A stretch of DNA of 64,000 nt from an uncultured Chloroflexia bacterium (GTDB taxonomy: Bacteria > Chloroflexota > Anaerolineae > Anaerolineales > UBA4823), in the NCBI GenBank assembly GCA_963788305.1, contig CAWBGK010000016.1, positions 119,500 to 183,499 on the forward strand, read 5' to 3'. Of this stretch, positions 1-64,000 are shown piece by piece. Under the pieces are notes generated by a model. That model made no database searches, was not told where the DNA came from, and saw nothing but the letters and a program-made list of their open reading frames with translations. Every line of letters begins with the position of its first letter. The stretch's first letter is position 1. The position numbers and the translations under genes are program-made.

Positions 1-1245
1 TAAGGTGCAGGTGCTATTGCTCTCCAAGTTGTAGCCCAGGGAAAAGATGTAGTCGGTCTCACCGGCGCAGTTGCCGCCGGGAGGATAAGTAAGCGGCATA
101 GCTAGGATCGTTTCGCTAATCGTGATTTCTCCTTGCTGTTCTGGATTGCTGTATATATTATTGCCATTGCCCGGTGGGGCTCTGTTCGAAAAAAGCGTGA
201 CATTGTACAGAGATAAATCCCCTCGTTGAAGATCCCGCCTCCTAACACCTCGGCATTGTTAGAACTAATGGTCACATTTTGTAAGACGTTATTCCCAGAG
301 GCGACGAGCAGGCCGCCGCCCCGGTTGCTGCTATTATTATTGATCGTCACATTGACCAAGCTCGAATCGGAGAAGCTGTAAATTCCCCCCCCTCGATCAG
401 CTTGATTGTAGGAGATAGTCATATCGGTGAGATCAATGCGTTTGTCATTGTATATGCCGCCTCCATAGCCCGAGGCGATGTTATAGTTTATCAGCGTATT
501 CGAGACCAACATATCAGCTAGCTCAGTCCCATTCAAGCCGGCGCCTTTTTGGGCTGTATTGCTCAAGATCTGGGTTGCCCTGATCTCAATATTGCCATCG
601 CTATGGATGCCTCCTCCTTCGTTGGTCGCGGCATTCTCAGCGATTACGCTTCCCAGGATCAGAAGCTGGCCTAGCGAGTTGAATACCCCTCCCCCATTCT
701 TTGCGCTGTTCTGGGTGACCAGCGTGTCGCTGAGCACAAGCGAGCCTGCTCACCATGATACCGCCACCCCCCACCGGTTCATCCTCAGGCGCCGCGCCGT
801 GCTGGATCGTTATCCCTGTGATCGTCACCTGAGCGGTAGTCGTGATGGACAATACTCGGTCGATGCTGTTCCCATCGATGATGACGGGTTCAGTCAGGTT
901 TTTTCCGCTCAAGATCAGATCGTCGCTGATATCCAGGTCGCCGGTTTCATTCTGGTTTTCCCCAGATCCCAAGCGGGAAAGGGCATAGACGCCTGGATTC
1001 TCGAACACGATCTCGTCCAACCCGGGTGTCTGGTTAGCCGCCTGGATCGCCTCGCGCAGTGAGCAGCTTCCCAGATCACAATGCTCAAACTCATCCGCAG
1101 CCGAATTGACGGTGAAGATGTTTCCAGGTATCTTAGGTGCAATCTGGGCGTTGGATGGCAACGGAAGACACAGTGCGAGCGTGAAGACAAACACCACGAA
1201 ATACCTGGGGATTCGGGCACCGTGATTTATAAGCGTTTTCATCAT
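1..1245 (-). CDS. Secreted CSLREA-motif / choice-of-anchor-Q-like parallel beta-helix repeat protein. The C-terminus runs off the window. Two frame disruptions (about 745 and about 225).
   Basis: ORF 637..1245 has a signal peptide (FVFTLALCLPLPSNAQ) and the motif GSCSLREAIQAAN. It continues in ORF 102..737 with repeated GGGI/GGGV beta-helix turns. A third frame from about 225 to nt 1 reads NCAGETDYIFSLGYNLESNSTC, which is typical of this family. Confidence 0.65.
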
Positions 1246-1319
1246 TTTGTTGTAATATCAACGAAGGGTCAAAGCGCACGAAATTGTGTGCCACATACCC
1301 TTCGAATCTTCCGCTTGGA

Positions 1320-3810
1320 CTATCTGCAGCCTCCCAGGTCAGGAGGCGTCAGACAAATGGTGGGTGTGATGGTAGGCGTTGGTGGCGTCCCTGTGTTTGT
1401 GGGGGTATTGGTAGGTGTATGTGTTCGAGTGTTCACTGGGGTGAGGGTGTTGGTGGGAGTCGGCGTATTGGAGGGTGTTGGAGTTTTGGTCTGGGTCGAC
1501 GTGTTGGTTGGAGTCCGTGTGGGCGTGCTTGTCTCAGTGGGCGTATAGGTATATGTGGCGGTCCAGTCCGGCGTGGCGGTTGAGGTTGGGACGGTGGTGG
1601 AAGTCGCAGTAGGTACGACAACCAGCTCGTCATACACTGGGCATGATAAATCGCTGTAGGAAAAGGTCAGCGAGCCGGAGAAGAAACCGGGTTGTGAGAT
1701 GGGTGGGATGTTGTTGAAATCCGAGATCCAGCTTGCGTTGCTGCGGCTGTTGAGCTGAATATTGGGTACGAGCCGTTTCCACCGGAGAGGAATAGATCGG
1801 CGCTGGATCCCAATATCGGTTCCCCGCAAAAGAGAACCAGTTGAAGTACATGGTCGGGTTCCAGGAAGTCGGCCAGACCAGGGTTGAGTGGTTCAGGAAT
1901 GCAGGGGCGAAATTATTATTTTGGACGCTTATCTGAAACCTTTCACCAGTCCATAAAGCGCCGCGCGAGTAGATCAATCCGCAGTCAGGTGTGGGCGTGA
2001 CTTGCGGTCGATCGACCGTAGGCACTCTAAGCTGGCAGCCATTGTTAAAATCGACTGTCAGGCCGAAATCGGTGCCTTGCATACCCATGTTGGTCAGCCA
2101 GTTTGCAGGAGACTCGCTCGACTTATCGAAATCAGCCATGATGATATAAGTCACTCCTGGGTAAAAAGGCACCGGATTGGTCGGCCAGGTGTCGGGAGAA
2201 TCGTTTCGGGTATCGGTGGGCGATTCGTAATCCCTTTCATTTTTATCACCTCCGCCCCACACAATACTGGAGCCAGCCGTCACACTGAAGGATATCCAAT
2301 CCAGATTTCCGGAAGTATCCGATGGGCTAATGGTGTTCTCCAGAAAATCTTCAAGGTATTCCCAATCAAACACGATATCAGAGACATTCGCGCTGAAGGC
2401 ATCGCCGTTGGTGACAGATAATTGGATCTTGCCGTTGTCTTGCAGCGTTATTGGAGAAATCGAATAAAGGTCACAGTTTATCGTAGGCAGCGGCCAATTC
2501 ACCGGTGGCTGGCGTAGAACACAGCCGTTGTCCAGGAAAACGGAGATGCCAAAATCACCGGTTACCAGGCGGCCGTCGGTGCCAAAACCAGACCAGTAAT
2601 TTGCATAGCGCCATAGCAAAGTGACTGCCGAGTTCTGGGCGATGGTCGAGTTTCTCCACGAGCTGGGCGAGTCGGTTCCAGTGTCGGTGGGAGAGTTGTA
2701 GTCGTTCGCGCCGCTGCTGCCGCCCCAGATGGTTGATGAGCCAGACCTGATGTAATCAAGGTAAAGGTCTCGGCTGGTGCCGCCCAACATCTCACCTAAC
2801 CGCTCAGCATATTCCCATTCGATCACGATATTGGAAACGCCGACTGAAGTGTTGGCATTATTGTTCACGTTAATGCTGATATCCCGGCCGTTGATCGTAA
2901 AAGCGTTTCCAATCGAATAGGGGGAGCAGTCTGGTGTAGGCGTCGCAGTGGCAGTGTCAGTGGGCGTAGGTGTATTAGTGCTTGTCGGTGTGAGAGTAGG
3001 TGTTTCTGTAGATGTAGCAGTTGGGGTGCTCGTGGGTGGGTTGGAGATCTGGTTGCCTATGCCGCTTATGCGCGAAGTGCGGAAGCGCTCTACAATTCCT
3101 TCTCGCCAGGTCGTCAGCGGCACCACTGGCCACCAAACACTGTTAAAAGGCACAATGGTGGTGTGATTGAAGGTCACCATGATACGCACTCGGTCGCCAG
3201 GACCCCCGGCATCATCCATCAGATAGCCATTGATCGAATCATAGCAGGTCTCTGGCGCAGTCGAGTCATCCCACCAGAAATCGGGCCCATTCGCCAGATC
3301 GTGATCGCGGCTGCTGCAAACAGTGATATGAAAATATCCCGAGTGGTCAGCATCTCCCAAACTAGATAATTGGTGGTTGCTGAGAAAATTCAAGTAATTG
3401 CCGGACACACTTTCATCGATCGGAACACTGACTGCACCAACCACTGCCGTATTTCGGGAAGAAGGCAGGCGGGACCAATCCACCAGGGCATTCGTCAGGT
3501 CACGAGCGTCATTGCCGTATGCATCAGGGACATAACAATCATTGGCGGGATCGCCGTTGAAAGTGTCGGCAGCGGTCAGTCCTAAAGCCGCGGCAGCCTC
3601 GTCACAGAAACTTGGGTCATATTCTCCAGTGACCAGATAGCGCAGACCGAAGCGGGCTGCGTTCTGGATGGCAAGCCAGGCTTGCAGCAGGCGCCCAAAC
3701 TCGATGATGCCAAACATCAACATCAGCAGGATCGGCAGCGCTAAGGCAAATTCGACCAAGCCCTGCCCCTTACGATGGTTTTGATGGTGGTGTGAGATCA
3801 ACATGTCCAT
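1320..3810 (-). CDS. TadE-like pseudopilin-domain protein with a large C-terminal extension (three tandem Cys-bounded modules and Pro/Thr-rich linkers). One frameshift near 1770.
   Basis: The N-terminus [26 protein letters not shown] is the TadE/TadG-type hydrophobic segment. ORF 1630..3810 joins ORF 1320..1829 by sequence continuity ([13 protein letters not shown]... then ...[16 protein letters not shown]). PT-rich linkers lie at aa 258-293 and at the C-terminal tail. Confidence 0.7.
1610..2931 (-). repeat. Three tandem coding repeats (about 150 aa each) inside the TadE-like giant
   Basis: The modules start DCSPYS (nt 2931), NCDLYS (nt 2478) and DCGLIY (nt 1986). The first two share WEY, SPTDT..DSP..W, GxDFG and NGC motifs. 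The third is more diverged. Confidence 0.6.
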
Positions 3811-3825
3811 GATCCTTCCAACCTA

Positions 3826-5676
3826 TCACCGGCTGATCTTGGTGAAGATGCGACCGGCGATGTTCTCAAAAATCTGTGATAGATACGCACCACTTGGCGC
3901 ATAGTAATAATTACCGCAGTTGTGCAACGGATCTATTTCAGTACCATCTGATCGTCGACACGAATCATTGCCGCGTGAGCCGTCGTCGCCGACGTTCGCC
4001 ATATAGCGCAGCAGCGCCTCGCCCCCAGAGGCTGCGCCCAATCCGATCGAAAATACCACGATGTCTTCCCCGCGCGGCTCTTGAGAATTGGTGGAGAAAA
4101 GCAAGGCGGCCGTATCAACCCAGTCGAGGGCATAATCCTCTACGCTGTAAGGCCCGCTGTTGGTCGTGGTGCCAACAATTCTATTGGGAAACGGGACAGA
4201 TGAGGGGGAGCTCGGGGGGCATTCATCCGAGTTGCTGTCAATACAGTATCTTCCGGATGATGAGCCTGTATTGCTATCGATGCAATAATTAGCCCAAAAA
4301 GCATTAGATGGGTTGTGGCCACAGAAGCCATATCGGAACTGAGATGGAATGACAGGATTCGAGTCATGATCATCACTGAGATTGACAACACCGTCCGACA
4401 GGAAGACGATCACCCAGACAGCACCCGAGCGACCGTCGTTCTTCAGCGTCTCTGTCGCCACCCGAAGCCCGCAACCGTAGCAGGTGGAAAGCAGCGAAGT
4501 GTCTTCGTAGGTGCTGGATGTAGGGTCGATCTCATCATCCGTGTCATGATCTCCAGTAGTTGAGTCATACCAGACACCATCTTTATCCCAATCGAACACA
4601 TCCAGAATGTTATCGGCGTCGCACGGATCGCCTACTGGGATTTCACCCGACAAGCCATCCGCCCACATATCCGGGTGGTTGGCGCCCAGCGTGCCGTTGG
4701 CGTTATTGACATATTCATCAGTGCATGGTTTCCCCGGATCGGCATCTTGACCATCACCGTCCCGGTCTTCTGGCCAGATGGGGTTGAAAGTGCGGTATCC
4801 ACCATTGGGGCTGGTTCTTCCTGCCCAGGGTACCATCACCGCGTCCGCATCGTTGTGCAGTCGGATCAAGGTATCGACCGCCGAAAAAGCATCGCCATCT
4901 ACCGCTCCATCGTCATCCCCCAGGTTGTCACTCAGTTCAAAGATCCGGTGAGCGCGGTAGTCAAAGGTCACGACCGAAATTCTATCGTAGCCGTTGAACA
5001 GGTTTCTGACTAAATCCTTGGCGGCGTCCTTGGCTTGCTTCAGCGGCTGGCAATTATTGTTCGTGTTGCAGGTTGTCGGATTGAAGTTATTTGGTTGATA
5101 GCCGGCGGTGTTGATGCCCATCGATTCGGAAGTGTCGAACACTAACACAAGGTCGACCGCGGCAGTCTCGCCAACCGCTGTAGTGTGCACAGGTATTGAA
5201 CTAACCCCGAAAAGCTGCAAAAAGTAGATCGGCACGTCCTGGGTGGCTTCGATGTAAACCAATTTGCGCTTGGGCTGGTTGCCGGTCGGGCACATGGATG
5301 CAAAATGGGCCGGGCGATTGGTATCGTCGCATAAGAAAACCTGCAGGTCTGATACACCGGTGATTTCGTGCATTGCGAGCATCTCACGTGCTGATTCGGT
5401 GATGCGCTGCTTGCGTATGCTCATAGAAGCCTGCGGATTTTTGATATTATTGGCAGCCGCCACTGCCGCCGCGTCGATCGCCCGCTGGAGTTGGGTGTAG
5501 GAAACGTAGATCGATCCAACATCGGTTACCAATCCAATGAAAGCCAGCAAGGCAAAAAAGCTGACTGCAAGCAGCACCAGCGCCTGCCCCCGGCTTTCAT
5601 GTTGCATCAGCTCGATAAGATTTACATCTTTTCTGCCGTTTTTCTTCATCCGTTTCGATCGATACTTCGTAAGCAT
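3826..5676 (-). CDS. TadG-like (Tad N-terminal segment) von Willebrand factor A domain protein
   Basis: The N-terminal segment GQALVLLAVSFFALLAFIGLVTDVGSIY resembles the TadG N-terminal segment. A vWA MIDAS-like motif DLVLVFDTSESMG is present. The gene lies 15 nt upstream of the next Tad-like gene. Confidence 0.75.
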   Translation of the reverse strand: MLTKYRSKRMKKNGRKDVNLIELMQHESRGQALVLLAVSFFALLAFIGLVTDVGSIYVSYTQLQRAIDAAAVAAANNIKNPQASMSIRKQRITESAREMLAMHEITGVSDLQVFLCDDTNRPAHFASMCPTGNQPKRKLVYIEATQDVPIYFLQLFGVSSIPVHTTAVGETAAVDLVLVFDTSESMGINTAGYQPNNFNPTTCNTNNNCQPLKQAKDAAKDLVRNLFNGYDRISVVTFDYRAHRIFELSDNLGDDDGAVDGDAFSAVDTLIRLHNDADAVMVPWAGRTSPNGGYRTFNPIWPEDRDGDGQDADPGKPCTDEYVNNANGTLGANHPDMWADGLSGEIPVGDPCDADNILDVFDWDKDGVWYDSTTGDHDTDDEIDPTSSTYEDTSLLSTCYGCGLRVATETLKNDGRSGAVWVIVFLSDGVVNLSDDHDSNPVIPSQFRYGFCGHNPSNAFWANYCIDSNTGSSSGRYCIDSNSDECPPSSPSSVPFPNRIVGTTTNSGPYSVEDYALDWVDTAALLFSTNSQEPRGEDIVVFSIGLGAASGGEALLRYMANVGDDGSRGNDSCRRSDGTEIDPLHNCGNYYYAPSGAYLSQIFENIAGRIFTKISR

Positions 5677-5689
5677 AGCAGACCAGATT

Positions 5690-6373
5690 TCATAAAATCC
5701 TTATGGAATTGGCGTCGGCGTAGGGATAGCTTCCGGAGCTGGCATGATGGTATAGGTATGGATGCGGAACGGCGAGGGGATGAAACCGGAAATAAAGGGC
5801 AAGCTCATCACCATATCGTAGCACACCCAGGTTTCCACAAGCGCGATCCCGACGATCAGCCGGCGCGTTTTGGACGAAGTGGTCCTCGATATATGAGTTC
5901 GAGAAAAAGGGCGTATTGCGCACCACATTCCCCTGGCAGTCTTTCTTCCAGTTATCCGAATTCAGCGACCAACCGTCCGCGTCAGGGTGGTGGTCGGATA
6001 TATTGTTGTTGGCTACGGTTAACACCGTGATGACAACATCGTCAAATTTATCTGCCCGGAAATCCAGGAAGGGATTGAGGTTATCATCTGTGAAGAAACA
6101 GGCTGTATCATAATAGAAATGAAGCACATTGTCCGTGCAGGCTGTGGTTGGGTCGGATGGGTTATCTAGCTCCTGCACGTTGTAGTCGCGGATTGAAGCA
6201 AAACGAGCCGCTTCACGGGTCAGATCCAGGGCTGTCAGATAGGCGAATATACCGAAGGCGACTTCTACCATCCCTGCCAGCATAATCAGCAGCAGAGGGA
6301 AGATGATCGCCAGTTCAACAAGGCTCTGGCCTGAGCTTATATTCACCTTTTTCAGCTTCCTCAGAACATTCAT
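5690..6373 (-). CDS. TadE-like pilus assembly/pseudopilin protein
   Basis: The N-terminus GQSLVELAIIFPLLLIMLAGMVEVAFG carries the TadE-family signature. It is the first gene of a tightly spaced minus-strand cluster. Confidence 0.7.
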   Translation of the reverse strand: MNVLRKLKKVNISSGQSLVELAIIFPLLLIMLAGMVEVAFGIFAYLTALDLTREAARFASIRDYNVQELDNPSDPTTACTDNVLHFYYDTACFFTDDNLNPFLDFRADKFDDVVITVLTVANNNISDHHPDADGWSLNSDNWKKDCQGNVVRNTPFFSNSYIEDHFVQNAPADRRDRACGNLGVLRYGDELALYFRFHPLAVPHPYLYHHASSGSYPYADANSIRIL

Positions 6374-6557
6374 TAGTGTTTATGATCCTAATTCAGGCAG
6401 AACAAAACCGTAATAAATATTTTATAATGTCACATTTCTGCAACAAAGATACCAAATAATATTATACGGCATTTTTTCTGAGTATGCTTGGAAAACTTAT
6501 GCTATGGGGATTCCAAATCTGTAAGTTGGTGAAGCGAGATTGGGCAGTGAAAAGGGA

Positions 6558-6670
6558 AGCAATATCCGGGCAGGCAACCCGGCGGCACCCAGAATTTCCT
6601 CCTTACTGCTGCTTCCTCTCGGACCTGACAGGGTTCGCAGGGTTCTGCCGCGCCGGACCCACCCGGACGG
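6558..6670 (-). ncRNA. ffs: Signal recognition particle RNA (small, 4.5S-like)
   Basis: The minus strand reads CCCUGUCAGGUCCGAGAGGAAGCAGCAGUAAGG (nt 6630-6603), the conserved SRP helix-8 motif with a GNRA loop. The flanking strands GGCGCGGCA / UGCCGCC and CCGGGUGGG / CCUGCCCGG pair as helix 5. The ends are approximate. Confidence 0.8.
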
Positions 6671-6675
6671 TCTGT

Positions 6676-6704
6676 AGGATACCTCAACCGCTACTTCTTG
6701 TCAA
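6676..6704 (-). promoter_or_regulatory. Sigma70-type promoter for the SRP RNA
   Basis: On the minus strand: TTGACA (6704-6699), a 17-nt spacer, then TATCCT (6681-6676). This places a start about 7 nt downstream, at the first base of the helix-5 5' strand. Confidence 0.5.
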
Positions 6705-6980
6705 CAAGTAAAGCAGAACTGTGGATTTTGTTTCATGATCCAAGGTCACAATACTGCGGCAGATATACTGGCGCAATCAAAAGATGGTACCCGGTGATCT
6801 CAGGTATAATCACCTGCGGGATTCTCAGTCTTCCGAATGGTAATCAGAGCATTGATCGATGCCGGTATTTGTAGCTTCTTTTTTTCTGCTGGCGGTTATT
6901 ATGCTGAAAGCAAACATTTCAGCTGGACGGCCAGTGGGTAGCTCCTTGCTGATTTCAACCGGGTTATTGTTAAGAAGCTA

Positions 6981-8786
6981 ATGAAAACTGGCATTTCTCG
7001 GCGCGAATTCTTAAAGATCGCGGCTGCAGGCACAGCCGTCACTGTCCTGACAGGCTCAGAAGTACGATCGAATGTCTTATTCCGCAATCTTCCGACGCAT
7101 GTTCAAAAGAGCTGGACTCAAAGTCGGTTTACCTCGCCTCTGGCAGGTCAGAACCCGATCAATTGGGATGATGCAACCGGATGGATAGCAGATACCTTTG
7201 AACGGTTTGCGCCAAACGAGATTGCCTTTATTCTGGGTTTATATCCCGATCACCTGAACCACCTGGTCCAGCTCATTGCCAAATCTTTTGAGGGAATACG
7301 CGTCTTTCGCTTCGATCCAATTTCAGAATCCCAAGGATGGGTCACACTTCAAGATGCTGTTACCCGAAAATTTGGCCTGTCCTGCCTTCCTCTATTTGAT
7401 ATTGACTGGGCACAGCTCATTTTTTCATTTGGATCTGACCTGGCTGAACCCTGGATTGCTTCAGTTCCGGGTTTGTCAACTTCATTTTTTCATGTCAACC
7501 GATTGCTCAAGCGAATCGTTCATTTTGAAGCGCGCCGATCTCCTGCAGCCGCTTCCGCGGACAAATGGGTCCCGATCCGTCCTGGAAGTGAAGCAGTCCT
7601 GGCGAATGCGTTTGCCAGGCTGATCCAGGATCAAAGTGAGCTGATTGACCTGGCTGAAATCGCTTTCGATACAGGCATTCCAGCCAGGGAGATTCTCCGC
7701 CTGGCAAGCCTTTTCCGTGAGACCGAGCGCAGGTTGGCCTTGCCAGGCAGCGCTGCATTAAACTCTCCAGATGGATTGGCGGCAGGACAAGCCATTCTTG
7801 GGTTAAACCTGGTCGCTCGTAAGTTGTCGTCTCCCGGCGGGCTTTATCTTCCGCCAAAACCTCCAATATACCCGATGCTCCCAAACCGGCCTGCCAATCT
7901 GGCCGAAATGGAAGCTCTTGCGGGATCGATCCGCAACGGTGGTGTCAAAGCTCTCTTCCTGCACAATATCGACCCCATCACTGACCTGCCTGAAGCTTAC
8001 GGCTGGGCTGATGCGTTGGCATCGCTGGAGCGTGTGATCTCGTTCTCGCCAATCAGAAATGCAGCCACTCCCTATTCGCATTTTTCCATCCCAGACGCCG
8101 ATCCAACCGGCACAATCGGCTACCAGCTTTTGAGCGAGGCGGCTGATTATGGGATGCTCAAGTTAATCCAATCCGATCGGACCCATTTCGAGGATGGTCG
8201 ATCCACTGTGAATATCCTGCTCGATGCAGTCCACAGGCTCGCGAAAACGCATGGATCTATCGATTTTTTGAATGAATCGGATTTTATCAGCTCATCCGTA
8301 TCGAAATTAAAAGACTTCGGGGGGATTTTTTCTGCTGACGATGAACAGGATTTCTTCCACCTGTTGATGAAAAACGGCAGCTGGCGCCGCCAACATGCAG
8401 TTCGGTTTCCACCCGTTCAGATTGGATTTCCTACCTGGGAGAATGCCTGCTGTGCTGATGGGTTCAACCGCGCAGGTTTGCGTCTTCATATATACCCTGT
8501 TCATTCGGACATCCCAATTCAGGCAGAGCTTCATCCGGCAACTGCAAAGAAGCATGGATTACATCCTGGTGACAGAGTGCGTATCATCACAACATTTGGA
8601 GAAATCCAATTGCGGTTATCCGTTCACAAGGGGCTTCACCCGGACGCTCTGGCAGTGCCATGGCATGCCGGCATTCCAGGTCACCCAGATCCCCTGGTCC
8701 TGATCGGAAAAGCTCAAAATGCCTCAGGTGGGGCAGTTTTTTCTGGAATAAGTGTTCAAATCGAGAGAATAGTCCGAAGGAAATAG
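6981..8786 (+). CDS. Tat-signal molybdopterin-oxidoreductase-family protein lacking the N-terminal Fe-S Cys motif
   Basis: Twin-arginine signal SRREFLKIAAAGTAV. The C-terminal molybdopterin-binding barrel-like region is LHPATAKKHGLHPGDRVRIITTFGEIQLRLSVHKGLHPDALAVPWHAG. No CxxCxxxC cluster is present. Confidence 0.65.
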   Translation: MKTGISRREFLKIAAAGTAVTVLTGSEVRSNVLFRNLPTHVQKSWTQSRFTSPLAGQNPINWDDATGWIADTFERFAPNEIAFILGLYPDHLNHLVQLIAKSFEGIRVFRFDPISESQGWVTLQDAVTRKFGLSCLPLFDIDWAQLIFSFGSDLAEPWIASVPGLSTSFFHVNRLLKRIVHFEARRSPAAASADKWVPIRPGSEAVLANAFARLIQDQSELIDLAEIAFDTGIPAREILRLASLFRETERRLALPGSAALNSPDGLAAGQAILGLNLVARKLSSPGGLYLPPKPPIYPMLPNRPANLAEMEALAGSIRNGGVKALFLHNIDPITDLPEAYGWADALASLERVISFSPIRNAATPYSHFSIPDADPTGTIGYQLLSEAADYGMLKLIQSDRTHFEDGRSTVNILLDAVHRLAKTHGSIDFLNESDFISSSVSKLKDFGGIFSADDEQDFFHLLMKNGSWRRQHAVRFPPVQIGFPTWENACCADGFNRAGLRLHIYPVHSDIPIQAELHPATAKKHGLHPGDRVRIITTFGEIQLRLSVHKGLHPDALAVPWHAGIPGHPDPLVLIGKAQNASGGAVFSGISVQIERIVRRK

Positions 8787-8832
8787 TGTCTTAATTCCTC
8801 AAATTGAGTCGGCGTCATTCCGAAGCTTTCGT

Positions 8833-9654
8833 CTATCGGCGAACCTGCTTGAACTCACGAACTGCCTGGGCGACAGCCTTTTCTACTGGAATCCTCTCGC
8901 CAGTTGATCCGGTGACATATCCAGCCGCAGAAGTATGCTTAAGCAGTAAGGACACCGATGCAGGATCGTTGAACGGACCTCCATGCCCTAAAACCAGCAC
9001 ATCCTTGTTCACCGCATGCGCAGCGTCAACCATGGCTGCGACCTTCTCAATCGCTTCATCCAACCCGGTGATCGCTTTTCCGCCAGCAGATCCACCGGCA
9101 GTCATTCCGATCATTGCACCCACAAACTGCGCGCCGGTCTCAGCCATCCGCCGAGCTTCATCGGGAGAAAACGCCCAACCCAGGGCAATCATCCCGCGCT
9201 TCACAGCCCGATTGATCAGCTCGACTTCACGCGAGAAACCCAATCCAGCGGCTTCAAGCTGGCTTTGAAGGTCTTCGCTGTAGATTCCAATAAAAGGTTC
9301 GTTTGTTACACCCGCGGCTCCCAATTTTTCTGCCTGGTCGAGCAATCTTTCAATAGAGCGGCGAGGGTCATGCGCGCCAAAACCTAACAGAACCGGCACC
9401 CCGGATGCCGCCGCAATCACCTGAGGAGTAACCGCAATCGTGAGAGCGTTTGCATCATCATAGGGCAGAAAAGCCAATGCAGTCGGAACCCCAAGAATCC
9501 TGTATACCGCTGTGCTGTATACTGCCAGGAGATCAGCCCCGCCTGCCGCAGCGCCTTTTGCAGTTAACCCGCTCCCTACTCCGGCGACAACGACCGGGTT
9601 ACCTTCCGCCCAGCTTGTTCGAATCTGCCTGAGGAATTCCTCGTACGTGTTCAT
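8833..9654 (-). CDS. Phosphoenolpyruvate hydrolase-like TIM-barrel protein (COG5564 type), paralog 1
   Basis: It is similar throughout to the 11008..11847 paralog (GGSAGGKAITGLDE, VLVLGHGGPFNDP, GSTGERIPVEKAV). Its start overlaps the stop of the UPF0261 gene. Confidence 0.8.
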   Translation of the reverse strand: MNTYEEFLRQIRTSWAEGNPVVVAGVGSGLTAKGAAAGGADLLAVYSTAVYRILGVPTALAFLPYDDANALTIAVTPQVIAAASGVPVLLGFGAHDPRRSIERLLDQAEKLGAAGVTNEPFIGIYSEDLQSQLEAAGLGFSREVELINRAVKRGMIALGWAFSPDEARRMAETGAQFVGAMIGMTAGGSAGGKAITGLDEAIEKVAAMVDAAHAVNKDVLVLGHGGPFNDPASVSLLLKHTSAAGYVTGSTGERIPVEKAVAQAVREFKQVRR

Positions 9655-10910
9655 TCTCCGCTTTTATCCTTGCTGTACTGTTTCCACAGCGAAAAGAATG
9701 TATTAAATGTCGCATCTGCAAATTCGCGGTCGTTGATATTCGCGTCCATCTCAATCACCGCGATATCCTGACGAAGCGTAGACTTGATCGAATCGAACAA
9801 AGCTCCATCTTTTTCTGGATCAATCCACAATCCATCTGGAGGCTGTTCATACTTGTCCAGCCCTTTCAGAGGGAGCATTACCGTCACCGGGCCCTTTGCG
9901 TTGTTCAATTTTTTGGCAAAGATTTTGCCCAGCTCGATGCTCTCTTCTTTGTTTGTGCGGACAGCACAAACGAATGGATTATGCACGATGCACAAACGCT
10001 CAGGCTTGTCGTATTTCTCCGGAAGCGTGTCTCTGGCGCCAAAATTCAGGACTTCGAGCGCTCCAGGAACCGCAACTTGGGGTATGCCGACCCGTCCTGC
10101 TGCTTCCAGCCGGTTCGGACCTGCATCGAAAATCCCACCTAATAAATTGTCCACCAGCTCGCTGGTCGTGTAGTCGATCACGCCGTCAATCAGCCCGTCG
10201 TCGATCATTTCTTCCATCGCACGGCCTCCGGAGCCGGTAGCGTGGAAAACAATTGTCTCAAATCTGGCGCCTTCCAGCTGCTCGACGATCCTCAGAACAC
10301 CCGGCGTCGTTATCCCAAACATCGTGACGGCTACCAGAGGCCGGTCCTCGGGCTCTTTCCCATTGGTGACCCCTTTCGCCATCCCCGCCACTGCCGACGC
10401 CGCGTTGGTCAGGATCTTCCTCGAAACGCGGTTCAAACCGGCGATATCCGTGATGGAATACATGACACAAAGATCACGAGTGCCAACGTATCCGCCGATA
10501 TTTCCAGAGGCCATCGTGGACAGGAGCAGCTTGGGTACACCGATCGGCAGCGAGCGCATTGCCCCACTGATGACACTCGAGCCTCCAGATCCTCCCATTC
10601 CAAAAACAGCATCGCAACGGCCTTCCGAGCGCAGTTTTTGAAGGACAGCGCCGAGTCCCCTTTCCATAGTGGCCAATGCTACTGCGCGCGTATCACTGCC
10701 TTCCCGCCCGAAACGGAGCTCTTTCAGGCTTCTTCCTCCAGCCTGAGCTACCTCATCTGCTTTCACATCTGGTGCTATCGGGGGGTCGCCGAGAATCCCG
10801 AAATCGACCAGTAGGACCTCCACTCCGGCTTCCAGGAGCCGCTCTTTGACAAATTCGTATTCGCGCGCCTTGGTATCGAGGGATCCAATCAAAACGACTG
10901 TTGTAGTCAT
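9651..10910 (-). CDS. UPF0261 family protein (Tm-1 N-terminal-domain-like, predicted nucleotide binding)
   Basis: The N-terminus VVLIGSLDTKAREYEFVKERLLEAGVEVLLVDFG and the length of about 419 aa match the UPF0261 pattern. The classic genomic partner, a PEP-hydrolase-like TIM barrel, is adjacent. Confidence 0.8.
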   Translation of the reverse strand: MTTTVVLIGSLDTKAREYEFVKERLLEAGVEVLLVDFGILGDPPIAPDVKADEVAQAGGRSLKELRFGREGSDTRAVALATMERGLGAVLQKLRSEGRCDAVFGMGGSGGSSVISGAMRSLPIGVPKLLLSTMASGNIGGYVGTRDLCVMYSITDIAGLNRVSRKILTNAASAVAGMAKGVTNGKEPEDRPLVAVTMFGITTPGVLRIVEQLEGARFETIVFHATGSGGRAMEEMIDDGLIDGVIDYTTSELVDNLLGGIFDAGPNRLEAAGRVGIPQVAVPGALEVLNFGARDTLPEKYDKPERLCIVHNPFVCAVRTNKEESIELGKIFAKKLNNAKGPVTVMLPLKGLDKYEQPPDGLWIDPEKDGALFDSIKSTLRQDIAVIEMDANINDREFADATFNTFFSLWKQYSKDKSGE

Positions 10911-11007
10911 TCCTTCCTTCTTTCTACGACCGAACTTGAGCAGTTCTCGAGCTTGCAGGATCCATCGCCAGTAACGTTATTGGTTTTCGTCCTAATTCGG
11001 CAATTTC

Positions 11008-11847
11008 TTATCCACGCGGTCTTAATTGCAGCGACTGGAACTCCCGAACAACTTCCATAATCGCCTTCTCTACAGGCAAACGTTCGATGGTTGAAGCACC
11101 CAGATATCCATCGACCGTGGTTCGCTCGAAAGCCACCTTAACGCTTTTCGGATCTTCGAATGGACCGCCATGGGCGACGGTAATCACATCTGAGCGCACA
11201 GCTCGAGCAGCCTGGACCATCTGCTCAGTCTTCTCACACGCCTCACTCAGCGAAAGCGCCGTGCCTGCGCCGATCAGGCCTCCGGTTGTGAGACCAACGT
11301 GCATGCCAATGATATCTGCTCCTGCCTCAGCCATCGCCCGCGCCTCTTCTGAAGAAAAAGCATAGGCGACTGTGAAGACGCCCTTTTTATAACACTTGCT
11401 AATCAGCTTGATTTCCTCAGGATAGCCCAGGTGAGTTGCATCAATCTGCTTCCGGAAGATCCCATCATACAGCCCGGCCGTAGGCACATTGGTGATCCCC
11501 GAGAAACCAACATCAACCAATTCGTCGATCAGGCGGTCGATGTCGCGGTACGGATCTGCCGCGCCAATTCCACCGATGACGGGGGTGTTCTCCACAACCG
11601 GGAGAATTTGCTTTGCCAGCTGGAGCGTCATCGCGTTTAAATCGCCATAAGCCAAGTAGCCAGCCAGCGAGCCGTGTCCATCCATCCGGAATGGTCCGGT
11701 GTTGTATGCCATCAGGATATCGATGCCCGCTCTATCGGCGCTCTTGGCAACTAACCCGATCCCTGCGCCTCCCATGACAATGGGCTGGTTATTTCGAATT
11801 TTAGTGCGGAGTCTCTCAAGAATTTCACTTCGGCTGAATTGTTTCAT
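11008..11847 (-). CDS. Phosphoenolpyruvate hydrolase-like TIM-barrel protein (COG5564 type), paralog 2
   Basis: IVMGGAGIGLVAKSADRAGIDILMAYNTGPFRMDGHGSLAGYLAYGD ... HVGLTTGG ... VAHGGPFEDP ... GASTIERLPVEKAI matches this family closely. Confidence 0.85.
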   Translation of the reverse strand: MKQFSRSEILERLRTKIRNNQPIVMGGAGIGLVAKSADRAGIDILMAYNTGPFRMDGHGSLAGYLAYGDLNAMTLQLAKQILPVVENTPVIGGIGAADPYRDIDRLIDELVDVGFSGITNVPTAGLYDGIFRKQIDATHLGYPEEIKLISKCYKKGVFTVAYAFSSEEARAMAEAGADIIGMHVGLTTGGLIGAGTALSLSEACEKTEQMVQAARAVRSDVITVAHGGPFEDPKSVKVAFERTTVDGYLGASTIERLPVEKAIMEVVREFQSLQLRPRG

Positions 11848-12332
11848 TATTGCTTCTCCTTTATAAGATGATGGAAATTACTGAATGCGCCTGGGTTGTT
11901 AACTGAAGAGCTTTAAGGAAAAGAGCCAAAAGAAATATCCGACTTTGACACAATGGCACTTTTTTACAACTTCTCTTCGACCGGCTTGTCGTCCTGTAAT
12001 TTGAACTCCCGTGTCACTTCGATTGTGGGTTCCGAACTCAAAGGTTCATCTGGATTGCGTGTGAGCATGGTTACGACGATATTTCCGGACTGAATCGCCA
12101 TGGATTTTACAAAGCAGCGGTCGAGCTAACACAGGCGTATAGAAGCCACAGACATTCAAGACATAATGGTATCGATAAAAAACTCAACTTCATGATTCTT
12201 CTGTTACAACATGCAGGCTTGAATTCTTCCCGTGAAAATAGCAGTTATCTACAAATTCATCCATTAGAATTATATCCCTCAATTATTCTCTCAGACCATT
12301 TACCTGAAATCATTCCACCTTTAAATCAAAGG

Positions 12333-12419
12333 CGGAGAGGGCGGGATTCGAACCCACGTTCCCTTTCGGGAAACACGCTCTCCAGGCGTGCGCGTTAGGC
12401 CAGACTACGCAACCTCTCC
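12333..12419 (-). tRNA. tRNA-Ser (anticodon GGA), class II with long variable arm
   Basis: The minus strand reads GGAGAGG-TT-GCGT...ACGC-G-CACGC-CTGGAGA-GCGTG-TTTCCCGAAAGGGAAC-GTGGG-TTCGAAT-CCCGC-CCTCTCC-G. The cloverleaf folds by eye. CCA is not fully encoded. Confidence 0.9.
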
Positions 12420-12557
12420 ACATAACCCTATCTGCCATTTTTGCCCCCCGAGCGGTCAGGATTATACTACATTATCTCAGGGCCTTGTGCTGCGTTTCTT
12501 TTTCAGAAAGCCGGACGGCAGACGACCGAGAGCTGGTGATCAGATTCCTCCATCTCG

Positions 12558-13904
12558 TTAATCCGGAAAGAGCTCGCTGAAGATCTCCGGGGTATGCCGT
12601 CCGACAGTCTCGGATGAAATCCCATTTTCGCGGCAGATTTCGGCATACAGGTCCACGCCAGGCCGCTTTTTGCGCACCTGGGTTTCTCGCTCCAGCTCCC
12701 ACAACCCAAAGCGCTGTTCCCAACCGCGCTCCCATTCAAAGTTATCCACCAGCGACCAGTGGAAGTAACCCTTGATCGGGATTCCCAGGTTGACTCCCCT
12801 CCAGACCTTGTGCAGGTGCTGGAGCAAGTAGCGCGGACGCAGCACTCCCGCGGCCGTCATTGACGCCATTTTCAGTCACGATGATCGGCAGCCCAAATCC
12901 GCGGCACCACTCGAGCGCACGAGTGATCCCATCTGGGACGTTAGCAATAAAACCCCCATCACTCAGCTCCGCATCTGGGGCATAATAGCGGTGGTTAAGG
13001 ATTTCGGCAGGCGACCTGAAATTGATGCTGAACGGCTTGAGTGCCACGAGCTCTTCGGTATAGTAATTCAAGCCCAAGAAATCCATGCGTGTTTTTTACT
13101 TCCGGCAGCCGTAAACGGCGAAGGGGATAGCGCAGGATCCCGGTCGACAGCGCCCTGGGGAAGAAATCGTTGACGACGTGGTGGATAAGGCCGGCAAACC
13201 AACGGTCCAGCGGGTTCCAGTTTCTGGCAGGGCGAAACCCTCGGTAATGCTGGGCGATCCCTACCCGGGCGGTCGGTTGGATTTCCTTGATCGCTTTGTA
13301 GGCTGCTGCATGTCCTTTCACCATGTTGGTATAGACGACCATAGCTTTTTCAAGATCTTTCTCACCCGGAGGAAAATCCCCAAGCACATATCCCGATACC
13401 GTATAGACGTTCGGCTCATTGATGGTGATCCACAGGCTGACGTACTCCCGCAGCGCCTCAACCACCTTTCTTGCAAAAGCGGCAAACTGTTCAGGGGTCG
13501 CTTCGTTTTCCCAGCCGCCGCGTTCTGTCAGCCAGATTGGATCGCTGAAATGGTGCAGGGTGACCATCGGGGTCATCTCACGCTTCTGAAGACCACGCGC
13601 CATCTCACGGTATCGCTCAAGCGCTGATTCATCCCAACGGTCTGGAGTTGGTTGGATCCGGCTCCATTCAACCGAAAATCTATGCGCGTTCTGACCTGTT
13701 TCGGCAGCCCGATCAAAGTCCTCTCGCCAGCGCCCGCCCCACCAATCGCATGCAGCACCAGAAGTATCACCGGTTTCGAATCCGCCCGGCTTGCTGTTCG
13801 AATGCCCACCATTGGTTATTGGTATTGTAGCCCTCGACCTGGTGTGATGATGTGGCCGTTCCCCAAAGAAAGCCTCGCGGAAAGTGAAATGTCGCTTTTG
13901 CCAT
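12558..13904 (-). pseudogene. GH1 beta-glucosidase broken into four frames (disruptions near 13775, 13095 and 12850)
   Basis: Fragments in order: MAKATFHFPRGFLWGTATSSHQVEGY; then WSRIQP...TINEPN (acid/base motif, ORF 12995..13603); then MDFLGLNYYT...IVTENG (nucleophile motif, ORF 12742..13086); then GYFHWSLVDNFEWERG (ORF 12558..12869). Confidence 0.85.
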
Positions 13905-14049
13905 GCAGTTTTCCTCTACGGATTTTGTGGTATCCTCTGATTATAAAAGAACTCCATGAAATTCCGGCTTGTTCAGTAAATCAACTTGATGGAAAAAATG
14001 CCGGAATTATAGATCAGACAGATCATCACATCCAGGAGGGGTGCAGCTG

Positions 14050-15187
14050 ATGAATGAAGTATATGTGATCTCTGCTGTTCGCACGCCAGTTGGGATAGGA
14101 AAGCCAACCGGCGAATTGAATCCTCTCTCACCCGTGGATATGACTGCATTGGTCATGCAGGAGGCAGTCCGTAGAGCGGGTGTCGATCCCGGAGTACTGG
14201 AGGATGCCGTCTGGGGTTGCGTAACTCCGATTGGTGATCAGGGTGCGAACCTGGCCCGTCTGCAGTGTCTTGAAGGCTGGCTTCCCTGTTGAAGTCCCTG
14301 CGGTCACGATTAACCGAATGTGCGGCTCCAGCCAGCAGGCTGTTCATTTTGCTGCCCAGGCGATCCTCGCTGGCGACATGGATGTGGTGCTGGCAGGCGG
14401 GACCGAAATGATGTCGCACCAACCACTTGGCGCTGATTACCCCACCGAATGGCCCGATCATTTTCCATTTGAGCTGGTCCATCAGGGTATCAGCGCCGAG
14501 CTGATGGCAGAAAAATGGCACCTGAACCGAGAAGCGCTGGACGATTACGCCTTCGAGAGCCACTTCCGTGCGATGCAGGCGATCCAGTCCGGGTTTTTCC
14601 AGGAGCAAATCCTGCCAATCTGCCGGCCGGATGGGAGAATTGTTGACAGAGATGAAGGAGTGCGGATTCCTCCAGATCGAGAGAAAATGAGATCCCTTCG
14701 ACCGGTCTTCAAGACCGATGGTGTGACTACAGCAGGGAACTCCAGCCAGGTCAGCGATGGCTCAGCAGCCCTTCTCCTGGCTTCCCCCGGAGCGGTGGGC
14801 CGCTATAACCTGACGCCGCGCGCTCGCCTGGTCGCGAGGGCAGTGACCGGATCAGACCCTGTTCTGATGTTGGATGGGCCAATCCCCGCGACCCGAATGG
14901 TCCTCCAGCGCGCCGGTTTAAAACTGGAGAATATCGATGTGGTCGAAATAAATGAAGCCTTTGCTGCGGTTGTGCTTTCCTGGGCAAAGGAGCTTGGAGT
15001 GGTCGATATGAACATGGTGAATCCCAATGGTGGAGCGATTGCCCACGGCCACCCCCTTGGTGCAACGGGGGCTGTGCTCATGACAAAATTGATCCACGAG
15101 CTGGAGCGAAGTGGAGGGCGTTTCGGACTACAAACCATGTGCATCGGGCACGGCATGGCTACTGCCACGATCCTGGAGCGGTTGTGA
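14050..15187 (+). CDS. Acetyl-CoA acetyltransferase (thiolase II); one frameshift near 14262
   Basis: MNEVYVISAVRTPVG, the active-site motif NRMCGSSQQA, and the C-terminal NPNGGAIAHGHPLGATG and CIGHGMATA. AGGAGG lies 10 nt upstream of the ATG at 14050. The fragments are ORFs 14041..14292 and 14231..15187. Confidence 0.85.
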
Positions 15188-15669
15188 AACACATCGTTTT
15201 CCTTGGGTTAGGGACCAACCTGGGCGACCGCCTGATGAACTTATATTCAGCTCGATCGGCCATAGAACCATCTGCCCCGCTTCTTCAAGCATCCCCCATT
15301 TATCAGACAGATCCATGGGGGTTTAAAGACCAGCCACCATTTCTCAACCAGGTCATCAAATCCGAAACCGAAATCGCACCGGCAAGACTTCTGAAGATTC
15401 TCAAGAAAATTGAAAATGAGCTTGGTCGCGAACCGACCTTCCGCAACGGTCCTCGCCTGATAGACATCGACATCCTGTTTTATGACGACCTGATCCTTCA
15501 TGAGGCTGAGCTTCAGATTCCTCATCCGCGTTTGGATAAGCGCGCTTTCGTGCTTGTGCCGCTGGCGGCGATTGCGCCAAATTTGCGTCATCCCGTCCTG
15601 GGAAGTAAGGTCTACGAGCTTCTGGATGACATCGACTCAACCGGAGTACAGCTTTTTTCACCATCCTGA
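15184..15669 (+). CDS. folK: 2-amino-4-hydroxy-6-hydroxymethyldihydropteridine diphosphokinase (HPPK)
   Basis: VFLGLGTNLGDR ... SPIYQTDPWG ... RLIDIDILFYDD ... IPHPRLDKRAFVLVPL are HPPK signatures. The GTG start at 15184 overlaps the thiolase stop. Confidence 0.85.
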   Translation: MKHIVFLGLGTNLGDRLMNLYSARSAIEPSAPLLQASPIYQTDPWGFKDQPPFLNQVIKSETEIAPARLLKILKKIENELGREPTFRNGPRLIDIDILFYDDLILHEAELQIPHPRLDKRAFVLVPLAAIAPNLRHPVLGSKVYELLDDIDSTGVQLFSPS

Positions 15670-15777
15670 TTGGAGCGCAGCTGGATCCAGCTGATTGAGA
15701 AATTATCCTTATTTTATTATTAAGCCCGCCCGGGCTCTGGTAAGATAAAATGATATCCCACAAACCTGATTGGAGAA

Positions 15778-16209
15778 ATGGATATGGCCAGCGTTGAACC
15801 AAAACCCTTGAAAGATGCCCCTGGTCCGGATGCAGGCTTCTCGGCGCTCCGCCGACCGGACGGCGGGATGCACATTGTCTTCCAGGATGTCTCACATCCG
15901 ACCCTCCTGCGCTGGCGCGAATTCTCACTCGCCCATCTGGAAAATTCTGACCGGCTGACTACGAATTTGTATGACTTGCGCCAGATTGAAGACCTGCCGC
16001 GAGAGGCGATCGAATTTGCGTTGGAGGTCAATAACGATCCGTCTGTGCGGAATATTCGCCTGGCGGTCGTCGTGATGAACGAAAAGATGCGTCAGGCTTT
16101 ACAAGAAATCGACGCCCTCTCCGCAGGATATGGTGTCGAAATGAAGATCTTCACCATGATCCCAGAGGCAGAAGAATGGTTGAGCCGGCCTTTAACGCTT
16201 CTGATTTGA
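15778..16209 (+). CDS. Hypothetical protein between folK and folP
   Basis: A 143-aa ORF with no motif I recognise. It overlaps the folP start by 34 nt, which suggests translational coupling. Confidence 0.4.
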   Translation: MDMASVEPKPLKDAPGPDAGFSALRRPDGGMHIVFQDVSHPTLLRWREFSLAHLENSDRLTTNLYDLRQIEDLPREAIEFALEVNNDPSVRNIRLAVVVMNEKMRQALQEIDALSAGYGVEMKIFTMIPEAEEWLSRPLTLLI

Positions 16210-17126
16210 GAAATATTGAATACCAACCTTTAAGCATCGGCTCGCATTGTCTCCATTGGGGGAGCCGAACGTATGTGATGGGTATTTTGAACATCACATC
16301 AGATAGCTTCTCTGGGGATGGACTGATCGGCGACGAGTCAATGGAGACTGATTTTCTCGCAGCAGCATTGGCTCAAGCACGCCGATTTATCGAAGCCGGC
16401 GCGGACATCATTGACGTGGGAGGAGAGAGCACCCGGCCAGGAGCAAAGCCTGTCAGCGCAGAAGAAGAAATGTCCCGTGTGATCCCTGTGATTCAGAAGC
16501 TGTCAGCCGAATTGGATGGCATCATCTCAATAGACACCTATAAATCACAGGTTGCCGAGTCAGCACTTAAAGCCGGCGCTGATATCATCAATGATGTCTG
16601 GGGGCTGCGCGCAGATCCTGCGCTGGCTGGGATCGCGGCACGTTATCATGCACCCATCATTTTGATGCATAATCGCAGCTCATGGGCTCATGCAGAAATT
16701 AAGGCGGGACTGGGCGGCCGGTACATAGGGATGGAATATACCGACCTGATCGAGGACATCCGCAGGGAGCTTCTGGAAAGCATCGATATCGCCCTCAAGG
16801 CGGGCGTCCCCGCTGAGCATATCATCCTCGATCCTGGGATCGGTTTTGGGAAGACAGTGGAGCAGAACCTTGAGCTGATCGACCGGCTTGGTGAGTTCCG
16901 CTCGCTTGGATTTCCGATCCTGTTGGGACCCTCGCGCAAGTCTTTCATTGGATATACCCTTGACCTGCCTGCTGATCAACGCCTGGAAGGGACGCTTGCA
17001 GCGATTTCGATTGGGATTGCTCGCGGCGCCGATATCGTCCGGATCCATGATGTTCAGGCAGGCGTCCGGGCTGTGCGGATGGCTGACGCGATCATTCGTC
17101 GGGGAGAGCCGAATTCATCCATTTGA
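16176..17126 (+). CDS. folP: Dihydropteroate synthase
   Basis: VMGILNITSDSFSGDG, DIIDVGGESTRPGA, SIDTYK and DPGIGFGKT are canonical DHPS motifs. Confidence 0.9.
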   Translation: MVEPAFNASDLRNIEYQPLSIGSHCLHWGSRTYVMGILNITSDSFSGDGLIGDESMETDFLAAALAQARRFIEAGADIIDVGGESTRPGAKPVSAEEEMSRVIPVIQKLSAELDGIISIDTYKSQVAESALKAGADIINDVWGLRADPALAGIAARYHAPIILMHNRSSWAHAEIKAGLGGRYIGMEYTDLIEDIRRELLESIDIALKAGVPAEHIILDPGIGFGKTVEQNLELIDRLGEFRSLGFPILLGPSRKSFIGYTLDLPADQRLEGTLAAISIGIARGADIVRIHDVQAGVRAVRMADAIIRRGEPNSSI

Positions 17127-17177
17127 TCCAACTATCTTAACAGGTGATTTTGTCCGTAACTTTCATAGGAGATCGTT

Positions 17178-19886
17178 ATGTTAAGAATCCAGGATGTTTT
17201 TAACGCCCGCGTATTGTTTAAAACCCCCCACGGTAATTATTGGATCTATCGATTAGACAGTCTCGAAAAAGCAGGCCTGACACGCCTGGATCAGCTTCCA
17301 TTTTCCATCCGCATCCTTCTCGAATCGGTGCTGCGCCAGTGCAACGAAAGAGAATTCACCTCTCGAGGATGTCATTAACCTCGCAGGTTGGCAGGCAAAT
17401 GCAACTTCACGTCCCTCCGTCCCTTTTGCCCCGGCTCGAGTCGTTCTTCAGGATTTCACCGGTGTGCCCACAGTTGTTGACCTGGCCTCGATGCGCTCGG
17501 CAGTTGCTCGTCTGGGTGGAGATCCGAAGAAAATCAATCCACTCGTTCCGGTTGATCTGGTCATTGACCATTCTGTCCAGGTCGATACCTTTGGGACGCC
17601 GGACGCACTAAGACGAAATGCGGAAATCGAGTTCCAGCGCAACCGGGAGCGGTATGAATTCCTGCGCTGGGGTCAGAATGCGTTCTCAAACTTCAACGTC
17701 GTCCCCCCTGCAACCGGCATCGTCCATCAGGTAAATCTTGAATACCTTGCCCAGGTTGTGATGAAAAAAGACGAATTGGACGGACCGCTGGCCTATCCTG
17801 ATACCGTCGTTGGGACCGACTCTCACACCACAATGATCAACGGTCTGGGCGTATTGGGTTGGGGCGTTGGCGGGATTGAGGCTGAGGCAGCCATGCTCGG
17901 CCAGCCGATAGACATGCTTGCTCCAGATGTGATCGGATTCAAGCTCATCGGAGAGCTGCGCGAGGGCGTGACTGCCACGGATTTAACCCTCACGGTCACC
18001 CAAATGCTCAGGAAAAAAGGTGTCGTTGAAAAATTTGTCGAATTCTTCGGTCCCGGATTGGCGGCTATGTCCCTCCCGGATCGAGCGACGATCGCGAATA
18101 TGGCTCCGGAATACGGTGCGACGGTCGGGTTCTTCCCGGTGGATGACGAAACGCTGCGCTACTTGCGACTGACCGGTCGACCTGAAGAGCTTATTCAGCG
18201 AGTTGAGCGTTACTGTAAAGAACAGGGGATTTTCCGATACTCCAATTCGCAGGACCCCGAGTTCACTGATACGCTCGAGCTCGATCTGAGCGAAGTCGAG
18301 TTGAGCCTGGCAGGTCCAAAACGACCTCAGGACCGCATCCCACTCAGAGAGATGAAGGCGTCTTTTCACCAGTCCCTGATCGCACCGATTAACGAGCGTG
18401 GTTTTGAGTTGAACAGCGGGCAGCTAGAAAAGAAAGCTCTTTTGGAGGTCGAATCTGAGTTCTCATGAAATCGGGCATGGAGCTGTTGTGATCGCCGCGA
18501 TCACTTCTTGCACCAACACATCCAATCCGTCTGTGATGATTGGCGCCGGGATCCTCGCAAAAAAAGCGGTGGAACGTGGGCTGAAGGTCAAATCTTTTGT
18601 AAAAACAAGTCTTGCCCCCGGGTCTCGTGTTGTTACAGAATATCTTGAGCGCGCCGGTTTATTAGAACCCTTGGCTGCCTTAGGATTTCAATGTGGTCGG
18701 TTTTGGCTGCACAACTTGCATCGGCAATTCTGGCCCACTGCCTGCGGTGGTCAGCGAAGCGATCCGGGAAGCGGACCTTGTCGCTGCTGCCGTGCTCTCT
18801 GGAAACAGAAACTTTGAAGGCCGCATACATCCCAATGTTCGGGCAAATTACCTGGCTTCCCCCCCACTGGTGGTTGCATATGCGATCGCCGGCAGCGTCG
18901 ATGCTGATCTGGTCCACGATCCGTTGGGACATGATCCCGATGGCATACCCGTGTACCTTCGAGAAATCTGGCCGACTTCTGCTGAAATCCAGGCGGCAAT
19001 CGCCCAATCTGTTAAACCAGAAATGTACCAGGAAAAATATGCCGGAGTGTTTACAGGGAACGAAACCTGGAACGCCATTCAGGCCAGCGACAGCGAGCTT
19101 TATTCTTGGGATCCCGATTCCACCTATATTCAGGAGCCCCCATTTTTTACCGGTCTCCGCCGCGAAGTTCCAGACATCCAGGAAATTCAAGGCGCCCGAG
19201 TCCTGGCGATCCTGGGCGATTCGATCACAACAGATCACATCTCGCCGGCTGGATCGTTCTCTTCTGAAAGTCCTGCCGGAAAATTCTTGATTCAGAAAGG
19301 CGTCGACCTAAAAGATTTCAACTCCTACGGTTCGCGGCGCGGCAATGACCGTGTGATGAGCCGAGGCACGTTGGCGAATATCCGATTGAAAAACCGGATG
19401 GTTCCTGGAGTAGAAGGCGGCTGGACGATCCACCAGCCAACTGGCGAGCAGATGAGCATTTACGAGGCCGCGGTTAAATATCGAGAAGAAAAAATCTCCC
19501 TGGTCGTACTGGCCGGCAAAGAATACGGCACCGGATCCAGCCGTGACTGGGCAGCAAAAGGTGTGATGATGCTGGGAGTTCGCGCCGTGATTGCTGAATC
19601 TTTTGAGCGGATCCACCGCTCAAATCTCGTTGGCATGGGTGTCTTGCCGCTGCAATTCCTCACAGGGGAAAATGTCGAAAGCCTGGGTCTGGAGGGCACA
19701 GAAAAAATTTCGGTGAGGGGATTGAATAATTCGATCCAACCGAAGGAAGAACTGACCGTCACTGCCGAGAGACCGGATGGCACGCTTCTCAGTTTTCAGG
19801 TCACTGCTAGACTTGAGACTCCAGTCGAAGTGAACTACTTCCGCAATGGTGGAATTCTACAGACCGTGTTGCGCGGTATGCTTTAA
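17178..19886 (+). CDS. acnA: Aconitate hydratase A; three frame disruptions (about 17360, 18462 and 18695)
   Basis: Fragments 17178..17378, 17464..18468, 18488..18817 and 18693..19886 read through as [75 protein letters not shown] and [16 protein letters not shown]. Confidence 0.9.
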
Positions 19887-19892
19887 TTAAAA

Positions 19893-19930
19893 AACGGGCG
19901 GTCAATTGACCGCCCGTTTTCTTTTATTTT
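19893..19930 (+). terminator. Rho-independent terminator after acnA (probably bidirectional)
   Basis: ACGGGCGGTC-aatt-GACCGCCCGT is followed by TTTTCTTTTATTTT. An A-run precedes the stem on the other side. Confidence 0.7.
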
Positions 19931-19931
19931 C

Positions 19932-20813
19932 CTAGTTAGATTCTTTCTGCTCATCTGGCGCTTGTTTCTCGACTGGTTCTTCCTTAACTTCTGGTTCTTT
20001 CTTCGCTTTATTTTCTGTGACCAGTTCCCAGCCCTGCGTAAGCAGTCCAAGGTTGGCTATCGCCATCCAGACCAGGAATACTGTCAGTGCCATGAGTAGA
20101 TAACGAACATAGGTGGGCAGGCTGGTTTTCAGCCCTTCAAGATTCTTGATAATCTGGTCAACAGACGCCTTATATCCCAGTATGACTTTATCGTACTCAG
20201 AAACGCTGTTTGATATTTGACCAATCGATTCCGCCATCATCGTCAGGTCCGACTGGAAAGTCTCAAGGTTGGTGTTCGTTTCTGTCAGGCTTGTTTCCAT
20301 ATTCTTTAAAGAATCCGGCAGGCTGCTCAGGCTGTCAGCAACCTGTCCCAGCGACTCGGAAAGCGGAACTTCCGGATTATATCCAACCGCGCCACCGATC
20401 AGTGGAATGCTGCTTAATGTACCCAGGACCGAATCGATGATCGCAGCGCTTTTTTGTGATGCGCGCAGCGACAATTCGGTAGCCAGAATGGTCTGCGGAA
20501 CTTCCTCCGTTATCATGCTTTTGATATCAAGAACCATTGGTGAGCTGGACTTGACCGTTGTGGCGATCGTTTGAACTGTAGTTTCAAGCGCGCTGACTGT
20601 ATCTACTGCACTCTTCAGCGCAACTTAAGTCACCACCAATCCTTGCGAAGTTGTCTCAAGCGTATCAACAAGAAGATCGACTGTGGTTTCAATGCCTGCA
20701 GTGATGTTCGGCTCAACCCTCCAAAGGATCGTGATTCCAGCCACGCTAAAAATTAGCCCGATGAGAGCGGCGATTAAGAGCAAAATACCAATGAGTTTTC
20801 TTACAGCGGACAT
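19932..20813 (-). CDS. Membrane-anchored coiled-coil protein with two terminal TM helices, interrupted by an in-frame TAA (20625-20627)
   Basis: ORF 20625..20813 (N-terminal TM LIGILLLIAALIGLIFSVAGITIL) and ORF 19932..20537 (C-terminal TM LLMALTVFLVWMAIANLGLL, Lys/Glu-rich tail) are in the same frame. The sequence between them is open except for one TAA. Confidence 0.5.
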
Positions 20814-20919
20814 TTTGTTCCCTCCTGTAAACAGATTGATAGGACGTTCCGAATTTTACCATTATAATTCGTCCCTGATTAATAGATACATCAGCTCTAC
20901 AAAGGAATCGGATACCCTC

Positions 20920-21696
20920 ATGCACATTTTACTCACCAATGATGATGGCGTCACCGCTCCGGGCTTGCTGGCGCTGCTCCAAGAAATTCGCAAGCTGGGA
21001 GAGGTGACGGTCCTGGCGCCTGACCAAAACTGGTCGGCTTCTGGGCATGTTAAGACGATGCACCGCCCGTTAAGAGTGAAAGAAGTCATTTTGGGCGACG
21101 GTACGCCAGCACTCGCGTCCGATGGCGCTCCCTCTGATTGTGTGGCCCTGGCGCTGCTGGGGATACTTAAAGAAAAGGTCGATCTTATCGTTTCCGGGAT
21201 CAATCCAAATGCCAATCTTGGGCATGATGTGACTTATTCTGGGACAGTTACTGCAGCCATGGAAGCGGCGATCTGGGGTCTCCCAGGAATTGCAGTATCA
21301 CTCGATTCTCCGAGAGATCGAAGCACTGAACTGGAATATGGGCCTGCCGCCCGAATCGCCAGGCAGGTTGTCCAGGCGGTCATAGAACATGGTTTGCCAA
21401 AAAATGTGCTGTTGAATGTGAATGTACCCTACCTCCAGGATGACCAGATTTCCGGGGTGCAAATAACCCGCCAGGGTCTGCGACTTTACCGGGATGCTCT
21501 GGACGCTCGGAAAGACCCGCGCGGCCGCCCATATTATTGGATCGGCGGCAATTCTCCAACCGGGGTTGCAGAGGAAGGTACGGATTTTGGCGCCTTAGCT
21601 TCTGGAGCAGTCTCGATCACGCCGATCCACCTCGATATGACGGCTTTTCAAACGATCTCAGAACTGCAGGCCTGGGATTTTCAATTGAGTAAATAG
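20920..21696 (+). CDS. surE: 5'/3'-nucleotidase SurE
   Basis: MHILLTNDDGVTAPGL ... VLAPDQNWSASGH ... SGINPNANLGHDVTYSGTV. The upstream extension of ORF 20683 is antisense to the neighbouring gene and is rejected. Confidence 0.9.
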   Translation: MHILLTNDDGVTAPGLLALLQEIRKLGEVTVLAPDQNWSASGHVKTMHRPLRVKEVILGDGTPALASDGAPSDCVALALLGILKEKVDLIVSGINPNANLGHDVTYSGTVTAAMEAAIWGLPGIAVSLDSPRDRSTELEYGPAARIARQVVQAVIEHGLPKNVLLNVNVPYLQDDQISGVQITRQGLRLYRDALDARKDPRGRPYYWIGGNSPTGVAEEGTDFGALASGAVSITPIHLDMTAFQTISELQAWDFQLSK

Positions 21697-21737
21697 AACA
21701 TCTCACTCGTTTCAGAAAAAGTTGCTGCAATCCCATT

Positions 21738-21773
21738 AACAAAAAGACCTGGGAGAATAAATCTCCCAGGTCT
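21738..21773 (-). terminator. Rho-independent terminator downstream of the DUF3048 gene
   Basis: On the minus strand, AGACCTGGGAGA-tttat-TCTCCCAGGTCT is followed by TTTTTGTTAAT. Confidence 0.6.
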
Positions 21774-21782
21774 GCTTCTAAT

Positions 21783-22994
21783 TCAAGGCATGTAATGTGT
21801 GAAACGGTACAGATTTGGATTAGGCGTTTCCAGTTTGGAGCTTGACCCCACGACTTCATACCAGGTGTTCCCTGGCTTGAAGGGGTACGAGGACCCATCC
21901 TGAAATGTCAGGAAAAGCACCGAATTCTTGCTCGGCCTGTTCCAGACCACCTGATAAACCTGTCCATCACGAAATGCATAAGCTGGACCGCTGCCCGAAA
22001 GGTTAATATCAATTACTTCGTTCACGCCCGGATGAGTATCAAACGCGTACTGGTGGGAAACCAGCAGGACCACGACATTATCCGCTGCAACCTGCTCGTT
22101 GGTCAGCTGATCCATCAACGGGGCAACATTTTCCAGTTCGAGGTTCTCAGCTTCAACCGTATCCTGATACCGCAGGTATCGACCGGTATCAGGGTTGTAA
22201 TCCCACATCGTATATGCACTGATCGAAAAACGCACAAATGCCTGCGTTACAGGTTGTCCTGAAGGGGGGATTTCCTGGTTGAAGTACATGCCGTCCAGGT
22301 TCTGACGGACGTTATCTGTCGAATTCTGATCCGCCGCCGTGCTGATTTCTGAAGTGTCAACTACAAGGGAATTCTGCCCATTCGGATCAACTCGGCACAT
22401 CGGCGGACAGTTCGAATTCCCCTCTACCACCAGCCGGCTTGCAGCATCGGAGTTGAACAGCTTGCTGTAAGTTCGCTGTTCTGCGCTTCCAAATGCGAAA
22501 ATCGACTGGTACATCTGGACAAGCTGCACATCCAGAAGTCGCGCCGACCGGACAGGACCAACGACTTCGGCATCTTGAGTGAGAAAGATCGTATGCAGAC
22601 GAGTCTGTCCAAAAGTCTGGTAATAATCAAATACGACATCTGCCAGCGAAGTTCCCCAGGGTGGACGTTGGCCGCGCGGGAAAAGCTGGACTTTAACTGC
22701 AACAGGTCGGCGCTCCAGTTTTTCTATATCATCCGCCGGTTTACCTTTCAATGGGCTGATGTCCGTCGGGAAATCATGGGGGCCATAGGATGTGGGAGCT
22801 TGCGTAGGAGCTGCTGTCGGCGAAGGTGCTGTTGTAGGCGTCTCACTTGGAGGGATTTCGGTCGGGATGACTGTTGGTGGAGATTCAACGACTGCGGTCG
22901 TCGCGACCGGGATTTCTGTCGGCTGAGGATCAGAATTCGCGCAAGCGCTGAAGAGCAACACAATCAGCGCAAAGATTATTAAACGTTTGGTCAT
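21783..22994 (-). CDS. DUF3048-like lipoprotein (YerB-like)
   Basis: Lipobox LLFSAC, a Pro/Thr-rich linker, then RPVAVKVQLFPRGQRPPWGTSLADVVFDYY...TRLHTIF, which resembles the DUF3048 N-terminal core. Confidence 0.6.
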   Translation of the reverse strand: MTKRLIIFALIVLLFSACANSDPQPTEIPVATTAVVESPPTVIPTEIPPSETPTTAPSPTAAPTQAPTSYGPHDFPTDISPLKGKPADDIEKLERRPVAVKVQLFPRGQRPPWGTSLADVVFDYYQTFGQTRLHTIFLTQDAEVVGPVRSARLLDVQLVQMYQSIFAFGSAEQRTYSKLFNSDAASRLVVEGNSNCPPMCRVDPNGQNSLVVDTSEISTAADQNSTDNVRQNLDGMYFNQEIPPSGQPVTQAFVRFSISAYTMWDYNPDTGRYLRYQDTVEAENLELENVAPLMDQLTNEQVAADNVVVLLVSHQYAFDTHPGVNEVIDINLSGSGPAYAFRDGQVYQVVWNRPSKNSVLFLTFQDGSSYPFKPGNTWYEVVGSSSKLETPNPNLYRFTHYMP

Positions 22995-23103
22995 TTTTTC
23001 TCCGAATGCTTCGAGGTGTACCGTTATCTCTATGGGGAGCTATCATACCTCAGATAAGATACTTTGCCAATTCCTACTGCCTTTTTGATATAATCCAAAT
23101 AGC

Positions 23104-23923
23104 ATGATAAAAATCCAATCCATCAACCGAGCCTTACCAACAACAGGAAAAAGCCTGGTTTTTCTCGCGGTCGGGCTGCTTTTTTTGAGCTGGCTGCTTA
23201 ACACACCCGCTGGGCTGCTTGGCAAGGCGGATGCGGTCGGATACGCAGTCTGTCATCGGATCGATGTACGCTCGTTTCATATAGGTGACCGGCCTCTGCC
23301 TTTGTGCAGCAGATGCACTGGGATGTATGTTGGGGCTGTTTTTGGCCTGATCTTCCAGCTCGTCTTATCCGGAAAGCGATCTGGCCTGCCCAATTGGCGG
23401 CTATGGGTCCTTTTTGGTTTCATTGCAGCAGCATTTGCAGTCGATGGGATCAACTCCTACATGCACCTTTTTCCCGGCGCCCCTTCGCTTTACGAACCCA
23501 GTAATCTCACCCGTTTAATCACCGGGAGTGGAATGGGCTTAATTATCGCATTTGTAATTTACCCTTCTTTCAATCAGACTGTCTGGAAACGACCCGATAT
23601 GTCGCCCGGCCCTGGCAGGAATCAAACCGTTCTTCTTATCCGTCGGGCTTTTATTAATTTTGGATGGTTTGATCTGGCTCGAAAATCCTCTATTGCTGTT
23701 CGGTTTCAGCCTGGTGAGCGCACTCGGAGTGCTGACTCTGCTGACGATGATCTATAGTGTTTTTTGGCTGATGCTGATGAAACGGGATAATCACGCTATC
23801 CAATTTAAAGAGCTCGTTTTTCCACTGACTTTAGGTTTTGGAACAACCATCCTGCAAATTGCTCTTTTCGACCTTGCACGTTTCTGGATGACCGGAACCT
23901 GGGATGGTTTTCACATCGGTTAA
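23104..23923 (+). CDS. DUF2085 family membrane protein; one frameshift near 23605
   Basis: AVCHRIDVRSFHIGDRPLPLCSRCTGMYVG is the DUF2085 signature. ORF 23104..23757 continues as hydrophobic helices in ORF 23660..23923. Confidence 0.65.
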
Positions 23924-23935
23924 GGAGATTCGATC

Positions 23936-24508
23936 ATGGAGTTATTGACTGGTGTATTTTCAGCTTTTGGCCTATCAGCAAGCGCAGGTTTGAATGCGTA
24001 TATCCCGCTTTTGACTATTGCGATTCTCGGGCGTTACACTAACTTGATCCATTTACGCGCACCGTGGGATACTCTTGAGAACCCCTGGGTGATAGGTTTG
24101 CTGATTGTGCTCCTGGCAATTGAGTTTTTTGCCGATAAAGCACCTGCCGTCAACCACGTAAACGATGCGATTCAAACTTTTGTCCGTCCTGTAGCCGGAG
24201 CAATCGTTTTCGCCGCCAGCGCAAAAGTCATCAGCGAAATTCACCCTGTGCTCGCTTTGGCAGCCGGACTGCTGGTCGCGGGGAGCATCCATGCTGTCAA
24301 ATCCGCTGCAGTTCGACCAGCCATCACAGCAACAACTGCCGGGATGGCAAATACGCCCGTAAGCATCCTGGAGGATCTGGTTTCGACCGTTGTCTCGATC
24401 CTGTCCGTCGTCATCCCGATCCTGATCGGACTTGTGGTGATCCTGATCACTTCCCTGGTGATCTGGCGTTTATGGCAGAAAGGGAATGATATACCGAATG
24501 CAATCTAG
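23936..24508 (+). CDS. DUF4126 family membrane protein
   Basis: FGLSASAGLNAYIPLLTIAILGR ... EFFADKAPAVNHVNDAIQTFVRPVAG follows the typical DUF4126 layout. Confidence 0.65.
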   Translation: MELLTGVFSAFGLSASAGLNAYIPLLTIAILGRYTNLIHLRAPWDTLENPWVIGLLIVLLAIEFFADKAPAVNHVNDAIQTFVRPVAGAIVFAASAKVISEIHPVLALAAGLLVAGSIHAVKSAAVRPAITATTAGMANTPVSILEDLVSTVVSILSVVIPILIGLVVILITSLVIWRLWQKGNDIPNAI

Positions 24509-24582
24509 TCGAATCTCAAGTACCAGTCATATATCCGAATTTTCTTAATAACTGAATTATTCTGATCAAGGAGCAAAAAACT

Positions 24583-24807
24583 ATGGCCCAAGACTTCTCA
24601 ACCCCATTTCCCCCGCTGGAAGAACCCTATGTCGAGCCACCGAAGAAGAGCAGGACAGTTTGGATAATCGTCATTGTCGTTCTTGTGCTGCTTTGCTGCT
24701 GCTGCCTGCTGGCAACGGCTGGTTTGGGCACCTGGCTTTGGGACAATGGCGACAAGCTGATGGAAGATCTGGGAGTGTTTGTACCGGTCTTTTCTTCAAT
24801 AGCCTGA
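24583..24807 (+). CDS. Small single-pass membrane protein with a CCCC tract
   Basis: A 74-aa ORF with AAGGAG upstream and one TM helix (VWIIVIVVLVLLCCCCLLATAGLG). Confidence 0.4.
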   Translation: MAQDFSTPFPPLEEPYVEPPKKSRTVWIIVIVVLVLLCCCCLLATAGLGTWLWDNGDKLMEDLGVFVPVFSSIA

Positions 24808-24867
24808 ACAGACGACAACGAGAACTTCGGCAGTTTGATTTTCCTGCCAGGTCAACAAACATAACTA

Positions 24868-24920
24868 ATTCCAGGGCGCGGCGGTTTCTTTTGGAAGAGA
24901 TCTCGCCGCGCTCTGGAATT
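24868..24920. terminator. Long inverted repeat between convergent genes (possible bidirectional terminator)
   Basis: ATTCCAGGGCGCGGCG, a 21-nt loop, then CGCCGCGCTCTGGAAT. The T-run is weak. Confidence 0.35.
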
Positions 24921-24994
24921 TAATTGTTCAACCTTGCAAAATTGGAGGATGAGGGTTCCGATAACCTGGCTTTTTCTCTGCTTCAGGACCAAAT

Positions 24995-26115
24995 TTATCT
25001 AAGAATTTGAATGGCTTCTTTTGGATTGAAGCTCAATTCCAGAGACAATCCGACCTCAGGCAGATCGATATAAGCAGGAAAATCAAAACCGAAAAGCAGC
25101 TCGCCAATTTGAATTAATGCCCGGTTGTTTTTACCCCGAAATGATATTTCTTTGATAACACCTTTTACTCTGCTCTCTCCGCTTCCATCCAGATGAACTA
25201 GAATCCGGGCGCAGTAAGACCTTAATCGATTCGTTTTGGTCAAGGTCTTTTTCCGCCTCAGCTTTTTTGAGGCAAAAAACCCCGATTGAAGTCTCAACTC
25301 CACAACTCTCTCCTAGCCTGACAACCTTTCCTGGCATCATATTGTCCAGTCCAAGAAATCTAGCGACAAATTCCGTTGTTGGATGCCGATATATATCTAC
25401 CGGCTTTCCAACCTGGGCTACCTGACCGGCATTCATCAGGATGATCCGGTCCGCAACTGTAAAGGCTTCTTCCTGGTCGTGCGTGACATAAATCGCGGTC
25501 TGACGGCTTTGCCGCAGAATTCCTCTCAACTCCACCATCAAACGCTCTCTCAGATTTCGATCCAACGCTCCAAGCGGTTCGTCGAGCATCAGGAGCCGGG
25601 GTCTCGGTGCCAGAGCTCGGGCTAAAGCAACCCTCTGGGCTTCTCCACCAGATAAAGTGCTCACATCTCTGTGCCCAATACCAGGTAAACCAACCAGAGA
25701 GAGGACATCTTCAACCCTTTCCCTGATCGCCTCATGGGACATCCCTTGCATTCTCAGGCCAAAAGCGATGTTATTGTAGGTGTCCTGATGAGGAAAGAGA
25801 GCGAAATCCTGAAACATCAACCCAAACCCGCGTTTGTGGGTAGGGACATCCTCTAGCGATTTGCCATTCCATTTTACAACCCCCCGGTCTGGTTTTTCCA
25901 ATCCGGCGACTACCGAAAGTACGGTCGATTTTCCGCAGCCACTGGGCCCCAACAATCCGATGATTTCCTGATCCGATACAGTGAAATGAGACCGCCTGGA
26001 GAGCAAGGGTATCTCCAAAGTGTTTGTGGATATCTTGAAGCTGCAATTCTGATTTTGTGGTTATGCCAGGTTCAGTCGTAATATTCTGCAATTTAGAACT
26101 CTCCAATATCGCCAA
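24995..26115 (-). CDS. thiQ: Thiamine-type ABC transporter ATP-binding protein; two frame disruptions (about 25990 and 25200)
   Basis: Walker A GPSGCGKST, signature LSGGEAQRVALARAL, Walker B LLMLDEP. The N-terminal fragment lies in ORF 25771..26115 and the C-terminal regulatory domain in ORF 24995..25303. The start is TTG at 26115 or 26091. Confidence 0.8.
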
Positions 26116-27837
26116 TTCTAAATCGTTCGATTGCCAGCATGCTCAGCGCTGTGACGACTGCGAGAATAGAGCTGAGGGCAAATGCCATCCCTAAATTTAA
26201 TGCTCCTGGCTGGGACAGGTAGCGGTAGATCATCACTGGAATCGTGGGAAATTCCGGACGCGATACGAGCGCGGTTGCTCCAAATTCTCCAAGAGAGATC
26301 GTAAAGGCAAAGGCTGCCCCTACAAGCAAAGATCTGGCGATGATCGGCAAGTCAATTTGACGCATCACCTGATTCGAGGAAGCACCCATCACGGATGCAG
26401 CCTGGTGAAGCCGTGGCTTAATGCTGCCTAAGGATGGCACCAGGCTTCTAACAACGAAGGGAAATGCTACCAGGGTATGAGCCAGCGGGATTAATATCGG
26501 TGATGCGCGTAGATTCAGCGGAGGTGTATCCAACGTCACGATGAATCCCAATCCCAGGGTGACTGCCGATGTACCCAGTGGGAGCATCAAAACAGGCTCA
26601 AAGAAACTGTTTCCGGCAGCATGCCGGTAGCGAGTTAACGCCCATGCAGCTGGAAAGCCAAGCATCAGGGCCAGAATTACAGTCACTGATCCATACACAA
26701 GCGAGACGCCAATCGAAGTTATTGGTGATACATAGAAATAAGACTCCTGCCGGTTTTCTCCAAGCTCTCGGTAGTAATCCAATGTCGGCTGAAATTCGAT
26801 TTCCCTAGGTATCGAGCGTGAAATCTCAACCTGGACAAAAGACCTGGTGATCAGAGCTAGAAGCGGAAGCGTCAACAATCCTAACAATGCAAGGAGATAT
26901 GCACCGTTAATATCCTGTTCAGCCGACCGATCACAGGTTTTTCGACCAGCTGACGCGGTTTCAACGTGATCGGTCGAACCAACCGGGAGGTCAACCTCGT
27001 GTAGAGGATCGTCAAACCTAACGTGCAAACCAGCTGGATGATTGAAAGCACTGCTGCCAGAGGCAGGTTGAACATGCCGATGGTTTGATTGTAAATCTCA
27101 ACTTCGATTGTAGAAAAACGCGGCCCTCCCAGCACTAAAATCACCCCGAAGGAGGTGAAATCAAAAATGAAGATCAGCAACGCTGCCGAAGCAATCGCCG
27201 GGAATAAAAGCGGCAAGGTGACATGCCAGAAGGACTGCCAGCGGTTTGCACCCAGGACCGCGGAGGCCTGGCTCATCCGAGGGTCAAGGTGGGACCAATA
27301 ATCGCCAACCAACCGCAAGACTATGGTCGTATTGTAGAAAATATGCGCCACTAGAATAGCCGTGAAAGTGTTGACAAATGAAATCGGCGGCTGGCTCAAA
27401 CCAAACAAATCCATGAGAAGTAAATTTATCCAACCGCGCGGACCAAGTAGCGCCTCAAAGGAAGATGCGACAATCAGAGTCGGCAGGACAAATGAAATCC
27501 CGGTGATCGCCAGGATCACGCTTTTTCCCCAGAGGCGGTAGCGCGCCAGTAAAAAAGCCCCAGGAAGACCAAACAGCAAGGTCAGAATTGTCGATAGTCC
27601 TGCCTGCCAGAATGTGAAACGGATAATTCCTCGCATCGATTCTGAGCCTATAATTTCGAGGAACGGTGCGAGCATCCCGTCCCGGCTCCTTGCAAAACTG
27701 GTTTGGAGGATTCCAACCATCGGGTAAAAATAGAAAAGAACCAGGAAACCCAGCGGACCAATCCAGAACAGCCAGAAGGCTATCGGCGTCCTGCTTGACC
27801 TTCCAGGTGAGGTCACCTCAGCACGGTTTCGTACCAT
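26093..27837 (-). CDS. thiP: Thiamine/iron-type ABC transporter fused double permease; one frameshift near 26950
   Basis: ORFs 26881..27837 and 26093..27028 each encode about 6 TM helices with a binding-protein-dependent permease fold. Together they have the ThiP/FbpB length of about 580 aa. Confidence 0.8.
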
Positions 27838-28986
27838 TCACGCAACCATTTCTCGCGGTTTTCAGCGATCATCTCTGGGCTGACTTCTGCGGTATCTTGC
27901 GGGATCTCAAGATATTTTCGGAATGTTTCATCCAATTCAGCTTCTGGATTGACTGGAAAAACAAACATTTGCATCGGCATATCTGCTTGAAAAACAGGCG
28001 AAAGCATAAAATCCACCCATTTCTCGGCAAGCATGCGGTTCGGTGTGCCTTTTAAGATTCCAACAAATTCTATCTGCCGGAAGCATGTATCCGGCGCGGT
28101 TACTGCAGCAGTCGGTGGTGATTCCAGCGGCGTTTCAGCATAGATCAGCTCAAAAACCGGGCTCGAATTATAAGAAACGACGATCGGCCTAGGACCGCGA
28201 CCTGCGGAACCGCTGAATTCCGTAGAGTAAGCGGTTTCCCAGCTGTTGACAACCAGCACATCATTTTCTACAAGCTTGTTCCAATAGTCCAGATAGCCGG
28301 TCTCGCCAAACCGCGAAATCGTCGCCAGCAGAAAGGACAGGCCAGGCGATGATGTGGCGGGATTTTGGACAACCAGCAGGCTTTTATATTTTGGATCAGC
28401 GAGCTCTTCCAACGACTGCGGAACCTGCAGGTTGCGCTCAGCCAGTGCTGCCTTGTCATAATTCAAGCAGACATCTCCGTAATCGACTGGTAAGGCATAA
28501 TGGTTTGGATCTAGCTCGAATTGATCCGGGATAACATCCAAAAGCGGCGAGGCGTATATATCGAATATACCTTCATCCAGCGCTCGAACTCAGAAAAGTG
28601 TTATCGACGCCGTAGAAAACATCCGCAAGTGGGTTTTCCTTTGAAAGAATCGCCTTATTCAACGCCGTCCCAGTATCCCCGCTCTTCAGGAATTGAACGT
28701 TTATTTCATCTGTTTCGAATGCGTAAAGGGCTTCTTCGGAGATTGCGAATGAGTCATGCGTCATAATCTTCAACGTCACAGGTTCCGAAGGCTGTGTTAA
28801 GGACGGCGCAGCAGGTGAAGGGGTAGAGGAAGGTCGACAACCAAAGGATAGGATCATCCCGAGAAACAAGATAGACTGGGGCAAGAATCGATCATTTCCG
28901 AACACGGTTCTGAATGGATTGACCGTTCCTGTTTTCTGAATCACTCGGAAAGAATCCAGTATTTTCAAAAATCGGATTAATTTCAC
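27813..28986 (-). CDS. thiB: Thiamine ABC transporter substrate-binding protein; one frameshift near 28560
   Basis: An N-terminal signal-anchor-like segment, then LKIMTHDSFAISEE...FLKSGDTG (ORF 28573..28986) and PVDYGDVCLNYDK...NPATSSPGLSFLLATI...SYNSSP (ORF 27813..28541). AAGGAG lies 7 nt before the GTG at 28986. Confidence 0.8.
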
Positions 28987-28998
28987 CTTTTATGCTCC

Positions 28999-29635
28999 TT
29001 AAGAATAAATCTGATTCTGGATTCGAATGCAAAGCAACAACCCTTCTTGAAGCGTGATCTCAGCCCGATCACTTACCAGCTGATTGCTGATACCCCTTGT
29101 CGCACCGAATTTGAGACACTCTCCATTTAGGGCGTATTCCAACCCGCGTGTCGTGATCCCGTTTGCATCTCCACTCATAGGGATAAGCGAGACAGTATCA
29201 CCCGGACATCCATTAATGACGATCGTTTCATTTGAGCGGATATAGAAAAAATCCTGGTTGCCATCAACCAGCCGAATCTTCTGAGTTCGGATATGCCCCA
29301 GCTAACATCAAGTTTGCGATCGTTTGATCCCAGCGATCCCCCAGCGCACCCAGGATGACGACTTCATCCACCTGGAGCTTTTCTGCATACTGGAGTGCCA
29401 GCTCCAGGTCGGTAAAATCCTTTCGGACAGGAAATTGAAGAATCAACACACCATCACTCTTCAATTGATCCAATTCGGTTTGTGTGAGCGAATCAAAATC
29501 GCCGATCACCACCGTCGGGATGAGTTCAAGCCTCATGCAGTGGCGAGCACCGCCGTCTGCAGCGATGATGATATCCTGTGCATTGATATTGAAGGGTGTA
29601 TTCAATTCGCCGTTGGCAAATATTACCGCTCTCAA
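28999..29635 (-). CDS. thiN: Thiamine pyrophosphokinase; one frameshift near 29280
   Basis: The catalytic domain is IIAADGGARH...VIGDFDS...KDFTDLELAL (ORF 29264..29635). The C-terminal thiamine-binding domain is read by hand in another frame (IRLVDGNQDFFYI...VSLIPMSGDANGITTRGLEYALNGECLKFGATRGISNQL). Confidence 0.8.
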
Positions 29636-29740
29636 AATAGAAAACCTCCTTCCTGAACGGACTTGACAGGTGGAGGCTTTGAGAAGTACTGGCTGGACTT
29701 TCGATTTTGAGACAGAAAAAGCCCGGCCTTGAATTTCATT

Positions 29741-29831
29741 GCTATTCCTCCGCCGGTATTATCCGGATCAGGTCTTGCGGGTCGAGAGCCAGAATGCTCT
29801 CCTCTCAGCCTGGGTTACCAAGCTCCCCGTG
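29741..29831 (-). promoter_or_regulatory. TPP (THI-box) riboswitch
   Basis: The minus strand reads CACGGGGAGC...GCUGAGAGGAGAG...ACCCGCAAGACCUGAUCCGGAUAAUACCGGCGGAGGAAUAGC, matching the conserved GGGG.GC / CUGAGA / ACCUGAUCNGGAUAAUNCCNGCG elements. A downstream hairpin CCUCC-A-CCUG...CAGG-AA-GGAGG (29645-29675) can sequester the RBS. Confidence 0.9.
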
Positions 29832-29877
29832 CATTCACTTTCTGAATGGCACACTTTAATTATTCTTCGACTGTATT

Positions 29878-29906
29878 AGTATAGTCAACCTGAGGACGAT
29901 TGTCAA
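29878..29906 (-). promoter_or_regulatory. Near-consensus sigma70-type promoter for the riboswitch-thiamine operon
   Basis: On the minus strand: TTGACA (29906-29901), a 17-nt spacer, then TATACT (29883-29878). It lies immediately after the stop of the upstream hydrolase gene. Confidence 0.55.
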
Positions 29907-29907
29907 G

Positions 29908-30699
29908 TTAGCGGACGCGGCGCCTCCATTCATCCTTCAATTGAAGCTGACGCGGACTCACTCCTGAATTCAGCATTAGGTAATCAACCAGAAGCCGGTT
30001 AAATTTGCTGCGTTCATCCAGCATCGGAAAATGCCCGGATCGATCGAATATAATTTGATGAATATTCTCCGAACTTACATATTTCTCCTCAGAAAGATCA
30101 GGGGCAGGCACAACTGGATCATTCTGACCGTAAACAAAGAGGCCAGGATTTTTCATTTTTTTTATTTCAGTTTCCAGCCTCAAATCACCCAGTCCTGAAG
30201 AATAATTTTGGATCACGCGGCCATCCATTTTCGGGACTTCATTTCTTGCTATTCCACCCTCCGGTGTTCGCGATAACAGCAAGTTCGCGAGCTCAAGTGG
30301 TCCATCAACAAGCAAGCGCGGGTTGACAGCCGGACCTTTTTGCGGCAGCCCAACGGCCAGCATCCTGTCAACCAGCTCCGGATTTCTTCCGGCATAACAG
30401 GTCGCCAAAATTGCCCCTAGTCCATGACCAATTAATACAATTCTATGAATACCCATGTCATGGAGAAAATAATCAACCAGTTCTAGCTGTTTTTCAAGCG
30501 AGTAATATTGTGGTGCCTTGGCTGTATCTCCGTACCCCCAAAGGTCCAGAGCGTAGGTACGATATGATAATGATGCAGCCTGCATTGCAGGCATCCAATA
30601 ACGCCAGGAACCGATCCACCCGTGCAAAAAAAGCAGCGGTTTGCCTCTTCCCAAAACTTCGTAATGAACAATTTCATTCTGCAAGAACAGGACACCCAT
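29908..30699 (-). CDS. Alpha/beta-hydrolase-fold protein with the nucleophile Ser replaced by Gly (GHGLG)
   Basis: It is a paralog of 40742..41530 (shared IHYEV.GRGKP...LHGW.GSW, RTYALD.WG.G, SGHF.MLDE). Position 93 is Gly (codon GGA, nt 30421-30423) instead of Ser. Confidence 0.8.
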   Translation of the reverse strand: MGVLFLQNEIVHYEVLGRGKPLLFLHGWIGSWRYWMPAMQAASLSYRTYALDLWGYGDTAKAPQYYSLEKQLELVDYFLHDMGIHRIVLIGHGLGAILATCYAGRNPELVDRMLAVGLPQKGPAVNPRLLVDGPLELANLLLSRTPEGGIARNEVPKMDGRVIQNYSSGLGDLRLETEIKKMKNPGLFVYGQNDPVVPAPDLSEEKYVSSENIHQIIFDRSGHFPMLDERSKFNRLLVDYLMLNSGVSPRQLQLKDEWRRRVR

Positions 30700-30726
30700 A
30701 TAGTTTGGACTTTCATCGAAAAAAAT

Positions 30727-31107
30727 TCAATCCCTTCGATAGTTTCCCAATAAGACCTTGACTCTTTCACAGAGCTGTTCAGGCGAAAAAGGTTTTATGA
30801 TGTAATCCTCTGCGCCTGCTTCCAGACCGGTTTGAACCTCACTTTCCTGCCCTTTGGCTGAAAGGAATGCAACTGGAATGTTCTTTGTTTGCTCATCCAA
30901 TTTCAACTTAATGCAGACCTCATATCCGGTCATTCGCGGCATTCGCACATCCAACAGGATGAGATCCGGCTGCTCTCTGTAGGCAGATTCGAAAGCCTCC
31001 TCACCATTGCTCGCAGTTATGACTTCGTAACCGGAAAACTGCAGTGTGAACCTGATTAACTCGCGAATATCACGCTCATCATCGGCAATTAAGATTTTCA
31101 TCATCAT
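30727..31107 (-). CDS. Single-domain response regulator (CheY-like receiver)
   Basis: KILIADDERDIR...DLILLDVRMPRMTGYEV...AFLSAKG...DYIIKPF. AGGA lies upstream of the ATG cluster at 31107-31101. The ORF is open from the GTG at 31125, which overlaps the kinase stop. Confidence 0.85.
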   Translation of the reverse strand: MMMKILIADDERDIRELIRFTLQFSGYEVITASNGEEAFESAYREQPDLILLDVRMPRMTGYEVCIKLKLDEQTKNIPVAFLSAKGQESEVQTGLEAGAEDYIIKPFSPEQLCERVKVLLGNYRRD

Positions 31108-31121
31108 GCAGATCCTCGTAT

Positions 31122-34100
31122 TCACAACTCAGGTAGATACACGGGTAATGCGAAGGAAAAAATACAACCTTGACCTGGAATTCCAGAACTTTCCACCCAA
31201 ATTCGACCTCCGTGCATCTCAATCATGCTCTTTACAATCGAAAGCCCCAATCCGGTGCCGGCAACACCAAGCGTAAGAGAGTTTTCTCCACGATAGAAGC
31301 GCTCAAAAACAAGTGTCTTGTCAATCGGATTGATCCCTATCCCTGAATCCTCAACATTGACCTGCAGCTCCATGCCAGATCGTTTGATTGATAACCGTAT
31401 ATGTCCATCCTCTAAATTATACAGATAGGCATTCTCCAGGAGATTATCAAAGACTCGACGGATTTTATCTGGATCGGCCTGAACCAGCGGAAGATGAGGC
31501 TCGAATGCATTATCGACATGGACAATTCGTTCACCATCCTTTATCCGAAGTTGAAAATCCTCAAGCGCATTCTCAGCGATCTGTTCCAAATTCAACGGTA
31601 CAAGTGAGAGCCTTACTCTCCCTGACTCTATCTGCGAAATATCAAGCAGATCGTTTACAAGTACGGACAATCTTTCTGTATTCTTTTTTACAACATTCAG
31701 AAAATGGATTTGTTGTTCTGAAAGGTCTCCTGCCGCGCCCATGAGTAAAATTTCGACATAACCCTTGATCGAAGTCATTGGAGTCCGCAGCTCGTGACTC
31801 ACGGTTGCCACAAACTCTGACTTCAGTCGATCTACTTCAACTTGATGGGTTACATCTTGAAATATGGACACAGTTCCAAGGAAATCATTCCGCAGGCTTA
31901 CAGGAGCCAGATGTACGGAGATAACTCGTCCATCTTCCAGGATGATCTGCTCGATCTGAGAATGACCAGGTAAACGACCTTCATCTACCGATGACCAACC
32001 GTTGATTTTTTCAAGCCATTTGCTGGTTGCCAGTCCGAACAGCCCGGCAAAATGCTCCATCGATTTTCCAATTGCCTGTAAACGGTCAATGCCAAGAATT
32101 TTTTCGGCTGATTCGTTAAATAATGTTATCTGGCGGTTTGAATCAGTGACTAATACTCCATCCGCTACAGCTTCGAGGATAGCTTTTGAGCGAGAAGTCT
32201 CAATCTGCTGATTGCGTAACATCGATCCGAGGTCTTCGGCCTGATCACGAATTAAACGGAACAATTCGGCATTATTCACTGAGATTGAAACCTGGTTAGC
32301 TGCAGCCTGGACAAGGTCCAGCTGGTCCAATGAAAAGTAATCCGGTTTTGAATTAAAAAGCACAAGGCAGCCCAGGGCTTCAGCCCCGCTCATCAACGGT
32401 ACCGCGATCACACTCTCGAATCGATTTTTATCTTCTGTCAAAAAATGCTGCTGCCAGCGATTATCCTGACTCGCATGCTTCAGCAAGAGTGGTTGACGGT
32501 GACGGAGTATCCAGGCTCCAAGATCTTGCTCCAGCAGCTGCCCATGATCCTGCTCTTTTTGCTCTAGTTCATAGTTCCGTCTAATCAATGCGAGCCGTTG
32601 CAGCTTCGTCTGGTCTGGGCGTTGAATGAGGATCGAGATTTGATCAGCATCGACATATTCGCTTAACACCAGGAGTGTTTGATCCAATACTTGGTTCAAG
32701 TCCAGGCTTGCAGACAGCTCAGTCATAATCCGAAGCAAGGTCTCTGAACGCATGTGCTCGCGTTCCAAATCGGCGGTACGCTGCTGAACGCGCAACTCCA
32801 GCCCTTCTGTCAGGCTCCGAGTTTCTTCGAACAGTCGAGCTTTTTTGAGTGCAGTGGCCACCTGGTTGCAGATGGTCCTGGCAAGCTCAACTTCTTCATA
32901 ACTGAAATGGTGGAAATCGATGGTGTGGGCAAAGATCAATCCGTGGATTTCGCGGAAGGCGTCTCCTTCCGTAGACTCGATTGACCCGCTTAAGATTGGA
33001 ACGATTAATAGAGAGCAGGTGTTATGACACGAAAATAGCTCCTTAAAAACCTCCAGATCTGATTCGTCGGAAACGTCAGTCGTCGTGAATATACCACCGC
33101 TCCTTGTGATATGTTCCACGATCGGGGTTTCAGGCAAGAAGGTCATGACCGGGATCTGCGATATGCCTGGAGCTGTGGCAGGTAATTCGACCTGGAGGAC
33201 AAAAGAGCCCCGCTGTTCTTTCAATGAGAAATCTATCCGGTCTTTAGCGAGAGTTATTTCAGACGCCAAAAAGTTCGTCATTTCCAATTTTTCGCCTGGT
33301 TCGAAAAATTGGAAAACCGAAACGGAGGAGCAAGAAAGTAATTCCAGAAATTCCTGGGCAGCGGTTGTCAGGATTTCCTCTGCATTCAGGGACTTACTCA
33401 ATTCTCCGGAAAGTCTATAAAGGTTATTTAAAGTCTGCGAATATTGATCGAGCTCTAAGGCTCGGGAGATACTGTCTTGATATAAATCTGCATTCTTCAA
33501 GCTTGAAGCAGCCTGAGCAGCGAAAGTCGCCGCGACCTGGATATCATCGAGGCTGAAATAGTCTGATTCGGCTTTTTCGAGGGCGATCACACCGCTCACC
33601 TGATCGGACAAGACCAGAGGAATGCCCAGCCACGAAAGGCATTTATTCTCAATCCCGATTCTTTTTAATCCCCCATCATTTTCAAAACCAGATTCTTCTT
33701 CAAGGGTTATAGGGTGAAAACGAGGATCATCCAAAACATTGGGGACCCGGAGGGGTTTCCTGGTCCGAATCATCTCATCCATCAGCCGGCTGTCCTGGAT
33801 ATCGACAGTCAGACCGATCTGCTGATCTTTTGGATCAAATCCACGCGCTGCAACGATCACCAACCGGTCGACATTGCGATCCTGATTTCGCAGCCAGAGA
33901 GTGCCCGTATCATAATTCAGTATGTATTTAATTTGATCAAGCAGACTTGCGATTAACGGCTCTTTTTCCAGGATTGAGGTGATTCGGGTCGAAGCCCTTG
34001 TCAATGCCTGGAGCTGCCTGGACCTCTGCTCAGATTCTTCAAACAGCCTGGCGTTTTCGATCGATAATGCCGTTTGATGAGCCAATGATGTCAGAACAGC

Positions 34101-37100
34101 CAGATCTTCCTCGTGGAATGAACCTGGGTTTTCACTGTTATCCAGGACCAGTACACCTATTGGCATCTGTCCGGTCTCATTAGATCGGTCTTTTTGGGCA
34201 GATGCAGCTTCACCTCCAATTTCGGTATAATGCATGCCAGTCATGATCGGGACAGCTATGCTGGAAACAGGCAGCTTTCCACCAGTGGCCTTGCGGAAAT
34301 GGATCATATTCTCTGATCTGAAGTTGTAATGCACAAGGAAATCGATCTCATCCAGCTTGATCGTTTGTTTCTTGTCGAAGGCGATTCCTGCCAGGCTTTC
34401 CCCCGGACGGTAAAGGACCTTCTTCAACTCCTCCATATCAGAATATCCTGCTGCCGAATGGGGAATAAGACAACCCATGCGCGAATCCCACAAAGCCACC
34501 ATAGCCATCTGGGCGCCGGGAACTAATTTCATTGTACTTTCAAGGAGCGACTGAATGATGCTCGCAAGGTCAAGATTACCTAGCTTTTGGCTGAAATCAA
34601 GCAGAAGATTGACCTCGCGTAAACGGCGAGCTGTAAGCTCATAATACCCAATATTGCGCAGTGACGCCGCCGTCTGGATGGCAAGCAAGTCCATCACATC
34701 CTTATCATCTTTGGTGAATGATGACCTGGCTTTTTGACTTGTAGCCAGTAAACCGATCTGTCCACAAGACGCATTGCCTTCTAAAAAGCGGGCATCCTCA
34801 TATAGGTCATCTGGCAAAGTGAAACATATGAAACTTCGAGCTTGAAGCGAATGAAGCAGCGGTGTTTCACGCCATTCTTCGCTTTCATCCACATCCGAAA
34901 TGAACAAGCTCTCACTATGGTTCATGCAGGCGCGGAATGGGTTTTTTTGGCCCAATAACAATTGAGGATACGTTTCTGGTGGAATCTGGCCAAAGACCTC
35001 GATCAGATTCAGGCTATTTTGAGACTTGGAAGCGATCAATACAGCATCAAAATCCATTCTTTTTACGATTTCGTCTCCAAGCGTTGAAAATAACTTCTCC
35101 CTGCTGGTTTGAAGCGAGATCAGGTTTACAAGGTCAAGACATCCACGGAATCTTGCTGCCCGAGACTCGAGATCTTGAGTCTTTAAATTCCAGACATGGG
35201 ATCTCTCTGTTAAATCAGAGATGTCATGCCACGTTTCGTTGGCTAATTGTCTCGTGGATTCAATCTCATCCCCAATTTGTTTAATCTGAGAATTCATTTC
35301 AAGGTTTTTTTGGTGACCCTCGATCAAGCCGCTAGTTTGCCTGCTGATTATCTCCAGTGTTTCGATGGTCGACCGATCTGGGCGCCTCCGATCGCGCGGC
35401 GAACCGAGGCTGATCAATCCCAACGGTTCACCTGACGAGCTGAAAATAGGGACAACCAGCAGATCATTCAGCTTCCAGGTCTTTCCTTCGCCAGTATCAT
35501 TCTCATCAGCAAGAGGAAAAGGTTGATTAATATCTTGTTGAATTAAAATTGCTTCTTCTGATGGGAAAAAATAAGCAGCTCCAATTTTCAAATCCGGTTT
35601 CAAAAAGGCTTCGAAGTCCGCCCAGATTTTAAGATAGGCGCACAGATTTTCTATCGCCTGATCCGGAATGCCCGCGAAGGCAACACGAACCAAACAGGAA
35701 GCAGCATGGTCAAGCAAGCTGATCGCCACGGCATTAAAGGGTGTTGCAGTTAGGATTACGCCTGCAATCATCTCAAGCATATTTTCAATGGGGCGTTCAG
35801 TTCCCAGCGCTCGGGATACATCAAGCAGACCGGTAAGAACTTCAACCTGTGTTTTCAGGCTTTCGGCGCGCCGGATCTGGTCGGCATAGCGCATTGCATT
35901 TCCGAGTGCAAAAGAGGCTTGAACTGCAAGAGCTTCGCCGATTTCGCGTTCAGCAGAACCAAAGCGATCAGCCTCCCACGCGTGCAGCTGGACCAAACCG
36001 GCAATTTGACCTTGATACGAGATCGGGATCATAAGCACCGAACGGATACCTGCATGTACCGGTCGGGGACCGTGATCCATTTGAATCTCATTAAAATCTC
36101 GAATAATCTGGGATTCGCCGGTCAGGATCACTTGCGCCTCAAGCTCACCTAAAGTTTCACCTGGACGATCACCCACATAATGGATAATTTCGGCTTGCTG
36201 TAGGACCGGCTCGATTCGCTCTGATAAGAAACCGAATGCATCGGTATCGATCTGGAAAAGGAAAATGCTGCCGCAATCCGCCCCTGTCATTTTTATCAAT
36301 TCGTCAAATACCTGCTGCAACAACCGCTGTAAATCCAACGTCCGGTTCAACTCACGGCTGATCCGGGTAATCGAGGTCAGCTGCTCGATTCTTAAACGCA
36401 ATGTCTGGTCCGTTTGTAATGAGAGGGCAGATTGATCGATTGCTGCCGCCAGCAATCCGGCTGCTGTAACCACGGTTTGCAAATCAAGACGAAGAAAGAA
36501 ATCCGGTTTGAAGCTCCCAACGAGAAGTTCTCCTATCCCGCGCTCTCGACAGATCAGGGGAGCACATACAATGGACTGCAGCCGGAATTCCTTAATCCAC
36601 GGCCAATAATTCAACCGGGAATCGAACTTTCCAAGCAGGTTCTCCACTACGAATGCCTTCTGTGTATATACTGCTGACTGCTGATATTCAGCCGAGTTTA
36701 TCGAGATTTGTGCTATCGATGCACCGGCACAGGCTTTGAATCCAAAGGCAGACTCTTCATGGAGGGACAACTCACCGTGATTTTCATCTATAAGTGAGAT
36801 GACCGCAGCATCAGCACCTAATAACCGTGCCAGGTCTTGCAATGAGTACTTCAAGATTTCATCTAAGGTGGCAGCTGAGCTGGTCAGGCTTGCAATCCTC
36901 CTCAAACTCTCTGCCCTTTGCGCCCGCTGACGCGAGCCCTGGACCAATCCTGCGTTCTCGATGATCGGAGAAGCCTGACTTGCTATGATCTCTAATAATC
37001 GCATATCAGCCGAACCAAGACCAGTACCATCTCGTTTCTTTGCCACAACAAGGAAACCAAGCGATCGTCCTCCTGAGGACAGCGGGATTAAGACAACCTG

Positions 37101-38474
37101 ACGAATTCCTGAAGCCTGTGCCAGGTGCTGAAACTCCAACAATTGCAGGCGAGCGTCCTCCGTTGCATCCTCACTTAAGATGGGTTGGATCCGGTTGATA
37201 ACTTCTTCTTTCAGGCTGCCTGGCTCGATCGTGGTTTGGTACCATTCCACCACGCTGTCAAGAATCCCGAAAAACGGCGTTTGCCCACGCAGCAGTCGGC
37301 GCTCTTCGTCATAGATCAGAAATCCTAAAAACTCAACTGGAAATATCGTTGCGATGCTCTCAACCAGGCGGTGATAAAGGTCTCGAGGATCGCTGATTAA
37401 ATGGACAACCTGGGCAAGCTGCACCAGACCAGAAAGCTCGCATGTAAGCCGGTGTTCTTTCTCGAAAGCCAGTGCATTTTTTAATGATATCGCAGCCTGC
37501 CCAGCCAATAAATTCATCAACTCCAGATCATTATCTGAATAAAATCCTGGGCTAAGCGAAGCGACCTCGAACGATCCGATGATCTCTCCGCAGGTTGTCA
37601 GTGGGACACCTATATATGAGCGGTATGGAAAGGTAATGCCATCTGCTTTCTGATGGAGGTCTTCAAACCTATCGATATCACGAATCAATAAAGGTTTGCG
37701 GTTTTTGATTAGATAATCAGATAATCGTGACTCGGAAGGGTCATTTCCTTCCGCTCGTTCCAGGCGAAGCTCGTCTCCGGGCAGCCCTACAAATCGAAAT
37801 CGGGTCAATTCTTTCGGTTCACCGATCAAGACCGTCGCTTCAAGGAAATCTGAAGGGATAATTCGCTCAGCACTTTCTAAAATTGTTCGAATTGTGGAAT
37901 TTACATTGGTACTATTCGCTATTGCCTGGCTGATTTCAGTAAAGATTTGAAAGGCTTGAGCTGACTGCAAAGCAGCTGGTTCAGCTTCATTTGCTGAACT
38001 GTTTATGAGCCCTGCACTGCGGTTAAAAACCAGTTGGGTAGGGCGCAAGACAACAGCGATCCCTTCCATTGGTCTCGGGTCCCCGTCGGAAAAGCAGGGA
38101 ACAAAATAAGAAGCCCCCTCAATTGTTCGGCCGTTTAATAAAAAGTAAGCTTTACATTCATACGAGCAAAGCGCCAAAAAATCCTCACCTGGTCGGGCGC
38201 GCCGTGCCAGATTTTCCAGATCGGGCAGTTCATCCCAGTCATCGAAAAGGCGCTGTGCCGCATGATTGATGTATCTGATCCGTCCTCCAGCTTGGACAAA
38301 AAGCAAGCCATCATCATGCGAGGTCGAGGGATCAAAGCCTGATTGAATTCTTTTAGCAGCGAGAAGAACTGGCTTTCTCTGAGAGTTCCTTATGGCCGCC
38401 TGGGTGGCAGCCATAAAGCCAAGCCCCAAGAAAACAAATATCACTCCCAGTAAGGCTGGACTCAGCTCAGACAT
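31122..38474 (-). CDS. Giant sensor histidine kinase (2450 aa): N-terminal TM, roughly ten tandem GAF domains, PAS, HisKA, HATPase_c
   Basis: The H-box EFVATVSHELRTPMTSIKGY is encoded near 31780-31810. The C-terminal N/G1/G2 boxes are NLLENA, EDSGIGI and GTGLGLSIV. A PAS-like segment SKAILEAVADGVLVTD is present. The preceding 1900 aa or so show the repeated GAF-like periodicity. The reading frame is uninterrupted over 7.35 kb. Confidence 0.9.
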   Translation of the reverse strand: MSELSPALLGVIFVFLGLGFMAATQAAIRNSQRKPVLLAAKRIQSGFDPSTSHDDGLLFVQAGGRIRYINHAAQRLFDDWDELPDLENLARRARPGEDFLALCSYECKAYFLLNGRTIEGASYFVPCFSDGDPRPMEGIAVVLRPTQLVFNRSAGLINSSANEAEPAALQSAQAFQIFTEISQAIANSTNVNSTIRTILESAERIIPSDFLEATVLIGEPKELTRFRFVGLPGDELRLERAEGNDPSESRLSDYLIKNRKPLLIRDIDRFEDLHQKADGITFPYRSYIGVPLTTCGEIIGSFEVASLSPGFYSDNDLELMNLLAGQAAISLKNALAFEKEHRLTCELSGLVQLAQVVHLISDPRDLYHRLVESIATIFPVEFLGFLIYDEERRLLRGQTPFFGILDSVVEWYQTTIEPGSLKEEVINRIQPILSEDATEDARLQLLEFQHLAQASGIRQVVLIPLSSGGRSLGFLVVAKKRDGTGLGSADMRLLEIIASQASPIIENAGLVQGSRQRAQRAESLRRIASLTSSAATLDEILKYSLQDLARLLGADAAVISLIDENHGELSLHEESAFGFKACAGASIAQISINSAEYQQSAVYTQKAFVVENLLGKFDSRLNYWPWIKEFRLQSIVCAPLICRERGIGELLVGSFKPDFFLRLDLQTVVTAAGLLAAAIDQSALSLQTDQTLRLRIEQLTSITRISRELNRTLDLQRLLQQVFDELIKMTGADCGSIFLFQIDTDAFGFLSERIEPVLQQAEIIHYVGDRPGETLGELEAQVILTGESQIIRDFNEIQMDHGPRPVHAGIRSVLMIPISYQGQIAGLVQLHAWEADRFGSAEREIGEALAVQASFALGNAMRYADQIRRAESLKTQVEVLTGLLDVSRALGTERPIENMLEMIAGVILTATPFNAVAISLLDHAASCLVRVAFAGIPDQAIENLCAYLKIWADFEAFLKPDLKIGAAYFFPSEEAILIQQDINQPFPLADENDTGEGKTWKLNDLLVVPIFSSSGEPLGLISLGSPRDRRRPDRSTIETLEIISRQTSGLIEGHQKNLEMNSQIKQIGDEIESTRQLANETWHDISDLTERSHVWNLKTQDLESRAARFRGCLDLVNLISLQTSREKLFSTLGDEIVKRMDFDAVLIASKSQNSLNLIEVFGQIPPETYPQLLLGQKNPFRACMNHSESLFISDVDESEEWRETPLLHSLQARSFICFTLPDDLYEDARFLEGNASCGQIGLLATSQKARSSFTKDDKDVMDLLAIQTAASLRNIGYYELTARRLREVNLLLDFSQKLGNLDLASIIQSLLESTMKLVPGAQMAMVALWDSRMGCLIPHSAAGYSDMEELKKVLYRPGESLAGIAFDKKQTIKLDEIDFLVHYNFRSENMIHFRKATGGKLPVSSIAVPIMTGMHYTEIGGEAASAQKDRSNETGQMPIGVLVLDNSENPGSFHEEDLAVLTSLAHQTALSIENARLFEESEQRSRQLQALTRASTRITSILEKEPLIASLLDQIKYILNYDTGTLWLRNQDRNVDRLVIVAARGFDPKDQQIGLTVDIQDSRLMDEMIRTRKPLRVPNVLDDPRFHPITLEEESGFENDGGLKRIGIENKCLSWLGIPLVLSDQVSGVIALEKAESDYFSLDDIQVAATFAAQAASSLKNADLYQDSISRALELDQYSQTLNNLYRLSGELSKSLNAEEILTTAAQEFLELLSCSSVSVFQFFEPGEKLEMTNFLASEITLAKDRIDFSLKEQRGSFVLQVELPATAPGISQIPVMTFLPETPIVEHITRSGGIFTTTDVSDESDLEVFKELFSCHNTCSLLIVPILSGSIESTEGDAFREIHGLIFAHTIDFHHFSYEEVELARTICNQVATALKKARLFEETRSLTEGLELRVQQRTADLEREHMRSETLLRIMTELSASLDLNQVLDQTLLVLSEYVDADQISILIQRPDQTKLQRLALIRRNYELEQKEQDHGQLLEQDLGAWILRHRQPLLLKHASQDNRWQQHFLTEDKNRFESVIAVPLMSGAEALGCLVLFNSKPDYFSLDQLDLVQAAANQVSISVNNAELFRLIRDQAEDLGSMLRNQQIETSRSKAILEAVADGVLVTDSNRQITLFNESAEKILGIDRLQAIGKSMEHFAGLFGLATSKWLEKINGWSSVDEGRLPGHSQIEQIILEDGRVISVHLAPVSLRNDFLGTVSIFQDVTHQVEVDRLKSEFVATVSHELRTPMTSIKGYVEILLMGAAGDLSEQQIHFLNVVKKNTERLSVLVNDLLDISQIESGRVRLSLVPLNLEQIAENALEDFQLRIKDGERIVHVDNAFEPHLPLVQADPDKIRRVFDNLLENAYLYNLEDGHIRLSIKRSGMELQVNVEDSGIGINPIDKTLVFERFYRGENSLTLGVAGTGLGLSIVKSMIEMHGGRIWVESSGIPGQGCIFSFALPVYLPEL

Positions 38475-38481
38475 CTTTTGA

Positions 38482-39375
38482 TTAATTCAAGCTTTGCTGC
38501 CGCCTAGATTCTGCGGCTAGTTCGGTGATTTCACGGATGTCCGAAAAATCATTCTTTGAAGGTGAGACGATCCCGACTGCCAGCTTCATCAGCGGAGCCT
38601 GAACCACCGAGCCATCGGACAACTCAGCTTCAATAAAGCCCCTTTCACGATCAAGGAATGAATAATGCGCCAGCGATTCTTCTTTAAAACGTTGTCTCAA
38701 GATATCGGAAATCTTCCGAACAGCGGCTTCAGTCGTCACTACGACAAAATTCTCTCCACCCGAGTGTCCAATGAAATCATTCTGAGTACCTAACTCATCA
38801 ATAACATCACCCATCAGCATTGCAGTGAATCGGAGCAAATTATCTGCTGCGACAAAACCATATACATCTCGGAAGACTTCATAATGGATGATGCGCAGAT
38901 CCATGAACGCCCAAGAATCCAACCGGATAATTCGGCGCAGTTGTTCTTCTATCAGCCGACCGGAAGGAAGTCCGGAACGTGGGTCGGTCAGGCTCTGTTG
39001 GTCAGCCCGTGTGATGGCACGCTGGACGCGCAGCTTGAGCTCTTCAATATCAAACGGTTTCGTGATGTAATCGTCGGCGCCGAGCTCTAATCCCTGGAGC
39101 TTATCGCTTCTCTCGTCTTTCTGAGTGAGGAATATGATCGGGACATGACTCGTGCGGGTATGCGTACGTAATACTCTGCATACATCGAAACCGTCTATAT
39201 CCGGGAGCATGATGTCCAGGACGATTAGATTCGGCAGGTTCTGGCGTGTTTTTTCCAACGCCTCAGACCCTCGATGGGCCAAATCGACTTCAAAATTTTG
39301 TGCATTGAATAAGATTTGAAGCATGTTGGCGATATCAGTATCATCTTCAACAATCAGCAACCGGGGTTTTCCCAT
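38482..39375 (-). CDS. Response regulator with receiver plus degenerate GGDEF domain (GGENF)
   Basis: The REC domain is LLIVEDDTDI...LIVLDIMLPDIDGF...DDYITKPF. The C-terminal domain carries DPRSGLPSGR (degenerate GL.NR) and HSGGENF (nt about 38747-38767) in place of RxGGDEF. Confidence 0.85.
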   Translation of the reverse strand: MGKPRLLIVEDDTDIANMLQILFNAQNFEVDLAHRGSEALEKTRQNLPNLIVLDIMLPDIDGFDVCRVLRTHTRTSHVPIIFLTQKDERSDKLQGLELGADDYITKPFDIEELKLRVQRAITRADQQSLTDPRSGLPSGRLIEEQLRRIIRLDSWAFMDLRIIHYEVFRDVYGFVAADNLLRFTAMLMGDVIDELGTQNDFIGHSGGENFVVVTTEAAVRKISDILRQRFKEESLAHYSFLDRERGFIEAELSDGSVVQAPLMKLAVGIVSPSKNDFSDIREITELAAESRRQQSLN

Positions 39376-39414
39376 TCCAGCCTCCCGAGAAAATCAATAG
39401 CTTAATCTTCTCAC

Positions 39415-40719
39415 TCACCAGATTTCTTCGACAACTTCGCCTTTACGCGGGTAGAGGCGTGGATGCAGTTGAGCAAATGCCAGGGTATGGTGATCGCTTT
39501 GCTCGTAGTGGATATCTCTATCGATCACACGTCGCTCATGGGATGCAAATAACACGACGTCCGACTCGACAGTGCGCGCCGGGAATACAATCAGTCCAGA
39601 TCCCAGCCGGCAGTTATGTCCTACACAACCACCCAATACAGGACGATTGGATTCATTGAGACACCCTCCACCATCAATCGCCCTCAATGGCGCAGACAGA
39701 AGATTAAAATCGGTAAAAGTCGATCCAGCTCCGATGAAAGTATTTCGACCGATCACACACATCTGCAAACAGGTGTTTTGAGCCACCATGCTGTTGTCCA
39801 TCAAGGTAGTCATAAACAAAGATGTCCGGAATGGTAAAAAAGCCCCATCCCCAATCACTGAAAGCATGAGCTGGCAGTCTTGAGAAATGTTGACGTTATC
39901 GCCAATGATGCAGTTTTCGATAACTGCCCCGGCATTGATCGTTACATTATTCCCGATCGATGTTGGGCCGTGGATCACAGCGCTCGGATCGATAACGCAG
40001 TTACTTCCAGTTCGAACAAGCTTTGAACATTCAAGCACCTGTTTTCCTTCAAACATCCCCGCTGCCAGGATGCCCAATTTAAAGAGCACATCCGTCTCGA
40101 GCTGATCTTCGAATCGAGCTCCGCGCGCGAATAATCCAAATACAACATCCGCAATGAAAATGTGCACCCAAGAGTTGATAGCGAGCAGGCTGCGACGAGG
40201 CACATGGAATAGCAGGTCCCCCTGCTCTTGAGCCATGTAGGTAGGCACGTGATAATATCCCACCTCACGGGATTCCAATCCTATCGCCAGCGGCTCGAAA
40301 GATCGCATGGATCTCCAGTCTGTATGTTCGCGCTGGATACCTGCTGGAAAATACCACAAATCTGCCAGGAAAATCTCGTCATAAGGCGTGTAGGAGACGG
40401 AGAGCGGCAAAGCGTGTTCTTTAAATGCCAGATCGGCTGCTGAAAACGCGGCCCGGCTGGGTAATTTCCGCTGCTGGGCAGCCGTGATGAAATCTCTGAT
40501 ATATTGAGCATCGAAGAAAAGGTTATCACGGTAAACAAGACACGCTTCTTGAGTCTCAATTAGAGATTCCCAAGGCTTCAGCTCGACTTCGCGATGAGTA
40601 TAAGGCGAAAGGACATCGCGCTGGTACAGCCAGAGTGGTTTATTCTGGATCCGCAAATCTCGGGCGGGTTCATTAAAAGGGTGGATGTGGCGTTGGTCCT
40701 GCAGGATGATTTTTAACAT
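39415..40719 (-). CDS. Left-handed beta-helix (hexapeptide-repeat) protein with a GlmU-like but atypical N-terminal domain
   Basis: Residues 235-400 show imperfect hexapeptide periodicity (IGNNVTINAGAVIENCIIGDNVNISQDCQL..., VGHNCRLGSGLIVFP). The N-terminal 220 aa lack a recognisable nucleotidyltransferase G-x-G-x-R motif. Confidence 0.6.
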   Translation of the reverse strand: MLKIILQDQRHIHPFNEPARDLRIQNKPLWLYQRDVLSPYTHREVELKPWESLIETQEACLVYRDNLFFDAQYIRDFITAAQQRKLPSRAAFSAADLAFKEHALPLSVSYTPYDEIFLADLWYFPAGIQREHTDWRSMRSFEPLAIGLESREVGYYHVPTYMAQEQGDLLFHVPRRSLLAINSWVHIFIADVVFGLFARGARFEDQLETDVLFKLGILAAGMFEGKQVLECSKLVRTGSNCVIDPSAVIHGPTSIGNNVTINAGAVIENCIIGDNVNISQDCQLMLSVIGDGAFLPFRTSLFMTTLMDNSMVAQNTCLQMCVIGRNTFIGAGSTFTDFNLLSAPLRAIDGGGCLNESNRPVLGGCVGHNCRLGSGLIVFPARTVESDVVLFASHERRVIDRDIHYEQSDHHTLAFAQLHPRLYPRKGEVVEEIW

Positions 40720-40741
40720 TAATTTCTGATTTTGTTCGAGT

Positions 40742-41530
40742 TTAACAAGGTTCGCCTAAAAAGCTTGCCAGTATATTAACAAACTGGTTTGGCTCATCCA
40801 GCATGATGAAGTGTCCGGATTGGGGAAAGCGCTCGATTTGGGCATGCGCAATCCCTGACTTCAATGAAGACCATTCCTTAGGATCCACGACGATATCTCG
40901 ATCCCCATACATTCCCATGACTGGCGCCGTGACCTGATGCAGGACGGGGCGGAGATCTGTCCTGCGAAGCGAAGCAATACTGAGAAGGAATGATTCCAAA
41001 GTCGTGCTGGAAATATCCCGGTTCATCATTTCTGGCCAGCGCGGATCGCGAGAATATGAGCGCCTAAGCACCCGAAATCCCAGCTTGAGCCCCCACAAAT
41101 TATGGTGTACGATCGATGCGATCGGTCGCAGTCCAAAAAGCTTGAGCAAGAACGAGAGGGACGACCCCACAATGGGTGAGCCAATGACCACCACCTTTCG
41201 GACGCGATTCGGGTATCGTATCGCCACCGCCAAGCTGACTGTCCCACCCATGCTGTGCCCGACCAGGGGAGCGTTCTCGATCCCGAGCTGCTCCATGAAT
41301 TGATCGACGAGATTGATGAAATCCGCCACTCTATAGGTGTCGAGTTTTGGTCCTGACTCACCGAAACCCCAAAAATCAAGCGCGTAGGTTCGGAAATGTC
41401 TGCCGAGCCGGGTCATCGTCTCCTGCCATAAACCCCACGAACCCAGCCAACCATGAAGCAGGATCACCGGTTTCCCGCGACCGTAAACCTCGTAATGAAT
41501 TATTCCCTGATCAGTGACAAATGAAGACAC
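40742..41530 (-). CDS. Alpha/beta hydrolase with an intact Ser-Asp-His triad
   Basis: GHSMGG (Ser93), GDRDIVV and SGHFIMLDE. It is a paralog of 29908..30699. Confidence 0.8.
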   Translation of the reverse strand: MSSFVTDQGIIHYEVYGRGKPVILLHGWLGSWGLWQETMTRLGRHFRTYALDFWGFGESGPKLDTYRVADFINLVDQFMEQLGIENAPLVGHSMGGTVSLAVAIRYPNRVRKVVVIGSPIVGSSLSFLLKLFGLRPIASIVHHNLWGLKLGFRVLRRSYSRDPRWPEMMNRDISSTTLESFLLSIASLRRTDLRPVLHQVTAPVMGMYGDRDIVVDPKEWSSLKSGIAHAQIERFPQSGHFIMLDEPNQFVNILASFLGEPC

Positions 41531-41563
41531 AATCCACTCAATTCAATTCTGATTTATCGCGAG

Positions 41564-42109
41564 CTAATTTATCGACTCGCTGAATTCCATCTCAGCCAGG
41601 ATGCTGTACAAAAGCTCTAATAATACATTCTTTACCGATTCCTTTTCGGTGGCCACACAAGAGAGCAGTTTAATTTTTGAATCAAGCCGAAGAGCAATCC
41701 GCATGTCACTCAAGTCCCAGGCATCCTCCCGGTCCTGTTTGTTGGCGGTGACAACATACGGGGTGGGGGCATACGCCCGGAACGTTTCCAGAATGCTTCG
41801 TGCTTCTCGAAACGTCTCAGGCCGGGTGCTGTCCACCATCACAACAAATCCCAACATCCCCTCGGATAAAATCTCCCACATGAAATCAAAACGTTTCTGA
41901 CCAGGCGTGCCAAACAAATACAGCACCAGGTCTTTGTCGACTCCAATCCTCCCAAAGTCCATCGCCACGGTCGTTGTGTTTTTTACTTTTTCGACATCCA
42001 GGCTAATTTTCCGTTCAGTTGCGACGACATCGATCTCACTCACGGAACGGATGAACTGCGTTTTCCCAGCGTTGAAAGGACCTGTTACGACCATCTTGAC
42101 TGTTTGCAT
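41564..42109 (-). CDS. Small Ras-like GTPase of the CvnD / COG2229 (ATP/GTP-binding protein) type
   Basis: P-loop GPFNAGKT; TTTVAMDFGRI; switch II LFGTPGQKRFDFMW; G4 NKQD. Confidence 0.8.
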   Translation of the reverse strand: MQTVKMVVTGPFNAGKTQFIRSVSEIDVVATERKISLDVEKVKNTTTVAMDFGRIGVDKDLVLYLFGTPGQKRFDFMWEILSEGMLGFVVMVDSTRPETFREARSILETFRAYAPTPYVVTANKQDREDAWDLSDMRIALRLDSKIKLLSCVATEKESVKNVLLELLYSILAEMEFSESIN

Positions 42110-42145
42110 TGCTAGTATTCCTGGCTCTTTATTCTTTCAAACCAT

Positions 42146-42979
42146 TTAAATGGAGCGAATGCGCATGATCAGCCGATTTAACAGCGATTTCTTTTCTGCT
42201 GGGGCTTCTGGCCTCGAGTTTGATTGAAGAGGCAGTGGTCTGGATGGAAAAATTTGTCTCAGCCCCTCCGGGCGTGTGAGCTCGACAACACCTGCTTGCA
42301 GCAACGTGTACACAATCCGGCGGATCTCCATTTCCCCCAGGTTTGTTGCCTTCGCAATCTGGCGAATCGAATTTTTAGGGTCGATAAAAGATACGACCCG
42401 CCACTCTGCCTGGTTCAGGTTGAGTTTGCGGATGTTTGCCCCTGGCCTTTCAGCAAATTTCAGCGACATTTCGAGGTTTGGGATCTCGTCCTGAAGCCGC
42501 TCCCATTCTTGCAGCCGGCGTGAACCTTCGACAATGATGTTTTCCAACCCGAGCCGAACCGTGATCTTTCCCTCCGGAGGCATTGCGTCATTCTCGAAAT
42601 GGAACAGTCCTTCTGCCCAGCCGAATAAGCGATTGACAATCCCGATGAAATAGGACTGCAAGCTGGTCAGGATATCCTGCTGGGAGAGGTAATTGGCATT
42701 AATAAGCAGCAATCCTAATTCTTTGTCGCTCATTTTTGCGGTGCGTTCTTTGAGGGCTCGCCCCTGGTGAGCGGTCAGCTTTTGAGATCGGTAAAGAACC
42801 GCGACAAGGCCGTTGTCTTCCTGGCCAATCTGAGCATACGCCAGCTTGCCTTCCCGAAAGCTGAGCAGGACACGCTCGTCTGGTTTCTCCACGACCAGCG
42901 TGCCGGTTTTACGCGCCAGGTTAATCAGATTTAACAGCTGTGTGATCGTAAAATCGCGCAGGTTTCCCTTGAGTGCCAT
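42146..42979 (-). CDS. DUF4388 (PATAN-like) domain protein with a C-terminal DUF742-like winged helix
   Basis: The N-terminus LKGNLRDFTITQLLNLINLARKTGTLVV is the DUF4388 signature. The C-terminus LNQAEWRVVSFIDPKNSIRQIAKATNLGEMEIRRIVYTLLQAGVVEL resembles the CvnC/DUF742 wHTH. Confidence 0.7.
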   Translation of the reverse strand: MALKGNLRDFTITQLLNLINLARKTGTLVVEKPDERVLLSFREGKLAYAQIGQEDNGLVAVLYRSQKLTAHQGRALKERTAKMSDKELGLLLINANYLSQQDILTSLQSYFIGIVNRLFGWAEGLFHFENDAMPPEGKITVRLGLENIIVEGSRRLQEWERLQDEIPNLEMSLKFAERPGANIRKLNLNQAEWRVVSFIDPKNSIRQIAKATNLGEMEIRRIVYTLLQAGVVELTRPEGLRQIFPSRPLPLQSNSRPEAPAEKKSLLNRLIMRIRSI

Positions 42980-43107
42980 ATGGTTCTCTTATATGCATGC
43001 TGAAACCGGATTGTAAAGAGAATTGCTGAATGGATTATACTTGCCAGGACATTTGTAAGACCCTACAACTTAGTTAGCTTGGTTACGCTGAGAAATCCAC
43101 AGCTGAA

Positions 43108-44690
43108 CAATAACACAGCTGAACTTCGCGGCTGTCATTGATCAGCAATTCTGTCACCCTAATTGATCAGCAAAAATGTCATCTTGACCTCAGCCGATAG
43201 CCAAGTATAATCGGCAATACCCCAAAGGAAGGCGAGCCAGAGATGATTTTTAACTCTGCTCGTCTTTTCATTCTGCCACCTGTGATGGATCTGAGATCTT
43301 CTCAAGGCGTTTATCCTTAAACCGCCGCCAGGGGTGATCGGGCGAAGGCTTGGAACCCAATGGCTTTTTAGGCTGCTTCTTCGGCTCAGCCTGCGATGCC
43401 GGCGTGCTAGCTGTTTGACCCGGGGCGGGCGAGAATTTTTTCATACGCAAAGGGCCATTTGCATCCGGGTCGAAGATAGCCAGGCGTTGATTCTGATAGC
43501 GCACTTCCAGCCGACCATCCAGGTGTTGGCGCACTTCGACACGTTTGTGTGCATAGCTGCTGTTTTGGTGGCCAGGAGGTATTTGTAAGCGCTGGCCATC
43601 GAAGGGGAGGGTATTGTCATTGCTAACGGTGCGTATATGTTTGAAGCAGAAGAAGTCTTCTAGTTGGCGGTGCATTGGCCAAGGCAGGTAAGCTGTTTCA
43701 GGCTGCGCCGGCTCTACCCGGAAGCGCTGGTTGAATTTGGGTAAGTAATGGATCAGCACCTGATTGGCTTGTTCTTGGTTGCATGCTCCGGCTTTGCGCA
43801 GGGCTTTTACCAGACGGTCCTGGAGGGTACCCCACAGCCGTTCTACTCGGCCCTTGGCCTGGGGGCTGCGAGCAGCGATCAACTCGATCCCTAATTCGTC
43901 CGCCAGCCTGCCAAACTGGCTCTTGGGCTCTTCCCCGTCTAGTTCCTGCTCGATGGTTGCCTTCGCTGAGCTCTGGAAGATCGAATGACGGTCGGCGTAG
44001 ATCGCCGCCGGGATGCCTTGTTGTTGGCAAATGCTCCGCAGCCCAAGAAAATACCCCGCCGCATCTTCTTGTTCACGAAACACTGCTCCCAGTAACTCAC
44101 CGGTGGCATCATCGATGTAGCCGATCAGGGTCAGGTATGGCCCACGACCTTCCAGCCAGTCATGCCGGCTGCCATCGGTCTGTAGCAGCATCCCGACCTT
44201 TTCCTTGCGCTCCCTCCAGCTCCGGTGGCGTGGCGCTCGTCGCTTGCGCGGGCTTTTTTGCCCTGCTTCCCGCCGGATGCGACGTACGGTGCAGCGTGAA
44301 AGAACCAGCTCGTGCTCTTCCGCCAATTCTTCCGTGAAGTGGCTGTCGTTGTAATCTCGATACTCCTTTTCCGACAGCTCCTGGATTTTCTTGCGCACCT
44401 CTTCGCACACCCGGTTATGTGGTGCTCGGCCGCGGTTCCCGTGTGCCAGCCCCGCTGCCCCTGCTCCGCGATACTTCACCATCAGCCTCCGTACTTGCCG
44501 CAGGGACAAACCCAACCGCTGGGCGGCTCCTCGGCCGCTGAGTTTCTTCTCTTCGACCTGCTGTAGCACATACACTCGCTTGATTTCGTCCATGCTCAAT
44601 GTCACTCTTTCGCTCATAGGGTGACATTTTCGCTGATCAGTTGCCTGGTGTCAATTTCGCTGATCAATAACACAGCTGAACTTCGCGGCT
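43108..44690 (-). mobile_element. ISNCY-family (IS1202-like) insertion sequence including its flanking direct repeats
   Basis: A perfect 26-bp direct repeat CAATAACACAGCTGAACTTCGCGGCT sits at 43108-43133 and 44665-44690. Imperfect terminal inverted repeats of about 50 bp start with TGT (43133.. and ..44674), each with two TGATCAGC(A/G)AA motifs. There is a single transposase gene. Confidence 0.75.
43268..44617 (-). CDS. ISNCY-family DDE transposase (HTH plus integrase-core rve domain)
   Basis: LSLRQVRRLMVKYR...GNRGR (HTH region), LLQTDGSRHDWLEGRGP...LIGYIDDATG (first catalytic D region), IYADRHSIF and SPQAKGRVERLWGTLQDRLVKALR (DDE/rve core). Confidence 0.85.
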   Translation of the reverse strand: MSERVTLSMDEIKRVYVLQQVEEKKLSGRGAAQRLGLSLRQVRRLMVKYRGAGAAGLAHGNRGRAPHNRVCEEVRKKIQELSEKEYRDYNDSHFTEELAEEHELVLSRCTVRRIRREAGQKSPRKRRAPRHRSWRERKEKVGMLLQTDGSRHDWLEGRGPYLTLIGYIDDATGELLGAVFREQEDAAGYFLGLRSICQQQGIPAAIYADRHSIFQSSAKATIEQELDGEEPKSQFGRLADELGIELIAARSPQAKGRVERLWGTLQDRLVKALRKAGACNQEQANQVLIHYLPKFNQRFRVEPAQPETAYLPWPMHRQLEDFFCFKHIRTVSNDNTLPFDGQRLQIPPGHQNSSYAHKRVEVRQHLDGRLEVRYQNQRLAIFDPDANGPLRMKKFSPAPGQTASTPASQAEPKKQPKKPLGSKPSPDHPWRRFKDKRLEKISDPSQVAE

Positions 44691-44718
44691 TGACACCTGC
44701 ATGGGGAGCGTTTATAAT
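44690..44718 (+). promoter_or_regulatory. Consensus sigma70 promoter of tRNA-Asn
   Basis: TTGACA (44690-44695), exactly 17 nt, then TATAAT (44713-44718). The tRNA 5' end is 27 nt downstream. Confidence 0.65.
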
Positions 44719-44744
44719 GCCCTTCGCCAACTGAATAGGCCCAA

Positions 44745-44817
44745 TCCTCGATAGCTCAATAGGCAGAGCGGGCGGCTGTTAACCGCTAGGTTCCAGGTTC
44801 GAGTCCTGGTCGAGGAG
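44745..44817 (+). tRNA. tRNA-Asn (anticodon GTT)
   Basis: TCCTCGA-TA-GCTC...GAGC-G-GGCGG-CTGTTAA-CCGCT-...-CCAGG-TTCGAGT-CCTGG-TCGAGGA-G. The cloverleaf folds by eye. CCA is not encoded. Confidence 0.9.
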
Positions 44818-44955
44818 CAGAATCAGAACCAGAGACCGCAAGGTACAGTAAAAACAGGTACCCGCCCGGTCTCTGATTGCTTTAAATAGGATAGACTGCA
44901 AGGTTTTCAGGCAAACTCAGACCGCACGGTTTTTTCATTATAAAAAGGAGGCAAA

Positions 44956-45945
44956 ATGGTCAAATCCAGGCGAGTCTATCCAAATCTATCTCGTGCCATC
45001 GAGGGATTCTTCATCGAGAAACGAGGTCAAGGCCGATCAGAAGATACGCTCCATGAATACAACACGACGATGAAGCGGTTCGTGGAATTTACTGGGGATC
45101 CTCCGATCAACAGCATAACGGCCAAGACGATCATCGACTTCTTCATTTACCTGGAGAAGTTCAGATACAGCCGAGATCGCACAGGTAAATCCGGAATTTT
45201 AAAACCGCTGTCTCCGAAGACAATCTTCAATTATAAGCAGGGCCTGTCATCTTTCTTTTCTTTCTTGAGTGAAGAGTACGGACTGGAAAAACCAAAGATG
45301 CCCAGGAGAAGCAAGAATGAAAAGCCAGTTATGCCGTTCACAACAGATGAAGTGCTCACTATCTTAAAGGCCTGCGACTACTCATTAACGGAGCCGAGCA
45401 ACCAAATCGCCTACAAATCAACGAGGAGAACCAGGCTGCGAGACAAGGCGATCATCATGTTCCTGTTTGATACAGGCGTCCGTGCATCTGAGCTTTGCAA
45501 CATCCGCTTCAGAGATGTTGACTTCGATAACAGCAGGGTAACAATAACAGGCAAAGGGAAGAAACAGAGGATCATACAGTTTGGTAGAAATGCAACTCGG
45601 CAGTTGTGGAAATATCACTCGGCTCGGTTTCCTGACGTACGTCCTCTCCCAGATGATTTCTTATTTGCCGACGATGAGAACTTGAGACCGATGAACAGAG
45701 ACAGTTTGAGACAGCTGATCAGCGGCATCGGGGAGAAGGCCGGTGTGAAGAATGCACACCCACATAGATTTAGACATACGTTTGCTGTTGAGTTTCTTAG
45801 AAACGGCGGGAACGTGTACCAACTGCAGGACCTGCTGGGCCACACAACTTTAGAAATGTGCAGGAGATACGTCACGCTTGCGACTAATGACTTGAAAGAG
45901 ATCCACCGCAGAGCAAGTCCGGGTGACCACCTGCTAAGTTGGTAA
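44956..45945 (+). CDS. Tyrosine-type phage integrase/recombinase
   Basis: The C-terminal catalytic motifs are HPHRFRHTFAVEFLRNGG and LLGHTTLEMCRRYV. AGGAGG lies upstream of the ATG. Confidence 0.9.
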   Translation: MVKSRRVYPNLSRAIEGFFIEKRGQGRSEDTLHEYNTTMKRFVEFTGDPPINSITAKTIIDFFIYLEKFRYSRDRTGKSGILKPLSPKTIFNYKQGLSSFFSFLSEEYGLEKPKMPRRSKNEKPVMPFTTDEVLTILKACDYSLTEPSNQIAYKSTRRTRLRDKAIIMFLFDTGVRASELCNIRFRDVDFDNSRVTITGKGKKQRIIQFGRNATRQLWKYHSARFPDVRPLPDDFLFADDENLRPMNRDSLRQLISGIGEKAGVKNAHPHRFRHTFAVEFLRNGGNVYQLQDLLGHTTLEMCRRYVTLATNDLKEIHRRASPGDHLLSW

Positions 45946-45952
45946 CAAACAA

Positions 45953-45988
45953 GAGGGCCGTCCTGTCATGGGGCGGCCCTTTTTTTAT
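45953..45988 (+). terminator. Rho-independent terminator after the integrase gene
   Basis: GGGCCG, a 13-nt loop, CGGCCC, then TTTTTTTATTT. Confidence 0.65.
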
Positions 45989-46735
45989 TTAAGCAACTTC
46001 TTCCAGCCACTGCACCCCGTTAAAGTATGCGGCGGCCCACCCGATCCGGTTGCTGCTTTTATTCCGAACAGCGTACCAGATGTTGCCTAGGTTGTCGGCA
46101 TGAGCGCCGTAAGCTTCCCACGACTCACCCAGCTTTACGTCGCCAAGGTCTCTTGCTACTACCGTAGGCAGCTCTCTCAGGTTAACCCACTTGTTGACCG
46201 CACTGGTAGGCCTCACCATGACGGGCACTGGGAAGTCAGGTATCTCGAATACTCCAGGCATAGGGATTATCTCCGATCCATCCAGCGGAACGAGCGCCGC
46301 AGGATCATTTGTAAGTTGAAAACCGTTGATTGGGTTCAGCGGGTCCAGGTTCTGCCACTTGTCGTTTCTAAACAGCCACGTCTCCCAATGGACATGGGTT
46401 CCGGTTGAGTTCCCGGTGCTGTCCATCGTGCCCAAATAGGTGGACGGCTGGACGATGTCGCCGACCTTAACAGCCAGGTTCTTCAAGTGCGCCACCCGGG
46501 TGCGCAGTACACTCCGCGTACGCAATCAGGATCGGTGTAGCCGTATCCCTGAGTAGCTCATCATGGACTGCAGTACCCTGCCGTCAAACTGATCTGGTCG
46601 AAGCGGCTGTTCCTGCCCGGCCAGGTCCACTCCGGCATATTCACGATTGTAGCCAGGGCGTCTCAGGTGCTGCTCCCAGGTACTTGAAATCCAAACAGTC
46701 GATCTCTCGCACGGCCATAATAAATTAACCATCAT
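45989..46735 (-). CDS. M23-family peptidase with a C-terminal SH3-like domain (putative endolysin); one frameshift near 46530
   Basis: GTMDSTGNSTGTHVHWE (HxH motif) and YAGVDLAG (HxxxD position, with Tyr in place of His). The C-terminal segment VNLRELPTV...NIWYAV...GWAAAYF looks SH3b-like. The fragments are 46526..46735 and 45989..46525. Confidence 0.7.
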
Positions 46736-47091
46736 TGTTCCCCCTTTTCATTGACTATCTTTATACCAACTGCACAGATGGTCTCTGATCTTCCTTTGGG
46801 TGCGTTAAACACAGCCAGTGTATCGCTCAGGTTTCTCTGAACCTTCCCATCTTCCAGCAGCTTGACTCCTTTAAGGTCTGCCACCTGATAGACAATTACA
46901 TATAAGCTGTCCATTGATCCCTCCCGTTTAACATCTTCGGGGGCAAACAGACTGAGGATGCAGGTCGTGGTAAACAATAAGACCAGAATCAATCCAAACT
47001 CGGTCTCAATATCCAAGAAGATGCTGGCAAAGATATACAGAATGAAGCAGGTGAAGAGCCCCACTATGGAAAGACGAAACAGCATGTTCAT
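46732..47091 (-). CDS. Two-TM membrane protein translationally coupled to the M23 peptidase gene
   Basis: TM helices LSIVGLFTCFILYIFASIFL and GLILVLLFTTTCILSLF. Its stop overlaps the peptidase start (ATGA). Confidence 0.45.
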   Translation of the reverse strand: MNMLFRLSIVGLFTCFILYIFASIFLDIETEFGLILVLLFTTTCILSLFAPEDVKREGSMDSLYVIVYQVADLKGVKLLEDGKVQRNLSDTLAVFNAPKGRSETICAVGIKIVNEKGEQ

Positions 47092-47101
47092 ATAACCCCC
47101 A

Positions 47102-47488
47102 CTACATAATAAACACAGCCTGTGGAAAATACTCCATCAGCGTACTGCACACATCAGAGTGATTCTTTACGGGAAGGTAGGGGAAGTAAACCAGGGGCTC
47201 GCCAAAGGCCCGCCAGACGATCTCCACCTTCTCCAGGCACACATCAAGCTCTTCCCAGTTATCGCCTACGAGCAGGTTGCAGATGTACAGACCAAAACCG
47301 ACCTGGGCAAGCTGGATATCCCCGACCCCGATGCGCCCGTTTTCGATTGCATCCACGCACCGCTCGGCAACCTTCGGCCAGCGCATCCTGATCTCATAAA
47401 AGCCATTGCCGTTCTCGGCCTCACTCAGGTTGCTCGGCCAGACGATGATCCCGTTCTCTATGTCAGAGATGCCCTTGGACACGATCAT
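47102..47488 (-). CDS. Hypothetical prophage protein with weak macro-domain-like features
   Basis: A 128-aa ORF. The pattern IVSKG.I....GIIVWPSN...GNGFYEIRMRWPKV...G.IGVGDI.L....YICNLL...W loosely parallels Macro/Poa1p-like domains, but the Gly-rich phosphate loop is absent. This assignment is tentative. Confidence 0.3.
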   Translation of the reverse strand: MIVSKGISDIENGIIVWPSNLSEAENGNGFYEIRMRWPKVAERCVDAIENGRIGVGDIQLAQVGFGLYICNLLVGDNWEELDVCLEKVEIVWRAFGEPLVYFPYLPVKNHSDVCSTLMEYFPQAVFIM

Positions 47489-47724
47489 TTTGATCTCTTC
47501 TCCAGGCTGACGGAGCGTCGCTTAAGCCTGGCGTCCAGGTCATCCTTCACCAGGACGATAAAACTTCCGCTGTCGCTTGCTATCTCATACTCTTCTTCGT
47601 CCTGCAGGCGCAGAACTTCCTGGATGATGGCATCCGGATGGGCATACTGTCTTGTGATCACCCCCGTGCGTGTTGCTGTTTTTAAAACACATTGAACCAG
47701 ATCGGCTGTTGCTCGGGTATGCAT
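47485..47724 (-). CDS. Hypothetical prophage protein (79 aa)
   Basis: The ORF overlaps the next gene by 4 nt. No recognisable motif. Confidence 0.4.
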   Translation of the reverse strand: MHTRATADLVQCVLKTATRTGVITRQYAHPDAIIQEVLRLQDEEEYEIASDSGSFIVLVKDDLDARLKRRSVSLEKRSK

Positions 47725-47732
47725 TGTTCCTC

Positions 47733-48101
47733 CTAGAATGGAAGTACTCCGTCTTCGTCGACAACCACTGTCTTGGTCACTCCCAGAAAGGCAAGCTGTT
47801 CAACAAGCTCCTTCAAAGCAGTGCCGTGGCAGGAAAGGGGAAGGCAGTTGCAGGCCAGGACAGTGTGCTCCCCACGCAGCTCCCTGCGCACCAACTCATA
47901 AACCGCCAGCCTGGTCGGCTCATGGTTTTCGATGCGGGTCAGGATCCATTCCTTATAGAGCGAGATCGCCTCAGCAGGGGATGACGCCTTATACTGCTTT
48001 GGGGTGCCGACAAGGTGGGAAAACGGATTGCTGAGGGGGGCGAACTCCTGAATCGCTGTCCCTCCCGATGTAGATCCCCCTGCCTCGATAGCCTGAAACA
48101 T
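47733..48101 (-). CDS. DUF4326 family protein
   Basis: It contains the two family motifs as I recall them (GNP-like LSNPF, and C.C....CH as ACNCLPLSCHG). The size is about 120 aa. Confidence 0.6.
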   Translation of the reverse strand: MFQAIEAGGSTSGGTAIQEFAPLSNPFSHLVGTPKQYKASSPAEAISLYKEWILTRIENHEPTRLAVYELVRRELRGEHTVLACNCLPLSCHGTALKELVEQLAFLGVTKTVVVDEDGVLPF

Positions 48102-48132
48102 TTACAACTTCGATGGTCATTCTCTCTCCAGA

Positions 48133-49533
48133 TCAATACAGCAGGTTATCGGTGTGCTTACAAAGATCTTCAACGTAGCTTTTCCCTTCAAGTACCTGCC
48201 CCTGATAGATTGCCTGTCCGCCTGAAATCCCGACATGCTCAATTGCAGGCTGGGTTTTCCCGGAATGGTGAACGATGCCGAAACCCTGGCTCCAACGCTG
48301 TCTGGCCTTAATGCCTGGGACCACGCCGTCCATCCTCCCCAGAAATCCAGAGCAGTAGGCGTTGACCACCCTCGCCCCACGCCCGGTGTAAATCGTGCGG
48401 GTGGCGACATCGAAGCGGTGGATATGCCCGAATATGATCGTGACATCCGAGTCGCTGATCGTCCGCTCGGCGCTCAGGCTGGTTCCGTGAACTGCGATTA
48501 GGTTTTCGTCGAGCTCCACCATCCCATCCGGGTAGCCGCCGACCCAGGTGATGTTCAAATCCGACAGGCCTAGCAGCTTAGGGATGCTCCAGGCAGAGTA
48601 GTCAAGCTCCACTCCAACCGGGCGCAGATGGTAGGCCTGTGGGATGTGCTTGATCATCATGTCCGTCTGGCGTTCTTCGTGGTTGCCCTCTATATAATAG
48701 AAATCTGCATCTGGCTGGCGTGTGCGGAGCTGCCATAAAATCCAGGCAAGCTCTTCAAGTGCGGGCTGAGTGTTCTGCTCGTACTCAGGGGAGCGCAAGA
48801 ACTTATCCGACCAGTCTGCCATGTCCAGGGCGTCGCCTAACAGGACGACGTTATCAAACTCCGTATGCTCTGCGATCTGCAGGACGAGATCGATTGCCAG
48901 GCGGTCATGAAATGGGTCAAGTCTTCCATTCCGCAAGGATTTAAATCCGACGTGCATATCAGGTATGATCAGGCTCTTCTTGATTGCATTTGCTTTTGGA
49001 GTTCCCACGTGGGAAATAAGTGATGGGGTAAATACGACCGGGCGGATGACAGGCTCAACGGCAACAGGTTCTTTACGGATGAGCCAGGCTTTGATCTGAT
49101 ACAGCGTTGTCGTCTTGATCTCTCCGGTGTCCTCGATCACCCCTTCCTGGATGGCCCCGTCCACCCACTGGAGTGACTTCTTCTCATCCTTGCGGTAGCC
49201 TTCCCAGGTATTGGCGATCCAGTGGTCGACTTCCCAGACCTCTCTGTCCACACCGCAGGCGTCGAGCAGCTCTTCCAGCGTGGTGATCCGCTCAGACATG
49301 CAGGATACGTCCATGTTGTTTATGTCTTCAGAATGGACTGAATACTTGTCCTTCTCTTCGGGCTCACAGACCCCTTCCTCGGCCATCTTGCGCATCTCCT
49401 GCAGACGCCGGTTCAGGGAAATCGGGTTCATGTCATATTCAACAGCGAGCACGCCGACGTCAACAGCGTCTGTGTATCTTCGTTTGTAAAGCTCTGATCT
49501 CTGTGCGTCTCTAAGCTCAGACCATCCAGGCAT
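48133..49533 (-). CDS. Calcineurin-like metallophosphoesterase with a roughly 190-aa N-terminal extension
   Basis: IIPDMHVG (DxH), LLGDALDMAD (GDxxD), IEGNHEER (GNHE), AVHG and IFGHIHRF (GHxH). Confidence 0.75.
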   Translation of the reverse strand: MPGWSELRDAQRSELYKRRYTDAVDVGVLAVEYDMNPISLNRRLQEMRKMAEEGVCEPEEKDKYSVHSEDINNMDVSCMSERITTLEELLDACGVDREVWEVDHWIANTWEGYRKDEKKSLQWVDGAIQEGVIEDTGEIKTTTLYQIKAWLIRKEPVAVEPVIRPVVFTPSLISHVGTPKANAIKKSLIIPDMHVGFKSLRNGRLDPFHDRLAIDLVLQIAEHTEFDNVVLLGDALDMADWSDKFLRSPEYEQNTQPALEELAWILWQLRTRQPDADFYYIEGNHEERQTDMMIKHIPQAYHLRPVGVELDYSAWSIPKLLGLSDLNITWVGGYPDGMVELDENLIAVHGTSLSAERTISDSDVTIIFGHIHRFDVATRTIYTGRGARVVNAYCSGFLGRMDGVVPGIKARQRWSQGFGIVHHSGKTQPAIEHVGISGGQAIYQGQVLEGKSYVEDLCKHTDNLLY

Positions 49534-49591
49534 AAGTCGTCCTAATTTATATAGCAGGTTTTATATTATACAGACATAAAGCTGTATATTT

Positions 49592-49620
49592 TTTATAGCA
49601 TGAGTATATGCTTTTATCAA
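49592..49620 (-). promoter_or_regulatory. Candidate sigma70-type promoter in front of the phosphoesterase block
   Basis: On the minus strand: TTGATA (49620-49615), a 17-nt spacer, then TATAAA (49597-49592), in an AT-rich 170-nt intergenic region. Confidence 0.45.
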
Positions 49621-49630
49621 CTCGACACAT

Positions 49631-49660
49631 AGAAAGGGGGCGGCTCACACCACCCCCCTC
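49631..49660 (-). terminator. Possible terminator after the holin gene
   Basis: On the minus strand, GGGGGGTGG-tgtgag-CCGCCCCC is followed by TTTCT. The T-run is short. Confidence 0.35.
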
Positions 49661-49706
49661 CGTAAACACCACTCCCCAGTGTTGCTCGATTTGCTACCTG
49701 ACTGCG

Positions 49707-50054
49707 TTATTCGCAGTCTGAGTTGGCTGCGAGGACAGCCACGTTCTCGGCGTTGATCGCCTCATATACCTGCGCTTCGACCAGGTCGCTGAGAAAGTTT
49801 AAGTCTAGATAAATACCATGCTTGGCAAGCTCGGCCTCGAGCCGTGCAATGACATATGCTTTCTTCTCTTCGCCGTACTTTTCAAGGCCGTCCTTTAAGC
49901 CGTTCTGCTCAGCTGCCATCACAAGCTGGCGGGAAAGCTCGACCGCAAAGTTGAGCTTATCTGCATCAACCGAGGACTTAACCTTCTGGACGCCCCAGCG
50001 GATCAGCGGGATCACGACCACGGTCAAAATCACCGGGACAAAGACCTGGATCAT
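49707..50054 (-). CDS. Phage holin, LL-H-like (superfamily 6)
   Basis: A single N-terminal TM (VFVPVILTVVVIPLI), then a charged helical domain with ...QLVMAAEQ...GEEKKAYV...DLVEAQVYEAI, as in LL-H-type holins. Confidence 0.55.
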   Translation of the reverse strand: MIQVFVPVILTVVVIPLIRWGVQKVKSSVDADKLNFAVELSRQLVMAAEQNGLKDGLEKYGEEKKAYVIARLEAELAKHGIYLDLNFLSDLVEAQVYEAINAENVAVLAANSDCE

Positions 50055-50124
50055 GGTAACCGCAAGTGCCTGAAGAACATAAATCTGTATCCATGAAATA
50101 CCCTCCCAAGATTTTTTCTGAAAC

Positions 50125-50502
50125 TTAGTCTGTCCCCATCTGGATCACTGCGAAGTAGAGTTCAGTTGGGGTTGCAGGCGGGTCGATGAAGACACCATCG
50201 GTGATACCGCTGTCGGTATCAGCCTGCCCATACAGCCCGTTCGAGAACGGGCCGACCACGGCCACACCGTCAGCTACAACGGTAATGGTGAGATCGCCAA
50301 GAGTTGCGCCGTCGACTGTTGCAGGGCGTTTGATCGTCACAATGTGCGATGCTGAATGCAGGTTCTTGATGATGAGCAGTTTGCCTTTGCTCCGGTTGTC
50401 AAACACATGCTTGTTCGTGGCGTTTGCAGCCGTGAACGTGATCGCCGACAGAGCCTGCGTTCGCCCAGTCGTTTGAATTGCCAATACCCCTCTTGCTGCC
50501 AT
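50125..50502 (-). CDS. Hypothetical prophage protein (125 aa)
   Basis: An ORF in the co-directional phage gene series. No motif recognised. Confidence 0.4.
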   Translation of the reverse strand: MAARGVLAIQTTGRTQALSAITFTAANATNKHVFDNRSKGKLLIIKNLHSASHIVTIKRPATVDGATLGDLTITVVADGVAVVGPFSNGLYGQADTDSGITDGVFIDPPATPTELYFAVIQMGTD

Positions 50503-50517
50503 AGTAGTTCCTCCTGT

Positions 50518-50949
50518 TTACTGAATGCCAAAAAATCGAACTGCAAGATTTATGAGAATTCCAATTACGGTTGCCGCAAATACCGAGGCAATGCCCCATT
50601 TGAATTTGCGAAACTCGTCCTTCTCTTTCTTGGTCTCCTGCTTGCCCTCATTGCGCTCTGCGTCTTCACTGATATGCCTGCGCTCCACCTCGGTCACCCT
50701 ATCGGCCATCGTCAAGACAGCGGGACACATGGACTTATGGTCTTTCTCAAGCGCCTCTAGCCTGGCCTTGATCCCAGGTCCACCGTTTCCAAAGATTGCT
50801 TTCTCGATCCGGTCGACCTTTACCACCATTGATGCCTGGCGCTCATCCTGACGAATTGCCAGATCTCTGATCTCTAAAATTAATTTAAGCTGTTCGTCTT
50901 GAGCCATAGACGACATCCTTTGATTGTGTAGTTTCAGCGCTCTTTTCAA
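50518..50949 (-). CDS. Coiled-coil protein with a C-terminal TM anchor (XhlA-like architecture)
   Basis: An N-terminal heptad-rich region and a C-terminal TM (WGIASVFAATVIGILINLAV). Its position just upstream of the holin resembles xhlA-type lysis accessory genes. The real start may be an internal Met. Confidence 0.4.
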   Translation of the reverse strand: MKRALKLHNQRMSSMAQDEQLKLILEIRDLAIRQDERQASMVVKVDRIEKAIFGNGGPGIKARLEALEKDHKSMCPAVLTMADRVTEVERRHISEDAERNEGKQETKKEKDEFRKFKWGIASVFAATVIGILINLAVRFFGIQ

Positions 50950-50970
50950 TTACTTCAATCGGAAATGAGG

Positions 50971-51005
50971 CAAAAAAGAAAAAGCGGACATTGATTATGT
51001 CCGCT
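50971..51005 (-). terminator. Rho-independent terminator
   Basis: On the minus strand, AGCGGACAT-aatca-ATGTCCGCT is followed by TTTTTCTTTTTTG. Confidence 0.65.
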
Positions 51006-51029
51006 CTCTTATCTGCAAAACCCGCAGTC

Positions 51030-51368
51030 TTACTGCTGTGTTTCGAACATGATGAACGGCGAGATGCCGATCAGGTGCGCCGGTGAGATCTCCAGCTTCT
51101 CCAGTTCATTAATGTCCAGCGGAGAAACCTCAATAACAACATCTTCCTTCAGGAAAGACCCAAGTTCTTCATTCGTTGTGGTCTCGTCAGCCGTAATAAT
51201 CAGCTTTTGGCGCAGCTCGGCGAACTCCTCCACCTCTTTGTCGACCGCCCTCATCAGCTTCATCACCCGATAGGAAACAGGCAGTGGGAGCTTCTGCTGT
51301 CCAAGCCAGCGAAGTCCCTCAATAGCGTTCAGCACTTCATTCATAGTGACCGTAATAGCCATGCTCAC
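51030..51368 (-). CDS. Hypothetical prophage protein (112 aa)
   Basis: An ORF downstream of the tail fibre, followed by a strong terminator. Confidence 0.4.
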   Translation of the reverse strand: MSMAITVTMNEVLNAIEGLRWLGQQKLPLPVSYRVMKLMRAVDKEVEEFAELRQKLIITADETTTNEELGSFLKEDVVIEVSPLDINELEKLEISPAHLIGISPFIMFETQQ

Positions 51369-51432
51369 TCCTTATATATGCGGTGTTATAATACCGCTAT
51401 TAATTATAGCAGATTAACTGCCATTTGTCAAA

Positions 51433-51699
51433 TTACAGTTCAAACGTGATGTCGGTCTCTGCCGTCGTCCTGGCTGCATCCTCTGCCGACTTTACGGCAA
51501 GGTCTATCTCATAGGCAACAACAATCCGTTTTAGATGTTGGTAGATCACCCGCTTAACAAACTGGGCTTTCGTCATCGGATTTTGGATTAAGTTGTTATT
51601 TACATCCAGAATAGTTGCCTGATAGCCATAGCGTGTGCAAACTGCATCGGTCACCCGCTGTGCAATTGCGTCCGGAACTGTTAGTGTAATTGAAGCCAT
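51433..51699 (-). CDS. Hypothetical prophage protein (88 aa)
   Basis: The ORF starts 9 nt after the tail fibre stop. Confidence 0.4.
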   Translation of the reverse strand: MASITLTVPDAIAQRVTDAVCTRYGYQATILDVNNNLIQNPMTKAQFVKRVIYQHLKRIVVAYEIDLAVKSAEDAARTTAETDITFEL

Positions 51700-51708
51700 T
51701 GTTGTCTC

Positions 51709-54700
51709 CTATTCGACACGAAGTTGCGCTCCGGCAAGCCAGACAGAACCGGCAAAAGTATCATTTGCGTGAGCGGCATCTCGGGTTACTTCGATTGCAA
51801 AGCACACTTCTCTTGTGTGCCCATACGTCCAGTTGATACTGGAGGTCAGGTTGATCGAATGTTTTACAATCCGACTTTCTGTTGTGCCACTACACGCATA
51901 CGCCGTGTTATTGGTATCGCTGAATGCGTAGCTAGCCATGCTCTGGGCGTCTTTCAGGGTTCGAGCGGTGAACTCCCAAACCACATTGCCAGTGCCTGTT
52001 GATTTCGGCGCAACGAACAGGTCGAGATAGACTGTCCGGTTGCGCCATGTGAATGGGAACTTGGACGAAAAAGCGAAGGAAGGCGTACCAGAGTTTGGAA
52101 ATTCACGAATCTGCGTGTACCAACCAACTACTGTGCCAGCCCCGTTGTAGTAGTAGAAACCGTGGATGTTGAGTGGGATCGTGTCGGCCTCCAGGTTCAT
52201 CTTTACCCCGGAATCTTCTGTCCAGTAGGGGGCGTCGTTGTAGCTGTAGATGCGCCCATACCCTGCGCTTGGTGTTGCCGGCGCAGTCGCACGATCTCCC
52301 AAGTCCAGCAAGCCATCCGCAATGATATTGTCGTTCGCAACGGTTCCTGTTTTGTTGCCTACATATAAGCCGCCATCCGTTCTGATGTGGCTTGTGGCAA
52401 GCAACTCGCCAACTGCGGGGGTCCCCGTTAGCGTCCCAAGAAGCAAACCACCATCCACCTTTACATCAGTAATGCCAGCCGATGCTCCATAAAGTTGGAT
52501 TAGCGAACCAAATATTTTTACTTCTGAGTTGCCAGAACCCCCAGCCTCTACCATAACCTGTGCGCTGTAATTTCCGTTGGATGTAGAAATCGAGCTATTT
52601 GCTAGTTGCCCATCCGTTGTTACATCAAAGCCGAGATAGCCTTTATCTCCGGCTGGTGGAGTCAAAGCAATTCCACCGTAGGCAATATCGATTGTTGTGT
52701 CTACCCAACGAGCATTGACGGTAAGTAACGTGACACCACCGTAGGCGTATTTGATCCGATTGTCATCTGTGCCAGCAGCGTTTACGGTCAGTCCGTTAGA
52801 GTCAATGACAACTGTGCCGCCACCGCCATACAGTTTGCCATCTGTGCCTGCGTACCACTGCGCAACGCCAGCGTTGTAGCCAGCGATCTGGCCGATTCCG
52901 CCAGAGTTCCAAATCTTCAGCCCAATGGTCGGAGATGCAAACGTGCCAGTGCCCTGGTAGATGCCACCGCTCGAACCAATAGTCAAGATACCATCAATGT
53001 CCAGCCCACCAAGATATCCGGCATTGGCATCGATGGTCCCGGTGATGGATGCATTCGATGCTGTCAATGCACCAGCCGGGGTAACCCGAAACGGAGCAGT
53101 CGCCCTATTGGCAACTGTAGCCCCTGCAAAAAATGGGTAGTCGACAGGATACATACCGGAACTGGTAGCATCTGTTCCAGTATCTTTTGCCAGAGATGCT
53201 GTGTTGATCGTCCACCCGGCAATCGCTCCACCATCGGCTGTGATATCTCCTACAATCGAGAGAGCAGAGCCACTCCAAAGGATTTTATCTCCAGACGAAT
53301 TTCCAATGAACAACCTGGGTGTACCGCCATTGAATTCCAGCCACCAGCCGGTACCTGAGTTATATGCAGTCGCCCCGCTCTTGATCACACCGGACGTACC
53401 AACATCGAGTGTGCCAGATACGGTCAGTCCACTCAACGATCCAGAAGTTGCTGTAATACTCCCAGTAATGGTTGCACTTGTGGCTGTCAAGGCACCTGCT
53501 GGCGTAACCCGGAAGGGTGCCGACGCTCGGTTAGCATAGGTAGCTCCGGCATAGAATGGGTAGTCGGTAGGAGCCATGCCAGAACTGGTATTTGCATCAC
53601 CCGTATCTTTTGCATTGTAGGCTGAGTTTATTGTCCAGCCACCGATAGATCCGCCATCCGCTGTGATATCCCCTGTCAATGTGAGAGACGTGCCGTTCCA
53701 TAAAATTTTGTCACCGGATGCATTGCCAATGAACAACCTGGGAGTGCCAGCATTGTAGTCAAGCCACCAGCCTGTACCGATGTCATAGCCAGAAGCACCG
53801 CTCTTGATGACACCTGCCGTGCTGACGTCAAGCGTACCCGAGACTATCAGTGCCTTCAAATACCCGTCGTCGGCGTTGATCGTGCCCCGGATTACCATCC
53901 CGGTTGCTGGAGCGTAGTAGGCGTACTCGTTTCCTGAGTAGTCACCAGCTGCCCAACCGTAGACCTCAACCCCGATGGGCCCCCAACCGTTAAGGTCGCC
54001 GATCCGCACGCACTCAGTCGCTGTGTTATACGCAGCCCCCTGCTTGTAGAGACTGATCCGAGGCGTGCTGTAGGAGTTGAGCTCGATCCGTCCAGCCCCG
54101 TCCTGCCCAAGCACAATAAACACCGTGCCTGAAGACCAGGATGGATCCGTGCCGTGAGCAGACGCCAGGTCACGGGTGACGTTGTAGGTCGTTCCGCTGA
54201 CCAGTGTGCCAACCTTGATGTACTCCCGCTTGGCAGCCCCGGCAATATCCAATCCGCTCACCAGGACAAAGTCATTCTGGATCATAGTTTTGCCAAAGTT
54301 TATGGTCGTATCGGCTGAGCCTACCGTTGCGGCAAAAGTGCCCTCGTCTTTTGTGATGACCAGCCAGCCGCCCAACACAGAAGCGGTTTCCTGCACGAAC
54401 AGGATTGCGGCGATCTCAGAAGCATATACCCTGCTCCACAGACGGTCGTAGCCACCCAGATCATAGGTATTCGTAGCCTCCGGCTGGATCTTCCTGGATG
54501 TCATCGTAGCTTGGAAAGTGTGTGCACCGGTCCAAGTGTAGGCTTCCGAAGTAGTCAGCGACACGCCGTTTGCATCCACAGTAATATGAGAGCCTGGGTC
54601 AACAGCAAGTCCAGTAGAGCTGTTCAAAATTAGCCCAGAGGTCGTCTGAAGCTTGACTGCTACCTTGTCTGTAGAGATTTGAATTCCATCGCCCGGGTTG

Positions 54701-56307
54701 ACAGCGAAAGTCCCAGCTGAAAACACCAATCCGTCGCCAGCAAAAGTGCTGAGCAGTGTCCAGGATGGCGTGTAAGGTGCAGCCCCGGTCACAGGAATCT
54801 GATACTGTGCAGTCCCATTCGACAAACCGACGTTGTCGGCTGCGACGCTGATTAAAGTACCTGCACCTACAGAAAGGACTTTGCTTGCAATGGTAAGCCC
54901 GTTGCCCGCTATAGTGTCTGCAAGCGCAAGGCCGTTCGTGTCAACTGAAAGGCCCGACGTTGCATTTAGTTTGATCGCTACTGCATCCGTGCTGATCTGG
55001 ATGCCATTTCCTACACTAATGTCAAACCCAGATGAAAAGGTAAGCCCGCTCCCCGCAAGTGTGCTGAGCGCCGTCCAAGAGGGTGTGAATGGGGTAGTCC
55101 CAGTCAAAGGTACTTGATATTGAGCAGTGCCGTTCGACAAGCCTATACTGTCGGCAGCAACACTCATCAAAGTACCTGCTCCAACAGCAATAACTTTATT
55201 CGTAATCGAGAGGCCGTTACCTGCAACAGTGTCTGCAAGCACCAGACCATTTGCATCTACAGAGAGACCTGATGTTGTCGCTAATTTAATCGCCACGGCA
55301 TCTGCAGCGATTTGGATCCCATTGCCTACAGCTACATCAAATGCCGATGTGAAAGTAAGACCACTCCCCGCAAAGCTGCTGAGTAGTGTATAAGCTGGTG
55401 TGAAGGGGGAAGCGCCTGTCACAGGCACCTGATACTGAGCAGTCCCAACGGATAGAGAAACAGCATCCGCAGCCACGCTGATCAACGTACCTGCCCCAAC
55501 CGAGATGATTTTGCTAGCTACAGTAAGGCCGTTACCTGCGACAGTATCTGCCAGCGCCAGGCCATTGCCATCCAACTCAAGTCCAGATGTAGACTTTAAG
55601 GCCACCGCAACAGCATCAGCGGCAACCGAGATCCCATTTCCAGCGCCGACTGCCAGCACCTTGTTGGTTATTGCCAGGCCATTGCCAGCGATTGCATCTG
55701 CCAGTGCCAGCCCGTTTACATCCACCTCAAGTCCAGAGGTGGACTTCAAACTGACTGCGAGGGAAATATTTGATGTAAGCGCTCCACCCCCGCTCAGGCC
55801 GTTGCCAGCACTGACCGACTTATTGAGTTGGTCTGCTTTCAGCCCGGTAACTGTCACACCCTGAGCATTCGTCCCAAGAGCAAAAGGCGCAACAGCAGTG
55901 CCTGGTGAAAATGAATGCTGGGCCGTGATCGTCCTGGCCGTGCTGACGTGGACATAGTTTGTGTGGTCATCGGCGCTCATCGAACTATGGTGTTTGGACG
56001 TATTCCCATCGTGAGCGCTGATATCTACGCCATCAATTGTGACACCGCTGTTCACAGACAGGTTCCCGGTAAGCGCCCGGGTGCCATCAGTCAGCAATGC
56101 CAGCGGGTAAACCGCTTTTGGGAAAAACCCACTGCTGTCCAGCGCCAGGATGTTGTTTGCGGTCGGGGTTGCGTAGGCGTGGTAGGCGTCAACCGTGTCT
56201 GCGTTGCCTCCAGTCGTCCCAATCAGGTCATCGGCAATAATCTGCCGGGCGTAGATTTCGATCAAACCTCCGAGCGGAAGACCCAAGATAATAGAGGGCG
56301 TCCTCAT
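51709..56307 (-). CDS. Giant tail fibre protein (1532 aa) with two classes of internal tandem repeats
   Basis: It has Gly/Ala/Thr-rich beta-structure composition, repeated SGL.VD.NGLALAD..AGNGL units, and a duplicated 141-aa module. It sits after the tail/baseplate genes. The frame is uninterrupted over 4.6 kb. Confidence 0.8.
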   Translation of the reverse strand: MRTPSIILGLPLGGLIEIYARQIIADDLIGTTGGNADTVDAYHAYATPTANNILALDSSGFFPKAVYPLALLTDGTRALTGNLSVNSGVTIDGVDISAHDGNTSKHHSSMSADDHTNYVHVSTARTITAQHSFSPGTAVAPFALGTNAQGVTVTGLKADQLNKSVSAGNGLSGGGALTSNISLAVSLKSTSGLEVDVNGLALADAIAGNGLAITNKVLAVGAGNGISVAADAVAVALKSTSGLELDGNGLALADTVAGNGLTVASKIISVGAGTLISVAADAVSLSVGTAQYQVPVTGASPFTPAYTLLSSFAGSGLTFTSAFDVAVGNGIQIAADAVAIKLATTSGLSVDANGLVLADTVAGNGLSITNKVIAVGAGTLMSVAADSIGLSNGTAQYQVPLTGTTPFTPSWTALSTLAGSGLTFSSGFDISVGNGIQISTDAVAIKLNATSGLSVDTNGLALADTIAGNGLTIASKVLSVGAGTLISVAADNVGLSNGTAQYQIPVTGAAPYTPSWTLLSTFAGDGLVFSAGTFAVNPGDGIQISTDKVAVKLQTTSGLILNSSTGLAVDPGSHITVDANGVSLTTSEAYTWTGAHTFQATMTSRKIQPEATNTYDLGGYDRLWSRVYASEIAAILFVQETASVLGGWLVITKDEGTFAATVGSADTTINFGKTMIQNDFVLVSGLDIAGAAKREYIKVGTLVSGTTYNVTRDLASAHGTDPSWSSGTVFIVLGQDGAGRIELNSYSTPRISLYKQGAAYNTATECVRIGDLNGWGPIGVEVYGWAAGDYSGNEYAYYAPATGMVIRGTINADDGYLKALIVSGTLDVSTAGVIKSGASGYDIGTGWWLDYNAGTPRLFIGNASGDKILWNGTSLTLTGDITADGGSIGGWTINSAYNAKDTGDANTSSGMAPTDYPFYAGATYANRASAPFRVTPAGALTATSATITGSITATSGSLSGLTVSGTLDVGTSGVIKSGATAYNSGTGWWLEFNGGTPRLFIGNSSGDKILWSGSALSIVGDITADGGAIAGWTINTASLAKDTGTDATSSGMYPVDYPFFAGATVANRATAPFRVTPAGALTASNASITGTIDANAGYLGGLDIDGILTIGSSGGIYQGTGTFASPTIGLKIWNSGGIGQIAGYNAGVAQWYAGTDGKLYGGGGTVVIDSNGLTVNAAGTDDNRIKYAYGGVTLLTVNARWVDTTIDIAYGGIALTPPAGDKGYLGFDVTTDGQLANSSISTSNGNYSAQVMVEAGGSGNSEVKIFGSLIQLYGASAGITDVKVDGGLLLGTLTGTPAVGELLATSHIRTDGGLYVGNKTGTVANDNIIADGLLDLGDRATAPATPSAGYGRIYSYNDAPYWTEDSGVKMNLEADTIPLNIHGFYYYNGAGTVVGWYTQIREFPNSGTPSFAFSSKFPFTWRNRTVYLDLFVAPKSTGTGNVVWEFTARTLKDAQSMASYAFSDTNNTAYACSGTTESRIVKHSINLTSSINWTYGHTREVCFAIEVTRDAAHANDTFAGSVWLAGAQLRVE
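52993..53874 (-). repeat. Tandem duplication of a 141-aa tail-fibre module
   Basis: aa 824-962 (GTLDVSTAGVIKSGASGYDIGTGWWLDYNAGTPRLFIGNASGDKILW...APFRVTPAGALTA) is repeated at aa 965-1103 (GTLDVGTSGVIKSGATAYNSGTGWWLEFNGGTPRLFIGNSSGDKILW...APFRVTPAGALTA). Confidence 0.7.
54553..55815 (-). repeat. Tail-fibre shaft repeats (period about 105 aa / 315 nt, about 4 units)
   Basis: KSTSGLEVDVNGLALADAIAGNGL (aa 188), KSTSGLELDGNGLALADTVAGNGL (238), ATTSGLSVDANGLVLADTVAGNGL (343) and NATSGLSVDTNGLALADTIAGNGL (448), each followed by VGAGTLISVAAD and GTAQYQVP.TG..P.TP. Confidence 0.7.
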
Positions 56308-56394
56308 CAGGGTTAATATTCCCGCCGACGGTAGAGTTCCCCTTCCTGGAGATAAAATGGCTTTTCAAAAAGTCCAGCAATGCTGCATCAACTC

Positions 56395-57936
56395 TCATTG
56401 CAACCCCCCACTAATCCCAAGCCGTCCAAGCATGACGTCAAATGCTGTGTCAACCGAGCCGAGCGTAAATGACAGCGTACCGCTGGACGCACTATACGAC
56501 GTGCTCATCACAATGCCCATGAAACTATGCGCCGCAATCCCCTGGATGTCGTTTGCACTGGCGTTCAGTCCATCCAGATCGGTTATCAGCACCCTGTGGC
56601 CAGCCCGAATATTGTAAGGCTCCCGTAAGATCCCCATGGTGTCTTTGATCAGGCCGACAACATCAAACTGCGCCTCCTGGGTTGGGTACTTGTATTTTTC
56701 AAGCAACCCGTCCCGGATATCTTCGGCAAGCGCTTCGCCTTCCGGGCTGTTGCCGTTCTGAGCGACAGCTTCGATCACACCATAACGACCCTGAGAATAA
56801 GTATCCTCACCAGGGAGTGTTAAAGATACCCCGGCATCCGTATCATCATAGACAGCATAGATTTTGTTAGCCACATTGCTCATCGAATACGTCAGCGATT
56901 TTAGTGAAGTTGACGATTCGCCGTTGATGTTCAGAATTGACAGGAACCAATCAATTCCAAGGACCCAGTCTGAGTCCGCCACCACATGTGGCATCCGGTT
57001 TTCCCAAATCGCAAAATAGGCGGGGGTTGGTTTGGCGTTTGAATATCCATACCCCATCAGCGACTTAATGATGTCCTTCACCTTTCGGTGCTCAAAGTCG
57101 ATATCATTCTTATCGAATGAGTAGTCACTTTCGTTGACAAAGATGCGGCTCGAATCCCACGATGGAATCAGGTCGATGCAGTCGTACAGGATGTTTTCAA
57201 CGACAAGATTGTTTGAAGGCCCCCTCGTGTTTGCGCTAGTGGGGGCAGCCGTAAGCCCGGTGCAGGACCCATTGCTGATCGAAATATTTAAAGTAGAATT
57301 GTTGACCGTATAAATCTTACGGGTCAGGACAACATTAGCATCTGTTCCGCCTATTGTAAACAGATTGGTGACCTCTTCTACAGCGTTCAATCCATTCCGT
57401 ATCTTAGTAGCAACCACAGTAGCGCCATCGCCCAAGGCGACGGTGATGGCATAAGTCCTATTCGGATTATCACCAAATTCCGCAGATGTTATCGTGACAC
57501 TGGCACTGCCGCTCATCGAGACCGTGCCAACCACAGTCGCAGTCTCGATCTGAGTCATGGGAGGATAAAGGTCTTCCATAAGCACGTCGTTCGCTTTGGC
57601 GTAGTACCCAAGGCAGTTTACTTGCATGTTGAACCCCGATGTGGAAACGTCAATAACAAACCCCTCATAAACTCGCTTCGCTAAGGCGTCATAGATCACA
57701 ATATGGGCATTCAGGTAGATGCGCATCCTGACTGCAGTAAGGTCTCGGCTGCCGTAGACCGAAAAGGAACAGGTGCCAAACCCACCGTGAAACCCGGTGG
57801 TGAACGTCAAAGAATCAGAAACATCCAAATTCTCAAAATATCGAGCAGGGTGCTCCCAATCCCACGAACTGTCGTAAATCAGGTTGTTATGAATGTATAC
57901 TGCCGCAAAGAATTCCATGTTTGGCTCACATCGCAA
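56395..57936 (-). CDS. Tail/baseplate protein (Tal-position gene)
   Basis: A 513-aa ORF between the Dit-position gene and the tail fibre. The assignment is by synteny only. Confidence 0.5.
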   Translation of the reverse strand: MRCEPNMEFFAAVYIHNNLIYDSSWDWEHPARYFENLDVSDSLTFTTGFHGGFGTCSFSVYGSRDLTAVRMRIYLNAHIVIYDALAKRVYEGFVIDVSTSGFNMQVNCLGYYAKANDVLMEDLYPPMTQIETATVVGTVSMSGSASVTITSAEFGDNPNRTYAITVALGDGATVVATKIRNGLNAVEEVTNLFTIGGTDANVVLTRKIYTVNNSTLNISISNGSCTGLTAAPTSANTRGPSNNLVVENILYDCIDLIPSWDSSRIFVNESDYSFDKNDIDFEHRKVKDIIKSLMGYGYSNAKPTPAYFAIWENRMPHVVADSDWVLGIDWFLSILNINGESSTSLKSLTYSMSNVANKIYAVYDDTDAGVSLTLPGEDTYSQGRYGVIEAVAQNGNSPEGEALAEDIRDGLLEKYKYPTQEAQFDVVGLIKDTMGILREPYNIRAGHRVLITDLDGLNASANDIQGIAAHSFMGIVMSTSYSASSGTLSFTLGSVDTAFDVMLGRLGISGGLQ

Positions 57937-59415
57937 GCGTCAAATAAGTAGGTACACCGAAAAGCCGGACATTTAACAGTCTGTTTCTATCTACTTTACC
58001 ATCTTCAGGATCGGCTCCAATCGACTGGAAGCAGACCACCTGGTCAAGACCCGGCTGAAGTTTTATCGGCTCCATCAGCCCATACCACGGGTTGGACGTA
58101 CCTAAGACAGACGGGTGAAGCGAATATTCCTGCCCCTGCCAGGCGTCATCCACCGCTGTAAAATCCTGGTTCGAAATTGCATCTCTTGATCGAAGGATGC
58201 GAAAGCCGTCCCGAATTGGAAGGAAGGTCAAATAGTCAAATTCAATCGTGTGAGCTGCATCTGCAGCATGGAACAGCGCAAAGCTGATATCCAGGTAATC
58301 GTATGTAGCCGGGGGAACAATGTTGCCAGGGGGCCAATGAATGCTGGCTATCGGGTGCGTGGTGTGGTCTGTGTTTATTTTTACAAACTCAGTAACATAC
58401 CTCATGTTCGTTGTAACGTAAGAATCTGTTCCAACCGCAAGCATCACATTGGAAGTCGTGGTCTTCGTTAGAGTATGAAGAAAAGTAAAATACATCCCCT
58501 TAGAAATCTCGACGTTGCCCACATGATCATAGCAAGTCCCGGGTTATGTGCTTCCGGAAGCGATGTTCCACTCACTGAACCATTATAGGCATCCGTGTCA
58601 TCATCATCCGTATAATAGTTTTCTTGTATTCTGGTATCTTCATTGTCTAACAATAAAGATGTATCGGAATAGGGATCGGTGAAGGGGTAAACCTGCTGTC
58701 CCATATAAATATGAGACCAGCGTGAAAATGTTGCGCCTGGACCAATCTCCCACCGGGTCAGCCAGGGTGAAGAGCCCGGCACATCGTCACCATCGACCAT
58801 CACGTAATGGTTATTGCTGCCTCCAGGATTTCCAACCACAATTCCACCTGTCGTCTTTGACGCTATGCTGTGGTTGTACAGCGGGATTTCATACGTGACT
58901 GCTTCCAGGGAGCCTATGTTTTTATAAAGGGAAACTCCGTACCCAAACGCACTGAGGTACAGGTTCAGCTGGCAGTTGGCAACGCCATACCTGCCCTCAG
59001 AATGCCAATGGATTTTAGCAACCGAAAGGATATCGTCTGGAAAAGAGACGTCCCCGCCGTAAACCTCAAAGTACGTGAGGTTATCTGCACCCTCCCAGGA
59101 ATAGGACAACTCAACCCTTTGACCTGCATGATATCTCGACCGATTAAGCGCCCGCCCAAGCAGGCGTTCGATCTTATGGAGCGATTCGATCACATCATGT
59201 CTGGTCGGGCCTCTGATCTCAAAGCCGATCTTCGCATCCCGGTACTGGTAGTTGTTCGAAACCGGAACGTAGAAGTTGGAATAATATGGCACGAGCGTAC
59301 GTTGTGTCTTAGCAAGACCTATGTTGAACTCGCCATCTTCCACCAGATAAATCGAGCTCAAAAAGTCTACGGACTCTACACCGTCTGTTAACTGCAGTCT
59401 AAATAGCTGCGACAT
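57926..59415 (-). CDS. Distal-tail-protein-position gene; one frameshift near 58540
   Basis: ORFs 58468..59415 and 57926..58522 overlap and read through. The gene lies directly downstream of the tape measure. Confidence 0.45.
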
Positions 59416-59418
59416 TCA

Positions 59419-60117
59419 CTACCTCACAATCCCACCATAGCGATTTCGCTTATTTAAAGTATCAGCCAGCTTCCTTGCAACCATGTCAGCAAGTCTGTCG
59501 ATGTCTTCATCATTCCTGACAACCGGGTTATTTATCGATACATTGATTGTTGCCCCACAACCAAGGCCACCGAGCTTGTCATTCGGGATAATCGTGCCGG
59601 TTACACTTGGAACGAATATCTCCGGGCCAAGCTCGCCAACGAGGAGCGTACTGCCCATTGAGACAGGGCCTCCTGCTGCTTTTGGTTTAGGGGCAGGAGG
59701 CAGAGTTATATTATTTGCCGTGCTTACTGCCTCTTGCAAAACCTTAATAAGAGTCTGTGCGGAAGATGTTGCGTTCCGAATTGCTGCTTGCACACGACCA
59801 AAGCCGCTGATCAGAGCATTAAGCGACCCTCCGTTAAGTGAACCAATGCCTTTCTGCAGCCCACCAACCGCCGTGACCGCCAGCTTTATGGCATTGGTGA
59901 CGTTGGTCACGCCGCCCTTGACCTCTTCTAGTTTTCCTTTTGCGGAAGAGGCCATCTGCTCAACGGCCCCCTTCACCTTCTCAACCTCGGCCTTCATTTT
60001 TTCGAAAACCGACAACCAGGCTGACTTAACCGCTGAAGACGCCGACTGCATCGTCGATGTAATAGATGATGTAAACGCCTGCGCAGCCGCCGTCACTTCT
60101 TGCAGCTGGGCTTTCAA
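59419..60117 (-). CDS. Tape-measure C-terminal-like segment (separated from the main TMP frames by stops at 60250-60256)
   Basis: It ends with GGPVSMGSTLLVGELGPEIFVPSVTGTIIPN, the usual TMP C-terminal motif. The frame is open upstream to a TAA at 60250. Confidence 0.5.
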   Translation of the reverse strand: MKAQLQEVTAAAQAFTSSITSTMQSASSAVKSAWLSVFEKMKAEVEKVKGAVEQMASSAKGKLEEVKGGVTNVTNAIKLAVTAVGGLQKGIGSLNGGSLNALISGFGRVQAAIRNATSSAQTLIKVLQEAVSTANNITLPPAPKPKAAGGPVSMGSTLLVGELGPEIFVPSVTGTIIPNDKLGGLGCGATINVSINNPVVRNDEDIDRLADMVARKLADTLNKRNRYGGIVR

Positions 60118-60253
60118 ACCGCCCAGGCCAAAATCTTGAGCGCCCTGGCTTTTCTGACCACCACTTTGATTTTTCGGGGCACCGCCTTGACCCTTACTCT
60201 GGTCGGGCTGGCCACTCCCTGCTGAAAGCTGACCAATAGCGGAAACGGCTTAC

Positions 60254-63200
60254 TCAACCGCTGCGGCCACGCCTTCCAGGGTTGTCTTTAACTTCCAGGG
60301 CTTTCGTGTTAAGCTGGTCAAGCGCCGTCAAAAACGGGTCAAGCAGCTCCGGCTTGATCTCTTCAATGGTCTCTGCGATGTCGAGAAACTGATCCTCGAT
60401 CTTCACCAGCACATCCCAGAGATCGACCAGATATACCTTGAGGATATCGAACTTCTTGTAGAGCGTCTCCATCAGCAGAATAAGTCTATTGTAAAGAAAC
60501 TCTACAGTTGTCTTGATGAAGTTGTAAACCGGCGTATAAATCTTGAGCATCATCACGCCGAGGGTTGAAAACGCCTGCTTCATCGTTTCAATTGATCTAA
60601 GAACAGCCGCCTGGATGAGCTCCATGTCCTTTTGGGTCTGCGCTACCATATCCTCAGTAAAGCTGAAATTCTTATTTCCGCCTTTCTTTGCCCCGCCCTG
60701 TCCGTTGATCCCTTTGCCTTTATTCCTTTCCGGAGCAAGTTCTCCAAGCCCGAAAATGCCTCTGGCCGCATCGACGATCTGCGACCCAATGCTGGTGACC
60801 TTCCCAATAACAGCACCCACCATCGAATCCAGGCCAACGATGATCCCGTTAATAATTTCTACTCCGAAGCCCCTAAACACTTCAGATGGGCTGGAAATTC
60901 CCAGCAAGGATTTGAAGGCATCGAGCGCTGATTGGGCAACCTCACCTACAGCCGCCGTCACAGAAGAAATTGCGGACTTGAGCCCTTCGACGATCCCCAT
61001 CGCCAGGTCTCTGCCAGCTTGAACCCATTCTCTTATTTTCTCGGTTACCGCAGCAATGGCATCGGCCATCCCATCCCGTACCGTTGAGACAATGTCGGCC
61101 ATCATGTCCGGGACGATAGAACCACCGACCAATTCCTGGTACAGGTTGGTAAAGAACTCGATAACCCCTTTACAAAACCCTCAACAAACCCAAGAAGAGC
61201 CCCGATTGAAGTCTGCCACACGCCAATAATGACCTGCCAGATCCCGCCGAGGATCTGCCAGGCTGCGTCGTTCAGTTTCGTAAAGGCCTCTTCAATAAGA
61301 GCCGTATTCCCGGTCACGATGCCTTTAATGAGCTCGAAAGTCCCCACTAATGAATTGATAATCCCGGAGACGATGTTCATAATTCCGGTAACAACCCGGA
61401 CAACCCCGGTGAAAAATGTTGTAAGTCCGGTTAGCAACCCGGTGATTACCCCAAGCGCCATGACGAATGCTGCCAGCAGTACACCGGCGACAAACGAAGC
61501 GATCATGGAGAGCAGGGGGGTAAAAGGCTTCAGCGCTTCGATCAAATTTCCGAAAGCATCCTTCAGCGGCCCAAGCGCACCCTTGAAGTTGTCGAACTTT
61601 GGCTTTAGCTGGTCAATCACCGACCCTATCGCTTGCCCGGCAGATGTGAAAATCGCAGAAATAAGCGCCCACCCGGTTCTGAAACTTCCCTCAACGGATT
61701 TCCACTTTGTCTCGACAAAATCGATAATGCCCTGAAGCTGGGGGGCATCGCAATACCGCCACCTCCACCGCCCCCCTGGAAAAGGGCAAGGAACTCATTC
61801 CACTTCGTCTCAATCTCAGTAAACGCACCGACGACCTTGTCCTTCATCTCCCTGACCTGCTCGCCAATCTCGTAGAACTGGTTGTGCCGATCAGCCGGGC
61901 CGCCTTTTCTGTCCCAGAACTTTGTCGGGTTCTCCGATCGCTTCCCGTTAAACCCGTCCAGGAAAGCCTGGAGCGCACGTCTTCCGTCGTCGAGGCTCTC
62001 CTTTACGCTAAATACCTTATTCCTGATCTCATCAAACTGCGCACCAGCCTGTTCAAGCTGGTTTTCTAAAGCATCAAACATGCCCCCGCCGCCGCCTCCA
62101 CCGCCGCCTCCCATTTCGCTCATGGACTCGACTCATCTCTTCCATGGACTTAGAGACGTTTTTCAGCGTGTCTGCGATCTGCTGATAAATATCACGCTGT
62201 TCCTGGAGAGCATCAATGGTCGACTGTCTGGAAGTCAAGCTGCGCCTTTAGCTCATCGGATTGCTCGCTTAGCGCTTCCTCTTCTTCATCCAGCCCGGAA
62301 AGACCGTCATCCCGGTTGCGCTGGGCTTCACGGATTGCGGCGATCTTGTCCTGAAGCGACATGTTGCCTGCGCCAATCGCCCTGACTTCTGCCTCATAGT
62401 CCCGGCCGACTTCCTTTCGCTCTTTTTCAATATTCTTCAGGCGCTCCTGGATGGCGTTGTATTGGATCCAGACTCGGGTCAGGTCTTTGACCTTCTCACC
62501 CATTTCTCCAAGGCCAGAGATAATGCTGTCGAGCAGGCCTTCATCAAATACACCAGTCGTGTTGAAGCCTGAGATCAATTTGGCAAGCCCTTCCCTGGCA
62601 CCTGCAGATTTCTTCAAAGCCCCGGCGAGAGCATTCCCCTCCAGACCTTTCGTCAGCATATCCTGGATCATTGAGCCAACCCCGGACAGGATTTCAAAGT
62701 CCGCCTGATTAAAGCCCTGCAGGTAGGCATTCATAACGCTGATGCCCCACTTATCGATTGTAGACAGCGGGCCTTTCTTCGGAGGCGAGAAACCCTTGAA
62801 GAACGATGCAATCATGTTGGCGACTTTTGAAATGGCTGCCGAAATAAACCGCACTGCACCTGCCAGGAATCCGTTTGCAATCTGAGCCGCAAGGTTCTGC
62901 CCCCAGGCTTGTGCTGAAGATGCAAGCCGTGTAAAGAACCCGGCAATGTCAACCCCTACCTTCTGCAGGGCAATCATCAGTAGGGTCATCCCACCAATTA
63001 CAAGCCCGGGAATACCCAGTAACGCCCTACCTGCAAAAGCTGCAACCGTGCCAAGCTGTCCCAGGGCCGAAATCATCACCACGATCAGACGGGTGGCCTG
63101 GCCGAAGCCGAGGGCAATCAGAGTGACAGCGTGGAGCATCTGCCCAAAGAACATCAGCAGCGGACCGATCACCACGATCAGCCCGGCGATGGCTATGGTT

Positions 63201-64000
63201 TGAAGCTGAACCACTTTCGGGAGCGCAGCAAATTTCTGAGCCAGCATCTGGACCGCAGGGATTGCGACCTTCACGACTTCGTTGATCACCGGGAGCAGGG
63301 TGTCTCCGATTGTGATCCCGGCGTCTATGACATTGTTTTTCAGCATTGCAAGCTGGTTCTTTGTGGATGTCATCGCCCGCTCGTACTCTTCGATCAGCGA
63401 CTTCTGCGCCACCCACTCTCCACGAGCCTGCTTCAGGCTGTCTCGCAGCAGGTCTACGTTGCTCTTCAAGGCCGCCATGCCTCGACCTCCACGCAGATCA
63501 GCGATTCCCATAAGGGCCAGCATGGAACCAATCTGGTCTTCGCTCTTGCTGGCTGCGTCCAGGATATCCAGAAAGACCTGGACAGAATCTGTGCCCATCT
63601 TTTGAAGAACCTTATCGGCAGAGGAATAGTCTTCCGAGTACCCGGACATCGCCTCTGAAACTTTTTCTGCGTTCCTGGCAACATAAATCGACATGTTCTT
63701 CAGAGCCGTGCCAGCCTCATTGGCACTCAAGCCAACGCTGACCGTGGCCGCCGCAAAAGCTGCGGCGTCTGCAGCGGAAACATTCAATGCCTTCGCAAAA
63801 GGAGCGAACTCCGTCACGGCTGTGATGATCTCCTGCGCAGTCGCAGCCGTCTTGTTCTCCAACACGTTGATGACGTTGGCAAGCTTTTCGACTTCCTCGG
63901 CAGACGTACCAAGGTTCCAGCCGAATGCATTAGCGATCTTTCCGAGCGAAGACGCCACCTCGGTACCGCTCATGTCCGTTGCGACCGCAAACATCTGGAC
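60254..64000 (-). CDS. Tail tape measure protein (TP901-type core); the N-terminus is off the window. At least four frame disruptions (about 62215, 62130, 61760 and 61165).
   Basis: The TP901-like core is in ORF 62213..63994 (TAATAQEIITAVTEFAPFAKALNVSAADAAAFAAATVSVGLSANEAGTALKN). TM-like Gly/Ala/Val-rich segments lie in 61102..61620. The fragments 61626..62123 and 60254..61132 read through by eye. Confidence 0.75.

Follow-up and report, generated by a model that had tools for sequence, protein, structure and literature searches.

The DNA analysed here is a stretch of 64 kb (hereafter the window), for which an earlier reading made from the sequence alone had called eight minus-strand genes with tight junctions. 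All eight open reading frames, G1 to G8, were found where that sequence-only reading had placed them, at 29908-42979 (Table 1). The gaps from G1 to G8 are 36, 33, 22, 39, 7, -4 and 27 nt; the negative value reflects a 4-nt overlap between the GTG start of G7 and the stop of G6, and becomes +14 nt if G7 starts at the alternative ATG at 31107. Promoter and terminator signals were no more frequent within the cassette than expected by chance, and the cassette is probably co-transcribed as an operon-like unit. The closest genome (L008) shares the native leader of G1, in which a TATAAT hexamer precedes the ATG by ~46 nt; homology of the leader ends ~24 nt short of the end of an insertion sequence (IS). 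This IS, correctly recognized beforehand as the upstream boundary, comprises a transposase (43268-44617) and imperfect terminal inverted repeats (43133-43181 and 44617-44672). Downstream, the predicted promoter of the next operon matches at 11/12 positions (29906-29878, minus strand) and is followed by a TPP riboswitch (29839-29727). The window also contains Tad-type pseudopilin genes, at 1630-6373. The domains assigned earlier to the eight proteins were recovered in a Pfam search, DUF742 in G1 apart.

Table 1. Features of the eight-gene cassette and its leader (positions in the window).
Feature	Position	Strand	Evidence
Native leader upstream of G1, 130 nt	42980..43109	-	blastn vs L008: 92% identity over 130 nt
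G1, PATAN (DUF4388) + winged helix + C-terminal helix, 277 aa	42146..42979	-	Pfam PF14332, AF2, synteny
G1 PATAN core, aa 4-160, with four-helix insertion aa 58-119	42500..42970	-	Pfam envelope, AF2
G1 winged helix aa 172-235, disordered linker, terminal amphipathic helix aa 261-276	42152..42466	-	AF2, Pfam, Foldseek, hhalign
G2, MglA-family small GTPase, 181 aa	41564..42109	-	Pfam, PDB match, tree placement
G3, alpha/beta hydrolase, intact Ser-Asp-His triad, 262 aa	40742..41530	-	Abhydrolase_1 E 1.5e-35
G4, nucleotidyltransferase-like N-domain + left-handed beta-helix, 434 aa	39415..40719	-	Pfam, Foldseek
G5, receiver + degenerate, truncated GGDEF, 297 aa	38482..39375	-	Response_reg E 1.8e-29
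G5 degenerate active-site motif SGGENF	38746..38763	-	Direct reading
G6, histidine kinase, 2450 aa	31122..38474	-	Pfam, domain dissection
G6 N-terminal hydrophobic, membrane-anchor-like segment, aa 4-26	38397..38465	-	Kyte-Doolittle 19-residue mean 2.22
G6 GAF array, at least 10 domains, aa 196-2065	32280..37889	-	Iterative HMM
G6 PAS-HisKA (SHELRTP)-HATPase_c core, aa 2095-2445	31140..32192	-	Pfam; H-box, N/G boxes read
G7, single-domain CheY-like receiver	30727..31125	-	Response_reg E 1.3e-31
G8, alpha/beta-hydrolase fold without nucleophile serine, 263 aa	29908..30699	-	Abhydrolase_1 E 2.6e-20
G8 nucleophile elbow G-H-G-L-G-A, Ser -> Gly	30412..30429	-	GHG[LY]G in 29/29 orthologues

The DUF4388/PatA_N domain of G1 scored 88.7 bits in Pfam, and in the AF2 model (mean pLDDT 68) the helices of its insertion span residues 58-64, 70-79, 85-94 and 100-119. 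The winged-helix unit that follows has a beta-H-H-H-beta topology; Pfam wHTH matches to it were sub-threshold, its Foldseek matches included the RPC39 and MarR winged helices, and the terminal amphipathic helix ends ...KSLLNRLIMRIRSI. A DUF742-like winged helix had been proposed behind the PATAN domain. The winged helix is indeed present, and its likeness to DUF742 has moderate support: DUF742 was not detected in G1 by Pfam and the direct comparison gave P 0.003 (HHalign probability 10%), while the C-terminus of G1 matched the GTPase partners of Deinococcus/Thermus with P 8.7e-7 (hhalign) and these Deinococcota partners matched six CvnC (DUF742) proteins with P 2.2e-5, shuffled and reversed controls giving P >= 0.07. 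These comparisons suggest that the C-terminal module of G1 is DUF742-like, mostly transitively through the Deinococcota partners. G1 is always directly upstream of G2 in orthologous loci and is a candidate direct regulator or adaptor of this GTPase.

G2 matched ATP_bind_1/Ras/Arf small GTPases in Pfam and its closest PDB match was Thermus MglA (E 5e-7). Direct reading gave GPFNAGKT, TTTVAMDFGR, GTPGQKRFDFMW, GTPGQKRF and NKQD; the motifs quoted by the sequence-only reading are therefore present, but they are not the CvnD signature it took them for, being shared beyond CvnD proteins, with NKxD absent from all six CvnD sequences examined. G2 has a GTPGQ motif and a Thr at the Arg-finger position of MglA, as in Groups 2-5. 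Its identity to the six CvnD proteins (35-41%) is similar to that with Deinococcota proteins, and the NxFD and DAR motifs of Group 2, the conservon group, are absent. Group 2 was monophyletic without G2 in 100/100 bootstraps and Anaerolineae grouped with it in 23/100 only; in 63/100 neighbour-joining bootstraps of a small taxon sample, the G2 clade lay beside the PATAN-linked GTPases of Deinococcota (Group 5). The CvnD-type assignment thus fails the test of clade membership that the sequence-only reading had itself set, and these data show that G2 is an MglA-family (COG2229-type) GTPase belonging to Group 5, the PATAN-linked type. In 2014, Anaerolinea thermophila ANT_06780, which we infer to be the orthologous counterpart of G2, was tabulated as 'MglA Group 5, <MglA><PATAN>', without MglB, and the MglB-less PATAN-MglA pair is also present in Chloroflexus, Roseiflexus and Herpetosiphon (PMC4316618); the PATAN-GTPase core was therefore already known. 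Across Anaerolineae, G2 is 79-92% identical with invariant motifs and is the most conserved protein of the cassette, which fits the expectation for a hub.

The GHSMGG of G3 is kept in 71/71 orthologues, and among PDB structures it is related to MCP hydrolases, epoxide hydrolases and esterases. G8 is a paralogue of G3 (~31% identity, tblastn cross-matches) and, as had been noticed, lacks the nucleophile serine, which is missing in 29/29 orthologues with Asp and His retained. Neither G3 nor G8 showed specific similarity to known receptor hydrolases. In G4, Pfam (Hexapep/LbH_EIF2B/GMPPB_C) covered aa ~232-300 only; Foldseek gave weak matches to GMPPB/VTC1, RmlA and ST0452 (E ~1e-4, TM ~0.3, on a model that is poor past aa 150), and the G-x-G-T-R-L nucleotide-binding loop is absent. 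With its conserved N-terminus and compact family, G4 is the most specific marker of the cassette.

The kinase H-box, the ATPase boxes and the acceptor Asp residues of the receivers are all intact. Pfam identified multiple GAF domains, PAS, HisKA and HATPase in G6, the GAF matches summing to 340 bits in 9 stretches, and an iterative HMM built on G6 yielded 10 GAF matches (E 1e-10 to 1e-46). Its N-terminal hydrophobic segment was found in 32/32 assessable orthologues. In G5 the receiver D54 is invariant, and the GGDEF domain matches profile positions 2-109 of 161; together with the active-site motif (GG[D/E]NF in orthologues, AGGDNF and similar in 66/67), this bears out the degenerate GGDEF receiver described earlier. 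G7 consists of the receiver only, with acceptor Asp and K-P-F motif conserved in 55 orthologues, and neither G5 nor G7 has a DNA-binding domain.

G4 occurs in at least 592 species genomes, and around it the gene order proved conserved in Anaerolineae: G1-G3 lay upstream in 62/65 testable loci and G5-G7 downstream in 52/57 fully testable loci, with G8 next in 48 (order-conservation counts across loci: 62/65, 65/69, 52/57). As the G1-G8 order recurs in genomes with differing flanking genes, the cassette is more than a chance arrangement, and these results show a conserved signalling cassette of the class Anaerolineae that couples an MglA-family GTPase to a two-component system. The sequence-only reading could match the architecture to no described system; this stands for the whole cassette, of which we found no description in the searchable literature, and not for the PATAN-GTPase pair, a known Group 5 arrangement. 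The two halves are separable, since three loci have G1-G4 without G5-G8, unrelated genes coming next (L051, L058, L069), three have G4-G8 without G1-G3 (L049, L071, L077), and in a distant lineage a G4/G5/GAF-kinase block is paired with a different, Ras-like GTPase; L179 has the G4/G5/kinase block without G1-G3, and in A. thermolimosa nitrite reductase genes follow G1-G4 (PMC8756737). Sister lineages have an accessory V4R gene (53 loci), V4R being a Zn-Cys4 fold that binds ligands and is related to TRAPPC3 (PMC10933270), and ~26 loci have an accessory acyl-thioester reductase gene (TIGR04058 8e-37, PigE N-domain 5e-64). The window lineage keeps the cassette and is missing both genes.

The absence of a roadblock partner, also claimed earlier, was confirmed at the locus, where a roadblock HMM found no match in any frame of the 64-kb window, but it probably does not extend beyond it. 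A Roadblock-V4R (41/41)-REC/GGDEF* (30/41)-GT2 module is highly conserved in related genomes and occurs in at least 559 metagenome stretches; it adjoins the cassette in L059 and L099, co-directional with G1, and in L059 and L103 a UbiA prenyltransferase lies upstream of it. Its REC/GGDEF* protein is a paralogue of G5. In the distant lineage, the G4/G5/GAF-kinase block neighbours a GTPase-roadblock-V4R cluster, and A. thermophila has an orphan MglB, ANT_03760. Since the module is conserved in relatives and abuts the cassette in two loci, a GAP probably acts in trans, from a roadblock module encoded elsewhere.

We propose that the cassette may constitute a combined G-protein and phosphorelay signalling system with a non-transcriptional output and a small hydrophobic ligand, a proposal that we regard as evenly balanced between right and wrong; the functional links among its members all rest on synteny and domain logic. 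Membrane-anchored G6 would integrate small-molecule or metabolic cues via its GAF domains (at least 10) and phosphorylate the receivers G5 and G7, which, both being without a DNA-binding or catalytically competent output domain, would act on the G1-G2 switch through protein-protein contact. G1 would load or position G2, because its C-terminal winged helix and tail resemble the CvnC/MfpC (DUF742) module, the presumed exchange factor for the GTPases of conservons (MfpC is reportedly the likely GEF and the roadblock protein MfpD the GAP, PMC13343842), and the roadblock protein of the module encoded elsewhere would stimulate GTP hydrolysis. G3, as an active hydrolase, G8 and G4 might synthesize, trim or bind the ligand, a small hydrophobic or acyl molecule that feeds the switch, joined in sister lineages by the V4R protein and the acyl-thioester reductase. 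The cassette may read a small-molecule ligand, as the sequence-only reading had suggested; its output would be non-transcriptional, probably an envelope or polar machine controlled via the PATAN domain.

Other explanations were considered. G1-G4 (a GTPase module) and G5-G8 (a two-component system with a pseudo-hydrolase) could be separate units, adjacent by inheritance and without cross-signalling, which is rather unlikely: the halves are found apart in the loci listed above, including L179, and the widest intergenic gaps and the accessory insertions fall around G4/G5, but co-linearity holds in 52/57 fully testable loci with differing flanking genes, both receivers lack an output domain of their own, and the G5 paralogue in the roadblock-V4R module ties this receiver type to GTPase regulators. 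Moreover, since G4 accompanies both G5 and the kinase in the distant lineage too, GTPase and two-component parts are not cleanly split. It is less probable still that the operon mainly serves the biosynthesis or remodelling of an envelope component or signal derived from lipids or sugars, with G3, G4 and the accessory reductase as working enzymes and the GTPase and two-component proteins merely as regulators. The triad of G3 (intact in 71/71 orthologues), the sugar-nucleotidyltransferase/LbH-like architecture of G4, the acyl-ACP reductase/PigE family of the accessory reductase, and the GT2 glycosyltransferase that ends the roadblock module, with UbiA upstream in L059 and L103, would suit such a role; however, G8 is catalytically disabled in all orthologues, G4 is without the nucleotide-binding loop, signalling proteins account for 5/8 genes, no transporter, carrier-protein or polymerase gene is conserved in the cassette, and the window lineage keeps it without reductase and V4R.

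An MglA-like polarity or motility switch, in which the GTPase-PATAN pair would steer a pilus or gliding motor towards one end of the cell or filament in the manner of MglA/MglB and of cyanobacterial PatA-type regulators, appears improbable to a slightly greater degree. The Synechocystis PATAN domain localises to the membrane, binds PilB1/PilC and sets direction (bioRxiv 2021.06.11.447907). Thermus MglA is the best solved relative of G2, RomR and FrzS are among the response regulators that interact with MglA, gliding filamentous Chloroflexi have the same MglB-less pair, and Tad-type genes lie in the window. On the other hand, these genes are 24 kb off and unlinked in other loci, the cassette has no conserved neighbour encoding a pilus or motor ATPase, the intrinsic Arg finger and the TVPGQ motif of MglA are missing from G2, and cultured Anaerolineae are described as non-motile. 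Least credible, and largely refuted, is derivation from an actinobacterial conservon, that is, a CvnD-type system in which the roadblock gene disappeared and DUF742 became fused to PATAN. The 35-41% GTPase identity, the common TTTVAxDFGR and GTPGQxRFxFMW motifs, the DUF742-like tail of G1 and the presence of a kinase, conservons having the GAF accessory protein CvnF, all speak for it. Against it, G6 differs from CvnA in being a classical HisKA kinase that has cognate receivers and no LPxR tail; response regulators are absent from conservons; and PATAN-GTPase(-MglB) is a widespread Group 5 pattern. Conservon membership was rejected on the position of G2 outside the Group 2 clade (100/100; with Anaerolineae in 23/100 only) and its lack of NxFD and DAR.

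The cassette is thus a relative of the Streptomyces conservon, not a member. Conservons (AGPS; Mfp in mycobacteria) comprise the CvnA kinase, CvnB roadblock, CvnC DUF742 and CvnD GTPase proteins. Common to both are an MglA-family small GTPase (identity ~40%) operonically coupled to a sensor kinase, a distantly DUF742-like module, and GAF sensing, through accessory CvnF there and an array fused in G6 here. The cassette differs in its GTPase group, in having a PATAN domain and no roadblock gene in cis, in its HisKA kinase with two receivers, in phylum and in its additional enzyme-like genes. In its usual form, found in Aquificae, Deinococcus-Thermus and cyanobacteria, the Group 5 module reads MglB-PATAN-MglA, and the MglB-less pair is that of Chloroflexus, Roseiflexus, Herpetosiphon and Anaerolinea (Wuichet & Sogaard-Andersen 2014, PMC4316618). 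The cassette shares with Group 5 the GTPGQ G3 motif, Thr for the Arg finger, a PATAN gene directly upstream of the GTPase and a partner with homologous winged helix and tail (P 8.7e-7), and with the other Chloroflexi entries the lack of a coupled MglB. Published as a two- or three-gene neighbourhood table, the pair sits here in a conserved eight- to ten-gene cassette that adds the multi-GAF kinase, two receivers, two hydrolase-fold proteins and the NTase/LbH protein; the G4 motif of G2 is the canonical NKQD, versus T(R/H)QD in Deinococcota Group 5 examples.

MglA of the Myxococcus/Thermus MglA-MglB polarity switch, the closest solved structural relative of G2, is likewise a Ras-like switch with a roadblock GAP and receiver-domain inputs (RomR/Frz there), whereas G2 has neither intrinsic Arg finger nor TVPGQ and no mglB or motility genes are linked. 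As in cyanobacterial PatA-type (PATAN-REC) proteins, the PATAN domain has a helical insertion and would work downstream of phosphorelays together with a separate single-domain CheY; in G1, however, it is fused to a winged helix rather than REC, the receivers being separate proteins and a GTPase interposed. V4R is absent from the window, but the accessory V4R of sister lineages, with its TRAPPC3-related fold, and the roadblock protein associated in trans loosely recall the eukaryotic and Asgard GTPase platforms, namely the longin-roadblock proteins of Ragulator/GATOR1 and TRAPP. The best fold matches of the G1 model, weak ones (E 1.6e-3 to 5e-2, TM ~0.25), were NPRL2/NPRL3, GAP subunits that combine longin and winged-helix domains.

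The eight minus-strand genes that run from position 42979 down to 29908 of the window (G1 to G8, G1 being the first) are all present exactly where the sequence-only reading had placed them, and successive genes are separated by 36, 33, 22, 39, 7, -4 and 27 nt. A scan of the eight proteins with Pfam and NCBIfam agreed with every domain call of that reading, as listed in the table. Promoter-like and terminator-like matches inside the cassette showed no excess: 13 promoter-like matches were found against 13.9 expected from shuffled sequences, and 13 terminator-like matches against 12.6. These counts are compatible with, rather than proof of, a single transcription unit.

Features of the cassette proteins (aa), of the window around the cassette (nt) and of the L179 locus (nt)
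Feature	Position	Strand	Evidence and remarks
G1, DUF4388/PATAN (PF14332)	aa 4-160		Pfam, 88.7 bits (cut-off 25)
G1, PATAN core with four-helix (alpha-clip) insertion	insertion aa 58-119		AF2 model
G1, winged-helix unit, beta-H-H-H-beta	aa 172-235		AF2 model
G1, disordered linker, winged helix to terminal helix			AF2 model
G1, terminal helix	aa 261-276		AF2 model
G2, small GTPase			Pfam ATP_bind_1, Ras, Arf
G3, alpha/beta hydrolase			Pfam
G4, hexapeptide/LbH	aa ~232-300 only		Pfam
G5, REC and partial GGDEF			Pfam; motif SGGENF
G6, GAF-PAS-HisKA-HATPase kinase, 2450 aa			Pfam
G7, REC domain alone			Pfam
G8, alpha/beta-hydrolase fold			Pfam; G-H-G-L-G instead of G-x-S-x-G
sigma-70-like promoter	29906-29878		11/12; downstream of cassette, heads thiamine operon
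TPP riboswitch	29727-29839		65 bits; heads thiamine operon
IS transposase	43268-44617	-	HTH domains, weak rve_3 match
IS terminal inverted repeats (TGATCAGC...TGTCA)	43133-43181 and 44617-44672		imperfect, internally duplicated
tRNA gene	44745-44817		beyond IS; 12/12 promoter at 44690-44718
tyrosine integrase	44956-45945		directly after tRNA gene
M23 peptidase	45989-46525		phage-like region
holin	49707-50054		phage-like region
1532-aa ORF	51709-56307		phage-like region
L179 cluster	1-4337		ENA ERZ27272740 k141_765254; GTPase with DGGVGKST, NKRD

The gene order of the cassette recurs widely in Anaerolineae. Relatives of the GTPase G2 number in the thousands; in the best 120 clusters identity is 84-98%, and those with a name are from Anaerolineales or Anaerolinea. 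On long contigs the gene order is identical while the upstream neighbours differ. A G4 profile, run against a collection with a single genome for each species, identified at least 592 genomes carrying G4. The eight window proteins were mapped on the best 80 of these loci, which are all from Anaerolineae (genera Anaerolinea, Levilinea, Bellilinea, Longilinea, Ornatilinea and Thermanaerothrix among them): G1-G2-G3 lie upstream of G4 in 62 of the 65 testable loci, G5 lies downstream of G4 in 65/69, and G5-G6-G7 follow in order in 52/57; G8 comes after G7 in 48 loci, and in 4 more the locus ends first. Of the window proteins, the GTPase is the closest to its counterparts in these loci (79-92% identity) and the kinase the most distant (32-51%). 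Outside the cassette, neighbours are not conserved, the largest upstream cluster being a divergent helicase-like gene (16 loci); in 11 fetched loci, as in the window, the gene after G8 encodes a thiamine pyrophosphokinase. Partial forms exist: three loci (L051, L058 and L069) hold G1-G4 only, among them that of A. thermolimosa, whose cassette genes show up incidentally in an appendix (PMC8756737), and three loci hold G4-G8 and lack G1-G3. Two accessory genes recur in sister lineages and are missing from the window: a Cys-rich V4R protein of ~205 aa encoded between G3 and G4 in 53 loci (e.g. L048, 9353-9994), and a reductase of ~363 aa encoded between G4 and G5 in ~26 loci (L016 11282-12364, L042 11283-12374 and ~24 others). 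The latter belongs to the acyl-ACP-reductase/PigE-N-domain family (TIGR04058, E 8e-37; PigE, E 5e-64), an assignment that holds at the family level only, both scores being below the equivalog cut-offs. In the genome nearest to the window (CAVSCE010000007.1, 95-98% aa identity; loci L001/L008), the kinase orthologue is spread over several gene calls and the G8 match is partial, both genes being intact in the window; frameshift errors of that assembly are the likely cause. Levilinea saccharolytica KIBI-1 carries two whole cassettes on one contig (L024 and L025; NZ_LGCM01000042.1, 42437-79336) as a 100%-identical, head-to-head inverted duplication of 17.3 kb, which is either real and recent or an assembly artefact.

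The sequence-only reading had assigned G2 to the CvnD-type GTPases of the actinobacterial conservon, with TTTVAMDFGR, GTPGQxRFxFMW and NKQD as the signature. Neither the assignment nor the signature survived: the first two motifs are family-wide, and NKQD is unlike CvnD. GTPases of Groups 2-5 are marked by GTPGQ and by a Thr in place of the intrinsic Arg finger of MglA (PMC4316618), and G2 has both hallmarks (GTPGQ[KR]RF in 69/69 sequences; (K/N)TTTV in switch I). The hallmarks of Group 2, NxFD at the GTPase motif G4 and DAR at the motif G5 (PMC4316618), are missing from the window GTPase, which has NKQD and S-C-V-A-T, whereas six CvnD proteins show VN-x-F and CDAR-like motifs. In an NJ tree (180 columns, 100 bootstraps) that included six CvnD sequences and three Deinococcota PATAN-linked GTPases, the six conservon GTPases (Group 2) were monophyletic in 100/100 replicates with the Anaerolineae proteins outside; the Anaerolineae clade was itself recovered in 100/100, its union with the Deinococcota PATAN-linked proteins in 63/100 and with the conservon clade in 23/100. 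The best solved relative of G2 is Thermus MglA, at an E-value of only 5e-7. A tblastn search against plasmids retrieved, at 39-43% identity, Deinococcus/Thermus GTPases that belong to PATAN-GTPase-roadblock triads and Streptomyces/Nocardia GTPases that belong to conservons.

An adjoining PATAN gene is a Group 5 trait, and G1 lies 36 nt upstream of G2, the same neighbourhood being found in 62/65 loci. The 179-aa protein ANT_06780 of Anaerolinea thermophila is tabulated as 'MglA Group 5', <MglA><PATAN>, without a coupled MglB (PMC4316618, Table S2); from its length, its neighbourhood and the 85%-identical Anaerolinea proteins, rather than from an alignment, we infer that it is the G2 orthologue. 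The same source gives the MglB-less PATAN-MglA pair for Chloroflexus, Roseiflexus and Herpetosiphon, has MglB-PATAN-MglA as the usual order in Aquificae, Deinococcus-Thermus and cyanobacteria, and in its main text treats the PATAN association as merely occasional (PMC4316618). As the pair already stands in that table, the two-gene core has been catalogued since 2014, including its MglB-less Chloroflexi form, as a comparative-genomics entry, and the extended cassette has not. The earlier remark that the architecture could not be matched to a described system holds for the extended cassette, for which our literature search found no paper describing or testing it, and does not hold for the PATAN-MglA (Group 5) pair.

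The AF2 model of G1 (mean pLDDT 68) comprises four parts. A DUF742-like winged helix had been proposed for this protein. Pfam gave no DUF742 match to G1 even at E <= 10 and winged-helix families only below threshold, and a shallow hhalign comparison with DUF742 was negative (E 0.52). A signal arose only with deeper profiles and an intermediate family, the sets being three Deinococcus/Thermus GTPase partners and six CvnC (DUF742) proteins collected from annotated plasmids: the G1 C-terminus matched the Deinococcus/Thermus partners (P 8.7e-7, HHalign probability 91%) and these matched CvnC (P 2.2e-5, 77%), the direct match of G1 to CvnC being weak (P 0.003, 10%). The three alignments are co-linear over the winged helix, the linker and the terminal 'LLxRhxxxLRxL' helix, and controls with reversed profiles and, for each pair, 25 profiles with shuffled columns all gave P >= 0.07. 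These profile comparisons argue, mainly by transitivity and with moderate strength, for a DUF742-like tail on G1. What gives the link its weight is that, for the conservon GTPase MfpB, the reported likely exchange factor is MfpC (DUF742) and the reported GAP is MfpD (roadblock) (PMC13343842). In Foldseek searches with the whole G1 model, the top matches were NPRL2/NPRL3-type chains of GATOR1/SEAC (E 1.6e-3 to 5e-2, TM ~0.25), a likeness that may serve as a weak lead.

A roadblock HMM made from nine annotated proteins was run against the six frames of the window and 80 Anaerolineae loci. It found no match in the window at E <= 1, and this lack of a coupled MglB/roadblock gene agrees with the 'PATAN>MglA' entries for other Chloroflexi (PMC4316618). 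Among the 80 loci it matched one, L059, which served as positive control and in which a Roadblock/LC7 - V4R - REC/GGDEF* - GT2 mini-operon (4157-7039; GGDEF* denotes a degenerate GGDEF) lies directly upstream of G1 in the same direction. A metagenome search with the L059 roadblock protein retrieved at least 559 stretches at 70-95% identity. In the metagenome loci with enough downstream sequence (L102-L177 among our handles), V4R follows the roadblock gene in 41/41 cases, the next gene is a G5 paralogue (REC/GGDEF*) in 30/41, and a GT2 glycosyltransferase comes after it. This Roadblock-V4R module is usually unlinked from the cassette, adjoining it only in L059 and L099 (760-3459); A. thermophila has an orphan MglB, ANT_03760 (PMC4316618). 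No V4R, GT2 or reductase gene was found in the window. The claim that the cassette lacks a roadblock partner thus holds as far as the locus itself is concerned, a conserved roadblock module being present in related genomes. Displacement of a roadblock gene by the IS or prophage insertion was considered and rejected, since relatives without the IS also begin at G1 and have unrelated genes upstream; the likelier arrangement is a GAP of G2 encoded in trans, for which the module of related genomes offers a candidate.

A distant G4 relative lies in another context (L179/L180), in the order V4R - G4-like - G5-like (G5 HMM, E 7.5e-114) - unknown - 3011-aa GAF kinase. Beside this block, a divergent cluster encodes a Ras/Rab-like GTPase that is not of the G2 type, two unassigned proteins (315 and 425 aa) that resemble each other N-terminally, a roadblock protein and a V4R fusion; this cluster is another uncharacterised small-GTPase system.

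The giant kinase and its receivers have all the elements of classical two-component signalling (H-box, N/G boxes, REC Asp). An iterative HMM search on G6 itself revealed at least 10 GAF domains, which are preceded by a hydrophobic segment (aa 4-26) and a PAS-like stretch and followed by an intact H-box (SHELRTP) and ATPase core (DNLLENA, GTGLGLSI). G7 is an intact CheY-like receiver; in both G5 and G7 the D54-type acceptor Asp, the T/S and K-P-F are invariant among orthologues, and neither protein carries a DNA-binding output. Measured against diguanylate cyclases, G5 has GGENF in the window and GG[D/E]NF in nearly all orthologues rather than GG(D/E)EF, its GGDEF domain covers profile positions 2-109 of 161, and TQND takes the place of the upstream RxxD. 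The degenerate GGDEF receiver read from the sequence is borne out by the GG(D/E)NF motif and the truncated domain.

The enzyme-like proteins differ in how much of their motifs they retain. GHSMGG is kept by G3 in 71/71 orthologues. G8, called serine-less from the window alone, retains Asp and His and has G-H-G-(L/Y)-G in 29/29 orthologues; it is a conserved pseudo-hydrolase or, at the least, a protein without the serine. By sequence, both are generic members of the hydrolase superfamily. A receptor-hydrolase role of the RsbQ/KAI2/D14 kind was considered for G3 and G8 and set aside, their nearest solved relatives being generic MCP hydrolases, epoxide hydrolases and esterases. G4, conserved from end to end (mean column identity 79%), belongs to a compact family, of which a set of 1.84 billion representatives yielded 78 clusters at E <= 1e-30. 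Its model, confident for aa 1-150 only, matches the fold of nucleotidyltransferase+LbH proteins (GMPPB, RmlA, ST0452) weakly (E ~1e-4, TM ~0.3). Pfam NTP_transferase does not match G4, and the G-x-G-T-R-L loop is absent, K-I-I-L-Q-D-Q-R-H-I-H-P-F being conserved across orthologues instead; G4 may act on a nucleotide-sugar-like ligand as a binding protein and not as an enzyme. The V4R domain of the accessory protein adopts a TRAPPC3-related Zn-Cys4 fold that binds ligands (PMC10933270).

Comparison with the conservon shows that the cassette fails most of the defining tests, yet the working principle is the same. The conservon GTPase belongs to Group 2 (CvnD/MfpB clade) whereas G2 lies outside it, and the conservon has an adjoining roadblock/LC7 gene, CvnB, whereas the window has none. 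CvnA extends at its C-terminus into an LPxR tail and lacks a cognate response regulator; in contrast, G6 ends ...FALPVYLPEL directly after HATPase_c and is flanked by two REC proteins. A GAF-domain protein is also encoded beside the PATAN-like/GTPase/roadblock triad of a Deinococcus sp. AB2017081 plasmid (L096, 3103-3501), and another beside a Streptomyces cellulosae conservon (L095, 2079-2621); together with the cassette, GAF domains thus accompany such GTPases in three phyla.

The kinase and the receivers of the conserved cassette are intact, and the receivers have no DNA-binding output. The GTPase is likewise intact and is of the Groups 2-5 type, and its PATAN/winged-helix partner has a module in common with the proteins that accompany other GTPases of this kind. 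We propose that the GAF kinase G6 would phosphorylate G5 and G7, and that these receivers would modulate the G1-G2 switch; precedents are MglA, which operates with the RomR and Frz receivers (PMC4316618), and PATAN regulators, which operate beside single-domain CheYs (bioRxiv 2021.06.11.447907). G1 would be a GEF-like loader or adaptor and a roadblock protein encoded in trans the GAP, while G3, G8, G4 and the accessory V4R and reductase proteins would supply or perceive a small hydrophobic ligand. The output would be non-transcriptional, possibly PATAN binding to a membrane machine, as demonstrated for PilB1/PilC in Synechocystis (bioRxiv 2021.06.11.447907), or envelope glycan synthesis, given the GT2 link. 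We hold this composite, taken as a whole, to be an even call, what the proteins are being much firmer than how they are wired. A more ambitious reading, which we consider improbable, is that the cassette is half of a prokaryotic two-locus, ligand-gated GEF/GAP platform, one that is neither a conservon nor an MglAB switch, with regulators that would parallel those of eukaryotic and Asgard GTPase platforms. The PATAN/winged-helix protein would then be an exchange factor or GAP scaffold, likened in architecture to the longin-plus-winged-helix NPRL2/3 subunits, with a tail resembling an ancestor of CvnC/DUF742; the roadblock protein would be the GAP, and everything would be wired to the giant GAF kinase. 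The TRAPPC3-fold V4R and the serine-less hydrolase would be receptors for a lipid-derived signal, e.g. a fatty aldehyde from the accessory reductase.

To our knowledge, bacterial small Ras-like GTPases are understood in two settings only, Myxococcus polarity and the actinobacterial conservon/Mfp; the cassette would be a third arrangement. Its interest rests on (i) its abundance, with at least 592 species-level genomes and a GTPase 79-92% identical throughout, in Anaerolineae, filamentous organisms that are dominant in digesters, sediments and activated sludge, (ii) the explicit two-component/G-protein coupling, the GTPase being hard-wired to a classical histidine kinase and receivers, so that the question of such coupling in bacteria becomes directly testable with defined partners, (iii) the similarity between the tail of the PATAN partner and DUF742, which suggests a common GTPase-binding module that, if it holds, would bring the conservon and the widespread PATAN-MglA-MglB modules together, and (iv) the conserved pseudo-enzymes, the pseudo-hydrolase and the NTase-like/LbH protein being, with the V4R and reductase accessories, candidate ligand inputs. 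We know of no ligand input identified for any bacterial small-GTPase system.

The boundaries of the cassette, an IS upstream and the near-consensus promoter of the next operon downstream, are as first described. The IS (43133-44672) looks complete, sits ~150 nt upstream of G1 and is missing from the closest related genome, homology to which stops 130 nt upstream of the G1 start codon, ~24 nt before the IS end. As homology reaches that far, the IS is a recent insertion that has kept the native leader. Beyond it, the region 44690-57936 is probably a prophage or an integrative element at the tRNA site. That the cassette is an anti-phage defence system was considered because of the neighbouring IS, integrase and phage genes, and rejected: PADLOC returned no system match, its models showing only generic REC-domain similarity to the cassette (E >= 4e-6), and elsewhere the cassette occupies varied non-mobile contexts. 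On the other side, the thiamine pyrophosphokinase gene behind the TPP riboswitch (window 29011-29839) is split over two frames at ~29286, residues 1-117 being in one and 117-208 in another (orthologues, 211 aa), a frameshift that marks either a pseudogene or a sequencing error. Some 24 kb away from the cassette, and unlinked to it in other genomes, three minus-strand genes (window 1630-6373) encode proteins with TadE/TadG-like (Flp/Tad pilus pseudopilin) N-termini, one of which also has a VWA domain.
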